Below are positions 1 to 64,000 of a DNA stretch of 64,000 bases, piece by piece. Below the pieces are notes generated by a model that saw nothing but the letters and a program-made list of their open reading frames with translations, did no database searches and was not told the origin of the DNA. Both the position numbers and the translations under genes were made by a program. Position 1 is the stretch's first letter; the number at the start of each line of letters is the position of its first letter. Source of the DNA: an uncultured Anaerolineales bacterium (GTDB lineage Bacteria > Planctomycetota > Phycisphaerae > FEN-1346); NCBI GenBank assembly GCA_964539385.1, contig CAZIJC010000001.1, forward strand, positions 16,860 through 80,859, in the 5' to 3' direction.

Positions 1-1209
1 GCCGACGAGAGGCACCGCCGGCCAGTCGTCGCCGACCAGCGGGCGGGCGTAGTCGAGGAAGGCGTCGGTCACGTCGCGGCGGTTCGGGGCGATCCAGGCG
101 TCGGGGAACTTTCGCTCGGAGTTCGCCATCTCCTCCAGGGGCACCTTGTCGTACCGGACGCGATAGACGGCGCCGGGTTCGCGCAAAATGGTGGCCATCC
201 ATCCGGTGCCTTCACGAGCGGCGATGAGGGCGGCCTGCCGGCCCACCTTGTACGCCTCGTCCAGGTCCACCGTGGAGGCGTAGATCATGCTGTGCCGCTG
301 GTCGGTGCCGGGGATGTTGCACCGCGGCGCCCCGCGCACCGCCAGGCCCGCCTCGGCCAGGTAGTTGACGATCGTCTGGGCGGCGGTCGTGCCGCTTGAG
401 GAGAACTGGACGTGGCCGAAGGAGTCGCGGCGTGCGCCGAGGTCGCCCACGTCAAAGCCTTCGCTGACGACCACCAGGCACCGGCCGCAACATTTCAGTT
501 CATCGTTGACGGCGTCGGCAAGTTCTTCGAGCGTGACGCCCGCCTCGGCCAGGTAGATGTGCAGCGGAAACCGCCGCTCGGGATCCGCCAGGCGCGCCGC
601 GGCCGGAATGAAACCTATCCGCCGGCCCATCGCCTGCATCACCAGCACCGGGTCGGCCGGGCACGAGCCGGCGTTCTCCTCGTTCGCGCCCTGCACCGCG
701 AGGGCCCAGTACCGTGCGACGCTGCCGTAGCCCGGCGTGTGGTCGATGAGTTGGAACGCCGAGTCGCCGACGTCGTTGTCGATGGTCTTCGGGACGCCCG
801 TGGCCACCAGGTCCAGGCCGCGCTCCTTGGCCAAGCCAGCGATCTTGTTCGCGGTGTCCATCGAGTCGTTGCCGCCCGTGTAGAAGAAGGTGCCGATGTC
901 GTGGGCCTTCAGGACACAGATGACGCGCTCGAAGTCCTCGTCCTGGCCCGCTTTGAGTTTGTAGCGGCAGGTGCCGATGGCGCCGGCGGCGGGCGTGGTG
1001 CGCAGCAGCGCGATCTGGTCGCGCGGCTGGGCCGAGAGGTCCAGGAGTTCCTCCTTCAGGACGCCCTCGATGCCGTGCCATGCGGCGTAAACGGTGCCGA
1101 ACGTTTCGGGCATCTCGAAGCACGTCTCCACGACGCCGCGCACCGAGTTGTTGATGACCGGCGAGGGCCCGCCCGATTGGGCGACGATGACGTTTCGCGG
1201 GTTCGCCAT
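1..1209 (-). CDS. pfp: 6-phosphofructokinase, pyrophosphate-dependent type; partial, C-terminus runs off the window start
   Basis: Reverse-strand ATG at 1207-1209 preceded by a GAAGGAG Shine-Dalgarno (SD) motif. Translation starts MANPRNVIVAQSGGPSPVINN. PFK motifs GGNDS (Asp where ATP-PFKs have Gly) and PKTIDND (Lys at the E. coli G124 position) are the PPi-type signature. The plus-strand tool ORFs 412..1245 and 1258..2508 are antisense artefacts. Confidence 0.7.
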   Translation of the reverse strand, partial: MANPRNVIVAQSGGPSPVINNSVRGVVETCFEMPETFGTVYAAWHGIEGVLKEELLDLSAQPRDQIALLRTTPAAGAIGTCRYKLKAGQDEDFERVICVLKAHDIGTFFYTGGNDSMDTANKIAGLAKERGLDLVATGVPKTIDNDVGDSAFQLIDHTPGYGSVARYWALAVQGANEENAGSCPADPVLVMQAMGRRIGFIPAAARLADPERRFPLHIYLAEAGVTLEELADAVNDELKCCGRCLVVVSEGFDVGDLGARRDSFGHVQFSSSGTTAAQTIVNYLAEAGLAVRGAPRCNIPGTDQRHSMIYASTVDLDEAYKVGRQAALIAAREGTGWMATILREPGAVYRVRYDKVPLEEMANSERKFPDAWIAPNRRDVTDAFLDYARPLVGDDWPAVPLVG

Positions 1210-1215
1210 GCTCGC

Positions 1216-2475
1216 TTACTCCTTCTCCGATTTCAGGCGATATAACGTCTCGCCGGCGTGATCGACAAGCAGAATTCCCTCGTCCTGGCGGCCGATCCAT
1301 TCGGCGGCGCGGATTTCGCGCGGGTCCAGGTAGCCGAGGTTGATCCGCGCGCACCGCTCCTTCGGGATGCCGGTGGCAAGCGTGACTTTGATGCGCGGCT
1401 GCTCGACGCCGCCCGAGTACGTGCCCAGGCCCTTGACGTGCGTCGAGTGGGCCATCACACCGGCGGGCACGTCGGCGAACTTCTCCATCTGCTCGCGGAA
1501 GTAGTCGAGGCAGTGGTAGCCGATCTTATCCAGGATGCGCCCGTGCGTGTAGGAGACCTCGGTGATGTGCGGGGCGTAGATGATGAGTTCGCCGCCGTCG
1601 GCGACGACCGGCTCAAGTTTGTACATCACCTTGCCGGCGGTCCAGAGGTCGTCGTACATTTCGGGTGCGATGCCGAGGACGCGCTTCAGCGGCCGGTCCA
1701 CGTACCGGATGTGGACCTGGGCCGAGAGGTCGGCGGCGGCGCTGAAGGCCTCCTTCGCGTCGCCGATGAACAGGCCCTTGAGGCCCTCGCGCGCCACGAC
1801 CATGTCGAAGTTCGTGACGGGCAGGTCCACCAGTTCGACGGCCCGGTCGATGACCCGCCGCACCACGGTGTCCTTGACGCCGTTGATCTTCCAGTTCGTG
1901 ACCAGCGCGCCCAGCCAGTGGAAGAAGTGGATAATCTCGGGGCCCGCAACGCCGGGGAACAGGTACTTGTGTCCGCCGGAGAAGCCGACCACCTCGTGCG
2001 GGAAGGTGGGCCCGACGATGAAGAGGTGATCGTAGTCGAAGAGCAGCGCGTTCACCTCGACCGGCACGTCGCGGGCGCAGCGGCCCCCCGTCAGGCGGTC
2101 CATCTCGGCCGCCGCCAGCGTGCCGATGACTCTGAGGGCCTCGGGATTGTCCCACTCGTGGTTGAAGATGCGGGCGCCGCCGTACGGGTCGGCCCGTTCT
2201 TCGGGCGTCATCTCCATCAGGCGCAGGACCTTCTCGTCGTCCATCGGCATGTGCGTGCCGAGGGCGATGAGGAAGTCGATCTTCGCGACGCGCCCGAGCA
2301 GCAGGTCGCACAGCGTACGGAACATGAGGCCCACCGGCGCCGTCCGCGTCGAATCGGGAATCAGCGCCAGGACCCGCTTCCCGTCGAGCGGGAGGCCGGC
2401 GAGCGCCTGCTTGCAGAACTCGCGGACTTCCGTATCGGAGAGAACGCCTTCGGTGTGGCCGCGGCCGATGATCAC
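1216..2475 (-). CDS. LarA-like nickel-pincer lactate racemase family protein (DUF2088)
   Basis: Tool ORF 1216..2730, with the likely true start at GTG 2473-2475 (VIIGRGH...) because the upstream part overlaps pdxB. Conserved LarA-family blocks GFSGGHKYLFPG, DSTRTAP and ALGTHMP. TAA stop is 6 nt before the pfp ATG, so the genes are coupled. Confidence 0.6.
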   Translation of the reverse strand: MIIGRGHTEGVLSDTEVREFCKQALAGLPLDGKRVLALIPDSTRTAPVGLMFRTLCDLLLGRVAKIDFLIALGTHMPMDDEKVLRLMEMTPEERADPYGGARIFNHEWDNPEALRVIGTLAAAEMDRLTGGRCARDVPVEVNALLFDYDHLFIVGPTFPHEVVGFSGGHKYLFPGVAGPEIIHFFHWLGALVTNWKINGVKDTVVRRVIDRAVELVDLPVTNFDMVVAREGLKGLFIGDAKEAFSAAADLSAQVHIRYVDRPLKRVLGIAPEMYDDLWTAGKVMYKLEPVVADGGELIIYAPHITEVSYTHGRILDKIGYHCLDYFREQMEKFADVPAGVMAHSTHVKGLGTYSGGVEQPRIKVTLATGIPKERCARINLGYLDPREIRAAEWIGRQDEGILLVDHAGETLYRLKSEKE

Positions 2476-2488
2476 GGCAGGTCCTTTT

Positions 2489-3646
2489 CTATTGCCCGCG
2501 CTCTGTGACGACAGGAAACGCCAGGCCCTCCAGCGCCGCCGCAACGTCCGGGTCCGGCGCGGCCAGTTCGACGGTCGTTTGCGGGAACTCACGGCGGACG
2601 GGGTAGCCCCGGCGGAGCGACGTGAAGTAGTCGCCCCGCTCCCCGGCCGCCCGCGCGAGCATCTTGCGCAGGCGAGCGTCGTCGGCCTCGATATCGTACG
2701 CCGCCGTGATGGCGCCGCCAAGGGCTTCATCGACCGTCAGGCCTGCGGGCAGGGCGACGCGCGGATGGGCGGCCGGCGGCATCAGCGGCGCCGGGTCCCA
2801 CTCGCGCTGGAGGCCGAAATGGCGGCACAGCGCCGCCAGCACCATCCGCGTGCCGTTTACCTTGCCGTCGTAAGAGTACCCGGCGACGTGCGGCGTGGCC
2901 AGGTCCACCTGTTTGAGCAGTTCGGCGTCGATGTTCGGCTCGTTCTCCCACACGTCCAGGACGAGCGGGCCGATGGATCCGGAGCCGATGGCGGCCTTCA
3001 GCGCGCCGGTGTCGGCCACGGCGCCGCGCGACGTGTTGATGAGCGTCACGCCGCGCTTCAGGCCGGCGAGCAGCGGAGCGTCGATCATATGGAACGTGGC
3101 GTCGGGTCCGTCGCGCGTAAGCGGCACGTGCAGCGTCACGACGTCGGCGTCGGCCAGCGCGTCGATGGGCACGTAACACGGGTCGCAGGTCCGCCGCGCC
3201 AGCGGGGGATCGTTGCGAAGGACCGTCATGCCGAGCGCTTCGGCCATCCGGGCCAGGCGCCCGCCGACGTTGCCGACGCCGACGATGCCGAGCACCTGCC
3301 CGGTCATCCGGATGCCTTGCCGTGCCGCCACGACGGCCATCGCCGCCATGACGTATTCCGCCACGCTGCGTGCGTTGGATCCCTGGGCGCTGGCAAACCC
3401 GACGCCGCGCGAGGCAAGGTACTCCAGGTCGACGTGGTCGGTGCCGATCGTCGCGGTGGCGACAAAGCGGACACCGCTGCCGTCGAGCAACGGGGCGTCC
3501 ACGCGTGTGACGCTTCGGACGATCAAGGCGTCGGCGTCGGCGATGGTCTGCGGCGTGATGCGGTCGGCTGGCAAGGCGTGGACCCGGCCCAGGGCGCCGA
3601 AGGCGCCGGCGAGCAGCGGGATGTTCGCGTCGGCGACGATCTTCAC
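2489..3646 (-). CDS. pdxB: Erythronate-4-phosphate dehydrogenase (D-2-hydroxyacid dehydrogenase family with PdxB-type C-terminal domain)
   Basis: 385 aa. N-terminus MKIVADANIPLL is typical of PdxB, with an NAD-binding GIVGVGNVGGRL motif. It is 17 bp downstream of gnd. Confidence 0.6.
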   Translation of the reverse strand: MKIVADANIPLLAGAFGALGRVHALPADRITPQTIADADALIVRSVTRVDAPLLDGSGVRFVATATIGTDHVDLEYLASRGVGFASAQGSNARSVAEYVMAAMAVVAARQGIRMTGQVLGIVGVGNVGGRLARMAEALGMTVLRNDPPLARRTCDPCYVPIDALADADVVTLHVPLTRDGPDATFHMIDAPLLAGLKRGVTLINTSRGAVADTGALKAAIGSGSIGPLVLDVWENEPNIDAELLKQVDLATPHVAGYSYDGKVNGTRMVLAALCRHFGLQREWDPAPLMPPAAHPRVALPAGLTVDEALGGAITAAYDIEADDARLRKMLARAAGERGDYFTSLRRGYPVRREFPQTTVELAAPDPDVAAALEGLAFPVVTERGQ

Positions 3647-3665
3647 GCGCTTGCCCCGGGCCGCG

Positions 3666-5081
3666 TCAGGACGAATCGGTCCAGTGCGTGTGGAAGGCGC
3701 CCTTGCGGTCGGTCCGTTCGTAGGTGTGGGCGCCGAAGTAGTCTCGCTGAGCCTGGGTCAGATTCTGAGGCAGCCGGGCCGTGCGATACGAGTCGATATA
3801 CCCCAGGACGGACGAGAGGCCGAGAACCGGCACGCCGGCCGTCATCGCCTCGGCAATGACTTTCCGCAGGGACCGGGTGCGGGCGTTGATGATTTTCGCC
3901 AACCGCTTGTCCACGAGGAGGTTGGCCAGTTTCGGGTTTCCTTTGTACGCCGACGCTATCGCCTCCAGCAGTTTCGACCGGATGATGCACCCGCCTTTCC
4001 AGATGCGGGCGACCGCGTCGAGCGCCAGGTTGTAGTCGTACTCGTTCGAGGCGGCCCGCAGCAGCGCCATTCCCTGGGCGTAACAGGAGATGACGGCCAC
4101 GTAGAGGGCGTCGCGGGAGGCCCGGATGAACTGCGTCCGGTGCATGGACGCGCGGTGGACGCGCGGGCCCTTGAGAATCTTCGACGCCGCCACACGCTCG
4201 TCCTTGAACGCCGAGAGGATGCGGCCCTCGACGGCCATGTCGATCGTCGGGACGGCGATGCCGAGGTCCAGCGCGCTCTGGCTGGTCCACTTGCCGGTGC
4301 CTTTCTGGCCGGCCTTGTCGAGGATAACATCGACGAGCGGCTTGCCGGTGTCGGGGTCCACGCGTGCGAGGCAGGCCGTTGTAATCTCCACCAGGTAGCC
4401 GCCCAGTTCGGCTTTGTTCCACTTGCCGAAGGTCTGGCTTATCTCGGCGGGCTTCATGCGGAGGACCGCCTGGAGGGTGTCGTAGACCTCGGCGATGCAC
4501 TGCATCATGCCGTACTCGATGCCGTTGTGGACCATCTTGACGTAGTGGCCGGCGCCGCGCGGACCGATGTGGGTGCAGCAGGGCCCGTCGAGCTGGGCGG
4601 CGCATTTCTCCAGGACGTTTCTGACGAGGGCGTAGGCCTTCTTCGACCCGCCCGGCATGATGCACGGGCCGTGCAGGGCGCCTTCCTCGCCGCCCGAGAC
4701 GCCGGTGCCGATGTAGAGGATGCCGTCGGCGGCAAGGTCGTCGAGGCGCCGCTCGGTGTCTTTGAAGAACGAGTTGCCGCCGTCTATCAAAAGGTCGCCC
4801 TTCTGAAGATGCGGACGGAATTGCGCGATCATCGAATCGACGGCCTCGCCGGCCTTGACCATGAGGATGATTCTGCGCGGCCGCTCCAGCACGCTGCACA
4901 GTTCCTCCGGGCTGTAAGCGCCGACGATGTTCCTGCCTGCTGCCTGGTTCTCGATGAACCGCGTAACCTTGGCGACGGTTCGGTTGAAGACAGCGACCGA
5001 GAACCCGTTGCTTTCGATGTTGAGGGCGAGGTTCTCGCCCATGACGGCCAAGCCGACGAGCCCAACCTGTTGTTTCGCCAT
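3666..5081 (-). CDS. gnd: 6-phosphogluconate dehydrogenase, decarboxylating
   Basis: Tool ORF 3666..5207. The internal Met MAKQQVGLVGLAVMGENLALN matches the canonical Gnd N-terminus (NAD(P)-binding GLxVMG). Strong full-length similarity to the Gnd family. Confidence 0.85.
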   Translation of the reverse strand: MAKQQVGLVGLAVMGENLALNIESNGFSVAVFNRTVAKVTRFIENQAAGRNIVGAYSPEELCSVLERPRRIILMVKAGEAVDSMIAQFRPHLQKGDLLIDGGNSFFKDTERRLDDLAADGILYIGTGVSGGEEGALHGPCIMPGGSKKAYALVRNVLEKCAAQLDGPCCTHIGPRGAGHYVKMVHNGIEYGMMQCIAEVYDTLQAVLRMKPAEISQTFGKWNKAELGGYLVEITTACLARVDPDTGKPLVDVILDKAGQKGTGKWTSQSALDLGIAVPTIDMAVEGRILSAFKDERVAASKILKGPRVHRASMHRTQFIRASRDALYVAVISCYAQGMALLRAASNEYDYNLALDAVARIWKGGCIIRSKLLEAIASAYKGNPKLANLLVDKRLAKIINARTRSLRKVIAEAMTAGVPVLGLSSVLGYIDSYRTARLPQNLTQAQRDYFGAHTYERTDRKGAFHTHWTDSS

Positions 5082-5206
5082 CGTTGCAGCCTCCTTCAGC
5101 GTTTCTGTCTCACCCGGCCGGTCACAAGTGTGCCGTCGCGCCGTCCGCAGAGACGGGTATTCTATCAGCCCGGTACCGACTGTCAAGATAACGGCGGCTG
5201 GAGGCA

Positions 5207-5236
5207 ATTGACATCTGCCACCTGCCTCGCGTACGA
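5207..5236 (+). promoter_or_regulatory. Candidate sigma-70 promoter (TTGACA, 18 bp spacer, TACGAT) for the ferredoxin-terpenoid operon
   Basis: TTGACAtctgccacctgcctcgcgTACGAT lies about 200 nt upstream of the GTG at 5442, in the divergent region between gnd and the plus-strand operon. Confidence 0.3.
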
Positions 5237-5383
5237 TACAGTGAGTGACCGGCGGTCCACCGCCGCCCTCTCAGGCGGACGCATCTATTGTCGCAACCAT
5301 CCCGGCGAGATGGTCTGCCTGGACGTGCGGGGCAAGTGGCACGGTCGGCCGAGAAGATGAGCGACACTGCGAGCGGCCCGACG

Positions 5384-5421
5384 CCGTTTCGGGCCTCCCG
5401 AAAACGGGGGTTGATCTTTTT
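5384..5421 (+). other. Leader hairpin followed by a T7 tract (terminator-like or attenuator-like) in the 5' UTR of the terpenoid operon
   Basis: ccgTTTCGGGcctCCCGAAAacgg forms a stem; it is followed 9 nt later by tcttttttt. This is not a canonical intrinsic terminator geometry. Confidence 0.25.
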
Positions 5422-5441
5422 TTCGCGCAAAGGACTTTCAC

Positions 5442-6266
5442 GTGAGTTCGTCGCCTACCATACTTTACTGCAATTGCACGTACGGCGGCGCTGTGCCCCT
5501 CGACGTGCGAGAGGCCGTGTTGGAGGGGCTCGTGGCGTCGGGCGTGCCGTTCGAGCCGGTGGCCGACCTGTGCGAACTGGCCGCACGACGCGACCCGTCG
5601 CTGGAGCGCCTCGCCCGGTGCGACGACCTGCATGTCATCGCGTGCTATCCGCGAGCGGTCAGGTGGCTGTTCGCTTGCGCCGGTGCGCCGCTGGCCGACG
5701 GCGCCGTCATCCACAACATGCGCGAGCAAAGCGCGGACGACATCCTGGCTCATTTAGCCCCCCACACTCATTTAGCCCCCCGTGAAGACACCACTTATTT
5801 AACCCCCCGTGAACACACGGGGGGCAACCCCCAAACAACCCACAAGCCCCCCCAACCGACACCGACTTTCCCCGAGAGGCAGCCCGGCGAGTGGATCGCC
5901 TGGTATCCGGTCATCGACTACGACCGGTGCCGGAACTGCAAACAGTGCCTGGAGTTCTGCCTGTTCGGCGCGTTCGCGCTCGATGATGCCGGCACGGTCC
6001 GCGTCGCGGCGCCCGACCGCTGCAAACTGAACTGCCCGGCGTGCGCGCGGGTGTGCCCGGCGTCGGCCATCATCTTCCCGAAGTTCCGCGAGGGCGGCCC
6101 CATCGCCGGCAACGAGGGCGTGCTGACCGAATCGGCCGAAGAAGGCATAAAGGCCGACATCAAACGCCTCTCGAAAGGTGACGTCATGGACGTGCTCCGC
6201 AAACGCGCCGCTCGCGCCCGCGCCGAGGCCGCCAAAAAGCACTCGACGGAGCAACCCGACCGGTGA
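5442..6266 (+). CDS. 2[4Fe-4S] ferredoxin-domain protein with an N-terminal Cys-containing domain and a His/Pro/Thr-rich linker
   Basis: GTG start. C-terminal [11 protein letters not shown] and [13 protein letters not shown] are classic CxxCxxCxxxC(P) motifs. N-terminal [10 protein letters not shown] weakly resembles MvhD/FlpD-type domains. The linker is encoded by a short nucleotide tandem repeat at about 5750-5800. Its stop overlaps the next gene start (GTGA). Confidence 0.6.
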
Positions 6267-7834
6267 CCGCGTCCCTGAAACCCGCTGTCGTTCTCGTGGC
6301 CGACCGCACGCTCAGCGCGCGGTACAACGTGCTGTTCGAGGGCATCTTCGCCACGATGCAGACCACCCACGTCCCGGAAATCGCGATGCGGCGCCTCATC
6401 GCGCCGCAGACACACGTAGATTCGCACGGCCGTGCCCGCACCGTCCCGATCGGTCTGCGGCGCGTGGAATCGGCGCTGCTGGCCCGGACGCCGCTCACCC
6501 CGCGCGACGTCGTGTGCACCACCCCGGAAGCCCTGCCGCGGCTGCTCGGACCGTGGACGCGCCTCGTGGGCGTCAGTTCTTCCGACCCGCTCGGCCACGG
6601 CATGAGCAACACCACAACCACCCAGTTCTGGAAGGGCAGTCTGTACACCCGCGTCTGGACCGACCGGCTGATGCATAACCTGGCCGACGCCAGGCGCCGC
6701 TACAGGTTCCACATCGTCGGCGGCGGGGCCGGTGCATGGCAGTGGGTCCGGTACCCGCGGGAAGCGGCGCGCCACGGCCTCGATACCATTTTCGAAGGCC
6801 ACTTCGAAGACGACGGACCCGACACGTTCATGCAACTGGTGGGCGGCCAGGCGGCGCCGCCACACGTGGTCGCCTCTTCGTGCGCCACCGACCGCATTGA
6901 GCCCATGTGCGGGGCGTCGCTGCTCGGCGTCGTCGAACTCTCACGTGGATGCGGCAAAGGGTGCAGGTTTTGCGTCATGGCCCGCCAGAAGATGGAACAC
7001 CTGCCGGCCGAGACGATCCTGGCCGACGTCGAGACAAACCTGGCGGCCGGCGTCCGGTCGGTCGTTTCGGGCAGCGAGGATTTCTTCCGTTACGGCGCCC
7101 GGGGCCCGCGGGTTAACTTTGGGCGGCTGCGGTCGCTGCTGGAGCAGATGCGCAGGCTTCGCGGCCCCGGCTTCATGCAGATTAACCACGCGAACGTCTC
7201 GTCGGTCCTCCAGTTGGAGGAGGACGAACTCCGCGAGATCCGACGCCTGCTCGAGTGGGAAAGCAAGACGGATTACCTGTGGGTCAACCTGGGCGTCGAA
7301 AGTGCCAGCGGCCGCCTCGTCCATGCCAACGGCCCCGGCAAGATCGCCCCGTTTGACCCCGACGACTGGGAGGACATGGTTCACCAGACGGCCGACCGTT
7401 TGACCCGGACCGGTTTCTTCCCGGTCTTCAGCATCATTCTGGGACTGCCGGGCGAAACACCCGACGACGTGGACCGCACGCGCCGCCTGGTCGCGCACCT
7501 GGCCACCCGGCGGGTGGCCGTGTTCCCCGTGTTTTACGAGCCCGTAGGCGTCGGAGAACCCGCTGACGGCGAGCCGTTCGGCATCCCGGCGATGACCGAG
7601 CAGCACCTGGACCTGTACACGGCGTGCTACGAGATCAATTTCAAGTGGATTCCGCGGCTGTATTGGGATAATCAGAAGGCGGGAGGCGTCGGCCCGCTGA
7701 AGCGCCTCCTGGTCCAGGTGCTCGGACGGGCCGAGGTCCGCTCGTGGCGCCGCAACTTCGCCCGTGTCCGTCGCCGCATCGCCCAGCGCGATGCCCACGC
7801 CGCTGGGGCGCGAAAAAAGGGCGAGGCCGCTTAG
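6263..7834 (+). CDS. Radical SAM protein with an N-terminal Rossmann-like, B12-binding-like domain
   Basis: 523 aa. Cys triad in [13 protein letters not shown] (C-x3-C-x2-C). N-terminal AVVLVAD...[13 protein letters not shown] resembles cobalamin-binding domains of class B rSAM enzymes. GTG start overlaps the ferredoxin stop, indicating translational coupling. Confidence 0.6.
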
Positions 7835-7840
7835 CCGCGC

Positions 7841-7868
7841 GGTTAGCCGCCGGGCTTGCCCGGCGCGT
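7841..7868. repeat. REP-like GC-rich hairpin (CGCCGGGC-ttg-GCCCGGCG), copy 1
   Basis: ggttagccgccgggcttgcccggcgcg sits immediately after the rSAM stop. An identical 27-mer recurs at 13646-13672. Confidence 0.6.
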
Positions 7869-7908
7869 TACGTGACCCGCCCGTACGGGCGCATTATGAA
7901 GGATACCT

Positions 7909-9564
7909 ATGACCGCACCCCTCGAAACAACCGGCCCCCTTCACCTGCCGGAAGCGGCCAAACCGTCGGCGCCCAACCGCGACCAGGTTCCACAGGCCAA
8001 GGCCGAGCGCCGGCGATTGCGCGCCGCCGTCCGTGAATACGTCGTGACGCACCGGCCCGTGCCGCCGTTCACGATGGACGACCTGGCCCTGCATTCCGGC
8101 CGCGTGCTCGACGCCACCGGCGCCGACGAAAAGCACCGTAAATGGATCTCCGTCCTGATAAGCAACGCCGCCTGGCGTGACTGGGTCGCCGCCGTCCCGT
8201 TCGACCGTCGCCTGCTGCTCCTGCCGAAATGCCTGCGCGACGACCGCGACTGCGAGGGAACGTTCGACGAGTTCGGCCTGCTGTGCGCCGACTGCGGCCG
8301 GTGCCCCATCACCGACCTCAAGAACGAGGCCGAGGCCCTCGGTTACGTCGTTCTGATCGCCGAAGGCACACCCGCCGTCATATCGCTCCTGGAGACCGGC
8401 AGCATCGACGCCGTCGTGGGCGTCAGTTGCATGTCGGCGCTCGAGAGCGTTTACCCCTTGATGGAAGCCGCCGCCATCCCCGGCATAGCCATCCCGCTGC
8501 TGTACGACGGGTGTGTCAACACCGCCGTGGACCTGGACTGGGTGCGCGAGGCCATTCACCTGAACGGTGGCCCGGACCGGCCCCCGCTCGACCTCGACGC
8601 CCTCCGCCGCCAGGTTCAGTCCTGGTTCACCGCCGAGGCGCTCGACGAGGTGCTCGGACCGCCGACCGGCGAGACCCAGCGCCTTGCCCGCGACTGGCTC
8701 GCCCGGTCGGGCAAACGATGGAGGCCGCTGCTGGCCGTCTGCGCTTTCAAAGCACTCCAGGACGCGGCCGACGCACCGCTGCCGGAGGAAATCCACCGCC
8801 TTGCCCTGGCCATTGAGTGTTTTCACAAAGCGTCGCTGATTCACGACGACATCGAAGACGGCGACGACCTGCGCTACGGCCAGTTGACACTCCACAACGA
8901 ATATGGCCTGCCGGTGGCGCTGAACGTGGGTGACTTCCTGGTCGGCGAAGGCTACCGGCTCATCGCCGAGTCGGGCCGGCCGGCCGAAGAGCGGGCCGAG
9001 ATGCTGCTTGCGGCAGCCCACGGCCACCGCGACCTGACGATCGGCCAGGGCTCCGAACTGTGCTGGGCCCGCAAGCCCCTGCCGCTCTCGGTTGATGCCG
9101 TCATCGACATCTTCCGCCGCAAAACCTCCCCTGCCTTCGAGGTGGCGCTGCGCCTGGGCGCCATCGCCGCCGGCGCCCGCGACGAGGTCTGGGACGTCCT
9201 CCACCGTTGCAGCGAGGCACTCGGCATCGCCTACCAGATCGCCGACGACCTGAAGGACCTCAACAGTGACGACGGGCCGAGCGACGTGACCGCAATGCGT
9301 CCGTCGATACTGCTGGCCATCGCCTACGAGCAGGCCGGTGCAGGCGACCGCGAGTTTTTCGAGGCCGTATGGCGGCGGTCCTCCGATGCGCCGGCCGACG
9401 AGATCCGCCGGCGGTTCCGGGCCATGGGTGTCGAGGACGAGGCCCGCCGACTCCTTGAAGACTACGAAGACCAGGCCACACGATGCCTGCGACCGCTGAC
9501 CAGCACCGACCTGAAAAGCCTGCTCCGCCGCGTCGTTTTCAAGATCTTCCGTCGCCGGCCATGA
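7909..9564 (+). CDS. DUF116-domain::polyprenyl diphosphate synthase (trans-isoprenyl diphosphate synthase, trans-IPPS) fusion protein
   Basis: 551 aa, ATG with an AAGGA SD. The N-terminal ~270 aa carries a Cys cluster LLLPKCLRDDRDCEGTFDEFGLLCADCGRCP, consistent with DUF116. The C-terminal half has GKRWRP, the first Asp-rich motif LIHDDIEDGDD and the second Asp-rich motif YQIADDLKD. Small residues (A, S) at -5/-4 of the first motif suggest a product of C20 or longer. Confidence 0.7.
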   Translation: MTAPLETTGPLHLPEAAKPSAPNRDQVPQAKAERRRLRAAVREYVVTHRPVPPFTMDDLALHSGRVLDATGADEKHRKWISVLISNAAWRDWVAAVPFDRRLLLLPKCLRDDRDCEGTFDEFGLLCADCGRCPITDLKNEAEALGYVVLIAEGTPAVISLLETGSIDAVVGVSCMSALESVYPLMEAAAIPGIAIPLLYDGCVNTAVDLDWVREAIHLNGGPDRPPLDLDALRRQVQSWFTAEALDEVLGPPTGETQRLARDWLARSGKRWRPLLAVCAFKALQDAADAPLPEEIHRLALAIECFHKASLIHDDIEDGDDLRYGQLTLHNEYGLPVALNVGDFLVGEGYRLIAESGRPAEERAEMLLAAAHGHRDLTIGQGSELCWARKPLPLSVDAVIDIFRRKTSPAFEVALRLGAIAAGARDEVWDVLHRCSEALGIAYQIADDLKDLNSDDGPSDVTAMRPSILLAIAYEQAGAGDREFFEAVWRRSSDAPADEIRRRFRAMGVEDEARRLLEDYEDQATRCLRPLTSTDLKSLLRRVVFKIFRRRP

Positions 9565-9577
9565 GGAACGTCGCCCC

Positions 9578-10516
9578 GTGAGTCTGAGGCTCGACATGCT
9601 CCGGGCCGCTGCCAGGGCGCGACGCCTGCGTCCCGGCGCCGCCCGGGGCATCGCCCGTTTCCTCCAATCCTGTGCCATGTCCGACGGCGGGTTTGCCGGC
9701 CGCGGCGCTGCCAGCGACCTCTACTACACCGTCTTCGGGATGCAGGGTCTGGCCGCGCTCGGCCAAGCCCTGCCCTCACCCGCCGTCGAGTCCGCCGTCG
9801 AACCCGCCGCGGAAGCGGCGGGTCACGCCCATCCCGCAACGCTTCACTACCTGCGCCAATTCGCTGACGGCGCGTCACTCGACCTCGTGCATCTGGCCTG
9901 CCTGGCACGGTGCTGGGCCTTGCTGGGCGCCGACGAGCCGGCGCCCGACGTGCGGGCGGCCATCCTTAAACGCCTGGAGGCCTTCCGCTCGCCCGACGGC
10001 GGATACCACGCGACGCCGGGCGCCAACCGCGGCTCGGCCTACGCCGCGTTTCTCGCGCTCGGGGCGTACGAGGACTTCCAGACGCCACTGCCCGAGCCGG
10101 CCGCCCTGGTGCGAGGCGTGCGGGCGCTGCGCACCGACGGCGGCGGATACGCCAACACGCCGGGGATGCCACAGGGCTCAAGCCCCGCGACGGCGGCCGC
10201 CGTTGTCGTCCTCAACGAACTAGGCGAGACGGTCGGGCAAGACGTTATCGGCTGGCTTGCCGCCCAGATGCGCCCGGACGGCGGGTGGACCGCGATGCCC
10301 GCGGCGCCGGTCGCCGACTTGCTCTCGACGGCCACCGCCATCCACGCCCTCGCGGTCGCAGGCGCACCATTGGATGAAGGGAGAATCCCCTGTCTTCAAT
10401 TCGTTGAGAACCTCTGGTCCGGCGAAGGCGGCTTTCGCGGCCACGGCTTCGACGACCGACTCGACTGCGAGTACACCTTCTACGGGCTGCTTGCCCTGGG
10501 CCATCTGGCTGGCTGA
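9578..10516 (+). CDS. Prenyltransferase/squalene-oxidase repeat (alpha/alpha-toroid) protein
   Basis: 312 aa, GTG start 14 nt after the upstream stop. It has five xDGG[FWY] repeats (SDGGFAG, PDGGYHA, TDGGGYAN, PDGGWTA, GEGGFRG) typical of the prenyltransferase beta-subunit/terpene cyclase toroid. Its stop is 2 nt before the next ATG. Confidence 0.6.
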   Translation: MSLRLDMLRAAARARRLRPGAARGIARFLQSCAMSDGGFAGRGAASDLYYTVFGMQGLAALGQALPSPAVESAVEPAAEAAGHAHPATLHYLRQFADGASLDLVHLACLARCWALLGADEPAPDVRAAILKRLEAFRSPDGGYHATPGANRGSAYAAFLALGAYEDFQTPLPEPAALVRGVRALRTDGGGYANTPGMPQGSSPATAAAVVVLNELGETVGQDVIGWLAAQMRPDGGWTAMPAAPVADLLSTATAIHALAVAGAPLDEGRIPCLQFVENLWSGEGGFRGHGFDDRLDCEYTFYGLLALGHLAG

Positions 10517-10518
10517 CC

Positions 10519-12339
10519 ATGCCCATCGACCGACGTCGACTCCGCAAGACCCTCCACACCGCCCGGCACCACCTGCTGGCGCTCCGTACCCGCGAGGGCC
10601 ACTGGGAAGGTCAACTGGCCTCCAGCGCCCTTTCAACCGCCACAGCCGTCTGGGCCCTCCACGTCGTGGCCCAGAAAAAGGTACCAGGTCCCTTTTCGGC
10701 GCTCATTCGACGCGGCCTCGACTGGCTGGCAGACCATCAGAACCACGACGGCGGGTGGGGCGACACGCCACGCTCCAAGAGCAACCTGAGCACCACCATG
10801 CTCGCCTGGGCGGCCCTGGCAGCCTCCGGCGGCGCAGGCGCGCACGCGAAGGCCGCCGCCCGCGCCGAAGCGTACCTGGCGCGCGAAGCCGGCGGTCTCG
10901 AACCCCAGCGCCTGGCTCATGCTGCAGACAGATGCTACGGCAACGACCGGACGTTCTCCGCGCCGATCCTCACCATGTGCGCCCTCGCCGGGCGACTCGG
11001 CAACGGGCGCGAGGCGTGGCGGCACGTCAGACCCCTACCCTTTGAACTGGCCGTGTGCCCGCCCACGTGGTGGAAACGGCTGCGCCTGCCGGTCGTCAGT
11101 TACGCCCTGCCGGCGCTGATCGCCGTCGGCCAGGCGCGGTGCCACTTTCGCCCGCCCGTCTGTCCGCTGACGCGACTGGTGCGGCGCCTGGCGCGGCGGC
11201 CGACGCTGAAGCGGCTGCTCTCGCTTCAACCTGAGAGCGGCGGGTTCCTGGAGGCGACGCCGCTGACGAGTTTCGTCACGATGAGTCTGGCTGCCGTCGG
11301 CCAGGTTCACCACGAGGTCGTGGCCCGCGGTGCGGAGTTCCTCACCCGCTCGGCGCGTGACGACGGCTCCTGGCCCATCGACACGAACCTCGCCACCTGG
11401 GTGACCACGCTCGCGACGTGCGCCCTGGCTGCCGCACCCGACTTTACCACGGTGCTCCGGTCTGAGGATCGCCGGCGGATTCTCGACTGGCTCCTCGGCC
11501 AACAGTACCGCCGCGTCCACCCCTACACGCATGCCGCGCCGGGCGGATGGGCGTGGACCGACCTTTCGGGCGGGGTTCCCGACGCAGACGACACGGCCGG
11601 GGCCCTGCTTGCCCTCAGGCACTTGGCGCCCGACGACCCGCGCGCCCGCGAGGCCGCCCGAATCGGCGTCGCGTGGCTCCTCGACCTTCAGAACCGCGAC
11701 GGCGGCATCCCCACCTTTTGCCGCGGATGGGGCAAACTGCCGTTTGACCGCAGCAGCCCCGACCTCACCGCCCACGCCTTGGCCGCATGGACGGCATGGC
11801 GCGACGACCTGCCGCCCGACCTGGCCCGGCGCGTCCGCGCGGCGGCGGACCGGGCGCTCGCCTATCTGAAGGCGCAGCAGTCGCCGCACGGCGCGTGGGT
11901 GCCTCTCTGGTTCGGCAACCAGGACGCTCCGGGCGAAGCGAACCCCGTGTACGGCACGGCCCGTGTCGTGGCGGCCCTCGAGGCGCTCGAGCGAGACGGC
12001 AACGAGGTCGCCGGCCACATGAGGGCACGCGGGATGGCGTACCTGTTGTCGGCCCAGAACGAAGACGGCGGGTGGGGCGGCGCGGCAGGCGCCGCGTCGT
12101 CCATCGAAGAGACGGCCCTGGCGGTTTACGCGCTGGCTCGGGGGGCGGCTCGGGAGCGGACTCGGGCGGCTACCGAGCGAGGGGCGACGTGGCTCATCGA
12201 ACAGACCCGCGAGGGAACGGCCTTCGCGCCGGCGCCCATCGGACTCTATTTCGCCAAACTCTGGTACTTCGAGCGGCTCTATCCGGCGGTCTTCACGGTG
12301 GCGGCGCTGGAGCGCGTACGGGCGGCGGGTGACTCGTGA
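10519..12339 (+). CDS. Squalene-hopene cyclase family class II terpene cyclase
   Basis: 606 aa. DxDDTA catalytic motif (VPDADDTAGALLAL), QW-type repeats, and blocks aligning to SHC (SPDLTAHALAAW, QSPHGAWVPLWFGN, QNEDGGWGG). It is shorter than canonical SHCs of about 630-680 aa. Confidence 0.75.
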   Translation: MPIDRRRLRKTLHTARHHLLALRTREGHWEGQLASSALSTATAVWALHVVAQKKVPGPFSALIRRGLDWLADHQNHDGGWGDTPRSKSNLSTTMLAWAALAASGGAGAHAKAAARAEAYLAREAGGLEPQRLAHAADRCYGNDRTFSAPILTMCALAGRLGNGREAWRHVRPLPFELAVCPPTWWKRLRLPVVSYALPALIAVGQARCHFRPPVCPLTRLVRRLARRPTLKRLLSLQPESGGFLEATPLTSFVTMSLAAVGQVHHEVVARGAEFLTRSARDDGSWPIDTNLATWVTTLATCALAAAPDFTTVLRSEDRRRILDWLLGQQYRRVHPYTHAAPGGWAWTDLSGGVPDADDTAGALLALRHLAPDDPRAREAARIGVAWLLDLQNRDGGIPTFCRGWGKLPFDRSSPDLTAHALAAWTAWRDDLPPDLARRVRAAADRALAYLKAQQSPHGAWVPLWFGNQDAPGEANPVYGTARVVAALEALERDGNEVAGHMRARGMAYLLSAQNEDGGWGGAAGAASSIEETALAVYALARGAARERTRAATERGATWLIEQTREGTAFAPAPIGLYFAKLWYFERLYPAVFTVAALERVRAAGDS

Positions 12340-12427
12340 CACCGCGGCGCGGCCGGCGCCGATAAGCCCTGTCCGAGCGGCCTGCCGTCCTGATATACTT
12401 GTTGAGGCACCTTTGGAGGTTGGCGCC

Positions 12428-13624
12428 ATGAGACGACACGCCGCGCTTACCGCCTGCGTGGTGCTGGTCGTATGGTCGATGGGCTGCGAGCAGCCGGAGC
12501 CGCCCGCACCTGCGCCGGCATACGGCAAGATGTCACCCGACTGGCCGATGTTTCGCGGCGCCCCCGGCATGAGAAGCGTCGCAGAGGGCAATTTGCCCGA
12601 CGCGCTGACTCTGAAGTGGAAGTTCGAGACACAGGACGCCGTCCGCTCATCCGCTGCCATCGTCGGCGGCCGCGCCTTCGTCGGCTCCGACGACGCTCGC
12701 CTGTACGCCATCGATCTGGCCTCCGGCAAGATGGTCTGGGCCTTCAAGACCGACGACACCGTTGAGGCCTCGCCGCTCGTCCTCGACGGCGTCGTGTACG
12801 TCGGCTCATCCGACGGTTTCCTCTACGCCATCGACGCCGCCAGCGGCACGCTGAACTGGAAATACGAGACGGACGACAAGATCCTGGGCGCGGCCAACTG
12901 GACGACCTCGCCCGACGGCGGCCGCAAGTGGATCCTCGTCGGCGGTTACGACACGCGGCTGCACTGCGTCGAGGCTGCCGACGGCAAAGCCGTCTGGACG
13001 CTCGAGACCGCCAACTTCATCAACGGGGCCGCCGCCGTCTCGGCCGGCAGGACCGTCTTCGGCAGTTGCGACGCCCGGATTCACGTCGTCGGCGTCGCCG
13101 ACGGGGTAGAGATGGCGTCGATCGAGGCGGGTGCGTACATCGCCGGCTCGGCCGCCATGGCCGCCGGCCGCGTCTACGTGGGGCACTACGAAGGCGAACT
13201 CCTGTGCGCCGACCTGGCCACGTCCAAAGTCATCTGGCGGTACGGCGATGGCGAGGCCGCATTTTACTCCTCGCCGGCGGTCGGCGAGCGGACGGTTGTC
13301 ATCGGCGCTCGCGATCAGCGTCTCCATGCGGTGGACCGCGCGAGCGGCAAGCGCCTCTGGAGGTTCGCGACACGCGGCGACGTCGACTCCTCGCCCGTCA
13401 TCTGCGGCGACAAGGTCGTGGTCGGCTCGAACGACGGGCGGATCTACTTGGTGCGATTGGCCGACGGCAGGGAGGTCTGGTCGTTCGAGACGGGCAAACC
13501 CGTGTCGGCCTCGCCGGCGGTAGCGGCCGACCGCGTGGTCGTCGGCGGCGAGGACGGCGTCGTTTACTGCTTCGGACCCAAGAGCACCACGAGCACCGTG
13601 CGCCGAACTCTCCGTGGTTTGTAA
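12428..13624 (+). CDS. PQQ-like beta-propeller repeat lipoprotein (BamB-like family)
   Basis: Tool ORF 12329..13624. Internal start MRRHAALTACVVLVVWSMGC has a lipoprotein-type signal and a GGAGG SD 8 nt upstream. Repeated blocks like GSxDGxLYAxDaasGkxxW. Confidence 0.7.
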   Translation: MRRHAALTACVVLVVWSMGCEQPEPPAPAPAYGKMSPDWPMFRGAPGMRSVAEGNLPDALTLKWKFETQDAVRSSAAIVGGRAFVGSDDARLYAIDLASGKMVWAFKTDDTVEASPLVLDGVVYVGSSDGFLYAIDAASGTLNWKYETDDKILGAANWTTSPDGGRKWILVGGYDTRLHCVEAADGKAVWTLETANFINGAAAVSAGRTVFGSCDARIHVVGVADGVEMASIEAGAYIAGSAAMAAGRVYVGHYEGELLCADLATSKVIWRYGDGEAAFYSSPAVGERTVVIGARDQRLHAVDRASGKRLWRFATRGDVDSSPVICGDKVVVGSNDGRIYLVRLADGREVWSFETGKPVSASPAVAADRVVVGGEDGVVYCFGPKSTTSTVRRTLRGL

Positions 13625-13645
13625 GCAAAGCGCCGGCACACGTCT

Positions 13646-13672
13646 GGTTAGCCGCCGGGCTTGCCCGGCGCG
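13646..13672. repeat. REP-like GC-rich hairpin, copy 2 (identical to 7841-7868)
   Basis: ggttagccgccgggcttgcccggcgcg sits immediately after the stop of the PQQ lipoprotein gene. Confidence 0.6.
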
Positions 13673-13690
13673 TCTGCGATGGAGGTGACC

Positions 13691-14395
13691 ATGGCCGACA
13701 CACCGTCGCTGGTCAAACTCGAACACGTGACCAAGACGTACGAGACGCCCGGCGGCGAGCAGTTGACCGTCCTGGACGATGTCTCGCTGACCGTCGCCGG
13801 CGGTGAATCGCTCGCCGTCGTCGGGCCGTCCGGAAGCGGCAAGAGCACGCTCCTGAACATCATCGGGACACTCGACCGCCCGACGAGCGGCCGCGTGCTG
13901 CTCGACGGCCTGGACCTGTCGCACCTGACCGACGACGACCTGGCCGCCATCCGCAGCGGCCGCATCGGGTTCGTCTTTCAGTTGCATCACCTGCTGCCGC
14001 AGTGCACGGCCCTGGAGAACGTTCTGGTGCCCGCGATGGCCGGGGGCGGCGCGGTGAGCCCGCAGAGGGAGCAGCGCGGGCGGCAGTTGCTCCAGCGCGT
14101 GGGCCTCTCGGACCGTATGGCGTACCGGCCGGGACATCTCTCGGGCGGCGAGCGGCAGCGGGTGGCGGTGGCGCGGGCACTCATCAACGAGCCGACGCTG
14201 CTCCTGGCCGACGAACCCACCGGGTCGCTCGACCGGGCGGCGTCGGAGAACCTGGAGGAGTTGCTCGTGGAACTCAACCGCGAGGAAGGCGTCACGCTCA
14301 TCGTCGTCACGCACGCCGCGGCGCTGGCGGCGCACATGGCGCGGGCGATGGAACTTCGCGACGGCCGCCTCGAACGCCTGGAACAGACGGGATGA
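13691..14395 (+). CDS. ABC transporter ATP-binding protein (LolD/MacB family)
   Basis: Walker A motif GPSGSGKST, signature LSGGERQRVAVARAL, Walker B LLLADEPT. Start ATG 13691 has a GGAGGTGA SD. Confidence 0.85.
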   Translation: MADTPSLVKLEHVTKTYETPGGEQLTVLDDVSLTVAGGESLAVVGPSGSGKSTLLNIIGTLDRPTSGRVLLDGLDLSHLTDDDLAAIRSGRIGFVFQLHHLLPQCTALENVLVPAMAGGGAVSPQREQRGRQLLQRVGLSDRMAYRPGHLSGGERQRVAVARALINEPTLLLADEPTGSLDRAASENLEELLVELNREEGVTLIVVTHAAALAAHMARAMELRDGRLERLEQTG

Positions 14396-14399
14396 GTCC

Positions 14400-14472
14400 C
14401 GCGCGGTGGGCAATCCTGCCCACCGCGCGTGCCGTATCGTAAAGGCGCGGCGGGCAGGATTGCCCGCCGCGC
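14400..14472. repeat. Pair of near-identical 12-13 bp-stem palindromic hairpins in opposite orientation (BIME/REP-like) between the ABC ATPase and permease genes
   Basis: Hairpin 1 is cgcgcggtgggca-atcc-tgcccaccgcgcg (14400-14429). Hairpin 2 is gcgcggcgggca-ggat-tgcccgccgcgc (14445-14472). The loops are reverse complements of each other. Confidence 0.6.
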
Positions 14473-14484
14473 GGGGACTGGGTC

Positions 14485-17400
14485 ATGAACCTTCGGACAC
14501 TGGTGGCGCGGAGCCTGCGGTTCCACTGGCGAAGCCACCTGGGCGTCGTCCTGGGCGCCGCGGTGGCCACGACGGTTCTGGTCGGGGCGCTGGTGGTGGG
14601 CGACTCGGTCCGCTGGAGCCTGCGTCGGATGGCGCTGGCGCGGCTGGGCGAGACGGACCGTGCACTGGTTGCGTCGGAGCGGTTCTTCCGCGCCGCCCTT
14701 GCCGCGCAACTTTCTACTGCGGTTCGCGCCCCGGCGGCCGCCGTGTTGCAGGTGCGCGGCATGGCGGCACGCGAGGACGGGGCGGCCCGAGTCGGCGATG
14801 CCCAGGTGCTCGGCGTCGATGGCGGCTTCTGGGCAATGGGCGACCTGCAGCCGCCGCTCGCCGCCGGCGCAAAAGCCGCCGCCGTCATCAATGAGCGCTG
14901 CGCACGGGCGCTTCGCGTCAGGGCGGGCGACCGGATCTTCGTGCGGTTCGCAAAGCCGACCGCGGTCTCGCTCGACGCGCCCCTTTCGGGCGAGTCCGAG
15001 CGGGCGGAGGGGTTCCATCTGCCGGTGGCATTCGTGGCCCCCGACTCAGGAGTCGGCCGCTTCAGCCTCGCCGCCAACCAGGTGCCGCCCTACAACGTCA
15101 TCGTGCCGCTGGCGTGGCTCCAGGACCAACTCGACCTGGCGGGCAAGGCCAACGTCCTGCTGCTGGGCGCGCCGGCGCCCGGCAAGGGTGGATCGAGCGC
15201 GTCCGGCGCATTGGCCGAGAAGTTCCAACTCGCGGATGCCGAACACGAGGTCCGCTCCGTGCCCGGCCGCAACACGGCGGAACTGCGCACCAGCCGCGTC
15301 TTTCTCGACCCGCCTGTGGTGCGGGCGGCGGCTGAGGCCAACCCTGCCGCCGTCGGCGTCCTGACGTATCTGGTGAACGAACTCCGTGTAGGCGACCGGA
15401 CGACGCCGTACTCGATGGTCACGGCCATCGGTCCGCTAAGCGCCGGCGAAGAGTCGGCCAAAGGCGAATCGGTCGCGGGTCTGCTTCCAGGCAACATGGC
15501 CGACAACGAGATCGTCATTAACACGTGGCTGGCCGACGACTTGGGCGCCAAGGTCGGCGACGAACTTACTCTTGTCTACTTCGTGCCTGGGCCCATGCGG
15601 AAGTTGGAGACGCGGTCGAGCACGTTTCGCATCCGCGCGGTCGTGGCCATCGAAGGCGCGGCCGCCGACCGCACGCTAACGCCTGATTTCCCGGACCTTT
15701 CGGACATCGATAACTGCCGCGACTGGAGGCCAGGCTTCGAACCCGACTACGATAAAATCCGGACGAAGGACGAACAGTATTGGGATGACTACCGCGGCAC
15801 ACCGAAGGCGTTTATCACACTGGCAGCAGGGCAGCGGATGTGGAAGAACCGTTTCGGCGACCTGACGGCGGTACGCTTCCCGGGCATGAGCAAGGCCGAT
15901 GCCGAAGGCGCCATCCTGGGCCGCCTCCGGCCGGCGGCGCTCGGTTTCTTCTTCCAGCCGGTCCGCAAGCAGGCCCTTGCGGCAAGCGGCCAGGCCATGG
16001 ACTTCGGCCAACTGTTCCTGGGCCTGAGTTTTTTCCTCATCATCGCAGCGCTGGTGCTGACGGGCCTCTTGTTCGCTCTCGGCGCCGAGCAGCGGGCCGA
16101 AGAAACGGGCGTGCTGATGGCGGTCGGATTCCCGGCAAAGCGGGTGCGGCGGCTCATGCTGGCCGAGGGCGGGACGCTGACGCTCATTGGCGCCGTCGTC
16201 GGGACGGTCGGCGGCGTCGCGTACACGCGGCTGGTTCTCTGGGGTCTGGCCACGGTGTGGCAGAGCGCCGTCGGGGCGTCGGACATCGTGTACCACGGGT
16301 CGAGCACCACGCTGCTGGTGGGCGGCGGGGCGGGCGTCATCGTGGCTCTGCTCGCGATCTGGCTGACGTTGCGGCGGCAGGCTCGGACCCCGGCTCGCGA
16401 ACTCCTGACGGCGGGTGCGGATGCCCAACGGCGGGTCGGCCTGCCGCCGGGTGTGCGGCCGCTGCTGGGCTTGGGGCTGGCCTTGGCGTGCGCCCTCGGG
16501 GCGGCGATCCTGCTCATCGTCATGGGCTCCGCCAAAGGGCGGGCCCAGGCGGGCGTGTTCTTCGGCGCCGGGGCGCTGCTGCTGGTGGCGGGCCTCGCCC
16601 TGTGCCACGCGGCGCTGGCGCGGATGGCCGCATCGAGCGAGCGGCGGCGCCTGTCGCCCGTCGGCTTGGGCCTGCGGAACGCCACGCGGCGACGTGGCCG
16701 GAGCCTGGCAACCATCTCGCTGGTGGCGTTCGGGGCGTTCCTGGTCGTCGCCATCGGCGCGAACCGGCGGCCGCCGGTTGAAGATGCCGGTATCCGGTCG
16801 TCGGGCACGGGCGGCTTCCGGCTTTGGGGCCAGGCCACGCTGCCCGTCCATCACGATCTGCTGAGCAAGGACGGCCGCACACAATATGCCCTGCCGGACG
16901 ATCTGCCCCAGAAGGTGACCGAGATTGTGCCGATGCGGGTACACGAAGGCGACGACGCCTCGTGCCTGAATCTGAACCGCGTCCAGAGGCCGCGCCTGGT
17001 GGGCGTGCAGCCGGAGATGCTCGCGCATCGCAAGTCATTCACGTTTGCCGAGACGCTCGGGCAACTTGAAAAAGGCGAAAACGCATGGATGCTGCTCGCA
17101 AAGCGCGACCAGCCGGACGTCGTGCCGGCCATCGGCGACGCCGCCACCATCCAGTGGTCGCTCGGCAAGCAGGTCGGCGACGAGATGGCCTACACCGACG
17201 GCCGTGGCCGCGAGTTCCGGCTGCGCCTCGTCGGCGCGCTGGCCGGGTCGATCCTTCAGGGGTCGCTCCTCATCTCGGAGGAGGCGTTTCTGGAGCGGTT
17301 CCCATCCGAGAGCGGCTACCGCATGCTTTTGATTGATACGCCGCCTGAAAACACGAAAGAGGTCTCGGGAATCCTCTCGAAACAACTCGCCGACGTGGGG

Positions 17401-17835
17401 CTTGCCATTACGCCGACGGCCGACCGGCTGGCCGAACTGGCCGCCATGCAGAACACGTACCTGGCCATCTTCCAGACGCTCGGCGCACTGGGCCTGTTGC
17501 TGGGGAGCGTCGGCCTGGGGGTCGTCGTTCTGCGGAACGTTCTGGAACGGCGCGGGGAATTGGCGCTGGCGCGGGCGGTGGGCTTTCGGACACGGTCGCT
17601 CGACTGGCTGGTCCTGGCCGAGCACTGGGGCCTTCTGGCCATGGGCCTCGTCTGTGGCGTCGTGGCAGCCCTGGTCGCCGTGGCGCCGGTGATCTGGTCG
17701 GCAGCAGCGGCGGTGCCGTACCTGTCGCTGTCGGCGACGCTGGCGGCGGTGGCCGGAAGCGGCGTGCTGTGGACGTGGCTCGCCACGCGGTTCGCGCTTC
17801 GCGGCCCGCTGCTGGCAGCGTTGCGGAACGAATAG
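14485..17835 (+). CDS. ABC transporter permease with two FtsX-like domains and large extracytoplasmic domains (MacB-type, 1116 aa)
   Basis: N-terminal TM MNLRTLVARSLRFHWRSHLGVVLGAAV. Two four-helix FtsX-like blocks at about residues 500-650 and in the C-terminal 150 residues. It follows the ATPase gene. Confidence 0.7.
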   Translation: MNLRTLVARSLRFHWRSHLGVVLGAAVATTVLVGALVVGDSVRWSLRRMALARLGETDRALVASERFFRAALAAQLSTAVRAPAAAVLQVRGMAAREDGAARVGDAQVLGVDGGFWAMGDLQPPLAAGAKAAAVINERCARALRVRAGDRIFVRFAKPTAVSLDAPLSGESERAEGFHLPVAFVAPDSGVGRFSLAANQVPPYNVIVPLAWLQDQLDLAGKANVLLLGAPAPGKGGSSASGALAEKFQLADAEHEVRSVPGRNTAELRTSRVFLDPPVVRAAAEANPAAVGVLTYLVNELRVGDRTTPYSMVTAIGPLSAGEESAKGESVAGLLPGNMADNEIVINTWLADDLGAKVGDELTLVYFVPGPMRKLETRSSTFRIRAVVAIEGAAADRTLTPDFPDLSDIDNCRDWRPGFEPDYDKIRTKDEQYWDDYRGTPKAFITLAAGQRMWKNRFGDLTAVRFPGMSKADAEGAILGRLRPAALGFFFQPVRKQALAASGQAMDFGQLFLGLSFFLIIAALVLTGLLFALGAEQRAEETGVLMAVGFPAKRVRRLMLAEGGTLTLIGAVVGTVGGVAYTRLVLWGLATVWQSAVGASDIVYHGSSTTLLVGGGAGVIVALLAIWLTLRRQARTPARELLTAGADAQRRVGLPPGVRPLLGLGLALACALGAAILLIVMGSAKGRAQAGVFFGAGALLLVAGLALCHAALARMAASSERRRLSPVGLGLRNATRRRGRSLATISLVAFGAFLVVAIGANRRPPVEDAGIRSSGTGGFRLWGQATLPVHHDLLSKDGRTQYALPDDLPQKVTEIVPMRVHEGDDASCLNLNRVQRPRLVGVQPEMLAHRKSFTFAETLGQLEKGENAWMLLAKRDQPDVVPAIGDAATIQWSLGKQVGDEMAYTDGRGREFRLRLVGALAGSILQGSLLISEEAFLERFPSESGYRMLLIDTPPENTKEVSGILSKQLADVGLAITPTADRLAELAAMQNTYLAIFQTLGALGLLLGSVGLGVVVLRNVLERRGELALARAVGFRTRSLDWLVLAEHWGLLAMGLVCGVVAALVAVAPVIWSAAAAVPYLSLSATLAAVAGSGVLWTWLATRFALRGPLLAALRNE

Positions 17836-17933
17836 CCGGCCGGCGGGTTCAATCTCCCGGGAAAGCCCGCGCACCGCGCCGCACGGGTTGATTTCGCAGG
17901 GGTCCGGGGGTACGATAGTGCGGAAGCGAGACG

Positions 17934-17971
17934 GGGTCAGGCCCTTCCGAGACGGGGGCTGACCCTTTTTT
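17934..17971 (+). terminator. Rho-independent terminator-like hairpin with T6 tract
   Basis: GGGTCAG-(18 nt loop)-CTGACCC followed directly by TTTTTT. It lies about 100 nt after the permease stop and only 13 nt before the next ATG. Confidence 0.45.
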
Positions 17972-17983
17972 GCGGGGAGCCGT

Positions 17984-19420
17984 ATGAAGGCCTTTCTTCT
18001 GAGAGCGATTCCGGTCACCCTGGCGCTTGCGGGCATCCTGTCCGTGACGCTGTGGCTGAGGGCCACGCCGGCGTACGATCTGAAGAGGCGGACCGAGGTG
18101 GCGGGCCGGGGCGGGCTCCGGAAGGTGGAGGTCTCGTTCCCCGGAGACTTCCAGGCCGGCGACGGCCAACCGGCCGACCTGCGCGGTTCCTGGCCGCGCT
18201 TCCGCGGCGCCCGCTATGACGCCGTCAGCACGGAGGCCGTCCGGTTGGCCCGCACGTGGCCGCAGGGCGGGCCCAAGGCGCTGTGGAGCATCCCCGTGGG
18301 CATCGGGTACGCCGGGCCGGCGGTCAACCGCGGCCGCGTGTACCTGCTGGACTACGATGAAACGAAGGAGGCCGACACGCTGCGGTGCCTGTCGCTGGCC
18401 GACGGCGCCGAGATCTGGCGGCGATGGTACCAGATCCCCACCGTCAGCGATCACGGCATCTCGCGGACCGTCCCGGCCGTGACCGACCGGTCTGTGGTGA
18501 CGTTCGGCCCGAACTGCCACGTCATGTGCGTCGATGCCGAGACGGGCGACTTCCGCTGGGGCATCGACCTCGTGAAGGAGTACGGGGCCAGGGTGCCGAA
18601 GTGGTACGCCGGCCAGTGCCCGCTGATCGACGGCGGCCGGGCCATCCTTGCCCCGGCCGGCAAAGACGTCCTGATGATGGCCGTCGAGTGCGAGTCCGAC
18701 GGGGTGGTGGCCTGGAAAACGCCGAACCGTCGCGGCTGGAAGATGACCCATTCCTCGATCATCCCGATGGACTTGGGATCCTGGCGGATGTACATCTATT
18801 GCGCCAGCGGCGGCGTCGTTGGCGTGGCCGCCGAGGACGGGCCGGGCCACAAGGCCGGCGACGTCCTGTGGGAGTGCCCCCAGTGGCAGGTCCGTTTCGC
18901 CAACGCTCCGAGCCCCGTCGTCATCGGCGGCGGGCACGTGCTGCTGTCGGGCGGGTACGGCAGCGGCAGCATGATGATCCGAATCGTCGAGGAAGGCGAA
19001 GGGCTTGCCTGCAAGGTGGTTTGGCGGCTGGAGAAGTCCGGCCAGTTCGGTTCCGAGCAGCAGACGCCGCTGTTCTACAACGGACACATCTTCGGCGTTC
19101 TTCCGAAGGAGGCGCGGCCGCTCGGCGAGCAACTCATCTGCATGGACCTGGAGGGCAAACACCTCTGGACAAGCGGGCGGGCGAACCGGTTCGGTCTCGG
19201 CTCGTACATGATCGCCGATGGGCTGATCTTCGTGATGGATGACGAGGGCCTCTTGACGCTGGCCGAGGCCACGGCCGAAGGTTACAAACCGCTCGCCCGG
19301 GCCAAGGTGCTCGACGGGCACGAGACGTGGGCGCCGCTGGCCATCGCGGGCGGACGGCTCCTCGTTCGAGATCTGAAGAGGCTGCTCTGCCTGGACGTGC
19401 GCAAGGCGGGCCGGGAGTAG
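17984..19420 (+). CDS. PQQ-like beta-propeller repeat protein with N-terminal signal anchor
   Basis: 478 aa. N-terminal hydrophobic segment, then repeated propeller blades (GRVYLLDYD, VTFGPNCHVMCVDAETGDFRW and others). Confidence 0.65.
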   Translation: MKAFLLRAIPVTLALAGILSVTLWLRATPAYDLKRRTEVAGRGGLRKVEVSFPGDFQAGDGQPADLRGSWPRFRGARYDAVSTEAVRLARTWPQGGPKALWSIPVGIGYAGPAVNRGRVYLLDYDETKEADTLRCLSLADGAEIWRRWYQIPTVSDHGISRTVPAVTDRSVVTFGPNCHVMCVDAETGDFRWGIDLVKEYGARVPKWYAGQCPLIDGGRAILAPAGKDVLMMAVECESDGVVAWKTPNRRGWKMTHSSIIPMDLGSWRMYIYCASGGVVGVAAEDGPGHKAGDVLWECPQWQVRFANAPSPVVIGGGHVLLSGGYGSGSMMIRIVEEGEGLACKVVWRLEKSGQFGSEQQTPLFYNGHIFGVLPKEARPLGEQLICMDLEGKHLWTSGRANRFGLGSYMIADGLIFVMDDEGLLTLAEATAEGYKPLARAKVLDGHETWAPLAIAGGRLLVRDLKRLLCLDVRKAGRE

Positions 19421-19425
19421 CGGAC

Positions 19426-20388
19426 ATGGCACAGTGGAAACCGAGCGGCCTGGGGCCGGAGTTCACGTACGACCTGACGGAACTCAAGAAGGTCGATCCG
19501 GCGCTCATCCACTACGAGCAGGCCGCATCCGTGCCGACCGGCATGATGAAGCCGAAAGGCATCGCCGTCGGCGCAGACGGGCACCTGTTCGTCGCAGGCG
19601 ACGGGGGCGTGCGGGTGTTCGACCCCGCGGGCAAAACCGTCTTGCAGTTCGACGCCTCAAGGTTCGGAATTGCTAAAGGGGTGTTCGACGCCGCCGGCAA
19701 ACCCGTCTTGCAGTTCAAGACGGGCGGCGAGCCGCACTGCATCGCCCTCGGCAAGACCGGCACGGTTTACGTCGGGATGAAAGACCACGTCGAAGTGTAC
19801 GACGTATCGCTCAAACGCACGGCCGCATGGAAGGGCCTGGGCGAGAGAGCATACGTGACGAGTGTGGCCGCCGGCGAGGCCGACGTGTTCGTGGCCGACG
19901 CCGGCAACCGGGTGCTGCTGCGGTACGATACGTCGGGGAAGTTGCTGAACCGAATCGGCGAGGAAGATGCCGCGAAACATGCCCCGGGTCTCGTTGTGCC
20001 AAGCCCGTACTTCGACGTGGCCCTCGGGCCGGAAGGGATGCTGTGGCTCACCAACCCCGGTCGGCGGCGCGTGGAGTGCTACACGTACGACGGTGCGTTT
20101 CGCTTCGCGTGGGGGAAGTTCTCGATGAAGATCGAGGGCTTTTGCGGATGCTGCAACCCGACGCACCTGGCCATCGACACCGACGGCAACTTCATCACCA
20201 GCGAGAAAGGACTGCCGCGCGTCAAGGTGCACGACGACGAGGGTAACTTCAAGAGCGTCGTGGCGGCGCCCGCCGACTTCGCCGACGGCACCGTGGGTCT
20301 GGACCTGGCGGTGGACGCGAAAGGGCGAATCCTGGTGCTCGACCCCAAGCGGCGCGAGGTGCGCATCTTTGTGAAAAAGCGATCGTGA
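19426..20388 (+). CDS. NHL/YVTN-type six-bladed beta-propeller repeat protein
   Basis: Tool ORF 19327..20388. Start at MAQWKPSG (ATG 19426) is 5 nt after the upstream stop. There are six repeats of the [VI]A.(D/G).G..[FY]V.D type. It contains the unusual run GFCGCCNP. Confidence 0.55.
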   Translation: MAQWKPSGLGPEFTYDLTELKKVDPALIHYEQAASVPTGMMKPKGIAVGADGHLFVAGDGGVRVFDPAGKTVLQFDASRFGIAKGVFDAAGKPVLQFKTGGEPHCIALGKTGTVYVGMKDHVEVYDVSLKRTAAWKGLGERAYVTSVAAGEADVFVADAGNRVLLRYDTSGKLLNRIGEEDAAKHAPGLVVPSPYFDVALGPEGMLWLTNPGRRRVECYTYDGAFRFAWGKFSMKIEGFCGCCNPTHLAIDTDGNFITSEKGLPRVKVHDDEGNFKSVVAAPADFADGTVGLDLAVDAKGRILVLDPKRREVRIFVKKRS

Positions 20389-20566
20389 ATTTGAGATTTG
20401 AGACTTGAAATTCTCTGAGATCTGAGATGTGAAATCTCAGGATTTGAGATTTGAGACTTGAAATCTTCTGAGATCTGAGATGTGAAGTCTCAGGATTTGA
20501 GATTTGAAATTTCCTGAGATGTGAGATGTGAAATCTCAGGATTTGAGATTTCAGATAGCAGATTTG
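20389..20566. repeat. AT-rich tandem repeat, about 54 bp x 3.5, each unit containing a perfect hairpin CTGAGAT-gtgaa-ATCTCAG
   Basis: Unit ATTTGAGATTTGAGACTTGAAAT(T)CTCTGAGATCTGAGATGTGAA(A/G)TCTCAGG repeats starting immediately after the NHL gene stop. GC is far below the window average. The long minus-strand tool ORF 20249..21559 merely translates this repeat. Confidence 0.8.
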
Positions 20567-20595
20567 CGACGGCAGACGGCTGGAAGGAGTAGCGC

Positions 20596-20859
20596 ATGAC
20601 CAGACACAGGGACCGGTCCGAGCGGCGGCGCGAGTTCCTGCGCAGCCTCGTGCGGTACCCCGTCCTGGGTGCGCTGGGACTCTTGGGAGGCCGCCTGGTG
20701 AACAGGCAGGCCGGCACGGGCCCCATCCGGGCCGGCCGGAAGTGCAGCAACCGCGGCATCTGCCGGGGATGCCTCCGGCTCTCAACGTGCTGCCTGCCGC
20801 AGGCGTTGATGGCCCGCAACGTCCTCGACCGTGATGGGCCAAGGCGTCCCACTTTTTAG
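20596..20859 (+). CDS. Small Tat-signal-like, Cys-rich protein (87 aa), hypothetical
   Basis: Strong GGAAGGAG SD 7 nt before the ATG. SERRREFLRSL matches the twin-arginine motif, followed by a hydrophobic stretch. Cys pattern C-x5-C-x2-C-x6-CC. No recognisable family. Confidence 0.4.
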   Translation: MTRHRDRSERRREFLRSLVRYPVLGALGLLGGRLVNRQAGTGPIRAGRKCSNRGICRGCLRLSTCCLPQALMARNVLDRDGPRRPTF

Positions 20860-20934
20860 CCGCGACCCGCCCGGCAGGCCGATCGCGCACGGCGCCGGGA
20901 TGCCAGGCAGCACCTTTTAGCCGCGACCCGCTTG
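20852..20934. repeat. Two 17-19 bp direct repeats (cttttagccgcgacccgc) flanking an about 45 bp spacer
   Basis: The copies lie at about 20852-20870 and about 20916-20934, in the intergenic region before the Tat ferredoxin gene. The TTAGCCGCG core also occurs in the REP element at 7831-7850. Confidence 0.5.
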
Positions 20935-20977
20935 TCCGCCGAAGCCTTGGCGGAGGCGGAAAGGGGAGCGCGTAACG

Positions 20978-21562
20978 ATGCCGACAGACAACGCCACCGA
21001 CACCACGATCACCCGCCGCAACCTGTTCCGCAAAGGCGGTCTGGCCGCCGGCGCAGCAGTTGTGACCGGGACGGCCGCCGCCCTGGCTGCAAAAGGACGC
21101 TCGGACGGAACGGTCTGGCAGATCGATCCGGAAAAGTGCATCCAGTGCGGCAACTGCGCGACGTACTGCGTGCTGGACCCGAGCGCGGTCAAGTGCGTGC
21201 ACGCGCTCAAACTGTGCGGCTACTGCGACCTGTGCTTCGCCTACTTTTCGCCGGGCTTCGAACCGGAAGCCGGCATCGAGGTGCCCGCCGTCGAGAGCCA
21301 GTTGTGCCCGACCGAGGCCATCAAGCGGCGCTGGATCGAAGGACCACACTACGAGTACACCATCGACGAGGAACTGTGCATCGGGTGCGGCAAGTGCATC
21401 AAGGGATGCAACAATTTCGGCAACGGCTCGCTCTTCCTCCAGGTCATGCACAACCGCTGTGTGAACTGCAACGAGTGCTCCATCGCCGAAGCGTGCCCGT
21501 CGGATGCGTTTCAGCGCGTGCCCGCCGACCACCCCTACCTTCTGAAAGGCGAGGACCACTAA
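20978..21562 (+). CDS. Tat-exported 4Fe-4S ferredoxin-type protein (NapG/MauM-like)
   Basis: TRRNLFRKGGLAAGAAVV is a twin-arginine signal. Four Cys clusters are present (CIQCGNCATYC, CGYCDLC, CIGCGKCIKGC, CVNCNECSIAEACP). Confidence 0.7.
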   Translation: MPTDNATDTTITRRNLFRKGGLAAGAAVVTGTAAALAAKGRSDGTVWQIDPEKCIQCGNCATYCVLDPSAVKCVHALKLCGYCDLCFAYFSPGFEPEAGIEVPAVESQLCPTEAIKRRWIEGPHYEYTIDEELCIGCGKCIKGCNNFGNGSLFLQVMHNRCVNCNECSIAEACPSDAFQRVPADHPYLLKGEDH

Positions 21563-21564
21563 GT

Positions 21565-22899
21565 TTGAGACACTCTGTGCCCATTCTCGTGGCCCTCTTC
21601 CTGATGCCGGCGGCGTCGGCGCTTGGGGCCGAGCGTTTCGCGCTGCCCAAGTTCAAGAGCGGGTACGAGTTGCCGCCGCTTGAAGTCCCGCCGGCGAGTG
21701 CCGATGCGCTCGAGTACCTCGACGTCGCCGCCCTGGCGGCAGCGCTGGCGCTGGCATCGTACCTGGCGCTGCGTGCACGGTCGCGGCGGGCGCTGTGGGT
21801 GCTGATGGCCGCCTCGCTTGTGTACTTCGGTTTCTATCGCGGCGGGTGCATCTGCTCCATCGGCGCCATCCAGAACGTGGCCCTTGCGCTGTTGGACAAC
21901 GGATACGCGATACCGTTTACCGCCGTCGCGTTCTTCGTGATTCCGCTGGCGGTCACGCTTCTCGCCGGCCGAACGTTCTGCGCAGCCGTGTGCCCGCTGG
22001 GGGCGCTCCAGGACATCGTTGCGGTGCGGCCGCTTCGCGTGCCCGCGTGGCTGGACCACGGACTGGGACTCCTGGCCTACGTGTACCTTGGCGCGGCGGT
22101 GCTGTTCGCCGCCACAGGCGCGGCGTTTCTCATCTGCGAGTACGATCCGTTTGTGGCGATCTTCCGCCTGGTTCCTTTCACGCGCCCCAATGCCATGATG
22201 GAAGCGTTCGGCGGCAGCACGGGGATGCTGGTCCTCGGCGCGGGGTTCGTGCTGGTGGGCCTCTTTATCGCGCGGCCGTACTGCCGGTGGCTGTGTCCGT
22301 ATGGGGCGATCCTGCGGCTGCTGTCGCGCGCGTCGAAGTGGCACGTCACGATCACCCCGGACGATTGCGTCCACTGTACGCTGTGCGAAGATGCCTGCCC
22401 CTTCGGCGCGATCGCCAAACCGACGACCGACTTGCCACGCCCCGACCGCCTGATCGACCGCCGCCGCCTCGCACTGCTGCTGATCCTCGTCCCGCTGCTG
22501 CTGGCGGGCGGCGGCTACTTCGGACGGTGGCTCGGCGAACCGTTCTCGCGCGTGCACTTCACGGTGCAGCAGGCCCAGCGCGTCCGCCTCGAGGAGACCG
22601 GCCAAATCACCGGCACCGACGACATCAGCGACGCGTTCTACAAGACGCAGCGGCCGCGAGAGGAACTCTACGCCGAGGCCGACGCCATCCGCGGCCGCTT
22701 CGACATCGGCGGCACCCTCCTGGGGATCTGGGCCGGGCTGGTCGTCGCCGTGAAACTCATCCACCTGTCCGTCTATCGCACGCGGACTGATTACGAGCCC
22801 GACCGCGCCACGTGCCTGTCGTGCGGCCGATGTTTCAAATACTGCCCGGTTGAACGGAAGCGCCTCAAAACACTTAAGGGTGAACCGACAACGCCATGA
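21565..22899 (+). CDS. NapH/MauN-like integral membrane 4Fe-4S polyferredoxin
   Basis: In frame with tool ORF 20932..22899. The probable TTG/GTG start at about 21565-21577 gives the signal/TM stretch VPILVALFLMPAASALG. Motifs FCAAVCPLGALQD and YCRWLCPYGAIL sit in TM-flanked loops, with C-terminal CVHCTLCEDACP and CLSCGRCFKYCP. The stop overlaps the next gene's ATG. Confidence 0.65.
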   Translation: MRHSVPILVALFLMPAASALGAERFALPKFKSGYELPPLEVPPASADALEYLDVAALAAALALASYLALRARSRRALWVLMAASLVYFGFYRGGCICSIGAIQNVALALLDNGYAIPFTAVAFFVIPLAVTLLAGRTFCAAVCPLGALQDIVAVRPLRVPAWLDHGLGLLAYVYLGAAVLFAATGAAFLICEYDPFVAIFRLVPFTRPNAMMEAFGGSTGMLVLGAGFVLVGLFIARPYCRWLCPYGAILRLLSRASKWHVTITPDDCVHCTLCEDACPFGAIAKPTTDLPRPDRLIDRRRLALLLILVPLLLAGGGYFGRWLGEPFSRVHFTVQQAQRVRLEETGQITGTDDISDAFYKTQRPREELYAEADAIRGRFDIGGTLLGIWAGLVVAVKLIHLSVYRTRTDYEPDRATCLSCGRCFKYCPVERKRLKTLKGEPTTP

Positions 22900-24689
22900 C
22901 CGCCGACGCCAACAAACCGACCGACGCCGACAAGACCAACGATGCCCGGCAGGCCCGCCAGGACGAACTGGCCCGGGTCCGATACCAGGCGGCCGTGGGA
23001 ACCGCCATCGTGGCCGGCACGTTCTGCCTGCTGGTCGGCGTGACGCTGGCCGTCGCGCACTTCCAGAGAACGACGGTGGGGCTCGATGAATCCGAGGAAC
23101 TCAATAACCTGAGAAACGCGCTGCTCAAGGTCTCGGACCCCGAGGACCGCAAGGTCATTCGCGAAGACATCCGGCGGCGAGACCTCGAGTTGCGCCAGGA
23201 CTTCTTCGGCCGCCGCGCGTTCGCCAAGACCGGCGGGTACCTGCTCCTGGCCGGCCTGGCCGTCTTCATCGCCGGCGCGGGCCTTGCCGCCGCCTGCCGC
23301 AAACGGCTGCCGTCGCCGCTCCGCGCCGACCAGCGCAAGCCGGCCATCGGCGCCCAGGCGGCACGGTGGGCGGTGACCGTCGTCGCGGTAACGCTCGTCG
23401 CCGGCGGCGTCTTCGTGATCGCCTACTACGGCGGCGCACCGGACGGCGAAGCACTGGACGGCGGCGGTCAGGCGGTTGCCGTCAAGGACCCGCCCGGCCG
23501 CGAAGAGATCCGCAAACACTGGCCGCGTTTCCGCGGGCCGGACGGTTCCGGCCACAGCGCCTACACGAACATCCCCACCACCTGGAACGGCAAGACGGGC
23601 GAGAACATCCTCTGGAAGACGCCCGTGCCGCTGCCCGGCGAGAACTCGCCCGTCGTGTGGGGCGACCGTGTTTTCCTCTCCGGCGCGACGGAACAGCGGC
23701 GCGAGGTCTACTGCTTCAGCGCCGCCGACGGCAAACTCCTCTGGCAGAAACCGGTCTCGACACCCGCCGGGAGCATGACCGAGCCACCCGAAATCCTCGA
23801 AGATACCGGCTTTGCCTGCCCCACCTGTGCGACCGACGGTCGCTTCGTCTGCGCCATCTTCGCCAACGCCGACATCGCATGCTTCGACGTCGATGGCCGA
23901 GAGCGGTGGGTCCGCAACCTCGGCGCGTTCAAGAACACCTACGGCTACGCCTCGTCGCTCCATATCTACCGCAACACCCTCCTCGTGCTCGTGGACCAGG
24001 GCACACCGAGCAAGCCGCTGTCATACCTGCTGGCGCTCGACCTGGTGACGGGCAAGACGGCCTGGCGAACCGACCGGCCCGTCTCGGGTTCCTGGGCGAC
24101 GCCCATCCTCGCCCACACCGCCAAGCGCGAAGAGTTCATCGCCGTCGGCTGCCCGTGGGTCATCGCCTACAACCCCGCCGACGGGAAGGAACTGTGGCGG
24201 GCCAAGGTCCTCGACGGCGACGTGGCCCCCTCGCCCGTCTACCACTCCGGCACGGTTCTTGCGGTCAACACGGGGGCACAGTTAACCGCCATCCCGACGG
24301 GCGGCTCCGGCGACATCACCAAAACCGGCATCGCCTGGACCGCCGAGGACGGGCTGCCGGATATCGTCAGCCCCGTGACCGACGGCAAAGTGGTGCTCCT
24401 GGTGACCACCGACGGCCTCCTGACCTGCTACGCCGCCGCCGACGGCAAACTCCTGTGGGAACATGAGATCGACGCCGTCTTCATGTCGTCGCCCGGCCTG
24501 GTCGGCGATCGTGTCTACCTGATGGACGAGAAGGGCGTGATGCGCATCTTCACCGCCGCCGGCGGCTACAAGGAAGTGGCCAAGGCCGAACTGGGGGAGA
24601 AATCGCACTCCTCCCCCGCCTTTCTCAACGGACGCCTTTACCTGCACGGCAAGAAACACCTGTTCTGCATCGCAAAGAAGACCGACTAG
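22896..24689 (+). CDS. Membrane-anchored PQQ-like beta-propeller repeat protein
   Basis: 597 aa. Three predicted TM helices at the N-terminus, then propeller blades ([27 protein letters not shown] and others). ATG overlaps the upstream stop (ATGA). Confidence 0.65.
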
Positions 24690-24748
24690 CCCCGCCTGGC
24701 AAGGCGGGGTCGAAGCCCCGACCAGCCCCGCCTGGCAAGGCGGGGTCG
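24688..24748. repeat. Tandem pair of identical hairpin repeats (agCCCCGCCtggcaaGGCGGGGtcg) after the propeller gene
   Basis: Two copies at 24688-24712 and 24724-24748, each a 7 bp GC stem with a TGGCAA loop. Confidence 0.6.
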
Positions 24749-24763
24749 CAGTGTGGTTGACCC

Positions 24764-27136
24764 ATGACGCAAACAGACCTTGACCTGGCATTCGTGGATG
24801 AGGCGGTCGAGCGAATCGGTCGCGGCCCGGAGTCCGCCATCCCCATCCTCCAGGCCATCCAGGACCACTACCGCTACCTGCCCGCCGAAGCGCTGCGCCG
24901 CGTCTGCCGTCTGACCGAGATCACCCCCGCCCGGATCGTCGGCGTTGCGACGTTCTACACGCAGTTCCGCCATCGCCCTATGGGCAAACACCTGGTCCGC
25001 GTCTGCATCGGAACCGCCTGCCACGTCAAAGGCGCAGGGGTGATCCACGATGCCTTTCTCAAGCACCTCGGCGTCCCGGATGGCGAGGACACCGACCCGG
25101 ACGGTCTCTTCACGGTCGAGAGGGTCGCCTGCCTCGGCTGCTGCACGCTCGCGCCGGTCGCCCAGATCGGCGACCTCACCTACGGCCACCTGACGCCCGA
25201 GCGCACGGGGCAGGCCATCCACGACTTCCTGGAATCCGAGAAGCGCCGCGCCGACCGCCGGCCCGGCGAGGGCGGCCCGGCGAAACCCGGAGCCGAAGCC
25301 GCCCTGCCGGCGGGAGAGATCCGCATTACCCTGGACACCTGCTGCATAGCGCGCGGCAGCGGCTACGTGTACGAGGCACTCCTGGACGCCGTAGCCGACA
25401 CCGGCGCGCGGGCCGTCGTCAAGGGCGTCGGCTGTACCGGCATGACGTACCTGACGCCTCTGGTCACCGTAACCGAGCCCGGCCGCCCCCCTGCCCTGTA
25501 CGCCAACGTCGCGCCGCAGGACGCCGAGGCGATCGTGCTCCGTCATTTTCGGCCGCACGGACACCTCGCACGGGCCGGCAAGGCCGTCTCGCGGCTGCTT
25601 GACCAGGTTCTGACCGACGAGGCGTGGGAACCTCTCCAGCGCTACGCCGTCGATGTTCGCGATCCGCCGATCTCCGAGTTTCTCGGACCGCAAAAGCATA
25701 TCGCCACCGAGCACTCCGGCCGCGTGCAGCCGACGAACCTCGACGAATACCTCGACCGCGACGGGTTCCAGGCGCTCGAACGGTGCGTCACGGGCCGCTC
25801 GCCCGACGAGGTGATCGAGGAGGTTCGCGTCTCGGGCCTGCGCGGCCGCGGCGGCGCGGGGTACCCCACGAGCCTGAAGTGGCAGGCCGTCCGCCGCGCC
25901 GACGCCGACAAGAAGTACGTCGTCTGCAACGGCGACGAGGGCGACCCCGGCGCGTTCATGGACCGCATGATCCTCGAATCGCATCCGTACCGCGTCCTGG
26001 AGGGCATCGCGATTGCCGCCACGGCGGTCGGCGCCGAGGAAGGCGTGCTCTACATCCGGGCGGAGTATCCGCTGGCTGTCCGCCGCATCAGCGAGGCCAT
26101 CCGCCGCTCGACCGAGCGCGGCTTCCTGGGCGACGATATCCTGGGCACCGGCCGCCGGCTGCACCTGCGGATCATGCAAGGCGCCGGCGCGTTTGTGTGC
26201 GGCGAGGAGACGGCCCTGCTGGAATCGATCATGGGCCGCCGCGGCATGCCGCGACTCAGGCCGCCCTTCCCCGTTGAAAGCGGCCTCTGGGGCTGCCCGA
26301 CGCTCGTCAACAACGTCGAAACGCTTGCCCTGCTGCCGTGGATCATCCGAAACGGTGCGGCGGCCTTCGCCGAACTCGGCACCGACCACAGCAAAGGCAC
26401 GAAGGTTTTCTCGCTGGCCGGCAAGGTCAAGCGCGGCGGCCTGATCGAGGTGCCCATGGGGGTCACCATCCGCGAGATCGTCGAGGAGATCGGCGGCGGC
26501 ATGACGGGAGACCGCAAGTTCAAGGCCGTACAGATAGGCGGCCCTTCGGGCGGATGCCTCCCCGAGCGCCTGGCCGATATCCCGGTTGACTACGAGGCGC
26601 TGACCGAGGTCGGCGCCATGATGGGCTCGGGCGGCCTCGTGGTCCTCGACGACAAGGACTGCATCGTCGATATCGCCCGCTACTTCCTGGCGTTCACGCA
26701 GGACCAGTCGTGCGGCCGGTGCACGCCCTGCCGCGTCGGCACGCGCCGGATGCTCGACGTCCTGGACCGCCTGTGCGAGGGCCAGGGCAGGAAAGGCGAT
26801 ATCGAGGAACTTGAGGAACTGGCCTGGTACATCAAGAAGGCCAGTCTCTGTGGCCTCGGCAGCACGGCGCCCAATCCGGTCCTCACGACGATCGAGTATT
26901 TCCGCGATGAATACGAGGCCCACATCGATGGCCGCTGCCCCGCCGGACGCTGCAAGGCCCTCATCACCTACTCGATTACCGACGACTGCATCGGCTGCAC
27001 GCAGTGCGCCCAGCACTGCCCGTCCGAAGCGATCGCCATGCGCCCATACGAGAAACACGAGATCCAAGAGGACAAATGCGTCCGCTGCGACACCTGCCGC
27101 CAGGTCTGCCCGGTCGATGCCGTGGAAGTGACGTGA
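24764..27136 (+). CDS. NuoE-NuoF fusion flavoprotein (NADH-binding, FMN, Fe-S; HoxF/HndC/FdsB-like) with two C-terminal 4Fe-4S ferredoxin domains
   Basis: 790 aa. N-terminal NuoE-like thioredoxin-fold 2Fe-2S Cys residues (CIGTACH, CLGCC). NuoF motifs GRGGAGYPT, FVCGEETALLESI and SCGRCTPC. The C-terminal CIGCTQCAQHCP and CVRCDTCRQVCP are 4Fe-4S motifs. Confidence 0.8.
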   Translation: MTQTDLDLAFVDEAVERIGRGPESAIPILQAIQDHYRYLPAEALRRVCRLTEITPARIVGVATFYTQFRHRPMGKHLVRVCIGTACHVKGAGVIHDAFLKHLGVPDGEDTDPDGLFTVERVACLGCCTLAPVAQIGDLTYGHLTPERTGQAIHDFLESEKRRADRRPGEGGPAKPGAEAALPAGEIRITLDTCCIARGSGYVYEALLDAVADTGARAVVKGVGCTGMTYLTPLVTVTEPGRPPALYANVAPQDAEAIVLRHFRPHGHLARAGKAVSRLLDQVLTDEAWEPLQRYAVDVRDPPISEFLGPQKHIATEHSGRVQPTNLDEYLDRDGFQALERCVTGRSPDEVIEEVRVSGLRGRGGAGYPTSLKWQAVRRADADKKYVVCNGDEGDPGAFMDRMILESHPYRVLEGIAIAATAVGAEEGVLYIRAEYPLAVRRISEAIRRSTERGFLGDDILGTGRRLHLRIMQGAGAFVCGEETALLESIMGRRGMPRLRPPFPVESGLWGCPTLVNNVETLALLPWIIRNGAAAFAELGTDHSKGTKVFSLAGKVKRGGLIEVPMGVTIREIVEEIGGGMTGDRKFKAVQIGGPSGGCLPERLADIPVDYEALTEVGAMMGSGGLVVLDDKDCIVDIARYFLAFTQDQSCGRCTPCRVGTRRMLDVLDRLCEGQGRKGDIEELEELAWYIKKASLCGLGSTAPNPVLTTIEYFRDEYEAHIDGRCPAGRCKALITYSITDDCIGCTQCAQHCPSEAIAMRPYEKHEIQEDKCVRCDTCRQVCPVDAVEVT

Positions 27137-27149
27137 GGACGGACCATCT

Positions 27150-27693
27150 AACCGCAGAGAACGCAGAGAACGCAGAGCAACGGCAAAGAATCGGGCAACA
27201 GCAAAACCGCCTGATACAAAGGTGTCGGCGATGAACGAGGAACTCAACCGGATAACAGAGGCCATCATCGGCGCAGCAATGGACGTTCATCGCGAACTCG
27301 GTCCGGGGCTGCTTGAGTCCGCTTACGAAGCCTGCCTCGCCTATGAACTGATTCAACGCGGCTTCAAGGTCGAGCGGCAAAAGACGCTTCCCTTGAAATA
27401 CCGAGACGTCACATTGGACTGCGGCTACCGAATCGACCTGTTGGTCGAAGGGCAAGTGGTGGTAGAAGTCAAAGCGGTCGAGCAGTGGAACCCGGTTCAC
27501 CAGGCCCAGGTTCTCTCGTACTTGAAACTGTCCGGATGCAGAGTGGGGCTTATCATCAATTTTAACGTGAGGATGCTCAAGACGGGCATTAAGCGGTTCG
27601 TCCTTGGACTGAAGGAGTAACCACGCGCAGACCGTGTGCTCATGGCTGCACGCTTCTCAATTACCCTCTGCGTTCTCTGCGTTCTCTGCGGTT
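27150..27693. mobile_element. GxxExxY-gene cassette bounded by perfect 28-bp terminal inverted repeats (AACCGCAGAGAACGCAGAGAACGCAGAG), inserted between two flavoprotein subunit genes
   Basis: Left arm 27150-27177, right arm 27666-27693 (reverse complement). Each arm contains (AGAGAACGC)n. The RBS and ATG of the downstream gene lie immediately outside the right arm. Confidence 0.5.
27231..27620 (+). CDS. GxxExxY family protein (PD-(D/E)xK-like)
   Basis: 130 aa. GPGLLESAY matches the GxxExxY signature, and the C-terminal block YRIDLLVEGQVVVEVKAV is present. Confidence 0.7.
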   Translation: MNEELNRITEAIIGAAMDVHRELGPGLLESAYEACLAYELIQRGFKVERQKTLPLKYRDVTLDCGYRIDLLVEGQVVVEVKAVEQWNPVHQAQVLSYLKLSGCRVGLIINFNVRMLKTGIKRFVLGLKE

Positions 27694-27710
27694 AAAAGGA
27701 ATGGTCGATA

Positions 27711-29279
27711 ATGCCGAGACTGGTGATCGACAACCAGGATGTTGAAGTCCCTGAAGGCGCCACCATTCTTGATGCTGCACGCCAACTCGGAATCGAGATC
27801 CCGACGCTGTGCTTCCGCCAAGGCTGCGAGCCGTCAACCTCCTGCATGGTGTGCGTCGTCAAGGTGAAGAACCCCGACCGGTTCGTGGCTTCCTGCGGCG
27901 CGCGGGCCGCCGAGGGGATGATTGTTGAGAGCCGGACGGAAGAGGTCCGCGAGGCCCGGCGAACGGCGCTGGAACTGTTGCTCTCCGACCATCCGGCCGA
28001 TTGTATCGCCCCCTGCCAGACCGTGTGCCCGGCGCAGATGAACATCCCGCGCATGATCCGCCGGATCGCGGCCGGCGACGCCGCAGCAGCAGCCGAAACG
28101 GCCCGAACGGCGCTCGTCCTTCCCGCAACGCTCGGCCGCATCTGCCCTGCCCCATGCGAAAAAGGCTGCCGCCGTGCCCGCCACGACGCCGCCGTCTCCA
28201 TCCGCCTCCTGCACCGCCACGCCGCCGAAACCGACCTTGCGTCGGCCACTCCGTGGCTGCCTGCATGCCAACACGACACGGGCAAGCGCGTCGCCATCGT
28301 CGGCGCCGGGCCGGCGGGGCTGGCCGCCGCATGGCGCCTGCTTCAGGAAGGACACGGCGCGACGCTGTTCGACGATCGCGAAGCGCCCGGCGGCATGCTC
28401 CGCTACGGCGTTGAGGAAGACCTCCTGCCACGCAGCGTCCTCGATGCCGAGATCGCCCTCATCGAGCAACTCGGCGCCGAGTTCCGCGGCAGCACCAGGG
28501 TCGGACGCGATGTCGCCATCGTCGAACTGGCTGGCGATTTCGACGCCGTCCTCGTGGCCTGCGGCCGGATGGTGGAAGGCGACGCCGGGCAACTCGGCCT
28601 CGAAGCGGCCGAGAAGGGCCTCAAGACCACCCGGCAGACCTTCGAGACACCGACGGCCGGCGTGTTCGCCGCAGGCGATGCCCTCCAGCCCCGCCGGATG
28701 GCCGTCCGCGCCGTCGCCGACGGCAAAGCCGCCGCCCGTTCCATCATCCAGTACCTGGCCGGCCGGCCCGTCGTCGCACCGGAAAGGCCGTTTACGACGC
28801 ATCTCGGCCACCCGACCGACGAAGAAATGACACCGATGCTTGCCGCCGCAAGCCTCGACGCCCGCGTCGTTCCTTCCGGCGGCGAGGCCGCAGGCTTTAC
28901 ATCCGACGAGGCCTGCCGCGAAGCGCCGCGGTGCCTTCACTGCGACTGCCGCAAGGCCGACACCTGCCTCCTGCGCAAATGGGCGCTTGCGCTCGGCGCC
29001 AAACCGACCCGCCACAGCGGGACGCGGCGGCCGTTCGAACTCCACGTCTCGCACCCCGACGTCGTGTACGAGCCCGGCAAGTGCATCGCGTGCGGCCTAT
29101 GTATCCAGGTGGCGGCGCGAAGGGGCGAGGCACTCGGTCTGACGTTTATCGGCCGCGGCTTCGCTGTGCGGGTCGGCGTTCCCTTCAACGAAACCATTGC
29201 GGAGGCTCTGAAAGTAGCCGCCGCCGAATGTGTCGCAGCCTGTCCGACGGGGGCCCTGGCCTTCAAGAACCAAGCGTAA
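27711..29279 (+). CDS. 2Fe-2S ferredoxin (NuoG/HydA N-terminal-like) fused to GltD-like FAD/NAD(P)H-binding oxidoreductase, with C-terminal 4Fe-4S
   Basis: MPRLVIDNQDVEVPEGATILDAA is a NuoG-like start with Cys residues. VAIVGAGPAGLAAA is a dinucleotide-binding motif. GVFAAGD is present. C-terminal CIACGLC...CPTG. The AAAAGGA SD sits 10 nt upstream. Confidence 0.7.
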   Translation: MPRLVIDNQDVEVPEGATILDAARQLGIEIPTLCFRQGCEPSTSCMVCVVKVKNPDRFVASCGARAAEGMIVESRTEEVREARRTALELLLSDHPADCIAPCQTVCPAQMNIPRMIRRIAAGDAAAAAETARTALVLPATLGRICPAPCEKGCRRARHDAAVSIRLLHRHAAETDLASATPWLPACQHDTGKRVAIVGAGPAGLAAAWRLLQEGHGATLFDDREAPGGMLRYGVEEDLLPRSVLDAEIALIEQLGAEFRGSTRVGRDVAIVELAGDFDAVLVACGRMVEGDAGQLGLEAAEKGLKTTRQTFETPTAGVFAAGDALQPRRMAVRAVADGKAAARSIIQYLAGRPVVAPERPFTTHLGHPTDEEMTPMLAAASLDARVVPSGGEAAGFTSDEACREAPRCLHCDCRKADTCLLRKWALALGAKPTRHSGTRRPFELHVSHPDVVYEPGKCIACGLCIQVAARRGEALGLTFIGRGFAVRVGVPFNETIAEALKVAAAECVAACPTGALAFKNQA

Positions 29280-29317
29280 GGCGGGGGTCGAACGCCAATC
29301 CGCAATCCGAAATGCTG

Positions 29318-31309
29318 TCAGCACTCGGCGCCGGCGAAGCCGAGGTACTCGTCGAGCCAATCGTCGGCCCGCAAGACACCCTTGCGCTGGGCGAGGCTGA
29401 GGTGCTCGGCCCGCCGCTGGGCGGCGTTGAAGGCGTGGCGCGAGAGGTAACCGCTGACTTCCCGCTCGGTCCGCCCGTAGCGCCGGCGAAGCGACGCCGA
29501 CAGGTGCGGCGCGTGGCGGCGGACGAGTTCGTCTTCCAGGCTGACGACCGCCTGGGCCGAGCCGCGGTCGCCCTGGCGGGCACTTCGGCCGAAGAGTTGC
29601 CGGTCGATGCGCCCGGCCTCGTGACGTTCGGTAGCCAGGACGTGCAGGCCGCCGAGGTCCGCCACGCCGGCGCCCAGTTTGATGTCGGTCCCGCGTCCGG
29701 CCATGTTGGTCGCGACGGTGATCTTTCCGGGCTGGCCGGCGGCGGCAGTCACCTGGGCCTCCTCGCGGTGGCGGACGGCGTTCAGAACCTGATGGTCCAA
29801 GCCGGCGTCGGTCAGAAGGCGGCTCAGGTGCTCGCTCGCGCGGACGCTGCGGGTGCCGACGAGAATAGGCCGGCCGGTCTCGTGAAGGCGCCGAATCTGG
29901 CCGACGATGGCCTTCCACTTGGCGTCCTGGGTCGCGTACACGCGGTCGGGCAGGACCTTGCGGATGCACGGCCGGTTCGTCGGGATGGTGACAACCGGCG
30001 CGTGGTAAATCTGCCAGAACTCGCGCCAGGCCTCGGCGGCGGTGCCGGTCATGCCGCCGAGTTTGCGGTAGAGACGGAAGAACCGCTGAAAACTGACCCT
30101 GGCGTACGTGTCCTTGGGCGGCTGGACCTCGACCTGTTCCTTGGCCGAGACCGCCTGGTGCAGGCCGTCGCGCCATTCGCGGTCGGGCATGAGGCGGCCG
30201 GTAAACTCGTCGACGATGACGACCTTCTCCTCCTCGTCGATGATGTACTGCTTGTCGCGCAGGTAGAACTCGCGAGCGGTCAGGGCCTGGGTGACGAGTT
30301 CCTCGCGGCGTCTCGCCCCGGCCCACACGCCGCCCAGGTCGTCGGCCAGTTCCTCAAGGCGGTCCTTGCCGGCGGGCGTCAAGTCGACTTCGCGGTACCG
30401 CTGGTTCACGCGGAAGTCGCGCGCCGGATCCAACTGGGCCACCAGGTAGGCCGCCTGGCGGAAGGCTTCGACCTGTTCGGGGTTGGGCGCCTCGCCGGAG
30501 ATGATGAGCGGCGTGACGGCCTCGTCGATGAGAATGGAATCGGCCTCGTCGACGATCACGAAGTGCAGCCCGCGTTGAACGAGCCGGTCTGTGCCGCTGC
30601 CGGCGCCTTCGGCGATCTTGGCCATCAGGGCCGACGGCAGCCCCTGGAGCCGGCCCAGCGACAGGCGGTCGCGAAGGAAGTCGGCCGTCACCTCCTTGTT
30701 CGTGCAATAGGTGATGTCGGCCTGATAGGCCTCACGGCGATCGGGCGACTGCATGCCCTGCTCGACGGCAGCCACCCGCAGCCCGCAGAACCGGTAGATC
30801 GAACCCATCCAGTCGGCGTCGCGTGTGGCCAGGTAATCGTTGTGGGTGACGATGTGGCAGCCCTTGCCCCGCCATCCCTCGATGGTGGCGGGCAGCGTCG
30901 CGGCGAGGGTCTTGCCCTCGCCGGTGGCCATCTCGGCGATGCAGCCGGCCTCCAGCGCCAGTGCCCCGGCAACCTGAACGCGGAAGATGCTCATGCCGGT
31001 TTGGCGCCGGGCCACTTCGCGGACCAGGGCAAACGCGTGCTCCAGAACCTCATCCGTGGCGCCGCCGCGCCGGAAGCGATCGCGCATCTCGGCGGCGGCG
31101 TCGCGCAGCCGCCCGGAACCGAGGTCACGGTGCTCCTTTTCGAGGGCCAGCACACGCTCGGCCCGGCGCAGGAACCGCATGCGACGGGGCACGAAGGCCT
31201 TGGCGATGCCGACGGCGGCGTCCCAGGCGGCATCCACGCCCCTGGGCAGCGGCCTGTCGGGCGTACGTTGCGCCAGCGTTCGCCACGTTGTGCTTGGAAT
31301 ACGGACCAC
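29318..31309 (-). CDS. SecA-like preprotein translocase ATPase, short form (663 aa; SecA2-like, lacking the long C-terminal domains)
   Basis: Aligns to the SecA motor domains: MSIFRVQVAGALALEAGCIAEMATGEGKTLAATLPA, VTHNDYLATRD, YQADITYCTNKE, VDEADSILIDEA, ATNMAGRGTDIKLG. GTG start is 1 nt after the upstream gene's stop. Confidence 0.7.
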   Translation of the reverse strand: MVRIPSTTWRTLAQRTPDRPLPRGVDAAWDAAVGIAKAFVPRRMRFLRRAERVLALEKEHRDLGSGRLRDAAAEMRDRFRRGGATDEVLEHAFALVREVARRQTGMSIFRVQVAGALALEAGCIAEMATGEGKTLAATLPATIEGWRGKGCHIVTHNDYLATRDADWMGSIYRFCGLRVAAVEQGMQSPDRREAYQADITYCTNKEVTADFLRDRLSLGRLQGLPSALMAKIAEGAGSGTDRLVQRGLHFVIVDEADSILIDEAVTPLIISGEAPNPEQVEAFRQAAYLVAQLDPARDFRVNQRYREVDLTPAGKDRLEELADDLGGVWAGARRREELVTQALTAREFYLRDKQYIIDEEEKVVIVDEFTGRLMPDREWRDGLHQAVSAKEQVEVQPPKDTYARVSFQRFFRLYRKLGGMTGTAAEAWREFWQIYHAPVVTIPTNRPCIRKVLPDRVYATQDAKWKAIVGQIRRLHETGRPILVGTRSVRASEHLSRLLTDAGLDHQVLNAVRHREEAQVTAAAGQPGKITVATNMAGRGTDIKLGAGVADLGGLHVLATERHEAGRIDRQLFGRSARQGDRGSAQAVVSLEDELVRRHAPHLSASLRRRYGRTEREVSGYLSRHAFNAAQRRAEHLSLAQRKGVLRADDWLDEYLGFAGAEC

Positions 31310-31310
31310 G

Positions 31311-33488
31311 TCAGATCTGGAACCTCCGCTGCAACATCTGAAGCAGGGCGCGTTTCGCCTGCGACAGAAGCGGTTTGGGCGTGGTGTCGAAGCGGATGAC
31401 GACGCGCTGGCCTGCCAGCAGCCGCACGCCGTCGCTCGGGTCGGGAGTCACCTGGATCTCGAAGACGCGTTCGGCCGTCTGCGTGCCCGTGGGGTCGTCG
31501 GGCTTGGTGGCAATCGGTCCGCCGGCGGGGAACGACAGAGCCGGTGACGGCAGCCGGTCCCCGCCGGCCGGAAGGAACTGCTTGATGCGGCCGCCTATCT
31601 GCTTGTCCGGCCGCCCGTCCATGCGGATCTCGACGCGCTGGGCGGCGTCTTCCATCAGGGCGCCCGCAACGTCCTGGCCCGCCACGGCCCGCACGACAAG
31701 CGTGTCCATCGTCGCCACCAGCCCAATGGCCTGGCCGCGGGTCAGGTAGGCGCCCTTGAGGCGATCGATGTTCGGCGACACCCACATGCCGGCGAGGGGT
31801 GAGCGGATCTGGAGGGCGGCCAGTTGCTGGCGAATGCGGTCGAGTTTCTCGTCCACCGCGCCGATCTGTTCCTCGACGATCTGGACGGCTGCCGGCTCCT
31901 GGACGAGCGCCGCCCCGCGGCGGGCGACGAGTTCCCGCCGTTCCGCCAGGAGTTGCTCGTGCCCGGCCGTGAGCATCGGGTTGACCGACCGGGCGAGCAA
32001 CGGCCCGCCGGGCGTCACGTTCCGGCCGGAGGGAAAGAACTCGTCCAGAAACCCGTCGGCGCCGGCGTGGACGATCTGCATCTCGGCGGGTTCGACCACG
32101 GCCTCGACATAGAACGGATCGGGCGCCGGAACGAGGCCGAGCCCCGCCAGAATGAGTGCCGGCACCGCCACCGACGTCGTCACCGCCCAGGCCCGGACGC
32201 GCATCAGTTCGCCGCTTGAGACAAGATAGTAAATGAACTTGCCGATGGGGACCATGACCCACGCGATGACGGCCATGGCGGCCAGGATGACGCCGACGAA
32301 GGGCAGAAACCCCGACACGAACAGCAGAATCGCCACCGAAATAAAGATGCGGTACGCCGTCGAGGCCACGGCGTAGAACAGCAGCCACCCCTTCTCGCCC
32401 CTCGTGTGCGACGGGTCGCGGGGCTGGCGCGCCCGCCAGATGTACCGCTTGACCAGATAGTACAGGTACTCCTTCGACCGCTGCGCCAGGTTTGGTATCT
32501 CCAACACGTCCGAGAAGATGTAGTACCCGTCGTACCGGAGGAGCGGGTTGCCGTTGAACAGGAGCGACGAAACGCTCGCGATAAACATCACGTTATAGCA
32601 GATGGCGTGGATGGCGGCGGTCTCGGACGTCTGCGACCAGACGACCGCCGCCACCGCCGCGATGCCCAGTTCGACGAACATCCCCGAAGCGCCCACGACC
32701 ACGCGGTGCCACGTGCTGCGAAGCGCCCAGGCGCTCGATGCGTCCACGTACGGAAGGGGCGTAAAGACCAGGAACATGATGCCCATGACGTGGACCTCGC
32801 CGCCCGAGCCGCTCCCGCGCCCGAACTTCTTGCACGCAAAGGCGTGGCCGAACTCGTGGAAGACCTTGACCACCACGAAACTGGCGTACAGAAGGGGCAG
32901 GCTTTCGGGATCGAGGATGCTCGAGGCCCGGCTCACGAGGTCGCCCGCCCGACCGGCGATGAAGTAAACGCCCGTTGCCAGAAGCCCGAACCACAGGACC
33001 AGGCCCCACCAACTGAAGACCGCGCCGAAGACGCCCACAAAACGGTCCAGAAACCAGTCGGGGTCAATCAGCGGAACGCGGATGAACAGCAGATTCGTCA
33101 TGTACCCCTGCACTTCGCGGGTAACGCGTTTCTTGTATCGCCGGAACAGGCCCTCGGCATCGGGCGGCATGTCGCCGTGCAGAAGGTTCGATGTGTAGAG
33201 TTGCCCCAGAAGTTGGATGGCCTCGCCCTGGGTGGGTGCGCTGTCGCCCAACTGCTCGTTGCAGACGTTCCAGACCTGGGCGATGTTCCGCCGGCCGTCC
33301 AGCAGCCCCACGAAACGGTACGCCGCCTCGTTCAGGCGGAAAAACTGATTGTTCGACGGGTCCTGGATGACGTGCCACATCTGGCCGCGGTAGTGCTGCC
33401 GGTGCGTCTGCAGGGTGGACCTGAGGCGCGGCCGCAGATTCGACACGCGGTACCACGACTCGCTGAACGTGGGACGATCGACCGGCAT
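31311..33488 (-). CDS. Site-2-protease (peptidase M50, HExxH) domain fused to HlyD-like periplasmic adaptor domain, membrane protein
   Basis: 725 aa. HEFGHAF zinc motif within a multi-TM region. The C-terminal ~300 aa have the coiled-coil and beta-barrel pattern of HlyD/membrane-fusion proteins (RSPLAGMWVSP...LVVRAV). Confidence 0.6.
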   Translation of the reverse strand: MPVDRPTFSESWYRVSNLRPRLRSTLQTHRQHYRGQMWHVIQDPSNNQFFRLNEAAYRFVGLLDGRRNIAQVWNVCNEQLGDSAPTQGEAIQLLGQLYTSNLLHGDMPPDAEGLFRRYKKRVTREVQGYMTNLLFIRVPLIDPDWFLDRFVGVFGAVFSWWGLVLWFGLLATGVYFIAGRAGDLVSRASSILDPESLPLLYASFVVVKVFHEFGHAFACKKFGRGSGSGGEVHVMGIMFLVFTPLPYVDASSAWALRSTWHRVVVGASGMFVELGIAAVAAVVWSQTSETAAIHAICYNVMFIASVSSLLFNGNPLLRYDGYYIFSDVLEIPNLAQRSKEYLYYLVKRYIWRARQPRDPSHTRGEKGWLLFYAVASTAYRIFISVAILLFVSGFLPFVGVILAAMAVIAWVMVPIGKFIYYLVSSGELMRVRAWAVTTSVAVPALILAGLGLVPAPDPFYVEAVVEPAEMQIVHAGADGFLDEFFPSGRNVTPGGPLLARSVNPMLTAGHEQLLAERRELVARRGAALVQEPAAVQIVEEQIGAVDEKLDRIRQQLAALQIRSPLAGMWVSPNIDRLKGAYLTRGQAIGLVATMDTLVVRAVAGQDVAGALMEDAAQRVEIRMDGRPDKQIGGRIKQFLPAGGDRLPSPALSFPAGGPIATKPDDPTGTQTAERVFEIQVTPDPSDGVRLLAGQRVVIRFDTTPKPLLSQAKRALLQMLQRRFQI

Positions 33489-33536
33489 GGGTGTATCCGT
33501 TTGCGAGCCGCGAGCGCCAACGAGCGGGCGCCTTAC

Positions 33537-33584
33537 GGTCGCGGCTCGAAAAGGCTCATTGTCGCGGCTCGAAAAGGCTCATTT
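33537..33584. repeat. Perfect 24-bp tandem direct repeat (GTCGCGGCTCGAAAAGGCTCATT x2) between the two HlyD-like genes
   Basis: On the coding (minus) strand each copy starts with ATG and reads as an 8-codon micro-ORF (MSLFEPRQ*, MSLFEPRP*). The first begins 1 nt after the upstream gene's stop. Confidence 0.7.
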
Positions 33585-35473
33585 CAGATCCACAACTTCA
33601 TCCGCACCCACCGAACGATGGGGCGGGTCCAGATCCAGATGTAGGGGCGGCAGTCGATGCCCACCTTGGCAATCCCCTCAAGGCCAGGACGCATCCGGCC
33701 GTCCAGCCGTTTCAGCCGCACACGCACCTTGAACACGTTCTTCTGCTCGGCCACCTCGGCCACCGGGTTGATCCGCTCGACCACGAACCCGAAATGCACG
33801 TCCGGGAACGACGCCGTCGCCAGTTCCCCTTCCTGGCCCACCTCCAGATCCGAGACGTCCTCTTCGGGCACAGACAGTTCTGCACGCAGCGCCTCGAGCG
33901 GGGCCACCTCAAACAGCGTGTCCCCGGTCTTGACCGGCGCGCCGATCTGTCGCTCCAGGTCGCCCTTCACGACCACGCCGCTGATGGGTGCGATGATCTT
34001 CGCCTGAGAGATTTTGTAATCGATCAGGTTGATGCTTGCGGCCACCTTGTCGGCCTGCGCCTGGGCGATCTGGGACTCGACCGTCTTGTAATCGCGCCTC
34101 GCGGCGGCAGCCTGTTTCAGGTATGTCGCACGTTCGGCCTTGGCGGCGGCCAGTTGCAGGCGCAGGTCCGCCGTCTCGAGCGTCGCCATCACGCTCTTGC
34201 CGCCGACAACCTTTTTGTTCGGCTCCGTGGAAACGGTCTGGAGGTATCCGTCGAACGGGGCGGGCACGACCCGCAGTTCGATCGGCTCCAGGACAAACGG
34301 CGCTTCGATTCGGTAATCGCCCTGGATGAAGATCGTGAACGCCAGGAATCCGCAGATCGCAATGACGGCCAATTTGATCCAGGTGTGTTTCGGCCCCGCC
34401 ACCGCCGCAGCGCCTTTCCGGACGGCCGCCGCCATCCGGGCGCCGAACCAGCGGTCGTTCTCTTCGAGGTTCGCCAGGCGCGGCGTACAGAGGTCGGCCG
34501 CCAGCCGAAGCGACTCCACTTCCTCGACCGTAAACGCCTCCCCGCCCGGTCGCTCGAGCGTCAGGACGGCCGTGACCTCGCCGGCTCGTCTGAGCGGCAG
34601 GCTCAACGCCATCACCGCCCCGTGATGCTTCGCGAGTTCGTCCGCAGCCCGGCTGACGTACGTGGCCTCCGGCGGCGCCGGATACAGGATCTCGACGTCC
34701 TGGTCCAGGCACTCCTCCATCGCGGCTTCGATGTCTTGGACCAGTTTCATTTTGCGGCTGAACTTCTCGGTGTGGCTCATCGCACGCAGGTGCACGTACC
34801 TGCCCTTGAGGAAGCCGACGCTGACCCTCTCGCATTGCCATCGCGCGGCCACCTCGTTGGCGAGTGCCATCGCCATGCCGGCAAACCGTTCCTGGACGTT
34901 GACGGCGGCCAGCGTTTCCATAGCCGCACGCAGGCGCCTCAGGTCCGTCTGCCGGCGCTGAAGGAGCAGGCGCATCTCGTAGAGGCTGAGCAGGCCGACC
35001 GTCAACTCCAGCCGCCCGCGAACGCCGGCCAGAACGGTCGAATCCTGGGCATCGGCGTAAAACGCCGCCACCCCGCGAACCGCACGCTCCCCGCGAAGCG
35101 GCACCAGGATGAGGCTGCGGCGGGCGGGCTGGCCGTACAGGTCGTCCGGGCTGTGCACCGCCTGGACGGTCGTGGCGCCCCCGGCAACGACCGTGCGGCA
35201 GGCCTCGGCGGCCTGGGCCAGCCAGACGGGCGCTGCCGCGCCCTCGGGCAGCGGCGGATAGACCGCCAGGACGTCTGCTCCGCGCTGGCGCCCGGCCCGC
35301 AGGATCGCCCCGCATTCGGCCGGACCGATCTGGCACTGCACCGCGAGGAGGTTGGAGAGGAACTGCTCCGGCGGGCCGTCGAAACGGCTCAGCCGGTCGA
35401 TGACGTCGGCGGTCGTCAAGTGTATGGCGCCGCCGGGCTGCCGGGAAGCCTCCATCTGTGCCATTGCGGGCAC
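33584..35473 (-). CDS. GAF-domain(s) + single TM + HlyD-like membrane fusion/adaptor protein
   Basis: 629 aa. The N-terminal ~330 aa have two GAF-like segments. TM helix WIKLAVIAICGFLAFTIFI. The C-terminus has a beta-strand/coiled-coil/lipoyl-like HlyD pattern (RLQLAAAKAERATYLKQAAAARRDY, IIAPISGVVVKGD). Confidence 0.6.
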   Translation of the reverse strand: MPAMAQMEASRQPGGAIHLTTADVIDRLSRFDGPPEQFLSNLLAVQCQIGPAECGAILRAGRQRGADVLAVYPPLPEGAAAPVWLAQAAEACRTVVAGGATTVQAVHSPDDLYGQPARRSLILVPLRGERAVRGVAAFYADAQDSTVLAGVRGRLELTVGLLSLYEMRLLLQRRQTDLRRLRAAMETLAAVNVQERFAGMAMALANEVAARWQCERVSVGFLKGRYVHLRAMSHTEKFSRKMKLVQDIEAAMEECLDQDVEILYPAPPEATYVSRAADELAKHHGAVMALSLPLRRAGEVTAVLTLERPGGEAFTVEEVESLRLAADLCTPRLANLEENDRWFGARMAAAVRKGAAAVAGPKHTWIKLAVIAICGFLAFTIFIQGDYRIEAPFVLEPIELRVVPAPFDGYLQTVSTEPNKKVVGGKSVMATLETADLRLQLAAAKAERATYLKQAAAARRDYKTVESQIAQAQADKVAASINLIDYKISQAKIIAPISGVVVKGDLERQIGAPVKTGDTLFEVAPLEALRAELSVPEEDVSDLEVGQEGELATASFPDVHFGFVVERINPVAEVAEQKNVFKVRVRLKRLDGRMRPGLEGIAKVGIDCRPYIWIWTRPIVRWVRMKLWI

Positions 35474-35564
35474 CCACGTCAGGGAGACCGGAACAGGGCC
35501 ACGGGAACCGACAACCGTTCGCCGGACGGTCGCGAGCCCGGTCGCCTGATCTGCGATCGTCGCT

Positions 35565-35972
35565 CTACTGCGTGCCGGCCTGGTCGCCGGGCGGAACGCG
35601 GTCCAGCGAAATCTCGCCGAACTGCTCCTCGTGCCGACGAATCATCTGACCCAGCGCCAGCGCCAGCCGCTTCGTCATGCGGTAACTCATGACGATACGC
35701 TCGTTGACCTGAAAGATGAACTCCGGCTTGCCTTGCTGTGCGGCAACGGGGTCGATGAGGTTCAACCCGAAGTAGAGCATAACCTCGTCGGTCGTCGCGT
35801 CGGTGCGGAATGCGTTGGCGTAACTGGTGTTGAGGTTTCGCTCGTCGATCCGCAGGCGGATCTCCTGCTTCTGCCCCTCACCGGCGGGCTGCTCAGCAGC
35901 GGGCTGAGCCTCCGTGGGTTGAGGCTCGGCGGGCGGTTGGCCCTTTGCATCAGGATCGCTCTTGGCTGCCAT
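35565..35972 (-). CDS. DUF3467-like small protein
   Basis: 135 aa with a low-complexity Pro/Glu/Ala N-terminus. The conserved core NTSYANAFRTDATTDEVMLYFGLN...FIFQVNERIVMSYRMTKRL matches my recollection of DUF3467. It is first in the minus-strand operon. Confidence 0.45.
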   Translation of the reverse strand: MAAKSDPDAKGQPPAEPQPTEAQPAAEQPAGEGQKQEIRLRIDERNLNTSYANAFRTDATTDEVMLYFGLNLIDPVAAQQGKPEFIFQVNERIVMSYRMTKRLALALGQMIRRHEEQFGEISLDRVPPGDQAGTQ

Positions 35973-36207
35973 GAATGACTCCTTCCTGGATTGCGATTGT
36001 GGTTTCCAGACGGCTCACGTCCCCGCGACTGACAGGTGCGTTGGCCAAGACGTGAGCCCTGTAAACCACCGTACCCGTCCGCGAGGCTTCCTGCAAGGCA
36101 TTTGTCTCCCGCTGGTTAGGTGAATCGTCAATCGGAGGCCGTTCTCTTTAGCCAACCGCTGGCGCACACACGAAAACCCGTACCCCCCCCGCGACAAACA
36201 TACCAAA

Positions 36208-36236
36208 GGCCGGTCGCCCGCCGAGGGCGACCGGCC
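36208..36236 (-). terminator. Candidate intrinsic terminator for the CARDB-repeat gene (12 bp GC stem GGCCGGTCGCCC/GGGCGACCGGCC, then a T-rich tail on the minus strand)
   Basis: Perfect 12-bp inverted repeat with a GCCGA loop. The minus-strand downstream sequence is TTTGGTATGTTTGT. Confidence 0.35.
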
Positions 36237-36323
36237 GTACCGACATCGGGTAGCACCGTCAGGCCCGCCGTAACGAACCCCACAAGCGTGCCCGGTCTTC
36301 TCGCGGTCCTCCTGCTGCCCCCT

Positions 36324-38855
36324 TTACACAACGACCTCGTTCACGCCTGTCGGCAGGTTCCACGTGCGGCCGACCGTATTATAGGTGATGGTGCCGGTGC
36401 CGACCGACTCGGCGCCGAAGCACAACCGCCGGATCGTCCACACGTCCAACGTGCTATTGTTGATGAAGTAGTTGACGCCTACGCCGCGGACGTACATCAA
36501 GCCCAACGTGGCGTGCGTGCCGGCCGGGATCACCGTAGCCAGCGAAATGGCGGAGTTGTCGATCGCGCCGGCATAGATTGAACGGACATTCGCGTCAAGA
36601 GTCAGACCGGAACCGTTGATCGTGCCGAGCACGGCGACCCTTGCAGCCGAGCCATCGATGTCCCAGGCGGCATTGATCAGGTCGCCACCAACGCGGGCCG
36701 TGCCGAGCGTGTGCCGTCCCGCAATCAGATTCCCGGCCAGGGTCAGGTCCAGGCTGTTGACGTCGCCGGTGGCCCTGAAGTGGTTGATCGAGGGGGTCGT
36801 GATAACGTCGGCGACGCCGCCGCTGTCCGTCCAATCCTGGGCGATCAGCCAGCCGACGGGCGTGCCCGACGTGACAACCAGATCGATCACGCTGCCCAGG
36901 CGCATTGAGAGCGTATCCCTGGCCCCGACCTGCGCGCCGACCTGGACCTCGCCGCCGTTCACGTCGTTGAGCCAGAGTAACCTGAGCGTGCCCGGCACGT
37001 CGATCAGGCTGCCCCCGGCCCCATCGTCCACAAAATCAACGGTGGGGGCATGGATGCGGCCGAGCGAGCCGTCCCAGGCGAGCCCGACGTCGTCGTCCAC
37101 GGTAATGCTTTCGACCTCCGTCGTCACGCCCCGGGCCGTCCTCATGGCGAATGCCGACCGCCTCGTCGTTTCGTACAGGGTCACGTCGAAGCCGTTCACG
37201 CCGTTGGCCACCTCGGCCCAGGACCCCCTCATCACGAAGGTCACGAGGTCGCCGTTGGGGTCCTCGATCTGCATTCTGGAGTTGGGGTGGGCCGCGTCGA
37301 AACTGCCGAACTTCCACACGATGGCGGCCTGGTTGGCGGCCGCATCGGTGTTGTTGGTCTCGTCGGCTTCGGCGATGGTGTCGCCCGAATCCACGACGGC
37401 CAGGACGTTGTAGTTGCCGGCCGGGATGTCCGCCGGCACCTGGCTCACGAGCCAGTAGGTCCTGGCCTGTCCGGCCGTGAGGGAGATGCGGCACGTGCGC
37501 TGGCCGAACAGGTAGTCGCCGCCGTCAATGACGCCGTCTACGGACCCGTACAGTTGGATGGTGGCCAATCCGGACGCCGTTCCGGCGCCGCCGTTGGTAA
37601 CCGCGACGGGAATCCGCCACCTGTCGCCGGGAATCTGCTCGGCGCCCGTGACGAAGGCATCGTCAATCGCGATCGTCAGGTCCGGGCCGACGCCCAGGGT
37701 GCCGACGATCGAGGCATTGTTGGCCTCGGAGTACTCGGTGACGCCGCCGGGCTGATCGGCCACGCCGAACAGCGTGTACCCCTGGCCGCCCGCAGGCGCG
37801 TTGAACGAGATCGTGTCGGTCGTGTCGGCGCCGGCGGCGAGCGTGGTCACGTTGTAGGAGCCGACCTGGGTATCGGCGCCCGCGTCGAAGGTGCCGTCGG
37901 TCGAGGTCCAGAGCGACACCGTCCACGGAGTCACGCCTGGGTCGCCGTCGTCCTCGGCGACCGCGAAACCGGCATTGTTGACCTGCACGGGCACGTCAAC
38001 CTGTTGACCAGCAGCGGCCTGATACACGGTTGCCGCCGCCTCGATCGTCAGGTCCGGCCCGACCGACAGGGTCCCGAGCGACGCCGTGTTGTTGGCGTCG
38101 TCATCCTCGGTGACCTCGGTGTCGGAGTCGGCGTAGCCGAACAGCGTGTACTCGCCGGGCACGGGCGCGGCAAAGGAGATCTGGTTCGCCGTGCTGTCCT
38201 GGCCATCAAGGGTCGTCAGGTTGTAGGAGCCGACCTGCGTATCGCCCGCGTCCCAGATGCCGTCGGTCGAGGTCCACAGCGACACCGTCCACTGGCCCAC
38301 CCCCGGGTCCACGTCCGTGACGGCCTGGGCGAAGCCGGTGTTCTCGACCGTGACGTCAACGTCCACGTTGGCGCCCTCCGCCGCCTCGTACGCGCCGGCC
38401 GCGCCCTGGATCTCCAGGTCGATGCCGACCAGCAGCGTCCCGACGATCGACGTGTTGTTGACCTCGGAGTTTTCGGCAACCTCCTCGTCGGAGTCGGCAA
38501 AGCCGAACAGCGTGTACGTGCCGGCCGCAGGGGCGTTGAAGGTGACCGTGTCGGTGGTGTCGCCCGCGGCAGCAAGGGTCACCACCTCGTAGTTGCCGAC
38601 GTTGGTGTCTTCCCCGGCGTCGAAGACCGCGTCGGCCGAGGTCCAGAGCGACACCGTCCAGAATCCGTCAACGGCTTCCGCGGCGGCATCGCCGATATTG
38701 TTCACCTGAATGTCAACATCGACACCCACGGCACCGCTGAGCGCCTCGTACGTGTCTGCCGCCGCCGTGATCGTCAGGTCTGCCGCCAATAGCAGGCGCG
38801 ACTCCAACGCCTCAAAACCGGGCTTTATGCCGCTTTTGTCGCTGTTTCTGTACAT
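36324..38855 (-). CDS. Secreted repetitive protein with four CARDB-like repeats of about 100 aa and a C-terminal beta-rich domain
   Basis: 843 aa. N-terminus MYRNSDKSGIKPGFEALESRLLLAADL. Internal repeats of the pattern WTVSLWTSTDG..DAGDTQVGSYN.TTL...FNAP..G.YTLFG.AD. No Cys-rich motifs. Confidence 0.6.
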   Translation of the reverse strand: MYRNSDKSGIKPGFEALESRLLLAADLTITAAADTYEALSGAVGVDVDIQVNNIGDAAAEAVDGFWTVSLWTSADAVFDAGEDTNVGNYEVVTLAAAGDTTDTVTFNAPAAGTYTLFGFADSDEEVAENSEVNNTSIVGTLLVGIDLEIQGAAGAYEAAEGANVDVDVTVENTGFAQAVTDVDPGVGQWTVSLWTSTDGIWDAGDTQVGSYNLTTLDGQDSTANQISFAAPVPGEYTLFGYADSDTEVTEDDDANNTASLGTLSVGPDLTIEAAATVYQAAAGQQVDVPVQVNNAGFAVAEDDGDPGVTPWTVSLWTSTDGTFDAGADTQVGSYNVTTLAAGADTTDTISFNAPAGGQGYTLFGVADQPGGVTEYSEANNASIVGTLGVGPDLTIAIDDAFVTGAEQIPGDRWRIPVAVTNGGAGTASGLATIQLYGSVDGVIDGGDYLFGQRTCRISLTAGQARTYWLVSQVPADIPAGNYNVLAVVDSGDTIAEADETNNTDAAANQAAIVWKFGSFDAAHPNSRMQIEDPNGDLVTFVMRGSWAEVANGVNGFDVTLYETTRRSAFAMRTARGVTTEVESITVDDDVGLAWDGSLGRIHAPTVDFVDDGAGGSLIDVPGTLRLLWLNDVNGGEVQVGAQVGARDTLSMRLGSVIDLVVTSGTPVGWLIAQDWTDSGGVADVITTPSINHFRATGDVNSLDLTLAGNLIAGRHTLGTARVGGDLINAAWDIDGSAARVAVLGTINGSGLTLDANVRSIYAGAIDNSAISLATVIPAGTHATLGLMYVRGVGVNYFINNSTLDVWTIRRLCFGAESVGTGTITYNTVGRTWNLPTGVNEVVV

Positions 38856-39123
38856 GGCAGTCTCCTATCCAGCATCAGAGATTATCCCAGCCTAGATTGC
38901 TTTGGGAGCGCTTTTCCTGTTTCGGCAACATCGCGCGCGGCCGGCCACTTTTTTCTTAAAAAAGGGCGAATTATCCTGACGACCTGCGGCCAAGCCTCAA
39001 GCGCCCGAAAACCACGCCTCAAGACACGCCGCCGGCCACTCTTTGCATTAAAAACCTTGGAATCGCTGTTTGCGAGAACGTGGAGTGCCTTCGGGGCTCC
39101 AACTCCGGGTTGCGAAACTGTCC

Positions 39124-39152
39124 TTGACAGGCCCCAGGCCATTCAGTCTAGT
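39124..39152 (+). promoter_or_regulatory. Candidate sigma-70 promoter (TTGACA, 17 bp spacer, TCTAGT) for the TolB/cytochrome gene
   Basis: Perfect -35 and a 4/6 match at -10, about 50 nt upstream of the ATG at 39201. Confidence 0.3.
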
Positions 39153-39200
39153 GAACTTGCCGCTTTGACGTGCCATCGAACCGTGCAGGACGCCGCTGCC

Positions 39201-41669
39201 ATGATGCGCTCAGTCCTCCGTTTTCGTGCCCGCGGCATCCCGGCCCTGGCTGCTGCGGCCCTGATGACGTCCGTGGCGACGACGGCAGCCGTTGGGGAGA
39301 CCTACACCTGGCAAGACGAGAATCAGGCTCAGTTCGCTACCCTGCAGCGTCTCATCACTGAGTTCAAGAAGAACCCGTCGGGCCACCTTGCGGCCCAGAC
39401 GTTCCGGTCCGAAGCGCTGATCCTGGCCTCCGACCGCGACCCGGCCGACGTCGTCCTTCGCCGAACGGCCGCCCTGCTTGCTGCGCTGAAACGCATGGCC
39501 GGCGCCCCGGACCTGGCTGCCGAAGCGGGCACACTCGAGCGTCTCCAGGCCGAAAGCGCCGCCATCAACGTCAAGGAGACACAGGCGCGGCGCGACCTGT
39601 TCGACAAGGCATTGCGTCTGCGCCGCACGATCGCCTTCTCGAACCCGCTGCTGGACTTCGACCGGATCCTCTTCATCAAGCGACACTTCCTGCCCGGCTC
39701 GCACCGCCAGGGCAACCATATGTGTGACCAGTACTACGGCTTTCATGCGATTCGCGGCGGCGGGGTGTTTGTTTTGGAGGACGCCCTCTCGTCCAAGCCG
39801 ACCGCGCGGAACGTCTTGGCCGACTCGCTCTGCGCAAGCGGCCGCTTCAAAGGCAAGCCGCTCCCTCCCGGCGGGTACCTGTCGCCGGAACTCTCTTTCG
39901 ACGCCCGGACCGTCCTGTTCGCCTTCACGGAGGCCGAGCCGTCGCACTACAAGTGGAGCGAGCGGAGCACGTATCACATCTTCAAGGTGAACGTCGACGG
40001 ATCGAATCTCGTGCAACTCACCGACGGTCCTGCCGGCGACTTCGACCCCTGCTGGCTGCCGAACGGGCGGATCGTGTTCATCTCGGAACGCCGCGGCGGC
40101 TACGGCCGGTGCCACGCCCGGCCCGTACCCATCTTCACCCTCCACACGATGGAAAGCGACGGCACCGACATCGTCTGTATCAGCCGCAACGAGTCCAACG
40201 AATGGCATCCCAGCGTGGACGCGAGCGGCATGATCGTCTACACGCGGTGGGACTACGTGGACCGCGGCCACAGCCAGGCCCACCACCCGTGGATCACCAC
40301 GCCCGACGGCCGCGACGCACGCGCCATCCAGGGCAACTTCGGCAAATCGATGCGTGTCCGGCCGTTCATGGAAATGGACATGCGGGCCATCCCGGGGTCG
40401 CACAAGTACATCGCCACGGCGGCGGCCCATCACGGTCAGGCGTACGGGTCGCTCGTCGTGCTCGACCCGTGGATCGAGGACGACGACGCCATGGCGCCGC
40501 TGAAGCGTCTGACGCCCGACGTCTGGTTCCCCGAGGCGGAGCGCGGCGAGACGGTCTACGCCAGCGCCTGGCCGCTCGGCGAGGCGTTCTACCTGTGCGT
40601 CTGCGACTTTAACGCCACCCGCGGGGGCGGGCCGAAGAACAACTTCGGCATCTACCTGCTCGACGCGTGGGGCAACAAGGAACTCCTTTACCGCGACCCG
40701 GCCATCTCGTGCCTGAGCCCCATCCCGCTACGGCCGCGCAGGCGCCCGCCCGTCATTCCGCACGTCACCGCTGAGGGCAGGCCGCAGGTGACCCGGGCGA
40801 CACCCGACACGTCGGGACCGCCCCCATCGGATCCGCCCCGGACGGCTCCCGTCGGCCTGATCAACGTGTACGACGGCTTCAAGCCCTGGCCCGAGGGCAC
40901 CATCATCAAGGCCCTGCGCATCATCCAGGTGCTGCCGAAAGCCACGCCTGTCCACAACGTGCCCCGCATCGGATATGGTTCCGAGAAAGGCGCGCGGGCC
41001 GTCCTCGGCACCGTGCCGGTCGAGGCCGACGGCAGCGCCTATTTCAGCGTGCCGACGGGCAAGGTCGTCTTCTTCCAGGCACTGGACGCGCGCGGCCTGG
41101 CGGTCCAGTCGATGCGCAGTTGCACGTACGTCCATCCGGGCCAGCGGCTGGTGTGCCAGGGCTGCCACGAACCGCGTCACCGCGCGCCGGCGCCGCCGAA
41201 GCGGTTTGCGCTGGCCATGCGCCGGCCACCGTCAGACATTCAGCCGGACGTGGCGGGCTCGAACCCGTTCAGTTTCCCGCGACTCGTTCAGCCCGTGCTC
41301 GAGCGCCACTGCGTGGCGTGCCACGCCAAGGAACCCAAGGCGATGGACCTCGGCAAGGGCGATGCCGGAAAGAACCGCTACGGCTGGTACACCTCCTACG
41401 CCAACCTGAGGACCTACGCGTTCTATTTCGGGAAGTTCGAAGCGACTTACGACGGATGGACCCTGCCGCGGACCACGCCGGGCGAGTTCGGCGCACGGGC
41501 CTCGAAACTCTTCGCGCTTCTTGAGAAGGACCACTACGCAGTCAAACTCTCGAAGGCGGACCTCCATCGCATCACCCTGTGGCTGGACTGCAACTCCGAC
41601 TTCCTCGGCTCCTACGACGACCCCGAAGCCCAGGCGCGCGGCCAGATCGTCCGCCCGACGCTCCAGTAG
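39201..41669 (+). CDS. TolB-like (PD40/WD40-like) beta-propeller protein with C-terminal diheme c-type cytochrome domain
   Basis: Tool ORF 39057..41669. Start at MMRSVLRFRARGIPALAAAALMTSVATTAAVG, a signal peptide. PD40-like blocks (NGRIVFISERRGG, SDGTDIVCIS). Two CxxCH heme-binding motifs (CQGCH, CVACH) in the last about 200 aa. Confidence 0.65.
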   Translation: MMRSVLRFRARGIPALAAAALMTSVATTAAVGETYTWQDENQAQFATLQRLITEFKKNPSGHLAAQTFRSEALILASDRDPADVVLRRTAALLAALKRMAGAPDLAAEAGTLERLQAESAAINVKETQARRDLFDKALRLRRTIAFSNPLLDFDRILFIKRHFLPGSHRQGNHMCDQYYGFHAIRGGGVFVLEDALSSKPTARNVLADSLCASGRFKGKPLPPGGYLSPELSFDARTVLFAFTEAEPSHYKWSERSTYHIFKVNVDGSNLVQLTDGPAGDFDPCWLPNGRIVFISERRGGYGRCHARPVPIFTLHTMESDGTDIVCISRNESNEWHPSVDASGMIVYTRWDYVDRGHSQAHHPWITTPDGRDARAIQGNFGKSMRVRPFMEMDMRAIPGSHKYIATAAAHHGQAYGSLVVLDPWIEDDDAMAPLKRLTPDVWFPEAERGETVYASAWPLGEAFYLCVCDFNATRGGGPKNNFGIYLLDAWGNKELLYRDPAISCLSPIPLRPRRRPPVIPHVTAEGRPQVTRATPDTSGPPPSDPPRTAPVGLINVYDGFKPWPEGTIIKALRIIQVLPKATPVHNVPRIGYGSEKGARAVLGTVPVEADGSAYFSVPTGKVVFFQALDARGLAVQSMRSCTYVHPGQRLVCQGCHEPRHRAPAPPKRFALAMRRPPSDIQPDVAGSNPFSFPRLVQPVLERHCVACHAKEPKAMDLGKGDAGKNRYGWYTSYANLRTYAFYFGKFEATYDGWTLPRTTPGEFGARASKLFALLEKDHYAVKLSKADLHRITLWLDCNSDFLGSYDDPEAQARGQIVRPTLQ

Positions 41670-41963
41670 CCAGCGAAGAACGCAGGAGACGAGCGGGGCT
41701 GGGTAAGTCTCACCCGGTCGGCCTCCGCACCGACCGGGCAAACGCCAAGATGACGCGGCGGCTGCGGAGGCCCGCCGTGCACCAGGTGAGCACAGCCTGC
41801 CTGAACCCGCTTGGGGCGCAAGCGCATCCGGGAACCGGCGCCCGGTTGCCTGGAACGCCGGGCGGTGCCGGCGCGTCTAACTCCGTGAGACGGCGCTTCA
41901 TTTGGGCGACCGAAGGCGCCACACTCAGCCGTATAAGAGGATGGACACGCAGGAGGCAGAGCC

Positions 41964-43454
41964 ATGGCAAGCGATTTCAGGCCCGTTGAGCAGCCGGCGG
42001 TCAAGACCACGATCGTTGGAGGGCGCCCGCCCGGCAGCGGCAAGGCGGTCGGCCCCATCCCGCGCGGCATCGAAGTGCTCATCAAGAAGGCCGCCGTGGA
42101 CCCCGACTTCAGGGCGCTCCTGCTCGCCAAGCGCGATGAAGCGGCCGGCCAGATCGGCCTGACGCTGGACCCGGCCGAGGCGATGATGCTCAAGGCCGCC
42201 CCCACCGCACAACTCGAAGCGATCATCGCTCAGACAAACGTCCACCCCAGCGTGCTGCCAGCGTTCCTCGGCCGTGCGGCCGCCGTCATGCTCGTGGCCC
42301 TCGGCGCCGGAACACTCGGCTGCGAGGACGACGTCGCAACTTTGGACATCGAACCCGACCGGCCGTCGGCCAAGAAGGTCGAGCCGCCCCAGAACATCCC
42401 CGCACCGGAAGGCGTCCGCCCCGACCGGCCCCAGGCAGTTGAACGGTCGCCGGGCATCCGGCCTGATCGGATTCCCACGCCGCAGCCGCCGAAGCCGGCC
42501 GAGCCCCGGATCAAGGCGCCCCAACGCATCGAGCCGACCGACGGCATCCGTCCCACGCGCCCCCCCGAGGCCAAGCCGAAGGCCGAGACGCCGAAGCCTC
42601 CCGCGCCCACGGGCATCCGCCCGGACAGACCGCCGACCGCCAGGCCGCCCGACGCCGCCGAGAACAAGCAGTCTCAGGCGCCCCGATCGACGGCCACAGA
42701 ACCGGTCACCTCGACGCCCGTCTCCGACGAACGGATCACGCGCGGCATCCGGCCCGACCGGCCGCCCACGACCAAGGGCATCCGGCCCGACAAGCCGCAG
42801 ACCAAGCCCAAAGAAGACGCGCCCCCCGAGAAGAAGCCGATCATCAGCCGGACCCTCACGCTCCCGGCCAAGTGGAACGAAAAGGCGGCCTACGACAACC
42901 TCGCCAAGGGCCTGAAGCGCCTGGCCGACAAGCACCTGCCGAAACACAAGTTCATCTACTCGGTGGCCGACTCCGGGCAGCGGTACATCCGCGTCGAATT
43001 CAAACCGAAGGTGCACGACGTACCGACCACAGACCGCAAAACCGGCGAGACGGAAATCCGCCGCAAGACCGGGCCCGAGGCCGATGGCCTCCTGCTGACT
43101 GTCTGGATCGAAAAGCGTCTGATCGAAGCCGACCGGCCCCACGTCCGCGACAACGCCGGCCTCTGGAAGACGAAGGTCGACCAAGTCTTCCTGCGACCGC
43201 GGAAGACGTACCTGAAGTTCAACCTGCATTACGGCCCGAAGACGGACAAGGGGCTGATCGCAACGTTCTCGTCGCCGTCCGGGTGGGTCAACAGCGCATC
43301 GGAAGCAGCCCTGACGACCAAGGTGTATGCGCCGACCGTAGCGGCTGCACCTTCTTCTGCAGGGGGTGCTGCCTGGAAGTTCGAGACCCCCGGCAGGGTG
43401 AACCAGCGGGCCACGTACGCCGGCTCGTTCGGCATATCGCCGGATCGGCCGTAA
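41964..43454 (+). CDS. Pro-rich repeat protein with at least eight G[IV]RP[DT][RK]P heptapeptide repeats, an internal TM/lipobox-like segment and a C-terminal globular domain, hypothetical
   Basis: AGGAGG SD 6 nt before the ATG. Repeats GVRPDRP, GIRPDRI, GIRPTRP, GIRPDRP x3, GIRPDKP, plus a terminal GISPDRP. Hydrophobic AAAVMLVALGAGTLGC lies at about residue 100. Confidence 0.55.
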   Translation: MASDFRPVEQPAVKTTIVGGRPPGSGKAVGPIPRGIEVLIKKAAVDPDFRALLLAKRDEAAGQIGLTLDPAEAMMLKAAPTAQLEAIIAQTNVHPSVLPAFLGRAAAVMLVALGAGTLGCEDDVATLDIEPDRPSAKKVEPPQNIPAPEGVRPDRPQAVERSPGIRPDRIPTPQPPKPAEPRIKAPQRIEPTDGIRPTRPPEAKPKAETPKPPAPTGIRPDRPPTARPPDAAENKQSQAPRSTATEPVTSTPVSDERITRGIRPDRPPTTKGIRPDKPQTKPKEDAPPEKKPIISRTLTLPAKWNEKAAYDNLAKGLKRLADKHLPKHKFIYSVADSGQRYIRVEFKPKVHDVPTTDRKTGETEIRRKTGPEADGLLLTVWIEKRLIEADRPHVRDNAGLWKTKVDQVFLRPRKTYLKFNLHYGPKTDKGLIATFSSPSGWVNSASEAALTTKVYAPTVAAAPSSAGGAAWKFETPGRVNQRATYAGSFGISPDRP

Positions 43455-43502
43455 GTAACAGGAGCGCCCGTCCGCTTCGGTGACACGCAAGGGACGCGTA
43501 AC

Positions 43503-44981
43503 ATGGCCGCCGACATCACGCTCGTCAACCTGAACATGCTCTTCATGCGGTACGGCGAGGAGGTCGAGCGGGAACTGCACGTGCCGCTCGGGCCACTGTA
43601 CCTCACGCGGGCCCTGGAGGATGCCGGGTTCGAGGTCGATTTCCGCGACTACCAGGCCGCCCCCTACGACGACCCGTTCGACTTGGAGAACTTTCTGGAG
43701 TTTCTCTCTCGGCCCGCCCCCATCATCGGTTTCTCGTGCATGGCCAACCTGCTGCCGTTCACGATCCACGCCATGCGGACGGTGAAGCAGCGGTGGCCCG
43801 ACCGCACGCTCGTTCTCGGCGGCGTGGGATCGAAGGCCGTCGAAGAGAAGATCCTGGCGCGGTTCCCGTGGGTCGGCATCATCTCGCGCGGCGAGAGCGA
43901 ACGCACGGGGCCGGAACTGGTGCGCACGCTGCGGGACGGCGGCGACCTGGGCGCTGTCAAGGGCATCTCCTGGCGCGCGGGCGGCACCGTTCATCACAAC
44001 CCGCGGCGCGAACGGATCACGGACCTCGACTCCATCCCCTTCCCGGCGTTCCACAAGGTGGCCCTCTCGGCCTACGCCGGCTACGGCATGATGACGAGCC
44101 GCGGCTGCCCGTATCCGTGTACGTTCTGTTCGGTCGCCCCGGTCTGGAACCACGAGAGTTACTCGCGCTCTGCCGAGAACATCGTCGCCGAAATGGTCCA
44201 TCTGCACCGCGAGGCGGGGGTGGACCTGTTCCTGTTCCAGGACGAGTTCTTCGTCTCGGGCAAGCAGCAGGTGATGGACTTCTGCCGCGAACTCCGCGGG
44301 ACGGGCCTCGCCCTGGAATGGAAGGCCTTCGGCCGCGTCAACCTGGTCGATACCGAGATGATGCAGGCGATGGCCGACGCCGGGTGCCTGGAACTGAGGT
44401 TCGGCATCGAGTCGGGCAGCGACCGCGTGCTCAAGCGGATCAAGAAAGGCTTCACGGCGGCCGAGGCCCTGGACGTGGTGCCGAAGGCCGTCGGAATCTT
44501 CCCCCGGGTCGATACGTTCTTCGTCTGGGGGTTTCCGTTCGAGACGATGGACGATTTCAACCGAAGCCTGTTCCAGATGGTGAGTTTCCGAATGATGGGG
44601 GCGCGGATTCTGCCGAGCCTCCTCTCGCTCCTGCCCCAGACCGAACTCTATAAAGAGTGGGCGCCGAAGGTGGACCTGGAGTTCTGCCCGCACCTGCTGC
44701 CCGAGTTCGTGTTCACGGGGCACGAAATCTGCCGCGGCGGCGACGTGGAGATACCGGACCGTTACCAGGAGTACTTCGATCTGATCCTGGCGAACCCGGA
44801 TATCTTCGCCGGGTTCTTCCACATCGCCCTCGAAGGAAACGTGCTGCCGAAACTGGCGCTGCTGCGGCAGTTCGGTTTCTATCCCGTTCCCGAGGGCGAA
44901 GAGGAGCCGAGCACTGAATCGTGCGGCGCCCACTCGCCCCGCATCGAACCGCAGGAACTCGCCACCAGGACCGAGCGGTAG
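43503..44981 (+). CDS. B12-binding domain radical SAM protein (class B rSAM, putative methyltransferase)
   Basis: 492 aa. N-terminal cobalamin-binding Rossmann domain (ITLVNLN...PLGPLYLTRALEDAGFEVDFRD). Radical SAM cluster motif SRGCPYPCTFCS. Confidence 0.8.
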   Translation: MAADITLVNLNMLFMRYGEEVERELHVPLGPLYLTRALEDAGFEVDFRDYQAAPYDDPFDLENFLEFLSRPAPIIGFSCMANLLPFTIHAMRTVKQRWPDRTLVLGGVGSKAVEEKILARFPWVGIISRGESERTGPELVRTLRDGGDLGAVKGISWRAGGTVHHNPRRERITDLDSIPFPAFHKVALSAYAGYGMMTSRGCPYPCTFCSVAPVWNHESYSRSAENIVAEMVHLHREAGVDLFLFQDEFFVSGKQQVMDFCRELRGTGLALEWKAFGRVNLVDTEMMQAMADAGCLELRFGIESGSDRVLKRIKKGFTAAEALDVVPKAVGIFPRVDTFFVWGFPFETMDDFNRSLFQMVSFRMMGARILPSLLSLLPQTELYKEWAPKVDLEFCPHLLPEFVFTGHEICRGGDVEIPDRYQEYFDLILANPDIFAGFFHIALEGNVLPKLALLRQFGFYPVPEGEEEPSTESCGAHSPRIEPQELATRTER

Positions 44982-45050
44982 AGACGCCGGGTGGCACTGG
45001 CGGCTTGTCCGCCCGTGGGCCGCGCAAGAGAGTGACATGGCGTTGCAGGG

Positions 45051-46178
45051 TTACACGCCGACGGCATCGAGGACGGCGTCGGCGACTTCGTTTTGTTGGG
45101 CCAGCGAGAGTTCCGGATAGATCGGAAGCGCCAGGACCTCACGCGACGCCGCCTCCGACTCGGGCAAGCCGCCTTCCTGGTACCCCAGGTCGGCAAAACA
45201 TGCCTGAAGGTGCAGCGGCACCGGGTAATAGATGGCGTGGCCGATCTTCTTCTCCTTCAGGTGCTCGACCACGCGGTCGCGCATGCCCGCCCCGCCGCCT
45301 GAGTCGGTGATGCGGATGACGTATTGGTTGTATATCATGCGGTTGTGTTGCCGGACGTGCGGCGTCACGATTGTCTCCCGCGCCGCGAACGCTTCGTCGT
45401 AGCGAGCCGCGTTGGCTCGACGCGCCTCGTGCCACTGTTCCAGATACTTCAGTTTGGCCGTAATGACGACCGCCTGGATCGGATCGAGGCGGAAGTTCCC
45501 GCCCACGTACCGGTGATAGTACTTGGGTTTGGAGCCGTGATTGCGCAGGACCGTGCACTGCTCGGCCAGCGTCGCGTCGTTCGTCACGATCATGCCGCCG
45601 TCGCCCACCCCGCCGAGGTTCTTGGAGGGGAAGAACGAAAAACACCCCGCCGTCCCAATCGAGCCGGCCTTGCGTCCCTTGTACGTGGCGCCGATGGCCT
45701 GTGCGGCGTCCTCGACTACCGCCAGACCGCGCGGCCGCGCCACCTCCATAATCGGGTCCATGTCCGCCGCCTGACCGAACAGGTGCACCGGCAGGATCGC
45801 CTTCGTGCGGTCCGTCACCGCCCCCTCCACCAGCAAGGGGTCGATGTTGAACGTCTTCGGATCGATGTCCACGAAGACGGGCCTGGCGCCCGTCCGCACG
45901 ATGCAGCCGGCCGTGGCAAAGAACGAAAACGGCGTCGTGACCACCTCGTCGCCGGCCCCGATGCCCAGGCTCATCAGGGCGTTCAGGATGGCGTCGGTGC
46001 CGCTGGAGGCGCCGATGCCGTACTTGCATTCGGAGTAAGCGGCCACGGCCTTCTCGCACTCGACCACCTTCGGGCCGCCTATGCAGCGCTGCGTTTCCAG
46101 CACCTCATCCACCGCCGCACGCACCTCCTTGCGAATCTCGTCGTACTGCGCCACCAGGTCGAGCAACGGAACCGCCAT
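45051..46178 (-). CDS. DegT/DnrJ/EryC1/StrS family PLP-dependent aminotransferase (sugar aminotransferase)
   Basis: Tool ORF 45051..46193, start at MAVPLLDL. Full-length similarity to ArnB/WecE-type enzymes (GASSGTDAILNALMSLG, FSFFPSKNLG). Confidence 0.8.
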   Translation of the reverse strand: MAVPLLDLVAQYDEIRKEVRAAVDEVLETQRCIGGPKVVECEKAVAAYSECKYGIGASSGTDAILNALMSLGIGAGDEVVTTPFSFFATAGCIVRTGARPVFVDIDPKTFNIDPLLVEGAVTDRTKAILPVHLFGQAADMDPIMEVARPRGLAVVEDAAQAIGATYKGRKAGSIGTAGCFSFFPSKNLGGVGDGGMIVTNDATLAEQCTVLRNHGSKPKYYHRYVGGNFRLDPIQAVVITAKLKYLEQWHEARRANAARYDEAFAARETIVTPHVRQHNRMIYNQYVIRITDSGGGAGMRDRVVEHLKEKKIGHAIYYPVPLHLQACFADLGYQEGGLPESEAASREVLALPIYPELSLAQQNEVADAVLDAVGV

Positions 46179-46270
46179 GGGTTCTCCTTCCATTTACGTG
46201 GGATCAATCGGCATCCACCGGATAAAAGGGGGAGTTCCAACGCGTGCACGCGAAATCCTGCAGAATCCTC

Positions 46271-47170
46271 TCACAGTAAAGCCGGCGCAACTCGCCTCGC
46301 CATCAGCCAGGCATCCAAAACGAAGGCGGCATCCATTGCGATGAACCAGTAGAGCATGCGCTGGATGAATGGCTCGTATTGCTTGGGCTCGCGAACCGGC
46401 CCCGCCGCCGACCAGAGCCCTCCCGGCCACAGGCCGGCCAGAAGGAGGGCGGCGAAAACCCGGGCCACCGGAGCCATGAAGCGCGCCGACTCGGTCGCCA
46501 CACTGAAGGCAATCATCGCGAACCCCCCCACAGCGGCAACCATAAACGCCACCGACCAAGGCCGAGTCGATACCTTGGCGCCCAGCCGGGCGCAAATGCT
46601 ATAGCCGGTTACGCACGCGCCGGCGAAGAACAGGGCGAGCCCATGGCGCACCCACAGCGGCCCGCTCGGAAGCAACAGTTCGATGCCGATGTCCCTGGGC
46701 ACACCCACCACGGCGGTTACGCCGATACCGAAGTTCAGAAATCGGCACAGCCCCATCACCGGCACAGCAACGTAGGCCGGGCCGCGCTTGGCGGCCATGT
46801 TGTACAGGTTGATGGCGGCAAACGTCCCGATGGCCAGCACGAGCGCCCCGTGGCCAACCATCACGGCACAGACGGCCGCCACGGCGCCCGTCAGGATTAG
46901 GAGCACAACGGCGGTGCCGATCCCGAGTTCACCCGTGACAAGCGGGCGTGGCACCTTCAGAAGACGGTCGCGGCGGACATCGACCAGATCGTTCTGGACC
47001 ATGCCAAACAGGTATAACCCCGCCGACGTGCCGCCGAGCAGCGCCGCCAGGTGCCAGTTGAACGGCAGGCCCCGGTAAAGGATAGCCACGGTGTAGCCGG
47101 CGACGACGTCGGCCACGGCGGTCACGAACAGCGGCAGGCGCAGAATTCGATATATACCGCGCACGCTCAT
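46271..47170 (-). CDS. UbiA-family prenyltransferase, integral membrane
   Basis: 299 aa with about 8 TM segments. Asp-rich motif NDLVDVRRDR. Confidence 0.7.
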   Translation of the reverse strand: MSVRGIYRILRLPLFVTAVADVVAGYTVAILYRGLPFNWHLAALLGGTSAGLYLFGMVQNDLVDVRRDRLLKVPRPLVTGELGIGTAVVLLILTGAVAAVCAVMVGHGALVLAIGTFAAINLYNMAAKRGPAYVAVPVMGLCRFLNFGIGVTAVVGVPRDIGIELLLPSGPLWVRHGLALFFAGACVTGYSICARLGAKVSTRPWSVAFMVAAVGGFAMIAFSVATESARFMAPVARVFAALLLAGLWPGGLWSAAGPVREPKQYEPFIQRMLYWFIAMDAAFVLDAWLMARRVAPALL

Positions 47171-47309
47171 CGTGCCGGCAGTCTATACCGAAGCCGCCGC
47201 GCTTTCCAGTGTTTTCACATTTCGCACGTGTTTAGCGTGTCATTCCGAGCGAGCGAAGCGAGTCGAGGAATCTCGCCGTTGGCCTGGAGTTTGCCGCCGC
47301 CGAAGCCGA

Positions 47310-47999
47310 TCAGCCGGCGAGGTGCTCCTTCAGGCCGTCGATTGCTCGCAGTTCATCGAGGCTTCGGATGACATGATCCGGGGGGCATGACGGGTCGGCT
47401 TCCGTCTCGGCGAACTTCGCCCCAGGACGAACGATCCGCACCGTCGTCCAGCCCAACTGCTTCGGCGCCGGGAAGTCCAAGGCGGGGTTATCGCCCACAA
47501 AAAGGGCCGGTCCCTCGAAGCCAATCCGCTGCTGAACCAGGCGAAACGGCGTCAGGCTCGGCTTAATGCCGTCCTGCCCGAGATCGTGCGTGAAGACAAC
47601 TTCGCGGAAGTACCGCGCCAAGCCGACGCAAGCGAGTTTCGCCCGCTGCGTCGGCCCGAAGCCGTCCGTGATGAGTGCAAGCGGAAGGCGGCGGCTCCAG
47701 AACTCCAGCGCGGGCTCGGCGTCCGGGTACGCATCGACTTGAACCGGCCGGCTGCGGTACAGGCCCACCAGTTCGCGGATGACCGCCTGGTCCGGCTCAA
47801 GCCCCGCCCGCTCAAGGACCGTGTCGAAGACCTTCGTCCGCAGGTCCGCCTCGTAGCACGCCACCAGTTCCCACTCGAAGTCGATCCGCGGCCCGTAAAG
47901 GTCCTCCAGCCGGCGGGCAACCGCAGCCAGCCGCGCCACGACAAACTCACGCTCCGGGCAGAGCGTGTCGTCCATGTCAAAGACAAGGCACTCGACCAT
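47310..47999 (-). CDS. HAD-superfamily hydrolase
   Basis: Tool ORF 47310..48188. Internal start MVECLVFDMDDTL gives motif I DxDxT. Motif IV GDNPALD. Confidence 0.6.
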   Translation of the reverse strand: MVECLVFDMDDTLCPEREFVVARLAAVARRLEDLYGPRIDFEWELVACYEADLRTKVFDTVLERAGLEPDQAVIRELVGLYRSRPVQVDAYPDAEPALEFWSRRLPLALITDGFGPTQRAKLACVGLARYFREVVFTHDLGQDGIKPSLTPFRLVQQRIGFEGPALFVGDNPALDFPAPKQLGWTTVRIVRPGAKFAETEADPSCPPDHVIRSLDELRAIDGLKEHLAG

Positions 48000-48027
48000 G
48001 CGCAGTCCCAGACCTCCCCCAAGCGCA

Positions 48028-48975
48028 TCACTCCGGCGGCAGCGGCTCCACGAGCGCCGCCACGTGAGCCGCAACGCTCCGGCCGAGGGCGTCCAGGTCG
48101 TACCCCCCTTCCAGGAGGCTGACGATGCGGCCGCGCGCCGTCTGATCGGCCAACCGTCGGATGCGGCGGGTCGCTTCGGCGTACGCATCCTCCGTAAATC
48201 CCAGACCGGCCAGCGGGTCGTCGCGGTGTGCGTCGAAACCGGCGGAGATGAAGACGAACTCCGGCCCGAAATCCTCGGCCCGGCTCAGACCGTCGTCGAG
48301 GGCGGCCAGGAACTCCCCGTCGCCGTCTCCGTGTGACAGCGGATAGTTCAGCGTCAGTCCCAAGCCGGCCCCCTCCCCCGTTTCGTCGGCCGCCCCCGTC
48401 CCGGGATAGAACGGCCACTGGTGCATCGAGACGTACATCACGCCGCCGTCAGAGTAGAAGATCGCCTGCGTCCCGTTGCCGTGGTGCACGTCCCAGTCGA
48501 TGATGAGGACGCGGGCGATGCCGTGAGCGGCCTGCGCGTACCGCGCTGCGACCGCCACGTTGTTCAGCAAACAGAACCCCATCGCCCGATCGCGGAGCGC
48601 GTGGTGCCCCGGCGGCCGCACGGCACAGAAGGCGCCGGAGACGGCGCCGTCCATCACGGCGTCCACGGCCGCGCACACACCGCCCGCCGCAAGATACGCC
48701 GCCTCTGCCGACGCCGGGCAGGCGTACGTGTCGGCGTCAAACCAGACGGTCCGGCCCGCCTCGGCGGAGCGTCGGACCCGCTCGATGTGCTCAATCGAAT
48801 GGACGCGCGCGAGGTCGGCCTCCTCGGCGGGCCGAACGGGAATCGGCGTCAGGCGGTTCCACAGGCCGGCCTCCGAGAGGGCCTCGCGCACGGCCGACAG
48901 CCGTGCCGCCCGTTCGGGGTGACCCGGGGCGTCGTGCGCAAGGTATCGCTCGTCGTAAACGATGCCGACCATCAT
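48028..48975 (-). CDS. Histone deacetylase-family (AcuC/acetylpolyamine amidohydrolase-like) zinc hydrolase
   Basis: Tool ORF 48028..49155, start at MMVGIVYDERY. Conserved PPGHHA and IDWDVHHGNGTQ blocks. The start overlaps the upstream stop (ATGA). Confidence 0.75.
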   Translation of the reverse strand: MMVGIVYDERYLAHDAPGHPERAARLSAVREALSEAGLWNRLTPIPVRPAEEADLARVHSIEHIERVRRSAEAGRTVWFDADTYACPASAEAAYLAAGGVCAAVDAVMDGAVSGAFCAVRPPGHHALRDRAMGFCLLNNVAVAARYAQAAHGIARVLIIDWDVHHGNGTQAIFYSDGGVMYVSMHQWPFYPGTGAADETGEGAGLGLTLNYPLSHGDGDGEFLAALDDGLSRAEDFGPEFVFISAGFDAHRDDPLAGLGFTEDAYAEATRRIRRLADQTARGRIVSLLEGGYDLDALGRSVAAHVAALVEPLPPE

Positions 48976-49268
48976 GAACTCGGCACCGGCGGCTGAGGCT
49001 GCGACCCGCCGTGCCACTGTTTCAGGTGCTCCAACTCGCGGTGGATCGGCCACTGGCCGAACGCGAGGACGAGCAACATGATGAAGTTCACGAGCGGCAC
49101 GAGCATCAGAAGACCCATCGCGCCCGGGTAACCGGCCTTTGAGAAGATCTTCCACCAGATGATGACCGTCAGAACGAGCATCAGCAGTGCGACCAGCAGC
49201 ACGATGACCAGGCCGATGCCTCCGGCGATCAGTTCCGCAGAGTCGGCGCCACTCGAATGGTATTGCAT
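48972..49268 (-). CDS. Small two-TM membrane protein, hypothetical
   Basis: Start MQYHSSGADSAELIAGGIGLVIVLLVALL. Two hydrophobic helices. Confidence 0.4.
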   Translation of the reverse strand: MQYHSSGADSAELIAGGIGLVIVLLVALLMLVLTVIIWWKIFSKAGYPGAMGLLMLVPLVNFIMLLVLAFGQWPIHRELEHLKQWHGGSQPQPPVPSS

Positions 49269-49364
49269 GCGTTTCTCCTTGTCAACGCCGGACGCAAGCC
49301 CGGGCTCCACCTGCCTATATTAACCGGCCGCACGCGATATTCGAGCAATAAGTCCGCCGCCGCA

Positions 49365-49835
49365 CTACCCTGCCGCGCCGACCTCCGCCAGCACCGTCTC
49401 GATGAGACCGTCGAGCGCGGCTTCGACGGCCGACGTCAGTCCCTCGCCAAGCGCCACCTCGCCGGCTTCGACGCCGAAGACGATGGTCGGCGGCAGGCGG
49501 GTGCCGGTCATCTGGGCCAAGCGGACCGCCGTCACGACCGTCAAGTCGTGGGCCGAGCGCCACTCGGGCGCATCGGCCGCCTTCTCAAGGAGTTCGTCGA
49601 GCGTGAAACGGTGGACCGTGCCGGGCTCGCGGCCGGCCTGAACGGCGTCGATGAGGATGACGCGCTCGGCCGCTTCGAGTTCGGGGATGACGGCCAGCAG
49701 GTCCGTCCCGGCGTCGATGGCGTCCACGTCCTCCGGCAGGCCGCGTCGCTGGAGCACCTCGATCGCCCGCGGTCCGATCCCCTCATCCCGCGCCAGGGGA
49801 TTGCCGACACCGACGATGACGGTTCGCGAGCCCAT
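49365..49835 (-). CDS. Hydrogenase maturation protease (HyaD/HybD/HycI family)
   Basis: Tool ORF 49365..49907. Internal start MGSRTVIVGVGNPLARDEGIGPRAIE aligns with the HybD N-terminus (ILVLGVGNILLTDEAIGVR). Conserved Asp and His metal ligands are present. Confidence 0.65.
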   Translation of the reverse strand: MGSRTVIVGVGNPLARDEGIGPRAIEVLQRRGLPEDVDAIDAGTDLLAVIPELEAAERVILIDAVQAGREPGTVHRFTLDELLEKAADAPEWRSAHDLTVVTAVRLAQMTGTRLPPTIVFGVEAGEVALGEGLTSAVEAALDGLIETVLAEVGAAG

Positions 49836-50125
49836 CGCACCCCGCACGGAAGCCGGGACCTCAAAGGCCGAAGGGCGCCATTCTACGGAGGGCGAATCGC
49901 CTGTCAAGCAACCGGCCTTTGGCGAGGCGGTCCAGCGCCGGCAGGTTCAGGGTTGCGGCGGCCGGAGGCGCCGGGACACCTGGGATTCGGGACGGTTGCG
50001 TCCCCCCTTTCCGCCAAGGCGGGCGTTGGCCAACCGCGCCGGTGCGATCACAGGACGCTTTGCGGCGGCCCTCGTGCTTTCGGCGCCGTTCGGCCTTCCA
50101 AAGGGCCTGTGAGAACGCATAATTG

Positions 50126-50154
50126 TTGCTGAGCAAACCTGCCGCCGCTATAAT
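50126..50154 (+). promoter_or_regulatory. Sigma-70-type promoter (TTGCTG, 17 bp spacer, TATAAT) upstream of the pseudopilin cluster
   Basis: Perfect TATAAT at about 50149-50154 with a TTGCTG -35. It lies about 50 nt upstream of the AAGGAG SD and GTG at 50202. Confidence 0.45.
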
Positions 50155-50201
50155 GCCGATAGGGAAGCGAGAGAACCTTGGCACCAACAAGGAGCAGCGC
50201 C

Positions 50202-51179
50202 GTGACTGGAACAGGTAAAGCCCGGGCGGGGTTCAGCCTGATGGAAATCCTCATGGCCGTCGGAATCCTCGGCGTCGGGATGACCATGGTGGCCTCGGTG
50301 TTCCCCGTGGCGGTGGACCAGAGCCGCCGCAGTCGCGACCTGACCATGGCGGCCCTGAGCGCGCGCAGCGTGGCGGCGGCCTTGCGCGCTCGCCGCCAGG
50401 AAGTGGTCAATGCGCTGCGAGATGCGAATACGGAGAGTGCGTGGGGAACCTTTGAGGATGGCGCTGATGCGAAGACACCCAGGACGGCGCGGTTAGACTC
50501 AGACCAAACGCCGACAGGCTCGCAGGCAGGGCTACTACCGCCACTTCCGCGGGAACTGCGGTCTTACAACCCCAGGGGTTTCCTTTACGACGACAGTGCC
50601 GATGGCGGTGGAACAAAGAGCGCCCGCCAGTACAGCGCCAACCTGGAAGGGATAGACGGCCTGTGGAGCGCCGGCAGTTATGTCCCGGTCGTTTTCGCCA
50701 CACCCATCAGCAACGACCCGAACGATAACGAGACCAACAAGGCGGGCCACGGCCCCTGGCGGATCACCATCATGATTTACAAATCGCGAGGGCAACAGCC
50801 CGACTACCTCAATCAGAATCCGTCGTCCAGTTGGGTCTGGAACCAGAGAAAGGCGAGCGCCAAGAACCCCGGAGGCGCCGGCAGTTACGTCATGGACTGG
50901 CGGTTTTCGGGCGGCTCCCAACAGATGAACAACCGCGGCGAGGCGTACAAGGTGCAGCGGCATGTTCCGCTGACAACGCGGCAGGACGCTGTCGTTCCCG
51001 CCGTCGCATTCAAGAAGGCCCCGGGAGCAAGACCCGGCTTCCCCTTTTTTAATGCATTCGTGGCCGGCGGCGACCAGAGCAAAGGCACGGACTGCTACAG
51101 CCTGACCAACAGCATTCCCTCCGAGTGGGTCAGCCTGCCCGGGGCCATCGCCGCCTATCACACCATATTGGGAGACTGA
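50202..51179 (+). CDS. Pseudopilin / prepilin-type N-terminal cleavage-methylation domain protein
   Basis: GTG start with an AAGGAG SD. N-terminal KARAGFSLMEILMAVGILGVGMTMVASVF is the class III signal (GFxLxE plus a hydrophobic helix). Confidence 0.65.
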   Translation: MTGTGKARAGFSLMEILMAVGILGVGMTMVASVFPVAVDQSRRSRDLTMAALSARSVAAALRARRQEVVNALRDANTESAWGTFEDGADAKTPRTARLDSDQTPTGSQAGLLPPLPRELRSYNPRGFLYDDSADGGGTKSARQYSANLEGIDGLWSAGSYVPVVFATPISNDPNDNETNKAGHGPWRITIMIYKSRGQQPDYLNQNPSSSWVWNQRKASAKNPGGAGSYVMDWRFSGGSQQMNNRGEAYKVQRHVPLTTRQDAVVPAVAFKKAPGARPGFPFFNAFVAGGDQSKGTDCYSLTNSIPSEWVSLPGAIAAYHTILGD

Positions 51180-51181
51180 CC

Positions 51182-52180
51182 GTGAAGCGAGCGCGACCAG
51201 TCAGGCGAGCAGGCCGCCGCACGGCCTTCACACTCGTCGAACTCGTGACCGCAGCGTCTCTGATGACGGTCATCATGCTCGGCGTTGTCCAGGTGTTCGG
51301 CATCGTCATGCAAACGGCCTCCGACGCCGAGGGCATTCACTTCGCCCAGCAGCAACTGCGGGCGCTGCTCAACCGGCTTCACAACGACCTGCGCGGCATG
51401 ACCCGCGAGGGGTATCTGCAGATCAGGCGCGGCAGCACCCAGCCGACGGGCGCCTCCTACACCTTCAACCCGTCTCCGGGCAACCCGATGCCCGCAAGCG
51501 CGTACGCTTGCGATACGCTGGCCTTCGTCACGATCGGCCAATGCGCCAGCGCTTTTCACGGAAACGCCGACGCCAACACCGCCGAGGTCGTCTATACCAA
51601 CAACGTGAAGACCCCTGAGAACCCCCTCCATGTCGACGGCAGGCCGGTAGACGCGCGGCGCGGCATCCTCGCCCGCGGCGAGTGGATCATAGCAGGCAAC
51701 AGCAGTCTCGCCGGTAATGCCACCGATGGGGACGATATCTCGGCGGCGACGTTTCTCTACGACATGTTCAGAAACCAGCAGAACTTCGGCAGCGACGACC
51801 GGATCTCGATGTCCGGCGGGCACGTCGTCGTCCACCCGTGGATCGCCACAGAGAACCTCCCCCCCGATCAATGGCGCACCTTGAAGCGCGTCATGGCCTC
51901 CTGCGTCAGCGAGTTCCACGTCGAGGTCTTCGATCCGAATGCAGACACCACCGGAACGCTCACCGGGTATTTCAACACCCCCGAGAACCAGTACAGGTAC
52001 ACGTGGTCATGGAGACCGAACGCCAACGATACCATCACCACCTGGCCCCGCGCCATTCGCGTCACGGTGGCCGTCCACGATCCGGCCGACACCGACCTGC
52101 CCCAAACAGACCGCACCGGCGCGGTCAAACGTTTCCGCGGCTTTGCCTTGCAGGAGGTCTTCTGGCTGACCGACCCGTAG
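51182..52180 (+). CDS. Pseudopilin / prepilin-type N-terminal cleavage-methylation domain protein
   Basis: GTG start 2 nt after the upstream TGA. N-terminal RRTAFTLVELVTAASLMTVIMLGV. Confidence 0.65.
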   Translation: MKRARPVRRAGRRTAFTLVELVTAASLMTVIMLGVVQVFGIVMQTASDAEGIHFAQQQLRALLNRLHNDLRGMTREGYLQIRRGSTQPTGASYTFNPSPGNPMPASAYACDTLAFVTIGQCASAFHGNADANTAEVVYTNNVKTPENPLHVDGRPVDARRGILARGEWIIAGNSSLAGNATDGDDISAATFLYDMFRNQQNFGSDDRISMSGGHVVVHPWIATENLPPDQWRTLKRVMASCVSEFHVEVFDPNADTTGTLTGYFNTPENQYRYTWSWRPNANDTITTWPRAIRVTVAVHDPADTDLPQTDRTGAVKRFRGFALQEVFWLTDP

Positions 52181-52193
52181 GGCGGGACGGCAA

Positions 52194-52362
52194 GCAAATG
52201 CCTAATGACTAATGACTAATGAATGACCAGACCACAATGGCGAATGACGGCGAAAAGCATCCAACGCCCCGCGTCGCCCCAGGCCATTCGTCATTCGCCA
52301 TTGCCTTTTGATTAGTCATTAGACATTAGTCATTGGGTATCGGGCATTAGGCATTCATGCAG
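52194..52362. repeat. Large AT-rich imperfect palindrome (about 165 bp, arms about 50-60 bp built from TAATGAC heptamers; inner perfect 15-bp inverted repeat CAATGGCGAATGACG), MITE-like
   Basis: Left arm aaatgcctaatgactaatgactaatgaatgacc...caatggcgaatgacg. Right arm cgtcattcgccattg...gattagtcattagacattagtcattgg...gcattaggcatt. It sits between the second pseudopilin gene and the GspK-like gene. Confidence 0.7.
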
Positions 52363-52384
52363 CATGCGCCGGCAAGGAGAACCC

Positions 52385-55342
52385 ATGAGGTCACCTGGTT
52401 CGGTCCTGATCGTCGTGCTTGGCCTGCTCGCCATCCTGGCGGTCGTGGGCCTCACGTTCGTGACGATGAGCAGCATCGACCGCCGCAGCGCCGCCAACTT
52501 CGCCCTCCAGAGCCAGTTCATGCTGGCTGCCGACGGCACCGTCGACTACGTCTGCCACCACCTCATCCAGGACCTCTGGTACTATGACCCCAAGACCGAA
52601 CTCTACCACGACCGCCTTCTGACCAACCAGAACGGCGGGGCCGGCGAGGAAGTGCCACTGGCCCGAAACGAGCCTTTCGATTGCCCGAGGCTCGAGTACG
52701 ACCCCTGGCTGTCGACCACGCCGAACGGCGAGTCGATTCCCGACACAGGCCAGTTCTCCTACGGCAACCAGGGCGGCGCCCACTACGGCCTGACCGCTTG
52801 GGGCCTCGGTACGCCCCAGAATCAGCGCCCCAACAACCTCGGCTGGCCGACCAACCGCCAGGTCCGGCCGTACACCCAAGGCAACGGACACGGCGTCTGG
52901 ATTCCCCATCTGTCGTTCCCGTTCGACGTCGGCCTCATCCGCGTCAGCGTCACCGTCCTGGACCACGGGGCCATGACCAACCTGAATGCCCACGGCAGGA
53001 ACAGCAACAGCGTCCAGGAGTGCGACAGGTACGGGTACCTCGTCAGCGACGTGGACCCGTCGCATTTTGCCTTCAACGTCGAGGCTCTGCTGAACGGCTC
53101 CGGCTACCCGCCCGGCCTGTGGAGCGGGCAAGACAAGCCGTATAACGATCATCTGTACGAGGCCATCGCCGAGAACCCCGGCCGCTACGGCGATAAGCCG
53201 TTCACCCTGGACGAGGAGTTTGAACTGAGGCGCCTTATCGGCACGCATTTCCAGAGCCGCCTGGAGAGATTCGGCGGTGGCAACCTGGATTCCGCACCCG
53301 ACACGGCCAGCGACACGAAAGCCCGGAAGCGCCTCAGCCTGACAACCGTCAGTTGGACCAGCGAGGTGCGACCCGACTACGAGGACCCAACCGGCCAGAT
53401 ACGCGACGTCGTCTCTCCGCTGCCCAGAGAAACGGCGGACGCCGCGCTGCAGACCACAGACTGGTCCCCGCGCAAGATCGACCTGAACCTCGACGAGCCC
53501 GCCGAGATCCGAAAGGCGCTGAGGTACGGCTACGTTTTTGATTTCGATCCGAGCGCTACCGACGACCCCAAGACAAAATTGGTCAATCAACTGGTCGCCA
53601 ACATCGACGCGTTCCGCGACGGCAGCGACGACAAGGACCCCATCACGAGTTGCCCCGGCGCGGATAGCGCAGTCGGGGCGGCCCCACAGCCCGTCTTCAG
53701 CAAGATCGAGGTGCATAGAGAGCCGGAAATCGATGCGAGCGGCGACGCAACGTCCATGAAGTGGACGATCAAAGTCCAGATCATCAGCCCCTGGCCCGGC
53801 AACGTCTATGGCGACATGGGAGGGCTTAGAGTCGAGAACGTTAGCCTGAAGCCCGTTGAGAGACAGGGGAGTACCGAGAACATAGATTTTGACAAGATAT
53901 TCCCCGAGGAAGACACGATGCCCCCGGACCCCACAAGCAAGCCGTGGGTCTATACGGCCGAGTTGACGACCGATAAGGACCCACTGACGGGTAAGTTCGA
54001 ACTCTATACCGCCCACCTGGACAAGATACAACTTGTGGCCGCCGGCGCGGTCCTCGACGAGATCGACGCCTCCGTGCTGAACGACCTTTGCACGGAGGGC
54101 GACATGGGCATGTCGAAGACCGAATCGAAGTGGCGCATGATCCACCGCGAGCAAGAGAAGCGCCCCCCCGAAGCAGGAGGAGCACCGGACCCCAAGGACA
54201 GCATTTGGGTGGTTTACATCGGCGATTGGAAAGACCAGGCAGGGGACATCACCCAGTTCGCTTTCGCCAACAAGCCGCCCGGTGCGATCCCCATCTGGTT
54301 TCTACGCTCCGTCGGCAGCCGACTCCGACCGAACCTGCACGAAAAGGGCCTGCCCCCGTACCCGATGCAGAACGTTGTGCGGCAGGGCGGTACCGGTGCC
54401 AACCATCCGTTCCGGGCCTTCGCCCGCGTCGGCGACCTCAACCAGGTCCTCTGCCCCAGGCTGGAAGACATCCAGGCGGCGCAGGGAGACAACGGCGAAG
54501 AGAGACACTTCTTCTGGCCATGGGTACCGAGGGTCGCCAGGGCCGCCACAAGGATTGCGGAGCAAGGCTCGGACCTTATCCGCGAAGAAAAAAGACTGAA
54601 ATTCGACTGGAACGACCCCACGCTCCCCATGCCCGGCAACTGCAGCCGCATGAACGCCGCAAACGTCCTCTGCGTAGGCGGGCCGTGGCTCGATGAACTC
54701 GACAACGACGGCGACGGCACGATCGATGATGTCAAACCCGACCCGGCGCCTCCCGGGTGGAGCCAGGCTCCCCCCGCCGACAGAGGCATGAGCCCCGATC
54801 AAGCCGTGGGCGACGAGGGTGGCGATGGCCGCTTCGGCGGACCCGAACTCAGGGTCGCCGGAAAGATCAACCTCAACACCGCCACCGACGACACCCTCAG
54901 GGCACTCGCCAAGGGCGTGGATCTGCCCGACGCAGGCATGTCAGAGACGCAATTCGTCAATGCCGTGAGGACCAGACGCGCTGACACCGACCGCGAGCCC
55001 ATGGGCAGCCCGGTTGAGGTATTCAAAAACCACCTCGACGCAGAAAACGGAGTCACCCAGGCTGACGCCACGAGTAAACTCCAGCAACGCGACCTCGTCT
55101 TCACGCGGATATCGAATATCGCCACCCTTCGCAGCGACACGTTCTCCATCTACGGCACGATCGAGTACGGCCTCATCCAGGGCGACAACCCGCCGAACAA
55201 CACGTCGTTCCAGGCGATGCGGCGGCGGCGGTTCTGGGCCCTGGTGGACCGCAGCCCGTGCCTCGCATACTACCCCGGCCTTCGCGGCCGCGACCCGAAG
55301 TTCATCCGCCCGCGCATCCTGAATTTCCAGTGGCTCGACTGA
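52385..55342 (+). CDS. Large GspK-like minor pseudopilin-type protein (986 aa)
   Basis: Tool ORF 52364..55342. Start MRSPGSVLIVVLGLLAILAVVGLTFV has an AAGGAG SD and is a GspK/PilX-like N-terminus. A long extracellular domain follows. Confidence 0.5.
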   Translation: MRSPGSVLIVVLGLLAILAVVGLTFVTMSSIDRRSAANFALQSQFMLAADGTVDYVCHHLIQDLWYYDPKTELYHDRLLTNQNGGAGEEVPLARNEPFDCPRLEYDPWLSTTPNGESIPDTGQFSYGNQGGAHYGLTAWGLGTPQNQRPNNLGWPTNRQVRPYTQGNGHGVWIPHLSFPFDVGLIRVSVTVLDHGAMTNLNAHGRNSNSVQECDRYGYLVSDVDPSHFAFNVEALLNGSGYPPGLWSGQDKPYNDHLYEAIAENPGRYGDKPFTLDEEFELRRLIGTHFQSRLERFGGGNLDSAPDTASDTKARKRLSLTTVSWTSEVRPDYEDPTGQIRDVVSPLPRETADAALQTTDWSPRKIDLNLDEPAEIRKALRYGYVFDFDPSATDDPKTKLVNQLVANIDAFRDGSDDKDPITSCPGADSAVGAAPQPVFSKIEVHREPEIDASGDATSMKWTIKVQIISPWPGNVYGDMGGLRVENVSLKPVERQGSTENIDFDKIFPEEDTMPPDPTSKPWVYTAELTTDKDPLTGKFELYTAHLDKIQLVAAGAVLDEIDASVLNDLCTEGDMGMSKTESKWRMIHREQEKRPPEAGGAPDPKDSIWVVYIGDWKDQAGDITQFAFANKPPGAIPIWFLRSVGSRLRPNLHEKGLPPYPMQNVVRQGGTGANHPFRAFARVGDLNQVLCPRLEDIQAAQGDNGEERHFFWPWVPRVARAATRIAEQGSDLIREEKRLKFDWNDPTLPMPGNCSRMNAANVLCVGGPWLDELDNDGDGTIDDVKPDPAPPGWSQAPPADRGMSPDQAVGDEGGDGRFGGPELRVAGKINLNTATDDTLRALAKGVDLPDAGMSETQFVNAVRTRRADTDREPMGSPVEVFKNHLDAENGVTQADATSKLQQRDLVFTRISNIATLRSDTFSIYGTIEYGLIQGDNPPNNTSFQAMRRRRFWALVDRSPCLAYYPGLRGRDPKFIRPRILNFQWLD

Positions 55343-55353
55343 GCCCTGTTATC

Positions 55354-55383
55354 TTGTCATCCTGAGCGAGTCCTGCCTATAAT
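55354..55383 (+). promoter_or_regulatory. Sigma-70-type promoter (TTGTCA, 18 bp spacer, TATAAT) placing the TSS within about 1-2 nt of the VWA gene ATG (leaderless-type)
   Basis: TATAAT at about 55378-55383, ATG at 55391, and no SD in between. Confidence 0.4.
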
Positions 55384-55390
55384 CACACTC

Positions 55391-57889
55391 ATGGACCTCG
55401 TGCGTCTGGTCAGCCCGTGGGTGCTCGCCGGCCTGCTGCCGCTCTGGGCACTTATCCTGCATGCCGTGCTCGCGTCCGGCCGGCGTCGCGACGGTGCGCC
55501 CGCTCGCGCCGCCCTGGCCTGCCTCGCGGCCGCTCTGCTGGCGGCGGCATTGGCCGGACCATCGGTTCGCGTCTCGCGCGAAGGGGTCTGTCCGGTCGTT
55601 CTCGCTCGCGACGTCTCCCCCAGCATGTCGGCGGCCACCGGCAAGAAGTCCCCCGCCGAGACCCTCGCCCCGTGGACCGCCGCCCTGCCACTCGGACAGG
55701 TCATCCTGCACCCCTTCACGGACGGCGCCGCGACGGATATCGAGCGCGGCATCGAGGCGGCCGCACGAACACTGCCCGACGCACCAGGCATCCTCCTGCT
55801 TTACACCGACGCCCGCCAGACGCACGGCGACGCCGTTGCCGCCGCCACCCGCATGGCCGCCGCGGGTATCCAGGTCCACGCCATCATGCCCGACCTGCGT
55901 CCGCGCGACGTCGCGATTACCTCACTGGCCCCTGTGGGCGAGGCGGTCCCGGGCCGACCCGTCCGCGTTCGGGTCCAACTCGCCTCGACCGTCCGGGCCA
56001 AGGCGCAGGTCGTCCTCGCGCGTCCGGCCGCCGGCGAGCGGCCGGAGCGAACCTGGCGCCGCCGGGTGACGGTCGATCCCGTCGCGGGCGCCGTCCTGCT
56101 CTTTGACGACGCCGCCCTGCCCTCCGGCCTGTACCGCTACGACGCCGAGGTCCGCACGTCCGACGACTGCTGCTCCGAGAACGACCGGGCGGCGTGCGCC
56201 GTGCGAGTCGGCCGCCCACAGGAGATCCTCTACGTCCACGGCCCGGATGAGCCCGCTCCGCTCGCGACCATCCTCGCCAGGAACGCTCCCACCGACGCCC
56301 GGCTGCGGACCGTTCCGGCCGCCTCAGGGGTCACCGTCGCAGGCGCCTCGGTCGTGGTTCTCGACAACGTGTCGGCCTGGACGCTCGGCACGCGAGCCTG
56401 CCACATCCTGGCCCGCCGCGTCACGGACGGCGGGGTGGGCCTGCTCGTCCTGGGCGGCGATGCGGCCTTTGCCGCCGGCGGGTACGCCGAGTCGCCGCTC
56501 GAGGACCTTCTGCCCGTCAGCAGCCGCACGGGCGACCGGCCGCCGCTTGACATGGTCCTCGTCGTGGACGCGAGCGGTTCGATGAACGAGACGGTCGGTG
56601 GCGTCCGCAAACTCGCCCTCGCCAAGCAGGCGGTGCTGGCGCTTCGGCCGGCCCTGGCCGATGCCGACCGCATCGGCATCGTCGCTTTTGCCGGCGAGCC
56701 CCGCGTCGTCTCGCCTCTCGCGCCGGCCGCCAGGTGGGACGACCTGCGGGCACGGCTGGTGGCCATCCAGGCGGGCGGCGGCACGCGAATCACCCCCGCC
56801 GTCGAGGCGGCCGCCGACCTGTTTGCCCCTCCCCAGGAAGGCGACACCCAAGTCCGTCACCTTATGCTGCTGAGCGATGGTCGAAGCGAGGACTTCGACG
56901 CGGCCCGCCTGACCCTCCTTTGCCGCCGGCGCCGCGTGAGCGCCAGCGCCGTCGCGACGGGGGCCGACGCCCAGCGCGATCACCTCGGCCGCCTAGCACG
57001 TGAGACCGGCGGACGTCTCTACGCGGGCGGCGATCTCGGCCGCCTGGCCGAAACGTTTCTCAAGGACATGGCGTTTGCGCGCGGCGAGGGACTGCACAAG
57101 GTCATCCGCGCAACCGTGTGGGGCCGGCCGCAGCCCATCTGGAAAACCACTGCGCCTGCGCTTCCGCCCGTCCCGGCCCACAACGTTACCAGGGCCAAGC
57201 AAGGCGCGGACCTGCACTGGGTCACCGGCCCGCGCGAAGGCGAGACCGACGCTTCGCCGCTGCTCGCCTCCTGGCGGCGCGGCCTTGGGAAGGTGGCGGC
57301 CATGCCGTGGCCCGTCGGGACGGGGGGCGAGGAGTGGTTGAGCGAAGAAGCGGCGCCGTCGCATTTCGCGCGGCTGCTGGCGTGGCTCTCCGCCACGACC
57401 CTGCCGACCGACTGGTCGGCCCGTTTGATTCGCGTCAGCGGCGGGTGGCGGGTCCGGGCCGAGGAACGCACCGAAGCGATCGGCAGATCCTCAGCGCGGT
57501 TCGTCGCAACGCCGCTCGGTGACTCTTCCGGCGACCTGCCGCCACTCGTTCTGCGGCAGATGGCGCCGGGAATCCACGAGGCAGAGGTCGGGGCGGGCGG
57601 CGGCGCGGTCGTTGTCGTTCACCGCCGGGATGACTCCCGCGCAGCGGTTTCCCTGTCGGCGCCGGGCCGTCCGCCACGGGAGTTCGAGCACCTTGGCGTG
57701 GACCGGGCGAAACTGGCGGCCATCGTCAAGGCGGGGGGAGGACGGGTCCACACCTCGCCCGGCTCGCTCATCCAGGCCGTCGAACGAATCCGGGTGAGAG
57801 GCTACAAACCGGTGGGCATCCACTTCGTCTGGGCGGCCGCGGCGGTGGTAGTCCTTCAGGTAATCCTTCGGCTACTTGGGCGCCTGTAG
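55391..57889 (+). CDS. BatA-like membrane protein with von Willebrand factor A domain (832 aa)
   Basis: N-terminal MDLVRLVSPWVLAGLLPLWALILHAVLASGRRR is a BatA-type TM pattern. VWA MIDAS motif LVVDASGSMN. C-terminal TM. Confidence 0.7.
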   Translation: MDLVRLVSPWVLAGLLPLWALILHAVLASGRRRDGAPARAALACLAAALLAAALAGPSVRVSREGVCPVVLARDVSPSMSAATGKKSPAETLAPWTAALPLGQVILHPFTDGAATDIERGIEAAARTLPDAPGILLLYTDARQTHGDAVAAATRMAAAGIQVHAIMPDLRPRDVAITSLAPVGEAVPGRPVRVRVQLASTVRAKAQVVLARPAAGERPERTWRRRVTVDPVAGAVLLFDDAALPSGLYRYDAEVRTSDDCCSENDRAACAVRVGRPQEILYVHGPDEPAPLATILARNAPTDARLRTVPAASGVTVAGASVVVLDNVSAWTLGTRACHILARRVTDGGVGLLVLGGDAAFAAGGYAESPLEDLLPVSSRTGDRPPLDMVLVVDASGSMNETVGGVRKLALAKQAVLALRPALADADRIGIVAFAGEPRVVSPLAPAARWDDLRARLVAIQAGGGTRITPAVEAAADLFAPPQEGDTQVRHLMLLSDGRSEDFDAARLTLLCRRRRVSASAVATGADAQRDHLGRLARETGGRLYAGGDLGRLAETFLKDMAFARGEGLHKVIRATVWGRPQPIWKTTAPALPPVPAHNVTRAKQGADLHWVTGPREGETDASPLLASWRRGLGKVAAMPWPVGTGGEEWLSEEAAPSHFARLLAWLSATTLPTDWSARLIRVSGGWRVRAEERTEAIGRSSARFVATPLGDSSGDLPPLVLRQMAPGIHEAEVGAGGGAVVVVHRRDDSRAAVSLSAPGRPPREFEHLGVDRAKLAAIVKAGGGRVHTSPGSLIQAVERIRVRGYKPVGIHFVWAAAAVVVLQVILRLLGRL

Positions 57890-57898
57890 CGGCCAGCC

Positions 57899-58240
57899 TC
57901 ACAGACAAGACGGCGAGACACTCTTCGAGAGATCGTTCTCGGTGATGACGACGATGACGCTCTTCCAGTCGCCCATATCCGTGATGCGGCGGATGTAGCC
58001 GCGCTGCTTGACCACACGGCTCCGCGGCCCGTTCGGACGCGGGTTCGGAATCTTCATTTCCAGCCACACGTCCAGCCCTTCCGAAACCGCCGCCGGCGGC
58101 GGGCCGACCACCTTCACGCCGCACGGCGTCAGGTCCGCCGACCGCCCCTTGAAAATAACCCTGCCGGTCTTGTCCTTCAGCACGACCGGACAAGTGAATG
58201 ACACCCGCTCGTGCCGGCGCCGATTCTGAACGTGAAGCAT
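57899..58240 (-). CDS. PilZ-domain protein (c-di-GMP-binding-type)
   Basis: Tool ORF 57899..58279, start MLHVQNRRRHERV. RxxxR and D-x-T-x-x-G-like (DLTPCG) motifs. Confidence 0.45.
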   Translation of the reverse strand: MLHVQNRRRHERVSFTCPVVLKDKTGRVIFKGRSADLTPCGVKVVGPPPAAVSEGLDVWLEMKIPNPRPNGPRSRVVKQRGYIRRITDMGDWKSVIVVITENDLSKSVSPSCL

Positions 58241-58408
58241 TGTCACACCCCCTAGAATAGGGCCCGCACCCGGCAGCACACGTCACCGCCGATGCCATCT
58301 TTGCGCAAAGGTCCTATCGGCGCAGGAGAAGCACGTGCTTAAAGGAAATCGGCCTACGCCGCGGCGCATGCGGCGACACCTTGGCAAGAGGCGCCTCCCG
58401 CGCCCGCT

Positions 58409-60271
58409 CTACCGCGCCGCCGCGCCGCGGGCATCGAGATAGATCATGAGGATCGCCTGGTCGGCGGGGCCGATGCCGGCGATACGGCTTGCCTGGCCGA
58501 GCGACCGCGGGCGAACGCGGGCCAGTTTCTCGCGGGCCTCCGTCCGAAGGTGGGGAACCTGCGAGTAATCCATGTCGGGCGGCATCGGCCGGTCCTCCAT
58601 CCGACGGGCCCGCTGCACCTGCGCCTCCTGCCGCACGAGGTACCCGGCGTATTTCGTCTCGATCTCGACCTGACGGGCCGCCTCGTCGGAGATGTCGAGC
58701 AACGCCAGGTCCGGCGCCTCACCCACGAGCGTCTGCCACGTGACCTCCGGCCGCCGCAGCAGACTATCGAGCGTCCGTCCGCCGCGTCGCACGCGCCGCA
58801 GCACCGCCTGGGCCGACGCGATCTGCCGCTCCTTTTCCCGGACCCGCCGCCACGCGGCGTCCGAGACGAGGCCGACCTCTCGACCGACAGGCGCGAGACG
58901 CCGATCGGCGTTGTCGTGGCGCAGCAGCAGCCGATACTCCGCGAGGCTCGTAAACATCCGGTACGGCTCTTCCGTGCCCTTCGTCACGAGGTCATCGACA
59001 AGAACGCCGATGTAAGCCTGGTCGCGTCGCAGGACGACCGGGTCGCGGCCCGCCAGCGCCCGGGCGGCGTTGATGCCGGCCAAAAGACCCTGCCCGGCCG
59101 CCTCTTCGTAGCCGCTCGTGCCGTTGATCTGCCCGGCCAGGTAGAGCCCGGAGACGACCTTCGACTCCAGCGTGGCCTGCGTCTGCGTGGGCGGCACGAA
59201 ATCGTACTCAATCGCATAACCGTACCGGAGGATCTTCGCTCCCTCCATGCCGGGGATACCGTGAACGATTCGGTCCTGAAGGTCCTCAGGCACACTCGTT
59301 GCGATACCGTTGCAGTACACGACGTGGGTGTTGCGTCCCTCGGGCTCCAGGAACACCAGGTGATGGTCCCGGTCGGGGAACCGGACGACCTTGACCTCGA
59401 TGCTCGGGCAGTATCGCGGCCCGGTGGAGGTAATCTGGCCGGAATACAGCGGCGCCCGGCCGAGGTTCGCGAGGATCGCCTCATGTATGGCGGGCGTCGT
59501 CCGCGTCAGCCAGCACGAGACGCCGTCGAACGGCTCGCCGCCCGAGTCGAAGGCGAACCGCACGGGTTCCGGATCGCCGGGCTGCTCAGTCAGAGAGCGA
59601 TAGTCGAGTGTGCGGCCGTCCACGCGCGGCGGCGTGCCGGTCTTGAGGCGGCCGAGGCGGACGCCCAACTGCTGGAGGCTGTCCGAGAGACGCTCGGCCG
59701 CCGGCTCACCAAACCGCCCGCCGGACCACGCCCGGCTGCCCAGATGGAGCATGCCTCGCAGAAACGTGCCGGTCGTCAGGACAACGGCGCGAGCGCGATA
59801 CGCGCGGCCGCTTCCACACCGGATGCCGGCAACCCGGTCGCCGTGTGTCAGGATCCCGGCGGCAGCGTCCTCGATGATCGACAGATTCTGCTGGCGCCCC
59901 AGGACCTCCTGCATGGCGCGGGCGTAACCCCGGCGGTCGCACTGTGCCCGCGGGCTTTGGACGGCAGGCCCCTTGCTGCGGTTCAGCAGGCGGTACTGAA
60001 TGGCGGCGGCGTCGGCTACACGTGCCATTTCGCCGCCGAGGGCGTCGATTTCGCGGACGATCTGGCCCTTCGCCAGCCCGCCGATCGCCGGGTTGCACGA
60101 CATCTCGGCGATGCGGTCTTTGCGGATCGTCACGAGGGCGGTCCGCGCCCCCAGCCGCGCCGCCGCCAGCGCCGACTCGCAGCCGGCGTGTCCGCCTCCC
60201 ACCACCACGATATCGAAGGTCGGCTCTTCCACTGCCCTTGCATCCCTCAGGTGCGTCTCAGGTGGCGGCAT
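58409..60271 (-). CDS. mnmG: tRNA uridine 5-carboxymethylaminomethyl modification enzyme
   Basis: Tool ORF 58409..60298, start [21 protein letters not shown] is the FAD motif. Full-length GidA/MnmG similarity. Confidence 0.85.
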
Positions 60272-60448
60272 TATACACCCGCCAGCCGGTGCAACCAAGC
60301 CGGGCGGCGCGCCACACTTCGCGCGGCGGGTCTGCGGCCCCGGCGAGCCACAGGCTCTCCGGCGTGCCAGAATGGCAGGGCCTCAAGGCCAAAACCGCCC
60401 ATACGGCATACAGAACCCCCTGTCGCCGCCCAGGAACGGCCATGCGTT

Positions 60449-60464
60449 TGGCATCAACTTTGCA
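60449..60464 (+). promoter_or_regulatory. Sigma-54 (-24/-12) promoter-like element TGGCAT-N5-TTGCA upstream of the first Hsp20 gene
   Basis: tggcatcaactttgca matches the consensus TGGCAC-N5-TTGCW in 10/11 positions with exact spacing. It lies about 50 nt upstream of the ATG at 60516. Confidence 0.45.
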
Positions 60465-60515
60465 TTTTTGTAAAGCGCAGGCACAAGGAAGCACGACAAG
60501 GCAAGGAGGACGGAC

Positions 60516-60971
60516 ATGGCTATGAAGGCATGGGTACCAGCAGCGGGACCTTTCGCCCAACTTCAGCGCGAAATGAACCGCGTGTTCGATTCCGTTTTCG
60601 GACGGCACTTCCAGCCGGTAGGCCGCATACGCTCCGGCTATGTGTATCCACCCACGAACGTCCGGGAGACCGACGACACCTACACGGTGCAGTGCGAGGT
60701 CCCCGGTCTGGAAATGGCCGACCTGGAGGTGTACGTAACCGGCGATCAGTTGACCGTTTCGGGCTCGCGCACCAGCAGGTTCCCGGAGGAAGAGGTCACG
60801 CTGCACCGCCGGGAGCGTGACTGCGGCCGGTTCAGCCGGGCGGTCACGCTGCCCGGTCCGGTGGACAGCAGCGGGACGGAGGCAACGCTCGCCGACGGCA
60901 TCCTGACGGTCCGCATCCCGAAAACGGAGGAAGCGAAACCGAAACGCGTCGAGGTCCACGTCGGAGACTGA
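60516..60971 (+). CDS. Hsp20/alpha-crystallin family small heat-shock protein
   Basis: AAGGAGGA SD. The alpha-crystallin domain is present. Confidence 0.8.
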   Translation: MAMKAWVPAAGPFAQLQREMNRVFDSVFGRHFQPVGRIRSGYVYPPTNVRETDDTYTVQCEVPGLEMADLEVYVTGDQLTVSGSRTSRFPEEEVTLHRRERDCGRFSRAVTLPGPVDSSGTEATLADGILTVRIPKTEEAKPKRVEVHVGD

Positions 60972-61003
60972 CGCGGCACACCACAGGCAGGGAGGTACGA
61001 ACC

Positions 61004-61393
61004 ATGACCAAGCCAATTGACGCAACGGTTGAGACGAACCACGATCCGCTCGAGCCGCCGGAGAGTTACTTCGTCCCGGCCACGGACGTGTACGAGACAG
61101 CGGACGAACTGACGCTGGTCGCCGAGATGCCGGGCATCAAGGCGGACGGCCTGTCCGTAACCGTCGAGGACAACGTTCTGGTGATCCGCGGCAAGCCGGG
61201 GGCGAAGAGCGAGGCCGGCGGCGAGGTGCTCCTGAAGGAGTTCACGGGCGGCGAGTTCTACCGGGCCTTTCAACTGCCGGCCGACTACGACACCGAGAAG
61301 ATGGAGGCCGGCCTGCGGCAGGGCGTCCTGACGCTCAGGCTGCCCAGGTCCGAGAGGCTCAAGCCCCGGCGCATCGAGGTCAAGGTGGAATAG
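61004..61393 (+). CDS. Hsp20/alpha-crystallin family small heat-shock protein
   Basis: GGGAGG SD. Alpha-crystallin domain; contains motif VAEMPGIKADGLSV. Confidence 0.8.
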   Translation: MTKPIDATVETNHDPLEPPESYFVPATDVYETADELTLVAEMPGIKADGLSVTVEDNVLVIRGKPGAKSEAGGEVLLKEFTGGEFYRAFQLPADYDTEKMEAGLRQGVLTLRLPRSERLKPRRIEVKVE

Positions 61394-61456
61394 CGCCGGG
61401 GGCGACGCGCCGAACGCACACGCGCACGCATCGTAACCCGGAAGGAGGTGCGAAGA

Positions 61457-61909
61457 ATGGCTATCATTCCATGGAGAGGCCGAACGCTGCCGGTTGCCAC
61501 GCTCGCGTCGCTCCGCGAGGACATGAACGACCTGCTCGCCCGGTTCTGGTCGCACACGAGCGAACCGTTCGGTCTGGCCGACTGGTCGCCCGCGCTGGAC
61601 GTCTCGGAGACCGACGACGCCGTGCTGGTGCATGCCGAGATCCCCGGGATCGATCCCAAGGAACTCAACATCGCCGTCGTCGGCGACACCCTGACGATCC
61701 GCGGCGAGAAGAAAGACGAGACCGAACGGGAAGACCGCAACTTCCACCGCGTGGAGCGACGGTACGGATCCTTTACCCGAAGTCTGAGGCTGCCGACGCC
61801 GGTGGATGCGGAACACGTCACCGCCAGGGCCGCCGCGGGCGTTCTCGAGGTCCGTCTGCCCAAGAAGGAAGCGGCCAAGCCGAAGCGAATTCAGATCAAG
61901 ACCGACTGA
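61457..61909 (+). CDS. Hsp20/alpha-crystallin family small heat-shock protein
   Basis: GGAAGGAGG SD 9 nt before ATG 61457 (the tool's GTG at 61448 has no spacer). Alpha-crystallin domain; contains motif AEIPGIDPKEL. Confidence 0.8.
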   Translation: MAIIPWRGRTLPVATLASLREDMNDLLARFWSHTSEPFGLADWSPALDVSETDDAVLVHAEIPGIDPKELNIAVVGDTLTIRGEKKDETEREDRNFHRVERRYGSFTRSLRLPTPVDAEHVTARAAAGVLEVRLPKKEAAKPKRIQIKTD

Positions 61910-62074
61910 CCGGCGCAGGCAACCGCAGGCGTGGAACCGTTCATGGAGGCGAGGCGGGCGCTTGCGCGCGTGGCCGCTTTGCTGGTTCTTACGTTCGGCG
62001 CGGCTTGTTGCGTGGGGCGTGGGCGGCGGTTATGATAAATGGTGTTCCTGCCGCCTTCGGAAAAGGAGCCTTTC

Positions 62075-62482
62075 ATGCGCCACGCGATTCTGACGCAGAG
62101 CCATCAGGACCTGGGCCACCTGGCCCGGCACATGACCGACATCATGCACCGCGTTCTGCACTCGAGTTTCTCGACGGGGCAGAAGCCCCCGGACTGGGTA
62201 CCGGCGGTCGATATCTGCGAGATGTGCGACCATTGGGAGGTTATCGTCGAACTGGCCGGCGTCCGCAGGGAAGACATCGAGGTTTATACCGAGAACCGTC
62301 ACCTGACGATTACGGGTTGGCGGCACGATCCGACGTCGCCGGAGAAGATCGGCCTGCACCAGATGGAGATCGAGCAGGGCCAGTTCCGCCGACGGATTCT
62401 TCTGCCGGCGGGCGTGGACAACGACGCCATCACCGCGCGATATCGCGACGGCCTGCTGCGAATCCGGATTCCCAAGCGCTGA
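62075..62482 (+). CDS. Hsp20/alpha-crystallin family small heat-shock protein
   Basis: AAAAGGAG SD. Start at MRHAILTQ within tool ORF 62039..62482. Confidence 0.75.
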   Translation: MRHAILTQSHQDLGHLARHMTDIMHRVLHSSFSTGQKPPDWVPAVDICEMCDHWEVIVELAGVRREDIEVYTENRHLTITGWRHDPTSPEKIGLHQMEIEQGQFRRRILLPAGVDNDAITARYRDGLLRIRIPKR

Positions 62483-62515
62483 GGCGCCCGGCCCTGAAGC
62501 CAGGAGGGCGATGCC

Positions 62516-64000
62516 GTGCCCGATAGCATCGAAATCCGCAAGCCTCCCCCCGAAACGGCCATCGCCCGACCGGAGGAATCCGCCGTCATTCCCGAGAACA
62601 TGGCGGTCATGCCGGTCCGCGAGATGGTCCTGTTCCCGGGCATCATCCAGCCGCTCACGGTCGGGCGCACGCGCAGCCTGGCGCTCATCCAGGACGCCGT
62701 GATGGGCGACCGCATCTTCGCCGTCATGACCCAGAAGGACGCGGCGGAAGAAGAACCGACGTTCGACCGTCTGTATCACGTGGGTTGCGCCGTGAGGATT
62801 CTGAAACTGGTGCGGCTGCCGGACGACAATCAGACGGTCATCGTCCAGGCCATCGGCCGCATCCGTGCCGAGGAACTGACGCAGGCGAACCCGTTCTTCC
62901 GCATCGAGGCGACCCCCGTGCCCGACGTCGCGGATGAGAGCACCGAACTGGACGCGCTGGTCATCAGCGCCCGCGAACTTATCAGCCGCATCATCGAACT
63001 CTCGCCGCGCATTCCCGAGCAAGCCATCGCGGTGGTGGCCTCCATCGAGTCACCCGGCCAACTGGCGGACTTCATCGCGGCCAACCTGAGCGTGGACGTC
63101 ACCCAGAAGCAGGCCCTGCTGGCGGAACCGCGCGTCGTCGAGCGTCTGCGAATCGCCCACGACCTGATGCAGCGCGAGATCGAGGTGCTGGAACTGGCCG
63201 ACAAGATCCAGTCCGACGCGCGCGGACGCATCGAGGAAAGCCAACGCGAGTACTACCTGAGAGAGCAACTCAAGTCCATCCAGGATGAACTCGGCCAGAA
63301 AGACGAGAAGACCATCCTGATCGAGCAGTTGCGCAAGGACCTCGACGCCACCGGCATGCCCCGGAAGGTCCGCGACGAGGCCGAGCGGGAATTGAAGCGC
63401 CTGGCGGTCATGCCGATCCACGCGCCGGATTTCAACGTCGTCCGGACGTACCTGGAATACGTGGCCGAGATGCCGTGGGCGAAGAGCACCCACGACCGGC
63501 TCGACCTCACGAAAGCCGAAGAGATCCTCGACCACGACCACTACGGCCTGGCGGAGCCGAAGAAACGGATCCTGGAGTTCCTGGCCGTGCGGAAACTGAA
63601 GGCGAACCTGCGCGGACCGATCCTCTGTTTCGTCGGGCCGCCCGGCGTGGGCAAGACCAGCCTCGGCCGCAGCATCGCCCGGGCCATGGGCCGCAAGTTT
63701 ATCCGCATCAGCCTGGGCGGCATGCGCGACGAGGCGGAAATCCGCGGCCACCGGCGGACCTACGTCGGCGCCCTGCCCGGGCGGATCATCCTGGAACTGA
63801 GAAAGTGCGCCGTCAACAACCCCGTCTTCATGCTCGACGAGGTGGACAAACTCGGCACCGATTGGCGAGGCGACCCCACGTCGGCCCTGCTCGAGGTCCT
63901 GGACCCCGAGCAGAACTTCTCGTTCACCGACCATTACCTCGACGTGCCGTTCGACCTGTCGAAGGTGCTGTTCATCGCGACGGCCAACATTCTGGATCCC
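62516..64000 (+). CDS. lon: ATP-dependent protease La (Lon), N-terminal and AAA+ part; 3' end beyond window
   Basis: GTG start with an AGGAGG SD. Lon N-domain (MPVREMVLFPGIIQPLTVGR). Walker A motif GPPGVGKTSLG at about 63640. The frame stays open to 64000. Minus-strand tool ORFs here are antisense artefacts. Confidence 0.8.
   Translation, partial: MPDSIEIRKPPPETAIARPEESAVIPENMAVMPVREMVLFPGIIQPLTVGRTRSLALIQDAVMGDRIFAVMTQKDAAEEEPTFDRLYHVGCAVRILKLVRLPDDNQTVIVQAIGRIRAEELTQANPFFRIEATPVPDVADESTELDALVISARELISRIIELSPRIPEQAIAVVASIESPGQLADFIAANLSVDVTQKQALLAEPRVVERLRIAHDLMQREIEVLELADKIQSDARGRIEESQREYYLREQLKSIQDELGQKDEKTILIEQLRKDLDATGMPRKVRDEAERELKRLAVMPIHAPDFNVVRTYLEYVAEMPWAKSTHDRLDLTKAEEILDHDHYGLAEPKKRILEFLAVRKLKANLRGPILCFVGPPGVGKTSLGRSIARAMGRKFIRISLGGMRDEAEIRGHRRTYVGALPGRIILELRKCAVNNPVFMLDEVDKLGTDWRGDPTSALLEVLDPEQNFSFTDHYLDVPFDLSKVLFIATANILDP

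Follow-up and report, generated by a model that had tools for sequence, protein, structure and literature searches.

The oldest example of heptanucleotide repeats in bacteria is provided by the STRR heptamers of cyanobacteria. Among intercistronic elements, REP/BIME sequences and the stem-loops of the E. coli malEFG and Rhodobacter puf operons offer a plausible model of segmental mRNA stabilization, and intercistronic hairpins in other operons create sites for endonucleolytic entry and 3′-end protection. Regularly spaced triplets in RNA can also be read by proteins, as by HutP, which recognizes NAG triplets with four-nucleotide spacers, and by TRAP, which recognizes GAG/UAG repeats. Heptanucleotide units are the commonest long simple-sequence repeats (LSSRs) in many bacterial genomes, according to Mrazek (2007) as quoted in PMC4679880. 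In GC-rich Xanthomonas, GGGAATC repeats are ∼90% intergenic, at a mean distance of 28 nt from the upstream ORF, and are mostly found between co-oriented genes; their location is kept between species, whereas their length and sequence vary extensively (Rehm et al. 2015, PMC4692102). TAACTGA repeats of marine Beggiatoaceae lie upstream of start codons, and their binding by S1, Csp or CsrA is a proposal only (MacGregor 2015, PMC4679880).

The locus described here is an island of 178 nt within a 64-kb stretch of DNA from an uncultured member of the Phycisphaerae (Planctomycetota), which we call the window. It resembles the Xanthomonas LSSRs in being a tandem array of 7-nt units that lies between co-oriented genes and abuts the end of the upstream ORF, in keeping its position among related species while its length and sequence vary, and in having no assigned function. 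It differs from them in its AT-rich unit (TGAGATY), with which no G-quadruplex is possible, in its 53-nt higher-order repeat with an inverted heptamer and in its Phycisphaerae host; moreover, the Xanthomonas repeats form a genome-wide family, whereas the island is one array in 64 kb, as far as seen. With the STRR heptamers and the TAACTGA repeats of Beggiatoaceae, cyanobacteria and Bacteroidetes it shares AT-rich heptamers in direct repeat, mostly on the sense strand upstream of starts, the recurrence of an identical heptamer in unrelated phyla and a proposed post-transcriptional role. TAACTGA sets, however, comprise 2–6 copies, overlap the ribosome-binding site and number >100 per genome, whereas the island has ∼25 units, ends ∼30 nt short of a downstream gene with a normal Shine-Dalgarno (SD) sequence and is a single locus in the available sequence. 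As with REP/BIME elements, hairpins of strain-variable copy number are found between genes that are (here probably) co-transcribed, but REPs are GC-rich imperfect palindromes at hundreds of loci with a link to RAYT transposases, whereas the island is AT-rich, tandem and confined to one locus. Finally, the sense RNA of the island, immediately before a gene, presents GAG every 7 nt with four-nucleotide spacers, as in HutP and TRAP sites; those sites, however, hold a fixed number of 6–11 triplets and are read by Firmicutes proteins, whereas copy number in the island is unconstrained and no such protein was found in the available sequence.

Results

Anatomy and setting of the island

Tandem Repeats Finder resolved positions 20389–20555 of the window into 3.3 copies of a 53-nt period (85% matches, score 243) and also read the same bases as 22.3 copies of a 7-nt period with the consensus ATTTGAG. 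The 53-nt unit is itself a run of TGAGAT(T/C/G) heptamers, ∼22 copies of which span the island. Gap-free comparison gave three 62-nt copies (92–94% identity) starting at 20395, 20448 and 20494, and this spacing of 53 and 46 nt means that the unit is 53 nt long and that the third copy is one heptamer short. The tandem repeat island reported in the initial annotation is therefore real, and its units are contiguous as stated there, but the ∼3.5 copies of a 54-bp unit become 3.3 copies of 53 nt, the third being 46 nt long. A two-heptamer probe, the 16-mer GATTTGAGATTTGAGA, had eight matches with up to three mismatches, all of them in the island (0.14 expected), and the autocorrelation of the island at lag 7 is 0.59, compared with 0.28±0.03 for shuffled sequence. 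The units thus fall within the 1–11 nt range of LSSRs, are arranged head-to-tail over a length greater than chance and, as the comparisons below show, are polymorphic in both length and sequence among close relatives.

The low GC content of the island was also borne out (0.34–0.41, compared with 0.671 for the window): it is the sole 100-nt stretch below 45% GC in 64 kb. Its sense strand is G+T-rich and carries TGA in all three frames. Each 53-nt unit holds one inverted heptamer, which creates hairpins. Towards the SD the array fades into a tail that reads CAGATAG CAGATTTG CGACGG CAGACGG, and its 3′ boundary motif, GAGATT(T/C)CAGA, is common to the arrays of relatives. Coordinates of all these features are collected in Table 1.

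Table 1. Features of the repeat island and its flanking genes (window coordinates).
Feature	Position	Strand	Remarks
NHL-repeat beta-propeller gene (upstream)	19426..20388	+	320 aa as called by JGI; stop TGA 20386-20388
Heptanucleotide satellite (TGAGATY)n, ∼25 units	20389..20566	+	Tandem Repeats Finder, lag-7 autocorrelation, low GC
Higher-order unit 1, 53 nt	20388..20440	+	Starts at the last base of the NHL stop codon, in heptamer phase
Higher-order unit 2, 53 nt	20441..20493	+	
Higher-order unit 3, 46 nt	20494..20539	+	One heptamer shorter; spacing 46
Partial fourth unit and decaying heptamer tail	20540..20580	+	GATTTGA GATTTCA GATAGCA GATTTGC GACGGCA GACGG
Hairpin H1, copy 1	20422..20440	+	CUGAGAU-GUGAA-AUCUCAG; perfect; -9.5 kcal/mol
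Hairpin H1, copy 2	20475-20493	+	One change, U.G wobble; -9.2 kcal/mol
Hairpin H1, copy 3	20521-20539	+	One change, first pair lost; -8.3 kcal/mol
Alternative hairpin H2, copy 1	20432..20452	+	AAAUCUCA-GGAUU-UGAGAUUU; -7.7 kcal/mol
Hairpin H2, copy 2	20485-20505	+	-7.7 kcal/mol
Hairpin H2, copy 3	20529-20553	+	-11.5 kcal/mol
SD of the downstream ORF	20582..20589	+	GGAAGGAG; comparable SD in every array lineage
87-aa ORF (downstream)	20596..20859	+	ATG 20596; twin-arginine motif RRREFL; first gene of Fer4 / NapH-like / PQQ module

As first annotated, the island sits between the stop codon of the NHL gene and the SD of a small ORF with a Tat signal; it spans the distance from that stop codon to ∼30 nt before the 87-aa ORF, inside a conserved cluster of genes on the same strand. 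On its 5′ side these encode, in order, a squalene-hopene cyclase, a protein of unknown function, an ABC ATPase, an FtsX-type permease, a PQQ-like propeller and the NHL propeller; on its 3′ side they encode the 87-aa twin-arginine protein, a 4Fe-4S protein, a NapH-like polyferredoxin, a PQQ-like propeller, a NuoE/F-like protein, a GxxExxY protein and a GltD-like protein. This gene order was kept in every relative fetched. REP-like GC-rich palindromes occur elsewhere in the same cluster (24690–24763). The named homologues of the NHL protein are in metagenome-assembled genomes of Phycisphaerae and other Planctomycetota. The 87-aa ORF had no Pfam or NCBIfam match, and its sequence is identical on an 83.5-kb JGI metagenome contig that matches the window (Ga0111034_1081972) and on four contigs from other samples.

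Neither strand of the island contains a sigma-70-like site (a −35/−10-like pair), and there is no convincing terminator in it, the nearest terminator-like match being a 5-bp stem inside the NHL gene that occurs at chance frequency. The array is therefore most likely transcribed within a PQQ–NHL–ORF87–ferredoxin message, that is, it is probably co-transcribed as part of the operon. By the same token, no promoter-like site or convincing terminator delimits the small RNA gene that the initial annotation had considered. No tRNA or tmRNA gene was detected in the 64-kb window.

Several known classes of element were set aside. The island is not a CRISPR array, as had already been recognized, since its units are contiguous without unique spacers (the 62-nt copies start 53 and 46 nt apart); no cas genes were present among the Pfam-annotated neighbouring genes. 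It is not a dispersed palindrome of the REP/BIME type, since no other copy occurs in the 64 kb (up to three mismatches) and, in ∼130 kb of syntenic sequence of relatives, copies are confined to the position between the NHL gene and the 87-aa ORF. Nor does it look like a MITE or an insertion element: it has neither terminal inverted repeats nor a duplicated flank, its inverted repeats being internal heptamers. Rfam gave no match at the gathering threshold in the whole window, and a permissive search (E≤10) of positions 20300–20700 returned only matches that fell well short of the threshold, most of them to eukaryotic miRNA and snoRNA families, so that the scan recommended at the outset assigned the island to no RNA family.

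Hairpins and predicted RNA structure

The hairpin-forming capacity attributed to the units was confirmed by folding: the sense-strand RNA of the island has a predicted stability of −70 to −74 kcal/mol, with z of about −4 to −4.6. The perfect 7-bp stem with a GUGAA loop is exact in the first unit (20422–20440) but carries one change in each of the other copies. A second set of hairpins, with GGAUU in the loop, competes with the GUGAA hairpins for the same bases, and the two sets are mutually exclusive (H1 and H2 in Table 1).

We folded the spacer of each lineage that carries an array on both strands and compared it with 200 dinucleotide-preserving shuffles. Excess secondary structure is uneven, with z values of −4.6 for the window, −8.2 for L045 and −4.3 for L046, marginal values for L049 (−2.1) and L051 (−2.0) and none for L048 (−0.4). 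In every array lineage the sense fold is more stable than the antisense fold, because the sense strand is G+U-rich. Hairpin position and sequence differ among lineages, so that the secondary structure is not conserved in the manner of a structured cis-regulatory RNA, and we saw no compensatory base-pair changes; the repeats of different lineages align only ambiguously, and within the species of the window the variants are one-sided A/G changes (U-A to U.G). Repetition of the GUGAA hairpin from unit to unit is limited to that species (the window and the contig L003); L045 has one similar hairpin, with a CTGAA loop, at the 3′ end of its array. The GGA loops of the second set are likewise confined to the window lineage and are absent or reduced in L045–L051. 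Although GGA stands in a hairpin loop three times in the island, we dropped CsrA binding as the main reading because these loops are not conserved in the other lineages; within the window, a rough motif search of all six frames turned up no ORF resembling CsrA. The suggestion of a structured intergenic RNA thus holds to the extent that the island is a hairpin-bearing and probably transcribed spacer, but it matches no Rfam family and has no conserved structure.

Distribution among relatives

The junction between the NHL gene and the 87-aa ORF was taken from 12 other lineages, picked down the ranking of NHL homologues. A heptamer array occupies it in all six sampled lineages of one clade, the window lineage counted. 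In these, sense-strand TGAGAT(T/C/G) or TGAAAT(C/T) heptamers take up the whole spacer from the stop codon onwards, except for the last ∼30 nt ahead of the start codon, and the spacer measures 207 nt in the window and its conspecifics (L001–L005), 401 nt in L045, 104 nt in L046/L047, 105 nt in L048, 90 nt in L049/L050 and 125 nt in L051. Autocorrelation at lag 7 is 0.59–0.79 in all array lineages, compared with 0.24–0.28 for shuffled sequence, and the common 3′ motif followed by the SD indicates positional homology of the arrays. Neighbour-joining trees of the concatenated flanking proteins place the array lineages in one clade, with protein identities of at least 72–75% among them.

Six outgroup lineages, all outside this clade and at ≤66% identity, have no array. 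In two of them (L053 and L247) the NHL gene and the downstream gene overlap (…GTGATGG… and …TCATGAG…), which is the signature of translational coupling; another two (L052 and L248) have ordinary spacer sequence, 39 and 27 nt long. The remaining two contain unrelated inserts, namely a GC-rich palindrome in L249 and, in L054, where no small ORF was called, a hairpin of TGGATGG/CCATCCA motifs. The simplest history would be that the array arose once, on the stem of the clade, at an originally tight junction, with no sampled loss since.

What is conserved among these relatives is the 7-nt periodicity and the heptamer consensus only. Within the heptamer the GAGAT core varies least, in all six lineages, whereas T, C and G interchange freely at position 6; the number of heptamers ranges from ∼10 to ∼55. 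Higher-order organization depends on the lineage, with a period of 53 (and 46) nt for the window and its strain variant, one of 31/62 nt for L045, which is the next closest lineage, and nothing but multiples of 7 in the others. When the unit was sought in relatives, therefore, a 7-nt array was found at the same junction, but the 53-nt unit and its repeated GUGAA hairpin were found in the species of the window only.

Mode of change

The contig L003 is ∼99% identical to the window over 10.9 kb and is therefore from the same species. Within the first 4,772 aligned bases the two differ at 52 positions, 11 of which fall in the 178-nt island (6.2%). Third codon positions of five neighbouring genes differ at 26 of 1458 sites (1.8%; binomial p = 4e-4 for the island against these sites), and there were no differences in the 820 bases around the island (the 3′ end of the NHL gene, the last 29 nt of the spacer, the 87-aa ORF and the next spacer). 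Several of the differences are identical A/G or C/G variants shifted between units, the A/G variants between units 1 and 2, which is the expected product of unequal exchange or conversion. Variation of copy number among strains, which the initial annotation had proposed to check, was also seen, in a 757-nt contig (L005) that lacks exactly one 53-nt unit, although its coverage is low and assembly collapse possible.

Taken together, the excess of substitutions over both reference sets and the loss of a unit identify the island as a mutational hot spot rather than a conserved sequence, and evolution faster than that of synonymous sites argues against a sequence-specific RNA and against the precise protein-binding array that the initial annotation had offered as an alternative. 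These data support a model in which the array would change by replication slippage together with unequal exchange or conversion between units. Such a process would account for the range of 90–401 nt among lineages, for a substitution density between strains that is ∼3 times that of synonymous sites, for variant bases having been swapped from unit to unit and for the unit missing from one contig.

Similar arrays in other genomes

A 24-mer from the island, GAGATGTGAARTCTCAGGATTTGA, had no match in the metagenome collection, which evidently does not include the source sample and is therefore silent on copies in the same genome. The 18-mer TCTCAGGATTTGAGATTT had 39 loci in 185,579 GTDB representative genomes; none was multi-copy and none came from the species of the window. 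Some ten of the 39 belong to GC-rich Planctomycetota or Acidobacteriota or to a Verrucomicrobia-like contig, in similar heptamer runs or short-motif hairpins, and the remainder looked like chance or conserved coding matches. Several cyanobacterial STRR heptamers were likewise encountered among the matches of the searches.

Exact (GATTTGA)3 was found at at least 120 loci in a metagenome scan, with flanking GC of 0.31–0.70 among the matches listed. In viral contigs it occurred at 34 loci, compared with 8, 14 and 16 for three composition-matched permuted heptamers (a 2–4-fold excess); heptamer arrays are thus generically common and the GATTTGA unit is moderately favoured only. Among the 62 listed metagenome loci with GC of at least 0.5, 12 arrays are sense and 5 antisense between co-directional genes, a weak orientation bias that rests on heuristic GC3-based gene calls. 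Of those listed arrays that follow a sense-strand gene, about half start ≤30 nt from its stop codon, as in the window, and some arrays in other genomes lie inside coding regions. An inverted heptamer was rejected as a general part of such arrays, being present within 150 nt in 20 of 120 listed arrays and in 20 of 176 control regions. The AT-rich heptamer run recurs at intergenic junctions unrelated to that of the window. A heptamer run also adjoins four-helix-bundle (IVS-protein) genes in the type I R-M operons of L009, L041 and L161, but does not do so generally.

Discussion

It is well supported that the island is a locus-specific, vertically inherited and hypervariable LSSR of TGAGAT(T/C/G), that the array arose once, in the ancestor of one Phycisphaerae clade, where the NHL gene meets the 87-aa Tat-signal ORF, and that in the species of the window it has been reorganized by segmental duplication into three-and-a-bit units of 53 nt. 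It is best filed as a heptanucleotide LSSR, a kind already known in Xanthomonas, cyanobacteria and Beggiatoaceae, and it gives no ground for claiming a new class of RNA, defence system or mobile element. Particular to the island are its AT-rich unit in a 67% GC genome, its single, datable origin and clade-wide retention, and the independent higher-order repeats of sister lineages. A literature search found no paper that pairs Planctomycetes with heptanucleotide repeats.

As to what the island does, the explanation that we favour, tentatively and short of thinking it probable, is that it is a transcribed, hairpin-prone heptamer-satellite spacer with a generic effect within the operon message. 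This function is one that we infer, and the analysis revealed no specific RNA gene or binding site. The array replaced a tight or overlapping gene junction, which would ancestrally have been translationally coupled. When transcribed, it would provide an AU/GU-rich spacer that folds into G.U-containing hairpins between AU-rich single strands, with a plausible effect that is generic rather than sequence-specific. Such a spacer could uncouple translation of the downstream Fe-S module, which has kept its own SD, from that of the upstream propeller genes. In addition, single-stranded AU-rich cleavage sites and protective hairpins could, by endonucleolytic entry and by 3′-end protection at the hairpins of the array, give the upstream and downstream segments of the mRNA different stabilities, and changes in array length might tune the effect.

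The array may instead be a neutral by-product, a slippage-prone microsatellite that was seeded once in a permissive junction and regenerates itself without any selected effect, an account that we consider doubtful on balance but take seriously. The island changes about three times faster than synonymous sites and by unit indels, and periodicity alone is conserved, neither sequence nor structure. The junction, which took unrelated inserts in L054 and L249, may be a permissive site; (GATTTGA)3 is common in metagenomes (at least 120 loci) and in viral contigs only 2–4 times more frequent than permuted heptamers. Even retention in six of six lineages could reflect the self-renewal of a slippage-prone array rather than selection. 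We give neutrality this weight because fast change and the tolerance of the junction for unrelated inserts fit it equally well. What speaks against it is that the array was kept in all six lineages, down to protein identities of ∼72–75%, despite the usual deletion bias of bacteria, and that it never extends into the SD or the ∼30 nt ahead of the start codon; the heptamer repeats of Xanthomonas likewise occupy unusually conserved locations (PMC4692102). The constancy of the GAGAT core in six lineages with position 6 free, together with a period of strictly 7 and a location on the sense strand directly upstream of a gene, could also point to a periodic binding platform, on which a multimeric protein would read GAG or GAGAU every 7 nt on RNA, or a nucleoid protein would bind the AT-rich DNA, to control the downstream Fe-S genes; MacGregor has proposed binding of S1, Csp or CsrA for TAACTGA repeats (PMC4679880). 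We regard such a platform as improbable since, although the GAG-N4 spacing is that of HutP sites, nothing constrains copy number: a range from ∼10 to ∼55 heptamers is hard to square with a defined oligomer. No candidate binding protein was identified, arrays in other genomes lie in both orientations (12 sense and 5 antisense among the matches listed) and inside coding regions, and only the window lineage has the GGA-bearing hairpin loops to which CsrA would be suited.

Origin from an inserted small-gene cassette is a further candidate, since a GxxExxY gene in the window (27231–27620) lies between inverted tandem 9-mer arrays and is absent from strain L003, and ORF-less or truncated GxxExxY remnants are found at the same site in L045 and L046. 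Furthermore, GATTTGAGATTT arrays lie on either side of the four-helix-bundle genes found in type I R-M operons in L041, L009 and L161, the 24-mer GTGAAATCTCAGGATTTGAGATTT is common to L041 and the window, and TCTCAGGATTTGAGATTTGAGAC is common to L009 and the window. On this account the island would be the leftover repeat arms of a four-helix-bundle (23S rRNA IVS protein) or GxxExxY-type cassette that has lost its ORF. We think this quite unlikely: the spacer contains no ORF or recognizable fragment in any of the six lineages, the array has no partner arm of opposite polarity, only 1–2 of the 120 listed metagenome arrays adjoin an IVP homologue (by tblastn), and the shared 18 nt are the search pattern itself. 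Our literature search found no paper pairing the IVS protein with GxxExxY. The chances are slimmer still for an action at the level of DNA, as an internal promoter, a UP-like AT-rich element or a phase-variable spacer that switches downstream transcription. The island is the sole AT-rich DNA in a 67% GC region and, like that of classical contingency loci, its copy number differs from strain to strain; but the array leaves both the stop codon before it and the SD after it intact, neither strand holds a −35/−10-like pair, and steps of 7 or 53 nt over 90–401 nt are far beyond the scales of promoter spacing. A free-standing sRNA, such as a CsrB/RsmZ-like sponge, can be given hardly any credence. 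It would account for the three AAAUCUCA-GGAUU-UGAGAUUU hairpins with GGA in the loop, to which the SD adds two further GGA, but there is no Rfam match and no promoter or terminator, the GGA loops are not conserved in L045–L051, the GGA hairpin competes with the GUGAA hairpin, and a crude motif scan of the window found no csrA-like ORF.

The overlapping genes of the ancestral state and the derived spacers of 90–401 nt form a natural series for the question whether intercistronic satellites tune operon expression. The island is also a clean and datable example of a bacterial heptamer satellite, with one origin, clade-wide retention, quick turnover and different higher-order repeats in sister lineages, and the function of such repeats is a minor question. 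There is an outside chance that GATTTGA/TGAGATY arrays are spread across GC-rich Planctomycetota, Acidobacteriota and Verrucomicrobia-like bacteria by an unrecognized templated or insertional process, or are selected across them as a periodic protein-binding platform; if so, the island would count as a long-lived insertion by such a system. Heptamer runs also occur in frame, always in the stop-free orientation, inside GC-rich genes of conserved enzymes and signalling proteins, among them argH, mutL and cheA and those for the E2 acyltransferase and the FGAM synthase, and such in-frame runs in housekeeping genes, like the small-gene cassettes with simple-repeat arms, may merit more attention than the island itself.

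Heptamer runs inside and beside genes

Among the at least 120 metagenome loci that carry three exact GATTTGA units, 62 have a GC content of at least 0.5, and at 17 of these 62, among the matches listed, the array lies within an open reading frame. The orientation that contains stop codons was found for none of these 17 arrays, again among the matches listed. In-frame runs of three to five units occur within GC-rich genes at loci L077, L094, L096, L102, L114, L147, L152, L162, L170 and L171. The coding strand is TCAAATC in every case, specifying the peptide SQISNLK, and the run occupies a linker position in most. Several of these genes encode conserved enzymes; examples across the set are argininosuccinate lyase, MutL, a 2-oxoacid dehydrogenase E2, CheA and FGAM synthase, and Pfam domains were matched on either side of the run in each of these named genes.

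Arrays of GATTTGAGATTT also flank the four-helix-bundle genes of three loci, L041, L009 and L161, and at the first two the gene is inserted between hsdS and hsdR of a type I restriction-modification operon. The 3′ end of hsdS in L041 is present, together with the array, as four repeats, and the array runs on in frame, extending the protein at its C-terminus with SDLKSEI heptads. This locus and the AT-rich island of the window have a 24-mer in common.

Positions of repeat elements and associated genes in the window, its relatives and other loci
Feature	Position	Detail
REP-like GC-rich palindromes (AGCCCCGCCTGGCAAGGCGGGGT)	window 24690-24763; L045 15357-15561; L046 8582-8756	3′ of 597-aa PQQ-like gene
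Four-helix-bundle/23S-rRNA-IVS-protein genes (PF05635, TIGR02436)	L041 2420-3430; L009 350-1320; L161 6238-6533	
Second heptamer-built element	window 52190-52355	between two same-strand ORFs
GxxExxY/PDDEXK_3 gene (TIGR04256)	window 27231-27620 (element 27137-27710)	between NuoF-like and GltD-like genes
GxxExxY left arm	window 27153-27182	(CGCAGAGAA)x3
GxxExxY right arm	window 27666-27690	(CTCTGCGTT)x3
TGGATGG...CCATCCA simple-repeat hairpin	L054 10985-11081	z −3.3
Long GC-rich palindrome	L249 3898-3999	
148-nt spacer	window 17836-17983	FtsX-type permease to PQQ-like gene

Repeats in and around the gene cluster

The REP-like palindrome is present in two copies in the window and in three and four copies, respectively, in the array-bearing relatives L045 and L046, and further spacers of the cluster are occupied by other GC-rich palindromes. 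Such palindromes are the usual kind of dispersed repeat in this lineage and do not resemble the AT-rich island. In two array-free outgroup lineages, L054 and L249, the NHL/ferredoxin-module junction at which the island lies carries unrelated hairpin inserts; the junction is either a permissive site or one that repeatedly favours hairpins.

Within the same cluster, the GxxExxY gene is flanked on both sides by tandem 9-mer arrays that are mutually inverted. The conspecific strain (L003) is without the gene, a single right-arm unit being left at the site (7194-7230). L045 retains the left arm and the first 15 codons (17941-18119), L046 a hairpin without an ORF (11127-11299), and in a third array-bearing relative, L049, the left arm is duplicated along with the 3′ end of the gene upstream (17425-18317). 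The gene and its arms look like a small mobile cassette bearing simple-repeat arms.

Other elements of the window

The second heptamer-built element has three TAATGAC units on its left, mirrored on the right by GTCATTA-type units, with an inner pair GCGAATGAC/GTCATTCGC, and folds into a single long hairpin (−78 kcal/mol, z −5.6). Both its heptamer and its two-arm architecture set it apart from the island.

Throughout the clade, the spacer between the permease and PQQ-like genes is conserved. Within it, TTGATT...TACGAT matches the sigma-70 hexamers at 8 of 12 positions, under the cut-off of the scan, and is followed by a hairpin, GGGTCAGGCCC...GGGCTGACCC, with a T6 run approximately 10 nt upstream of the Shine–Dalgarno sequence. 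The hairpin and T6 run might serve as a terminator for the unit upstream or as an attenuator in a leader.

Two further repeats were observed. At 5745-5830, in GC-rich surroundings, CATTTAGCCCCCCGTGAA(G/C)ACAC occurs as three imperfect direct repeats ahead of GGGGGG, and a C-run/G-run hairpin is possible. A tandem repeat at 37756-38660 (period 366 nt, 2.4 copies, 70% matches) lies inside long ORFs and is probably a repeated protein domain.

What the first reader, a model, noticed from the sequence alone, without database searches (positions are those of the whole stretch)
27150..27693. GxxExxY gene carried on a cassette with perfect 28-bp terminal inverted repeats, inserted between two partner flavoprotein genes
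The NuoE-NuoF fusion gene and the 2Fe-2S/GltD-like gene look like adjacent subunits of one complex. They are separated by 570 bp that contain only a 130-aa GxxExxY (PD-(D/E)xK-like) gene. This is bracketed by AACCGCAGAGAACGCAGAGAACGCAGAG on the left and its exact reverse complement on the right, and each arm contains tandem AGAGAACGC. GxxExxY genes are known to lie in intervening or mobile contexts. A clean TIR-bounded unit suggests a small non-autonomous mobile element or recombination cassette.
Basis: seen in the sequence. Interest (0 to 1): 0.6.

Follow-up and report, generated by a model that had tools for sequence, protein, structure and literature searches.

The report
Hairpin-bounded nuclease gene cassette inside operon
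A small nuclease gene enclosed by two perfectly complementary 28-base arms sits between two partner genes; it belongs to a widespread, barely described family of hairpin cassettes built like the intervening sequences known from bacterial ribosomal RNA genes, and at this site it is an old resident, not a recent arrival.

Summary
A 129-aa GxxExxY / PD-(D/E)xK gene (27231-27620) is bracketed by a perfect 28-nt inverted repeat (27150-27177 / 27666-27693), and each arm is three tandem CGCAGAG units. The cassette is one instance of a general design. In an independent sample, 48 of 61 GxxExxY genes have arms of the form ..AC-(C-R-C-N-R-A-G + 1-2 nt)x2-4 ... complement ..GT.., against about 0.08% expected by chance. 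Median arm duplex is 27 pairs and median cassette size 467 nt. Gene-less hairpins with the same arms exist, and in L200 they are internal-deletion derivatives of the gene cassette. There is no target-site duplication. The gene almost always points the same way as its upstream neighbour (50:3). The nearest known thing is the ORF-bearing 23S rRNA intervening sequence (Coxiella: 428-444 nt, 28-bp stem, tandem heptamers, cut by RNase III). PF05635 'IVS protein' genes outside rRNA share the design. At this nuoEF|gltD-like junction the element spans lineages down to 74% NuoEF identity as a full cassette, a gene-less hairpin or remnants, with the gene under purifying selection. RNase III processing and the nuclease's role are inferred, not shown.

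The parts
27144..27177 (.). Left arm. The perfect core is 27150-27177 (AAC + CGCAGAG-AA-CGCAGAG-AA-CGCAGAG). The outer boundary is ..TAAC|C.
   Evidence: the same boundary type (T[C/T/A]AC) is seen in 60 cassettes
27178..27230 (+). 5' spacer between the left arm and the start codon. It contains a possible Shine-Dalgarno sequence, AAGGTG, at 27219-27224. In relative L212 this segment is replaced by unrelated sequence.
27231..27620 (+). GxxExxY / PDDEXK_3 gene, 129 aa. It has motif G26-x-x-E29-x-x-Y32 and catalytic D69...E79-x-K81.
27621..27665 (+). 3' spacer between the stop codon and the right arm.
27666..27699 (.). Right arm. The perfect core is 27666-27693 (CTCTGCG-TT-CTCTGCG-TT-CTCTGCG + GTT). 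The outer boundary is G|GTTA.
27695..27713 (+). Ribosome-binding region (AAAGGAA) and start codon of the downstream gltD-like gene, directly abutting the right arm. In the predicted RNA fold it is partly drawn into the extension of the stem. The sequence is conserved in the gene-less relatives L216 and L221.
24764..27136 (+). Upstream host gene: NuoE-NuoF-ferredoxin fusion. It ends 7 nt before the extended left arm.
27711..29279 (+). Downstream host gene: 2Fe-2S + GltD-like FAD/NAD(P) oxidoreductase subunit.

Best explanation
This is a resident copy of a widespread family of small palindromic 'intervening' cassettes. Each is a GxxExxY nuclease gene with a Cas4/RecB-like PD-(D/E)xK fold, enclosed by two inverted arrays of tandem 7-nt units (consensus C-R-C-N-R-A-G, period 8-9) ending in ..AC / GT... 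It is the protein-operon counterpart of the ORF-bearing intervening sequences of 23S rRNA genes. Proposed working: (1) [Inferred from gene order, the orientation bias and the absence of promoter- or terminator-like sites] the cassette has no promoter of its own and is transcribed as part of the nuoEF to gltD-like operon. (2) [Fold predicted; cleavage inferred by analogy with rRNA intervening sequences] the arms pair into a duplex of about 28-34 bp that closes off the whole insert. This is the kind of substrate RNase III cuts, so the insert can be cut out of the transcript and the two host cistrons stay functional. That would explain why such cassettes are tolerated inside operons and rRNA. (3) [Shown by comparison] at the DNA level the family spreads without target-site duplication and homogenises its arms within each copy. 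It decays by internal deletion into gene-less hairpins that persist, duplicate in tandem and can be nested. (4) [Speculative] the nuclease, whose catalytic residues are conserved and which is under purifying selection, acts on the arms or on hairpin or cruciform DNA to promote copying or maintenance of the cassette. At this locus the element is old and vertically inherited, with repeated loss of the gene.
Against: No experiment or RNA-seq shows that the stem forms or is cut. Mismatches between arms show no bias toward G.U pairs on the sense strand (21 vs 24), so complementarity is not visibly tuned for RNA. The two arms resemble each other as much out of register as in register. That fits repeated protein-binding units or copy-homogenisation as well as it fits a stem. 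Position 4 of the unit is mismatched in about a third of unit pairs. No GxxExxY cassette was seen inside an rRNA gene in the 10 loci tested. Only one copy lies in this 64-kb window, and no clean empty site was found, so mobility is inferred only from family-wide patterns. A role for the nuclease in mobility has no direct support.
Confidence: 0.6

Rival explanations
1. One reading: a non-autonomous TIR-bounded miniature transposon or recombination cassette, moved in trans by a transposase or integrase encoded elsewhere. The GxxExxY gene would be passive cargo.
For: A perfect terminal inverted repeat. Gene-less short versions are dispersed at different loci of one genome (L044 and L077). G+C content differs from the host. 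The family is patchily distributed across phyla.
Against: There is no target-site duplication; the observed distribution equals the control. Arm sequence varies between copies while the cargo family stays the same, 48 of 61. That is the opposite of what is expected if arms serve one trans-acting enzyme and cargo is arbitrary. The cargo has conserved catalytic residues and is under purifying selection. No transposase or integrase is nearby. The gene is absent from 50,697 phage records and found in only 8 of 72,556 plasmid records, all non-mobilizable.
Confidence: 0.12
2. REP/RAYT-like system: the heptamer-array hairpins are a REP-like genomic repeat family, and GxxExxY is their dedicated enzyme, playing the part of the RAYT transposase. 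The gene sits between two inverted repeat copies as RAYT genes do. The arms work mainly as DNA (hairpin or cruciform), not as RNA.
For: Tandem arrays of same-unit hairpins surround the gene in L134, L141, L178, L200, L209 and L223. Hairpins with identical arms lie far from any GxxExxY gene (118 of 120 loci). Unit type is homogenised within a cassette and there is no RNA-strand bias. There is no target-site duplication, as for REP and IS200/IS605 elements. Nested hairpins occur (L216, L220, L037, L055). The fold is related to Cas4 and to junction-resolving Hjc.
Against: This window has no other hairpin in 64 kb. Co-occurrence of hairpins and GxxExxY within genomes could not be tested. The tandem arrays have identical spacers, so they may arise by simple duplication. 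PF05635 cassettes carry similar arms without any nuclease. The 50:3 orientation bias is not predicted by a purely DNA-level model.
Confidence: 0.25
3. Host-serving element: the hairpin is an intercistronic RNA stability or processing signal that tunes the ratio of the two flavoprotein subunits. GxxExxY would be a domesticated or defence-type nuclease that happens to be lodged in its loop.
For: The hairpin and its junction with the downstream ribosome-binding site persist after gene loss (L221, L216, L220). The stem extension touches the downstream ribosome-binding region. The gene is under purifying selection over long vertical descent. There are weak profile hits to Cas4 (E 4e-4).
Against: The same cassette design sits in unrelated operons (radA, fabD|fabG, ade). 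No defence-system neighbourhood is seen. L219 has lost most of the hairpin. Low G+C and a mosaic 5' end point to exchange among copies.
Confidence: 0.12
4. A chance repeat or a metagenome assembly artefact.
For: The window and many comparison loci come from metagenome assemblies.
Against: None of 100 shuffles produced a match. The identical arrangement occurs in at least 10 independent assemblies and in diverged relatives. The same design occurs in finished genomes of cultured isolates.
Confidence: 0.01

Closest known systems
ORF-bearing intervening sequences (IVS) of 23S rRNA genes (Coxiella burnetii, Leptospira, Brucella; S23p / PF05635 ORF)
   Same: Size is about 430-540 nt. One small ORF of about 120-130 aa lies in the loop. 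Terminal inverted repeats form a stem of about 28 bp. Tandem heptamer repeats of variable number sit in the 5' arm region. The element lies inside a host transcript, is regarded as selfish, and its origin is unknown (PMC4990558). PF05635 genes outside rRNA show the same arm design.
   Different: The host transcript here is a protein-coding operon, not 23S rRNA. The ORF is a PD-(D/E)xK nuclease, not the four-helix-bundle S23p. The heptamer unit is CGCAGAG rather than GACAGAT. RNase III excision is proven for rRNA intervening sequences but only inferred here.
REP / BIME elements and their RAYT transposases
   Same: Short intergenic hairpin-forming repeats occur singly, in alternating-orientation clusters and flanking the gene of an associated enzyme. 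There is no target-site duplication. They are located inside operons.
   Different: The enzyme is a PD-(D/E)xK nuclease, not an HUH/Y1 transposase. Each arm is a purine-rich tandem array rather than a self-palindromic REP with a GTAG or CGTC tag. Copy number in this genome appears low.
GGGNATC / GGGGAYT heptamer arrays of Xanthomonas and Nostoc (Rehm et al. 2015, PMC4692102)
   Same: Intergenic tandem heptamers occur in a few units, often as convergent inverted pairs (70-75 cases per Xanthomonas genome). They lie mostly between co-directional ORFs, are transcribed, vary in copy number and have no known function.
   Different: The unit sequence differs, and those authors interpreted it as G-quadruplex-forming. 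They reported no link to enclosed ORFs.
MITEs and TIR (DDE-type) transposons
   Same: Terminal inverted repeats are present, and short gene-less internal-deletion derivatives exist.
   Different: There is no target-site duplication. Arm sequence is not conserved between copies. No transposase is associated.
Free-standing homing-endonuclease genes (e.g. phage T4 seg/mob; the PD-(D/E)xK enzyme I-Ssp6803I)
   Same: A small nuclease gene is lodged between conserved host genes, with presence/absence variation among relatives.
   Different: Homing endonuclease genes are not enclosed by tandem-repeat hairpin arms. No cleavage site or homing event is known for GxxExxY.

Membership tests
GxxExxY protein family (TIGR04256 / Pfam PF13366 PDDEXK_3) | Profile match above the curated cut-off over the full length | tested here: met
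   TIGR04256: 159 bits against a cut-off of 35, profile positions 2-116 of 116. PF13366: 152 bits against a cut-off of 22.
GxxExxY protein family (TIGR04256 / Pfam PF13366 PDDEXK_3) | G-x-x-E-x-x-Y motif and the PD-(D/E)xK catalytic triad | tested here: met
   G26, E29, Y32, D69 and K81 are invariant and E79 nearly invariant in a 26-sequence alignment.
GxxExxY protein family (TIGR04256 / Pfam PF13366 PDDEXK_3) | Restriction-endonuclease-like (PD-(D/E)xK) fold | tested here: met
GxxExxY protein family (TIGR04256 / Pfam PF13366 PDDEXK_3) | Nuclease activity | not testable with these tools
   No biochemical data were found. Steczkiewicz et al. 2012 list the function as unknown.
23S rRNA intervening sequence (IVS) elements | Inserted in a 23S rRNA gene (helix 25 or 45) | tested here: not met
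   The cassette lies between two protein-coding genes. Rfam found no match in the region.
23S rRNA intervening sequence (IVS) elements | Terminal inverted repeats forming a long stem (about 20-30 bp) that encloses the element | tested here: met
   A 28-nt perfect repeat, 34 nt at 94%. The stem is present in the MFE and centroid folds.
23S rRNA intervening sequence (IVS) elements | Excision from the precursor RNA by RNase III | not testable with these tools
   [quoted passage not shown] It is shown for Coxiella in PMC4990558.
23S rRNA intervening sequence (IVS) elements | ORF, when present, of the S23p / PF05635 family | tested here: not met
   The ORF is PF13366, not PF05635.
23S rRNA intervening sequence (IVS) elements | Tandem heptamer repeats in the 5' terminal region (a Coxiella feature) | tested here: met
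   Three CGCAGAG units with a 9-nt period. Coxiella has GACAGAT x2-3.
MITE / TIR transposon | Target-site duplication flanking the inverted repeats | tested here: not met
   Among 60 cassettes including the window, the direct-repeat length distribution equals the mismatched-pair control.
MITE / TIR transposon | Multiple near-identical copies in the same genome | tested here: inconclusive
   The 28-mer is unique in the 64-kb window. The whole genome was not available. Multi-copy hairpins are seen in other genomes (L044/L077; L134).
MITE / TIR transposon | Terminal sequence shared with an autonomous partner that encodes a transposase | tested here: not met
   No transposase is present in or near the cassettes. 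Arm sequence differs from copy to copy.
REP / RAYT system | Associated enzyme is an HUH/Y1 (IS200/IS605-like) transposase | tested here: not met
   The enzyme is a PD-(D/E)xK protein.
REP / RAYT system | The gene is flanked by inverted copies of a repeat that also occurs dispersed without the gene | tested here: met
   L200, L134 and L223 have gene-flanking arms plus neighbouring gene-less hairpins. In 118 of 120 exact-arm loci there is no GxxExxY gene.
Integron gene cassette (attC) | A single 3' attC site with GTTRRRY core sites, in an array next to intI | tested here: not met
   The arms flank both sides of the gene. The boundaries are ..AC|C and G|GT.. with variable following bases. Cassettes are scattered inside operons and no integrase gene is nearby.

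The most novel reading that the evidence does not exclude
GxxExxY cassettes, PF05635 (S23p) cassettes, the ORF-bearing 23S rRNA intervening sequences and the gene-less heptamer-array hairpins are all one superfamily of mobile palindromic elements that colonise transcribed spacers in many bacterial phyla. The GxxExxY protein would be a new kind of element-encoded nuclease. It would recognise the tandem-heptamer arms, as hairpin or cruciform DNA or as repeated duplex sites, and drive duplication-free copying or homing of the cassette and its MITE-like derivatives. RNase III excision of the RNA stem would make the insertions harmless to the host.
Probability: 0.25. Interest if true: 0.85.

Novelty: new variant of a known kind. 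Interest (0 to 1): 0.62.

Why it matters
The origin and function of rRNA intervening sequences are still described as unclear in the 2016 Coxiella study, more than 25 years after their discovery (PMC4990558). If these cassettes are the same kind of element living in ordinary operons, that question becomes testable on thousands of loci. The GxxExxY family spans 31,243 clusters at 50% identity. The comparison offers clear predictions: RNase III cuts in the arm stem, nuclease activity on the arms, and gene-less derivatives. It would also assign a biological context to a very large protein family of unknown function. It would explain intergenic tandem-heptamer inverted repeats that others have noted without explanation (PMC4692102). 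Practically, it would flag a recurrent source of mis-annotation, since ORFs get called through the arms, as in Sphingomonas.

Tried and rejected
- **Rfam.** No match at E<=1 in 26500-28300. No match at gathering threshold in 10 related loci, and no rRNA context.
- **G.U strand-bias test for an RNA-specific stem.** No bias, 21 versus 24.
- **Pair-specific covariation.** Arm similarity is as high out of register as in register, so it cannot be used as evidence for base-pair compensation.
- **Target-site duplications.** None beyond chance.
- **Sigma-70 promoter and intrinsic terminator scan.** Nothing on the + strand.
- **PDB sequence search.** No relative found.
- **PADLOC and PHROGs.** Only weak hits: Cas4 at E 4e-4, and an unknown-function phrog.
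- **Phage genomes.** No GxxExxY homologue.
- **Gene-less hairpins versus neighbouring gene orientation.** 13 codirectional, 8 convergent and 4 divergent, not distinguishable from the 60:20:20 background.
- **Clean empty site.** Seven NuoEF orthologue lineages were inspected. All but one carry some form of the element. The exception, L217, has lost the adjacency with the gltD-like gene.
- **Exact 25-mer in genomes.** It picks up a mixed set, including unrelated tandem repeats (Streptomyces L040 and L089; L127) and a Microcoleus single-arm repeat. The cross-phylum count is therefore not a count of cassettes.
- **Integron-cassette reading.** Rejected; see the membership test.

Full report
**1. 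The observation**

The sequence shows AACCGCAGAGAACGCAGAGAACGCAGAG at 27150-27177 and its exact reverse complement at 27666-27693. Pairing extends to 34 nt at 94% (27144-27177 / 27666-27699). Each arm is three CGCAGAG heptamers with 2-nt spacers. Nothing similar occurs elsewhere in the window at up to 3 mismatches, and no shuffle produced a match.

A looser scan for arrays of C-R-C-N-R-A-G units finds only these two three-unit arms in 64 kb. Three-unit arrays are expected 0.01 times by chance.

Between the arms lies one ORF, 27231-27620, 129 aa. It is a full-length member of TIGR04256 GxxExxY and PF13366 PDDEXK_3. The neighbours are a NuoE-NuoF-ferredoxin fusion (24764-27136) and a 2Fe-2S + GltD-like flavoprotein (27711-29279), both on the same strand. 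The cassette is 55% G+C against 68-69% for the neighbours.

**2. The arms are a family trait**

I fetched 80 GxxExxY loci from metagenomes through conserved peptide patterns, which makes the sample independent of the arms. Nearly all show an inverted repeat across the gene, and the arms share one design:
- an outer ..T(C/T/A)AC;
- then 2-4 tandem units of consensus C-R-C-N-R-A-G separated by 1-2 nt;
- the complement on the other side, ending in GT(G/A/T)A...

The unit differs between loci (CGCAGAG, CACAGAG, CGCCGAG, CACGGAG, CACGAAG, CGCAAAG and others).

Counted strictly, 48 of 61 loci with long enough flanks have both arms in place. The density of such arrays elsewhere in the same loci predicts 0.08%. 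The arm duplex has a median of 27 pairs, and 57 of 64 have at least 20. The cassette measures 424-623 nt, median 467.

The design also occurs in finished genomes of cultured bacteria, which excludes an assembly artefact:
- Bacteroides finegoldii, between radA and an FAD protein;
- Gemmatirosa;
- Bernardetia;
- Sphingomonas parapaucimobilis, between fabD and fabG of the fatty-acid operon.

The protein family is very large: 31,243 clusters at 50% identity with E<=1e-3. It is absent from 50,697 phage records and present in only 8 of 72,556 plasmid records.

**3. Gene-less relatives**

The distance between an L-arm and the next R-arm is bimodal, either 0-150 nt or 350-580 nt.

The exact 25-mer of this window's arm occurs in more than 120 genome stretches from many phyla. 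Only two of 120 have a GxxExxY gene beside it. About a quarter (33 of 120) have a partner arm, mostly 13-175 nt away, forming short gene-less hairpins. The rest are a mixed set, including unrelated tandem repeats.

In L200 the gene cassette is flanked by two short hairpins. Each loop consists of the start codon plus the last ~30 nt of the GxxExxY reading frame. These hairpins are therefore internal-deletion derivatives of the cassette, as MITEs are of transposons.

Such hairpins also form tandem arrays around the gene (L134, L141, L178, L209, L223). They occur at different loci of one genome (L044 and L077). They can be nested inside one another (L037, L055, L216, L220).

**4. History of this locus**

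The same nuoEF | cassette | gltD-like arrangement is found in relatives with 96%, 85% and 76% NuoEF identity (L211, L213-215, L218). GxxExxY identity (95, 71 and 72%) tracks that of the flanking genes. Codons with only synonymous differences outnumber those with amino-acid changes, 55:37 and 19:6. The gene is therefore maintained by selection.

Other lineages have lost the gene but kept the element:
- L221 (77%) has a 134-nt spacer with the same CGCAGAG arms and the same right junction, GTTAAAAGGAATGGTCGATAATG.
- L216 and L220 keep degenerate outer arms enclosing a nested hairpin of a different unit (CGCAAAG).
- L219 keeps only remnants.

No clean empty site was found. Between the window and L212, the arms and the 3' two-thirds of the cassette are nearly identical, while the 5' spacer and the first ~10 codons are unrelated. 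That mosaic suggests exchange between copies. So the element is old here, inherited vertically, and repeatedly reduced.

**5. What kind of element it is not**

There is no target-site duplication next to the arms in 60 cassettes; the distribution equals the control. Arm sequences are not conserved between copies. No transposase or integrase accompanies them. This argues against a DDE-type TIR transposon or MITE, and against an integron cassette.

**6. Do the arms work as RNA or as DNA?**

Evidence favouring a role in RNA:
- The gene points the same way as its upstream neighbour in 50 of 53 cases, with gaps of only ~60 and ~94 nt.
- No promoter- or terminator-like site lies on the + strand here.
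- The predicted RNA fold closes the insert with the long stem, z = -4.3.
- The stem abuts, and its extension partly covers, the ribosome-binding site of the downstream gene.

Evidence against an RNA-only role:
- Mismatches between arms are not biased toward G.U on the sense strand, 21 versus 24.
- The two arms are as alike out of register as in register. This looks like homogenisation of one unit type per cassette, or repeated binding sites, rather than pair-by-pair compensation.

Both levels may matter.

**7. The protein**

**8. Comparison with known systems**

The best match is the ORF-bearing intervening sequence of 23S rRNA. [quoted passage not shown] It has two or three tandem heptamers (GACAGAT) ahead of a 14-kDa ORF, and RNase III cuts it in the stem. 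Its origin is unresolved (PMC4990558).

I also found genes of that ORF family (PF05635) outside rRNA, enclosed by inverted arrays of tandem 7-8-mers: GCAGGGG in L121, GCAGGGA in L226, GCAGAGGA in L227, and imperfect arms in L229. Two cargo families therefore share one architecture.

Related but incomplete descriptions exist for intergenic GGGAATC heptamer arrays in Xanthomonas, many of them inverted pairs with function unknown (PMC4692102).

The gene-plus-dispersed-hairpin pattern resembles REP/RAYT, but the enzyme class and the repeat structure both differ.

I found no paper describing GxxExxY cassettes or their arms. The literature library is limited to open-access text.

**9. Verdict**

It is a hairpin-bounded nuclease cassette of an rRNA-IVS-like class, living in a protein operon.

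Shown here:
- the architecture and its generality;
- deletion derivatives;
- the lack of target-site duplication;
- the orientation bias;
- long residence at this locus;
- purifying selection on the gene.

Inferred, not shown:
- co-transcription with the operon;
- RNase III excision;
- any role of the nuclease in copying the element.

I rate it a new variant of a known kind, with moderate-to-high interest.

Noticed in passing
L045, L051, L056, L074, L094, L113, L116, L128 (Microcoleus and relatives): A dispersed ~90-nt repeat, ATCGGAATGATTTAAC(CGCAGAGAA)3 GAAGAGAAGAGAGAGATGAATGATTCCGAT. It carries only one heptamer arm, set inside a different small hairpin (ATCGGAAT...ATTCCGAT).
   Followed up: partly
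L218 5856-6124: A tandem duplication of about 135 nt includes the last ~17 nt of nuoEF together with the left arm, giving two left arms upstream of the GxxExxY gene. L213 shows a shorter duplication of the nuoEF end.
   Followed up: no
window 27178-27260 versus L212 1762-1845: The arms and the 3' two-thirds of the cassette are nearly identical between the two genomes. The 5' spacer and the first ~10 codons are unrelated, so the cassette is a mosaic, which suggests recombination between cassette copies.
   Followed up: partly
L103 929-1708 (-): A Uma2/DUF820 gene, another PD-(D/E)xK family (PF05685, E 9e-18), is bracketed by arrays of the heptamer CATTAGT in a cyanobacterial genome.
   Followed up: no
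P0241-P0256: The best-scoring representatives of the family are 260-295-aa proteins with two GxxExxY domains. They are either tandem fusions or gene calls that read through two adjacent cassettes.
   Followed up: no
L225 1495-1923 (Sphingomonas parapaucimobilis, fabD|fabG): The annotated GxxExxY ORF (143 aa) runs through the right arm (cttcgcgGcttcgcgTGAA) and ends 2 nt before fabG. The arms can be swallowed by gene calls.
   Followed up: partly
L052 700-890 (Verrucomicrobia MAG); L127 6884-6973: L052 has a 54-nt tandem array in which each unit ends in a right-arm-type CTCTGCG array. L127 has a plain (CGCAGAGAA)x10 array next to a tRNA gene end. The Streptomyces hits (L040, L089) look like unrelated degenerate tandem repeats.
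   Followed up: no
window 22896-29279 and L001, L213: The host genes form a conserved co-directional cluster: polyferredoxin (Fer4_5), PQQ-like beta-propeller protein, NuoEF fusion, then the GltD-like subunit. A SecA-domain gene (663 aa) lies convergent downstream (29318-31309, - strand). The cluster looks like an uncharacterised flavin/iron-sulfur oxidoreductase operon of Phycisphaerae-type planctomycetes.
   Followed up: no
L230 (Pseudanabaena galeata plasmid pPg_04): A PF05635-family gene annotated as a four helix bundle protein lies directly downstream of cas1-cas2, without recognisable arms.
   Followed up: no

Follow-up and report, generated by a model that had tools for sequence, protein, structure and literature searches.

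A short SecA gene module adjoining LEPR-XLL proteins, a candidate TolC-dependent exporter

Results

Gene arrangement of the locus

The 64-kb window (the whole stretch of DNA that was analysed) carries four co-directional ORFs on the minus strand with coding-type GC3 (0.80-0.88), preceded by a gene for a candidate cargo protein and a terminator:

36324..38855, minus strand: candidate cargo, LEPR-XLL/CARDB-repeat protein, 843 aa; gene directly upstream of the operon
36236..36208, minus strand: intrinsic terminator, 12-bp GC-rich stem and T tract; stops transcription of the CARDB gene before the promoter region of the operon
35972..35565, minus strand: DUF3467 gene, 135 aa; first gene of the operon
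35473..33584, minus strand: GAF::MFP gene, 629 aa
33488..31311, minus strand: RRE::M50::MFP gene, 725 aa
31309..29318, minus strand: short SecA paralogue gene, 663 aa

The DUF3467, GAF::MFP, protease::MFP and short SecA genes had been proposed in an initial annotation, and each was recovered at the coordinates listed here. We set the start of the operon at the DUF3467 gene because of the strong terminator at 36236..36208 and a ribosome-binding site, GGAAGGAG. The stop codon of the M50-MFP gene (TGA, 31313-31311) is followed, after one base, by the GTG start of the short SecA gene at 31309, just as had been described. Intergenic gaps in the module are ~90 nt here and ~15 nt in relatives. No ABC or RND gene adjoins the four genes in the window, in agreement with the earlier statement that such a pump is missing. 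The nearest ABC/FtsX pair (13661-17835) lies 11.5 kb away and was rejected as the missing pump, because it is unlinked to the module in other genomes. We also rejected a concealed OEP or third MFP, because tblastn searches of the 64-kb window with the proteins of locus L001 gave no match for either.

Domain architecture of the DUF3467 and MFP fusion proteins

The DUF3467 protein was correctly identified, matching PF11950 at E 1.3e-13 (51.3 bits vs gathering score 25). It consists of an acidic/Pro-rich, variable N-terminal tail and a conserved core of ~90 aa, and 23 positions are invariant in 46 homologues. Fold assignment was attempted for this protein and none was reached.

The GAF::MFP protein combines a GAF domain at residues 206-329 (nt 34487-34858) in its cytoplasmic N-terminal half, a single TM helix at residues 365-383 (nt 34325-34381) and a periplasmic HlyD-type MFP domain with an alpha-hairpin at residues ~400-604 (nt 33662-34276; HlyD_3 1.7e-15). 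This arrangement supports the proposed fusion of a HlyD-type adaptor to cytoplasmic GAF. The further proposal of tandem GAF domains held for the copy at 206-329; the first copy corresponds to residues 35-141, which resemble GAF only weakly, with a match (E 0.0045) that does not reach the threshold.

The protease core of the RRE::M50::MFP protein is polytopic, with multiple TM segments, an HExxH motif in a TM helix (HEFGH, residues 211-215, nt 32844-32858) and a downstream N..P....DG motif (NGNPLLRYDG, residues 312-321, nt 32526-32555). All 39 homologue sequences keep H211, E212, H215, N312, N314 and D320 unchanged; the protease motif is intact as claimed. PF02163 did not match the window protein and matched 17/39 homologues at E<=1e-3. 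The periplasmic MFP domain occupies residues ~454-725, with Pfam HlyD_D23 among the matches of the protein and/or its homologues, and the C-terminal 270 residues superpose on MexA/AcrA/MacA, alpha-hairpin included (Foldseek E ~1e-11, TM score to target 0.5-0.68). A HlyD-type adaptor is indeed fused to a multi-TM HExxH protease core. Foldseek with the whole model returned MFP matches only, and the S2P core and the RRE found no structural match.

The same protein begins with a PqqD/RRE-like domain (residues ~20-103, nt 33180-33431), which had been overlooked. PqqD (PF05402) scored 23.1 bits vs a cutoff of 23.4 on the window protein and matched 35/39 homologues, with a best E of 3.8e-7. The AF2 model (pLDDT 74.7) gives this N-terminal domain the order beta-beta-beta-alpha-alpha-alpha (strands 27-33, 36-43 and 48-52; helices 54-61, 69-83 and 87-99). 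This modelled RRE topology suggests a predicted leader-peptide-recognition domain. Moreover, residues 20-413, including the RRE-like N-terminus, match NCBIfam daptide_HExxH at E 2.3e-44.

A SecA paralogue without the two-helix finger

The short SecA has both NBD1 and NBD2, the preprotein cross-linking domain and, of the scaffold, the first long helix. Pfam matches were SecA_DEAD (1.3e-101), P-loop_SecA (6e-57) and SecA_PP_bind (5.2e-26), and SecA_SW (PF07516) gave no match. Its alignment with SecA chain 3jv2_A, which has 783 residues, covers only residues 21-607 of that chain (18-604 in the other top chains), and the protein ends ~10 residues past the end of this alignment. By the domain boundaries of published SecA structures, it has neither a complete helical scaffold with the two-helix finger nor a helical wing domain, and the C-terminal tail with its linker/zinc site is missing. 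The Pfam scan and the alignment therefore agree with the earlier view of a 663-aa SecA that keeps the full motor and lacks the long C-terminal regions. Walker A (GEGKT), the DEAD-type motif (VDEADSILIDEA), TGTA and NMAGRGTDI are all readable.

Scores were below cutoff with the housekeeping models NF009538 (650.3 bits vs 814) and TIGR00963 (628.3 vs 800), and also with the SecA2 models TIGR03714 (515.6 vs 930), TIGR04221 (437.3 vs 725), TIGR04397 (565.5 vs 1085) and NF012136 (446 vs 1100). About 130 of the best 150 cluster representatives (50% identity) of the short SecA are ~620-700 aa long, which argues for a distinct family. Its N-terminal extension is conserved, and the alignments with distant cluster representatives start at residue 4.

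Conservation of the module

A close M50-MFP relative is encoded in 533 species genomes, and adjacency was counted at species level in the best 80 loci. Among these, GAF-MFP directly precedes M50-MFP in 61/61 loci, the short SecA directly follows it in 64/67 and the DUF3467 gene stands immediately 5' of GAF-MFP in 39/57; in long loci a third MFP (34/46) and an OEP (11/46) are also present. Around short-SecA homologues at 39-43% identity the partner genes are unchanged, with OEP and MFP in addition. No ABC/FtsX or RND gene was linked to the module in 104 loci.

The order GAF-MFP, M50-MFP, short SecA also occurs on alphaproteobacterial plasmids, next to large proteins. The gene orders below come from independent PGAP annotation, in which the short-SecA gene is not called SecA:

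Pseudosulfitobacter plasmid: 12,918-aa 'LEPR-XLL domain-containing protein', then GAF-MFP, S2P, SapC, short SecA, MFP
Pontibrevibacter plasmid: LEPR-XLL protein of 10,603 aa, then DUF3467, GAF-MFP, PqqD/M50-MFP, short SecA, MFP
Thalassospira plasmid: LEPR-XLL protein of 4,033 aa, then DUF3467, GAF-MFP, M50-MFP, MFP, TolC
Methylosinus plasmid: cargo of 8,847 aa, then DUF3467, GAF-MFP, M50-MFP, short SecA, MFP, TolC
Mesorhizobium plasmid: cargo of 10,518 aa, then DUF3467, MFP, GAF-MFP, M50-MFP, short SecA
Alisedimentitalea plasmid: cargo of 8,148 aa, then GAF-MFP, M50-MFP, short SecA

In the Methylosinus, Mesorhizobium and Alisedimentitalea cargos, the LEPR motif was read by eye at the N-termini. 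DUF3467 is present at 4 of these plasmid loci. Its frequent occurrence as a fifth member of the module, in Planctomycetota and Alphaproteobacteria, is an addition of the present analysis. The gene order is strongly conserved, and the 61/61 and 64/67 linkage bears out the earlier reading of a dedicated module rather than a housekeeping secA beside unrelated genes. A TolC partner had been counted in advance against that reading. None is encoded in the window, and in relatives a TolC-like OEP lies within the module; since TolC belongs to the module in other genomes, the export reading is strengthened, not refuted.

The locus type itself is not new, which the initial annotation had missed: it was described in 2015 as 'secondary SecA_DEAD' loci (Kamneva, Poudel & Ward, PLoS One 10:e0129066; PMC4452313), comprising GAF-HlyD, M50-HlyD and short SecA, with extra HlyD and OEP in some genomes, and was proposed to be a T1SS-related system with SecA as the ATPase. 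Our literature searches found no experimental follow-up or functional study of it. Carriers possess canonical SecA as well (PMC4452313); from this and the plasmid-borne copies in Alphaproteobacteria, we infer a canonical SecA elsewhere in the host genome.

An N-terminal LEPR-XLL motif in the neighbouring proteins

The gene at 36324-38855 lies just beyond the coordinates covered by the initial annotation and was missed there; its product is the likely cargo. The LEPR-XLL leader of this 843-aa protein (residues 13-33, GFEALESRLLLAADL, nt 38757-38819) matches NCBIfam NF012209.1 LEPR-8K at 24.8 bits vs a cutoff of 17 and is followed by CARDB repeats (CARDB E 2.6e-36). A classical signal peptide is absent from this protein, and the LEPR leader is not a hydrophobic Sec-type signal. 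It is the sole LEPR-type N-terminus in the window. The HZS_alpha protein encoded at 39057-41669 was rejected as a second cargo, since a classical signal peptide is present and the LEPR motif is lacking.

The pattern LE.R.[LMVI]L[STA] gave 17 six-frame matches in 1.25 Mb, 15 of them at the N-termini of long ORFs vs 0.0 in triplet shuffles, and coordinate comparison placed all 15 in the gene adjoining the module. The NF012209 cutoff was passed by the window protein and by 5/6 tested neighbour proteins (L016, L038, L066, L087, L089). The LEPR-XLL neighbours are often 4,000-13,000 aa long. Even M50-MFP loci at 24-27% identity (Azospirillum, Variovorax) lie downstream of giant proteins, which begin ALEPRFMFDAA or ALEARYMFDAA. 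The CARDB gene was rejected as a universal neighbour; the recurrent part is the LEPR N-terminus and not a protein family. We found no paper assigning the LEPR-XLL tag to a sorting machinery.

Discussion

On balance, we favour the reading that the four gene products form the core, in cytoplasm and inner membrane, of a conserved exporter dedicated to LEPR-XLL proteins, TolC-dependent and similar to type I, the cargo here being the CARDB-repeat protein. The domain content, the intact catalytic and ATPase motifs, the gene order and the LEPR adjacency across phyla are its factual basis, from which we infer every functional step. The PqqD/RRE-like domain of RRE::M50::MFP would bind the N-terminal LEPR leader. 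The short SecA, with the ATPase motor and preprotein clamp retained and the SecY-inserting two-helix finger lost, may dock at the cytoplasmic face, on the GAF and/or RRE domains, and thread the unfolded, often giant polypeptide N-terminus first. The intramembrane HExxH site would remove the LEPR leader, and the MFP domains of both fusion proteins, with the third short MFP of most relatives, would form a periplasmic duct to a TolC-like outer-membrane factor, presumably encoded elsewhere in the host genome. GAF may serve as a regulatory or docking module, and DUF3467 as an accessory factor, possibly a cargo chaperone.

Several observations count against the exporter reading. Neither an OEP nor a third MFP is encoded in the window. 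The 843-aa cargo candidate is much smaller than typical LEPR proteins, has its own terminator (36236..36208), and the upstream position of the CARDB gene is conserved in the closest relative (L004) only. SecA is non-adjacent in 3/67 loci and also in Thalassospira, Azospirillum and Variovorax, and its absence beside M50-MFP in some loci suggests that the motor may be dispensable or replaceable. RTX/calcium-binding repeats are typical of ABC-type T1SS cargo. Such repeats occur in at least one linked giant protein (L084), and also in a Vibrio LEPR-XLL giant (PMC10868602). The module encodes no obvious inner-membrane channel, a point already raised in PMC4452313, and for M. extorquens in exponential phase expression was observed for the GAF gene alone (PMC4452313).

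The want of a channel-forming transporter, together with the retained preprotein clamp and motor, would also fit a two-step route, in which the short SecA acts as a SecA2-type motor via SecYEG, M50 is a leader peptidase, and the MFPs and TolC serve only from the periplasm to the outside. Mycobacterial SecA2, whose wing domain is likewise reduced, works with SecYEG. Canonical SecA works on SecY through the two-helix finger, scaffold and wing regions. The 2015 phylogeny places the secondary SecA clade beside actinobacterial SecA2 (PMC4452313). However, the short SecA has lost the two-helix finger and most of those scaffold and wing regions, reaches none of the SecA2 NCBIfam cutoffs, and is faced with a LEPR leader that is no hydrophobic Sec signal. 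Moreover, its tight linkage to M50-MFP, probably with translational coupling by the 1-nt spacer, argues for a physical complex, and we regard the two-step route as unlikely. Somewhat less probable still is a processing or retention device, in which the giants would exit otherwise, e.g. by an ABC-type T1SS via C-terminal RTX signals, and the module would be a regulated, ATP-assisted intramembrane protease clipping or releasing their N-terminal anchor, by analogy with LapD/LapG control of LapA or with FtsH-like ATPase-plus-metalloprotease quality control. RTX/HemolysinCabind repeats in some linked giants, a cytoplasmic sensor-type GAF joined to a protease-containing complex and M50-MFP loci without SecA are consistent with such a device. 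On the other hand, the module itself includes a TolC-like OEP as well as MFPs, as many as three, whose hairpins dock on TolC, an ABC exporter is linked in 0/104 loci, and self-contained clusters exist (cargo, DUF3467, MFP, M50-MFP, SecA, MFP, TolC).

RiPP maturation and export, with the RRE and HExxH protease processing a short peptide encoded nearby and the MFPs exporting it, appears very unlikely to us. The PqqD/RRE-like domain, the resemblance to leader proteases of the daptide, YydH and LiaK families, and a B12-radical-SAM gene together with a separate protein showing a weak Frankia_peptide match, both 6-9 kb upstream, are in its favour. But no conserved small ORF lies in or beside the module; a precursor-peptide gene in the intergenic gaps was rejected, as gaps of this size leave too little room and show no conservation. 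The radical-SAM genes are not conserved neighbours, and the conserved neighbour is a large LEPR-leader protein. Finally, it is hardly credible that an ordinary housekeeping secA stands by chance beside unrelated efflux-adaptor genes: although the top NCBIfam matches are SecA equivalog models, all stay below cutoff (650 vs 814, 628 vs 800), the protein has no wing domain, no two-helix finger and no C-terminal tail, and the ~130 of the best 150 representatives of ~620-700 aa indicate a distinct family. The M50-MFP linkage (64/67), the plasmid-borne copies to which PGAP gives no SecA call and the canonical SecA also present in carriers (PMC4452313) likewise disagree with it.

The module may represent an unrecognised secretion class of diderm bacteria, in which giant adhesin-like proteins would be exported N-terminus first, read at LEPR by the RRE, cleaved by an S2P-type protease fused to an MFP, driven by a truncated SecA in place of an ABC transporter and passed through a hetero-oligomeric MFP duct and TolC, and which would be widespread (Planctomycetota, Alphaproteobacteria and other phyla); we offer this wider view only tentatively. 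Proteins of 4,000-16,000 residues rank with the largest that bacteria encode, and to our knowledge the crossing of two membranes by such giants is understood only for RTX adhesins with a C-terminal signal. Linking the NCBIfam-curated LEPR-XLL tag with the secondary SecA locus of 2015 gives each a testable partner and names candidates for the signal (LEPR-XLL), receptor (RRE), protease (HExxH), motor (short SecA) and duct (MFPs and TolC). Its carriers include several Alphaproteobacteria that are in culture and amenable to genetics; tractable hosts are Methylorubrum extorquens AM1 (META1p2399-2402), Mesorhizobium ciceri, Methylosinus and Azospirillum. Confirmation would reveal a TolC-coupled exporter energised in a new way, and a second life of the SecA motor outside SecYEG.

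As in the secondary SecA_DEAD loci (PMC4452313), a SecA without the SW domain here adjoins M50-HlyD and GAF-HlyD, whereas the extra HlyD and OEP of some of those loci have no match in the 64-kb window. That study is silent on the PqqD/RRE-like domain, on DUF3467, on giant neighbours and on any cargo; new relative to it are the RRE-like domain, the DUF3467 member, the loss of the two-helix finger and the link to LEPR-XLL. With T1SS (HlyB-HlyD-TolC; LapBCE), the module type has in common the MFP, the TolC-type factor and a cargo gene beside the machine, and cargo in both is often giant, repeat-rich, calcium-binding or adhesin-like; of these features, the window has two MFP domains and no TolC-family factor. 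In contrast to the ABC transporter of T1SS, none is adjacent or linked to the module (104 loci), and the part of the ATPase would be taken by a soluble SecA paralogue; the T1SS signal is C-terminal, whereas the proteins beside the module share an N-terminal LEPR-XLL. Moreover, the MFPs of the module number two or three and differ from one another; one is fused to GAF and another to an intramembrane protease.

MexA, AcrA and MacA resemble the C-terminal 270 residues of M50-MFP, including the alpha-hairpin, but the module adaptor is neither a lipoprotein nor free-standing, being fused after a protease domain of about eight helices, and the module has no RND, ABC or MFS pump. Coupling of leader recognition and cleavage to export would be shared with PCATs, the daptide protease (NF041824) and YydH/LiaK (NF058609). 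However, M50-MFP scores 152 bits, far below the daptide_HExxH family cutoff of 300, and RiPP leader proteases act on short peptides, whereas M50-MFP is fused to an MFP and its apparent substrates range from 800 to 13,000 aa. Finally, like accessory SecA2 of Actinobacteria and Firmicutes, the short SecA would be a second, non-housekeeping SecA for a cargo subset, with a reduced C-terminal region. It differs from them in that all SecA2 NCBIfam models stay below cutoff and SecY2/Asp genes are absent, and it is distinguished by a diderm host, MFP and TolC partners and a deeper truncation in which the two-helix finger is lost.

The four-gene operon and its short SecA

The G+C content is about 67% across the window, and long spurious ORFs are therefore common; after the window ORFs were filtered by GC3, one clear gene per stretch remained. 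All four minus-strand ORFs of the module passed this filter (GC3 0.80-0.88) and, together with domain scans, bore out the gene content proposed in the initial annotation, namely DUF3467, GAF-MFP, M50-MFP and short SecA (MFP, HlyD-type membrane-fusion protein). The module and its surroundings are as follows:

38855..36324, minus strand, gene of an 843-aa CARDB-repeat protein directly upstream of the operon, N-terminus MYRNSDKSGIKPGFEALESRLLLAADL
36236..36208, minus strand, 12-bp GC-rich terminator ending the gene upstream of the operon
29318-35972, minus strand, the four module genes
27711-29279, downstream gene, convergent to the operon

Because of this terminator, a ribosome-binding site (GGAAGGAG) ahead of the DUF3467 ATG and the convergent downstream gene, the four-gene operon is real and correctly delimited. 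The SecA gene had been placed 1 nt past the protease stop codon, and a single base indeed separates the TGA of the protease gene from a GTG at 31309. This GTG is probably the genuine start, because distant cluster representatives share the N-terminal extension, with the alignment beginning at residue 4.

The DUF3467 protein (135 aa) matched PF11950 (E 1.3e-13). The 629-aa GAF-MFP contains a GAF domain (residues 206-329), a single TM helix by hydropathy (365-383) and HlyD/MFP domains (about 400-604); of the tandem GAF domains initially described, this copy stood, while the first, an N-terminal GAF-like stretch at 35-141, matched only weakly (E 0.0045).

The domain scan of the 663-aa SecA detected SecA_DEAD, SecA_PP_bind and P-loop_SecA, with no match to SecA_SW. 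Of the 783 residues of SecA chain 3jv2_A, its alignment covers 21-607, and the protein ends about ten residues further, in agreement with the earlier description of a full motor without the long C-terminal regions. With domain boundaries taken from published SecA structures, it retains both NBD1 and NBD2, the preprotein cross-linking domain and the first long helix of the scaffold; the helical wing domain, the C-terminal tail and the two-helix finger are absent. Its ATPase motifs (Walker A, DEAD-type, TGTA, NMAGRGTDI) are all preserved, and the NCBIfam SecA and SecA2 models each scored below their curated cutoffs. Close homologues, 620-680 aa long, number in the hundreds in Phycisphaerae and other Planctomycetota; when a library clustered at 50% identity was searched, about 130 of the best 150 representatives were 620-700 aa long, with identity down to 39%. 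Two longer proteins among the best matches, P0507 (1554 aa) and P0508 (4930 aa), carry an internal SecA motor region (residues 456-1039 and 2979-3541, respectively).

An RRE-like domain on the protease

The 725-aa M50-MFP has a polytopic core by hydropathy and a C-terminal MFP domain, whose structure, alpha-hairpin included, can be superposed on those of MexA, AcrA and MacA (E ~1e-11 with Foldseek). The zinc-metalloprotease motif, initially noted as intact, proved invariant among 39 homologues (HEFGH, 211-215), as did NGNPLLRYDG (312-321). A point missed by the initial annotation is the PqqD-like domain that opens this protein. In the window sequence it scored 23.1 bits, just under the gathering threshold of 23.4; it was matched in 35 of the 39 homologues (best E 3.8e-7), and PGAP labels homologues as 'PqqD family peptide modification chaperone'. 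An AlphaFold2 model (pLDDT 74.7) predicts strands at 27-33, 36-43 and 48-52 followed by helices at 54-61, 69-83 and 87-99, the topology of a RiPP recognition element (RRE). The curated family of daptide leader proteases matches residues 20-413, which comprise this domain and the protease, with E 2.3e-44; at 152 bits the score stays far under the family cutoff of 300.

Conservation of the module

The M50-MFP alignment was scanned against one genome per GTDB species. A relative was present in 533 genomes, and the best 80 loci were retrieved and scored for gene content by local tblastn.

Table. Genes accompanying M50-MFP in the best 80 loci (tblastn)
GAF-MFP, directly upstream of M50-MFP: 61 of 61 loci
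Short SecA, directly downstream, same strand: 64 of 67 loci with room
DUF3467, directly upstream of GAF-MFP: 39 of 57 loci
Third, short MFP: 34 of 46 loci of at least 12 kb
TolC-like outer-membrane factor (OEP): 11 of 46 loci of at least 12 kb

The gene order thus held across genomes. The three SecA-less loci have other genes downstream, and distant short SecAs (39-43% identity) lie in the same module, with OEP and short MFP. Neither OEP nor the third MFP was found in the window. An ABC ATPase and an FtsX-type permease (MacB/Lol-like) of unusual length, 1116 aa, are encoded at 13661-17835 (+), 11.5 kb from the operon, and are linked to the module in none of 104 loci. As initially stated, the module has no ABC or RND partner.

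Among genomes, a Planctomycetota MAG (JAUVZF010000026.1, 96% identity) comes closest. Downstream of the module, a block at 19327-29279 encoding GltD-like Fer2/Fer4_20/FAD, NuoF-like 2Fe-2S/FMN/4Fe-4S, PQQ_2 beta-propeller, Fer4 and NHL proteins is syntenic with 12015-21965 of a Phycisphaerae contig (L001), and the short SecAs of both are 74% identical. Module proteins 59-94% identical to those of the window also occur in bins labelled 'uncultured Anaerolineales' (L005, L007, L008, L011) or 'Actinomycetes/Actinomycetota' (L017, L019). Their neighbours in the identity ranking carry Planctomycetota or Phycisphaerae labels; mislabelling or contamination of these bins is probable.

Elsewhere in the window, a protein of 496 aa that weakly matches Frankia_peptide (E 2.8e-4, below cutoff) and the B12-binding radical SAM enzyme encoded after it (41964-44981, +) could be a peptide-modification pair, which is not conserved beside the module. 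The genes at 5442-12339 (+), for a 4Fe-4S protein, a radical SAM enzyme, a DUF116::polyprenyl synthetase fusion, a prenyltransferase-like and a squalene-hopene-cyclase-like protein, look like a hopanoid or terpenoid pathway.

LEPR-XLL proteins beside the module

In many loci a very long ORF lies directly beside the module. These ORFs belong to several unrelated families, and their N-termini share the motif F-E-x-L-E-x-R-x-L-L-[S/T/A]. The motif is far commoner in the loci and window than expected by chance: a regular expression gave 17 six-frame matches in 1.25 Mb, against totals of 1.8 in triplet-shuffled and 5 in reversed sequence. Fifteen of the 17 fall in the first 150 residues of ORFs of at least 300 aa; none of the control matches is N-terminal. 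By coordinate comparison, all 15 N-terminal matches are in the module-adjoining gene, one of them in the window. The 843-aa CARDB-repeat protein scored 24.8 bits (cutoff 17) with NCBIfam NF012209 ('LEPR-8K', LEPR-XLL domain), and five of six neighbour proteins tested passed this cutoff, including those of L087 and L089 from distant lineages.

The window protein at 39057-41669 (+), with a hydrazine synthase alpha middle domain (HZS_alpha) and PD40 repeats, also adjoins the module; it has a classical signal peptide and lacks the LEPR motif, and its homologues adjoin the module in four other loci (L006, L025, L048, L062). On a marine metagenome contig (L084/L085, 12205-17986), a 6,912-aa RTX/DUF4347/LysM protein lies upstream of the module, and contractile-injection-system genes (phage sheath, gp19 tube, baseplate, Pvc16) follow the module.

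A tblastn search of PLSDB with M50-MFP located the module on alphaproteobacterial plasmids and chromids, whose annotation bears out the LEPR link independently.

Table. Plasmid and chromid loci (PGAP annotation; cargo sizes from record coordinates)
Pseudosulfitobacter: 'LEPR-XLL domain-containing protein', 12,918 aa; then GAF-MFP, site-2 protease, SapC, short SecA ('prepilin peptidase'), MFP
Pontibrevibacter: LEPR-XLL, 10,603 aa; then DUF3467, GAF-MFP, PqqD protein, short SecA ('DEAD/DEAH box helicase'), MFP
Thalassospira: LEPR-XLL, 4,033 aa; then DUF3467, GAF-MFP, M50-MFP, MFP, TolC; no SecA
Methylosinus: 8,847 aa, N-terminus FDTLEPRVLLNAD; then DUF3467, GAF-MFP, M50-MFP, short SecA, MFP, TolC
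Mesorhizobium: 10,518 aa, N-terminus FEALEPRLLLSAD; then DUF3467, MFP, GAF-MFP, M50-MFP, short SecA
Alisedimentitalea: 8,148 aa, LEPRLLLAAD shortly before the annotated start; then GAF-MFP, M50, SecA

A LEPR-type giant protein precedes the module in all eight inspected plasmid loci with a visible upstream side. For the Alisedimentitalea 'calcium-binding protein' (L094, NZ_CP123586.1, ~183224-183340), the start has been annotated too far downstream: shortly before its Met, the same reading frame encodes the LEPR-XLL motif (VVEQLEPRLLLAAD). The more distant M50-MFP genes of Azospirillum and Variovorax (24-27% identity) follow giant proteins of 4,195 and 16,239 aa that begin ALEPRFMFDAA or ALEARYMFDAA, in clusters of TolC, MFP, MFP and M50-MFP with no SecA.

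A SapC-family gene, known as an accessory of the Campylobacter S-layer T1SS, lies in or beside the alphaproteobacterial module (L095 14263-15084, L094 958-1755), and no DUF3467 gene is annotated in these two loci (Pseudosulfitobacter, Alisedimentitalea). In PGAP annotation the short SecA appears as 'prepilin peptidase' or 'DEAD/DEAH box helicase', and M50-MFP under several names, 'PqqD family protein', 'biotin/lipoyl-binding protein', 'peptidase' and 'hypothetical' (P0018, P0086, P0090; L092, L095, L097, L099), so that the module is invisible in standard annotation.

Discussion

'Secondary SecA_DEAD domain proteins' without the wing/scaffold domain have been described in Planctomycetes, Verrucomicrobia, Proteobacteria, one Nitrospirae and one Chlorobi species, with genes adjoining those for Peptidase_M50-HlyD, GAF-HlyD, HlyD and sometimes OEP (Kamneva, Poudel & Ward 2015, PMC4452313). 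That study suggested that SecA acts as the ATPase of a T1SS-related machine, whose function was left open; PqqD, DUF3467, giant proteins and cargo are not mentioned there. Thus, the window locus is a further member of an already described type, which is experimentally uncharacterised, and our literature searches found no functional follow-up. What is newly added here is a candidate cargo signal (LEPR-XLL), a candidate RRE-like receptor domain and the DUF3467 partner; with these, the orphan cluster yields a hypothesis on secretion that can be tested. Chlorobium chlorochromatii, known for giant symbiosis proteins, reportedly has one recently acquired secA (Cag_1676), and SapC/TolC genes that adjoin giant proteins (bioRxiv 10.64898/2026.03.19.712371).

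A plain housekeeping secA is effectively excluded; the genomes of the carriers described in 2015 also encode a canonical SecA (PMC4452313), and the short SecA recurs in a conserved module. Cargo may instead take a two-step route through SecYEG; the SecY-interacting parts of SecA, among them the two-helix finger that inserts into SecY, are missing from the short protein. By analogy with LapD/LapG, the module might be a processing or release device, and SecA is absent from some M50-MFP clusters, which is a difficulty for export by the short SecA. A small-peptide RiPP system is a further rival; the protease resembles a daptide leader protease, and the LEPR proteins adjoining the module, such as the 12,918-aa one of Pseudosulfitobacter, are not short peptides. 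C-terminal RTX repeats on some LEPR proteins also count against LEPR-directed export.

On the other hand, a dedicated export or processing system, as initially proposed, agrees with the comparative evidence and with PMC4452313. Proteins with a LEPR leader recur beside the module across phyla. The leader (MYRNSDKSGIKPGFEALESRLLLAADLTIT) would be recognised by the RRE-like domain and removed at the HExxH site, and the short SecA, with its ATPase motifs intact, may thread the unfolded cargo N-terminus first. Two or three MFPs, whose folds include TolC-docking hairpins, could bridge to a TolC-like channel; GAF may serve regulation or docking, and DUF3467 may be an accessory factor. The proposed coupling of cleavage at the HExxH site to export would be the same as that in RiPP leader proteases and PCAT peptidase domains.
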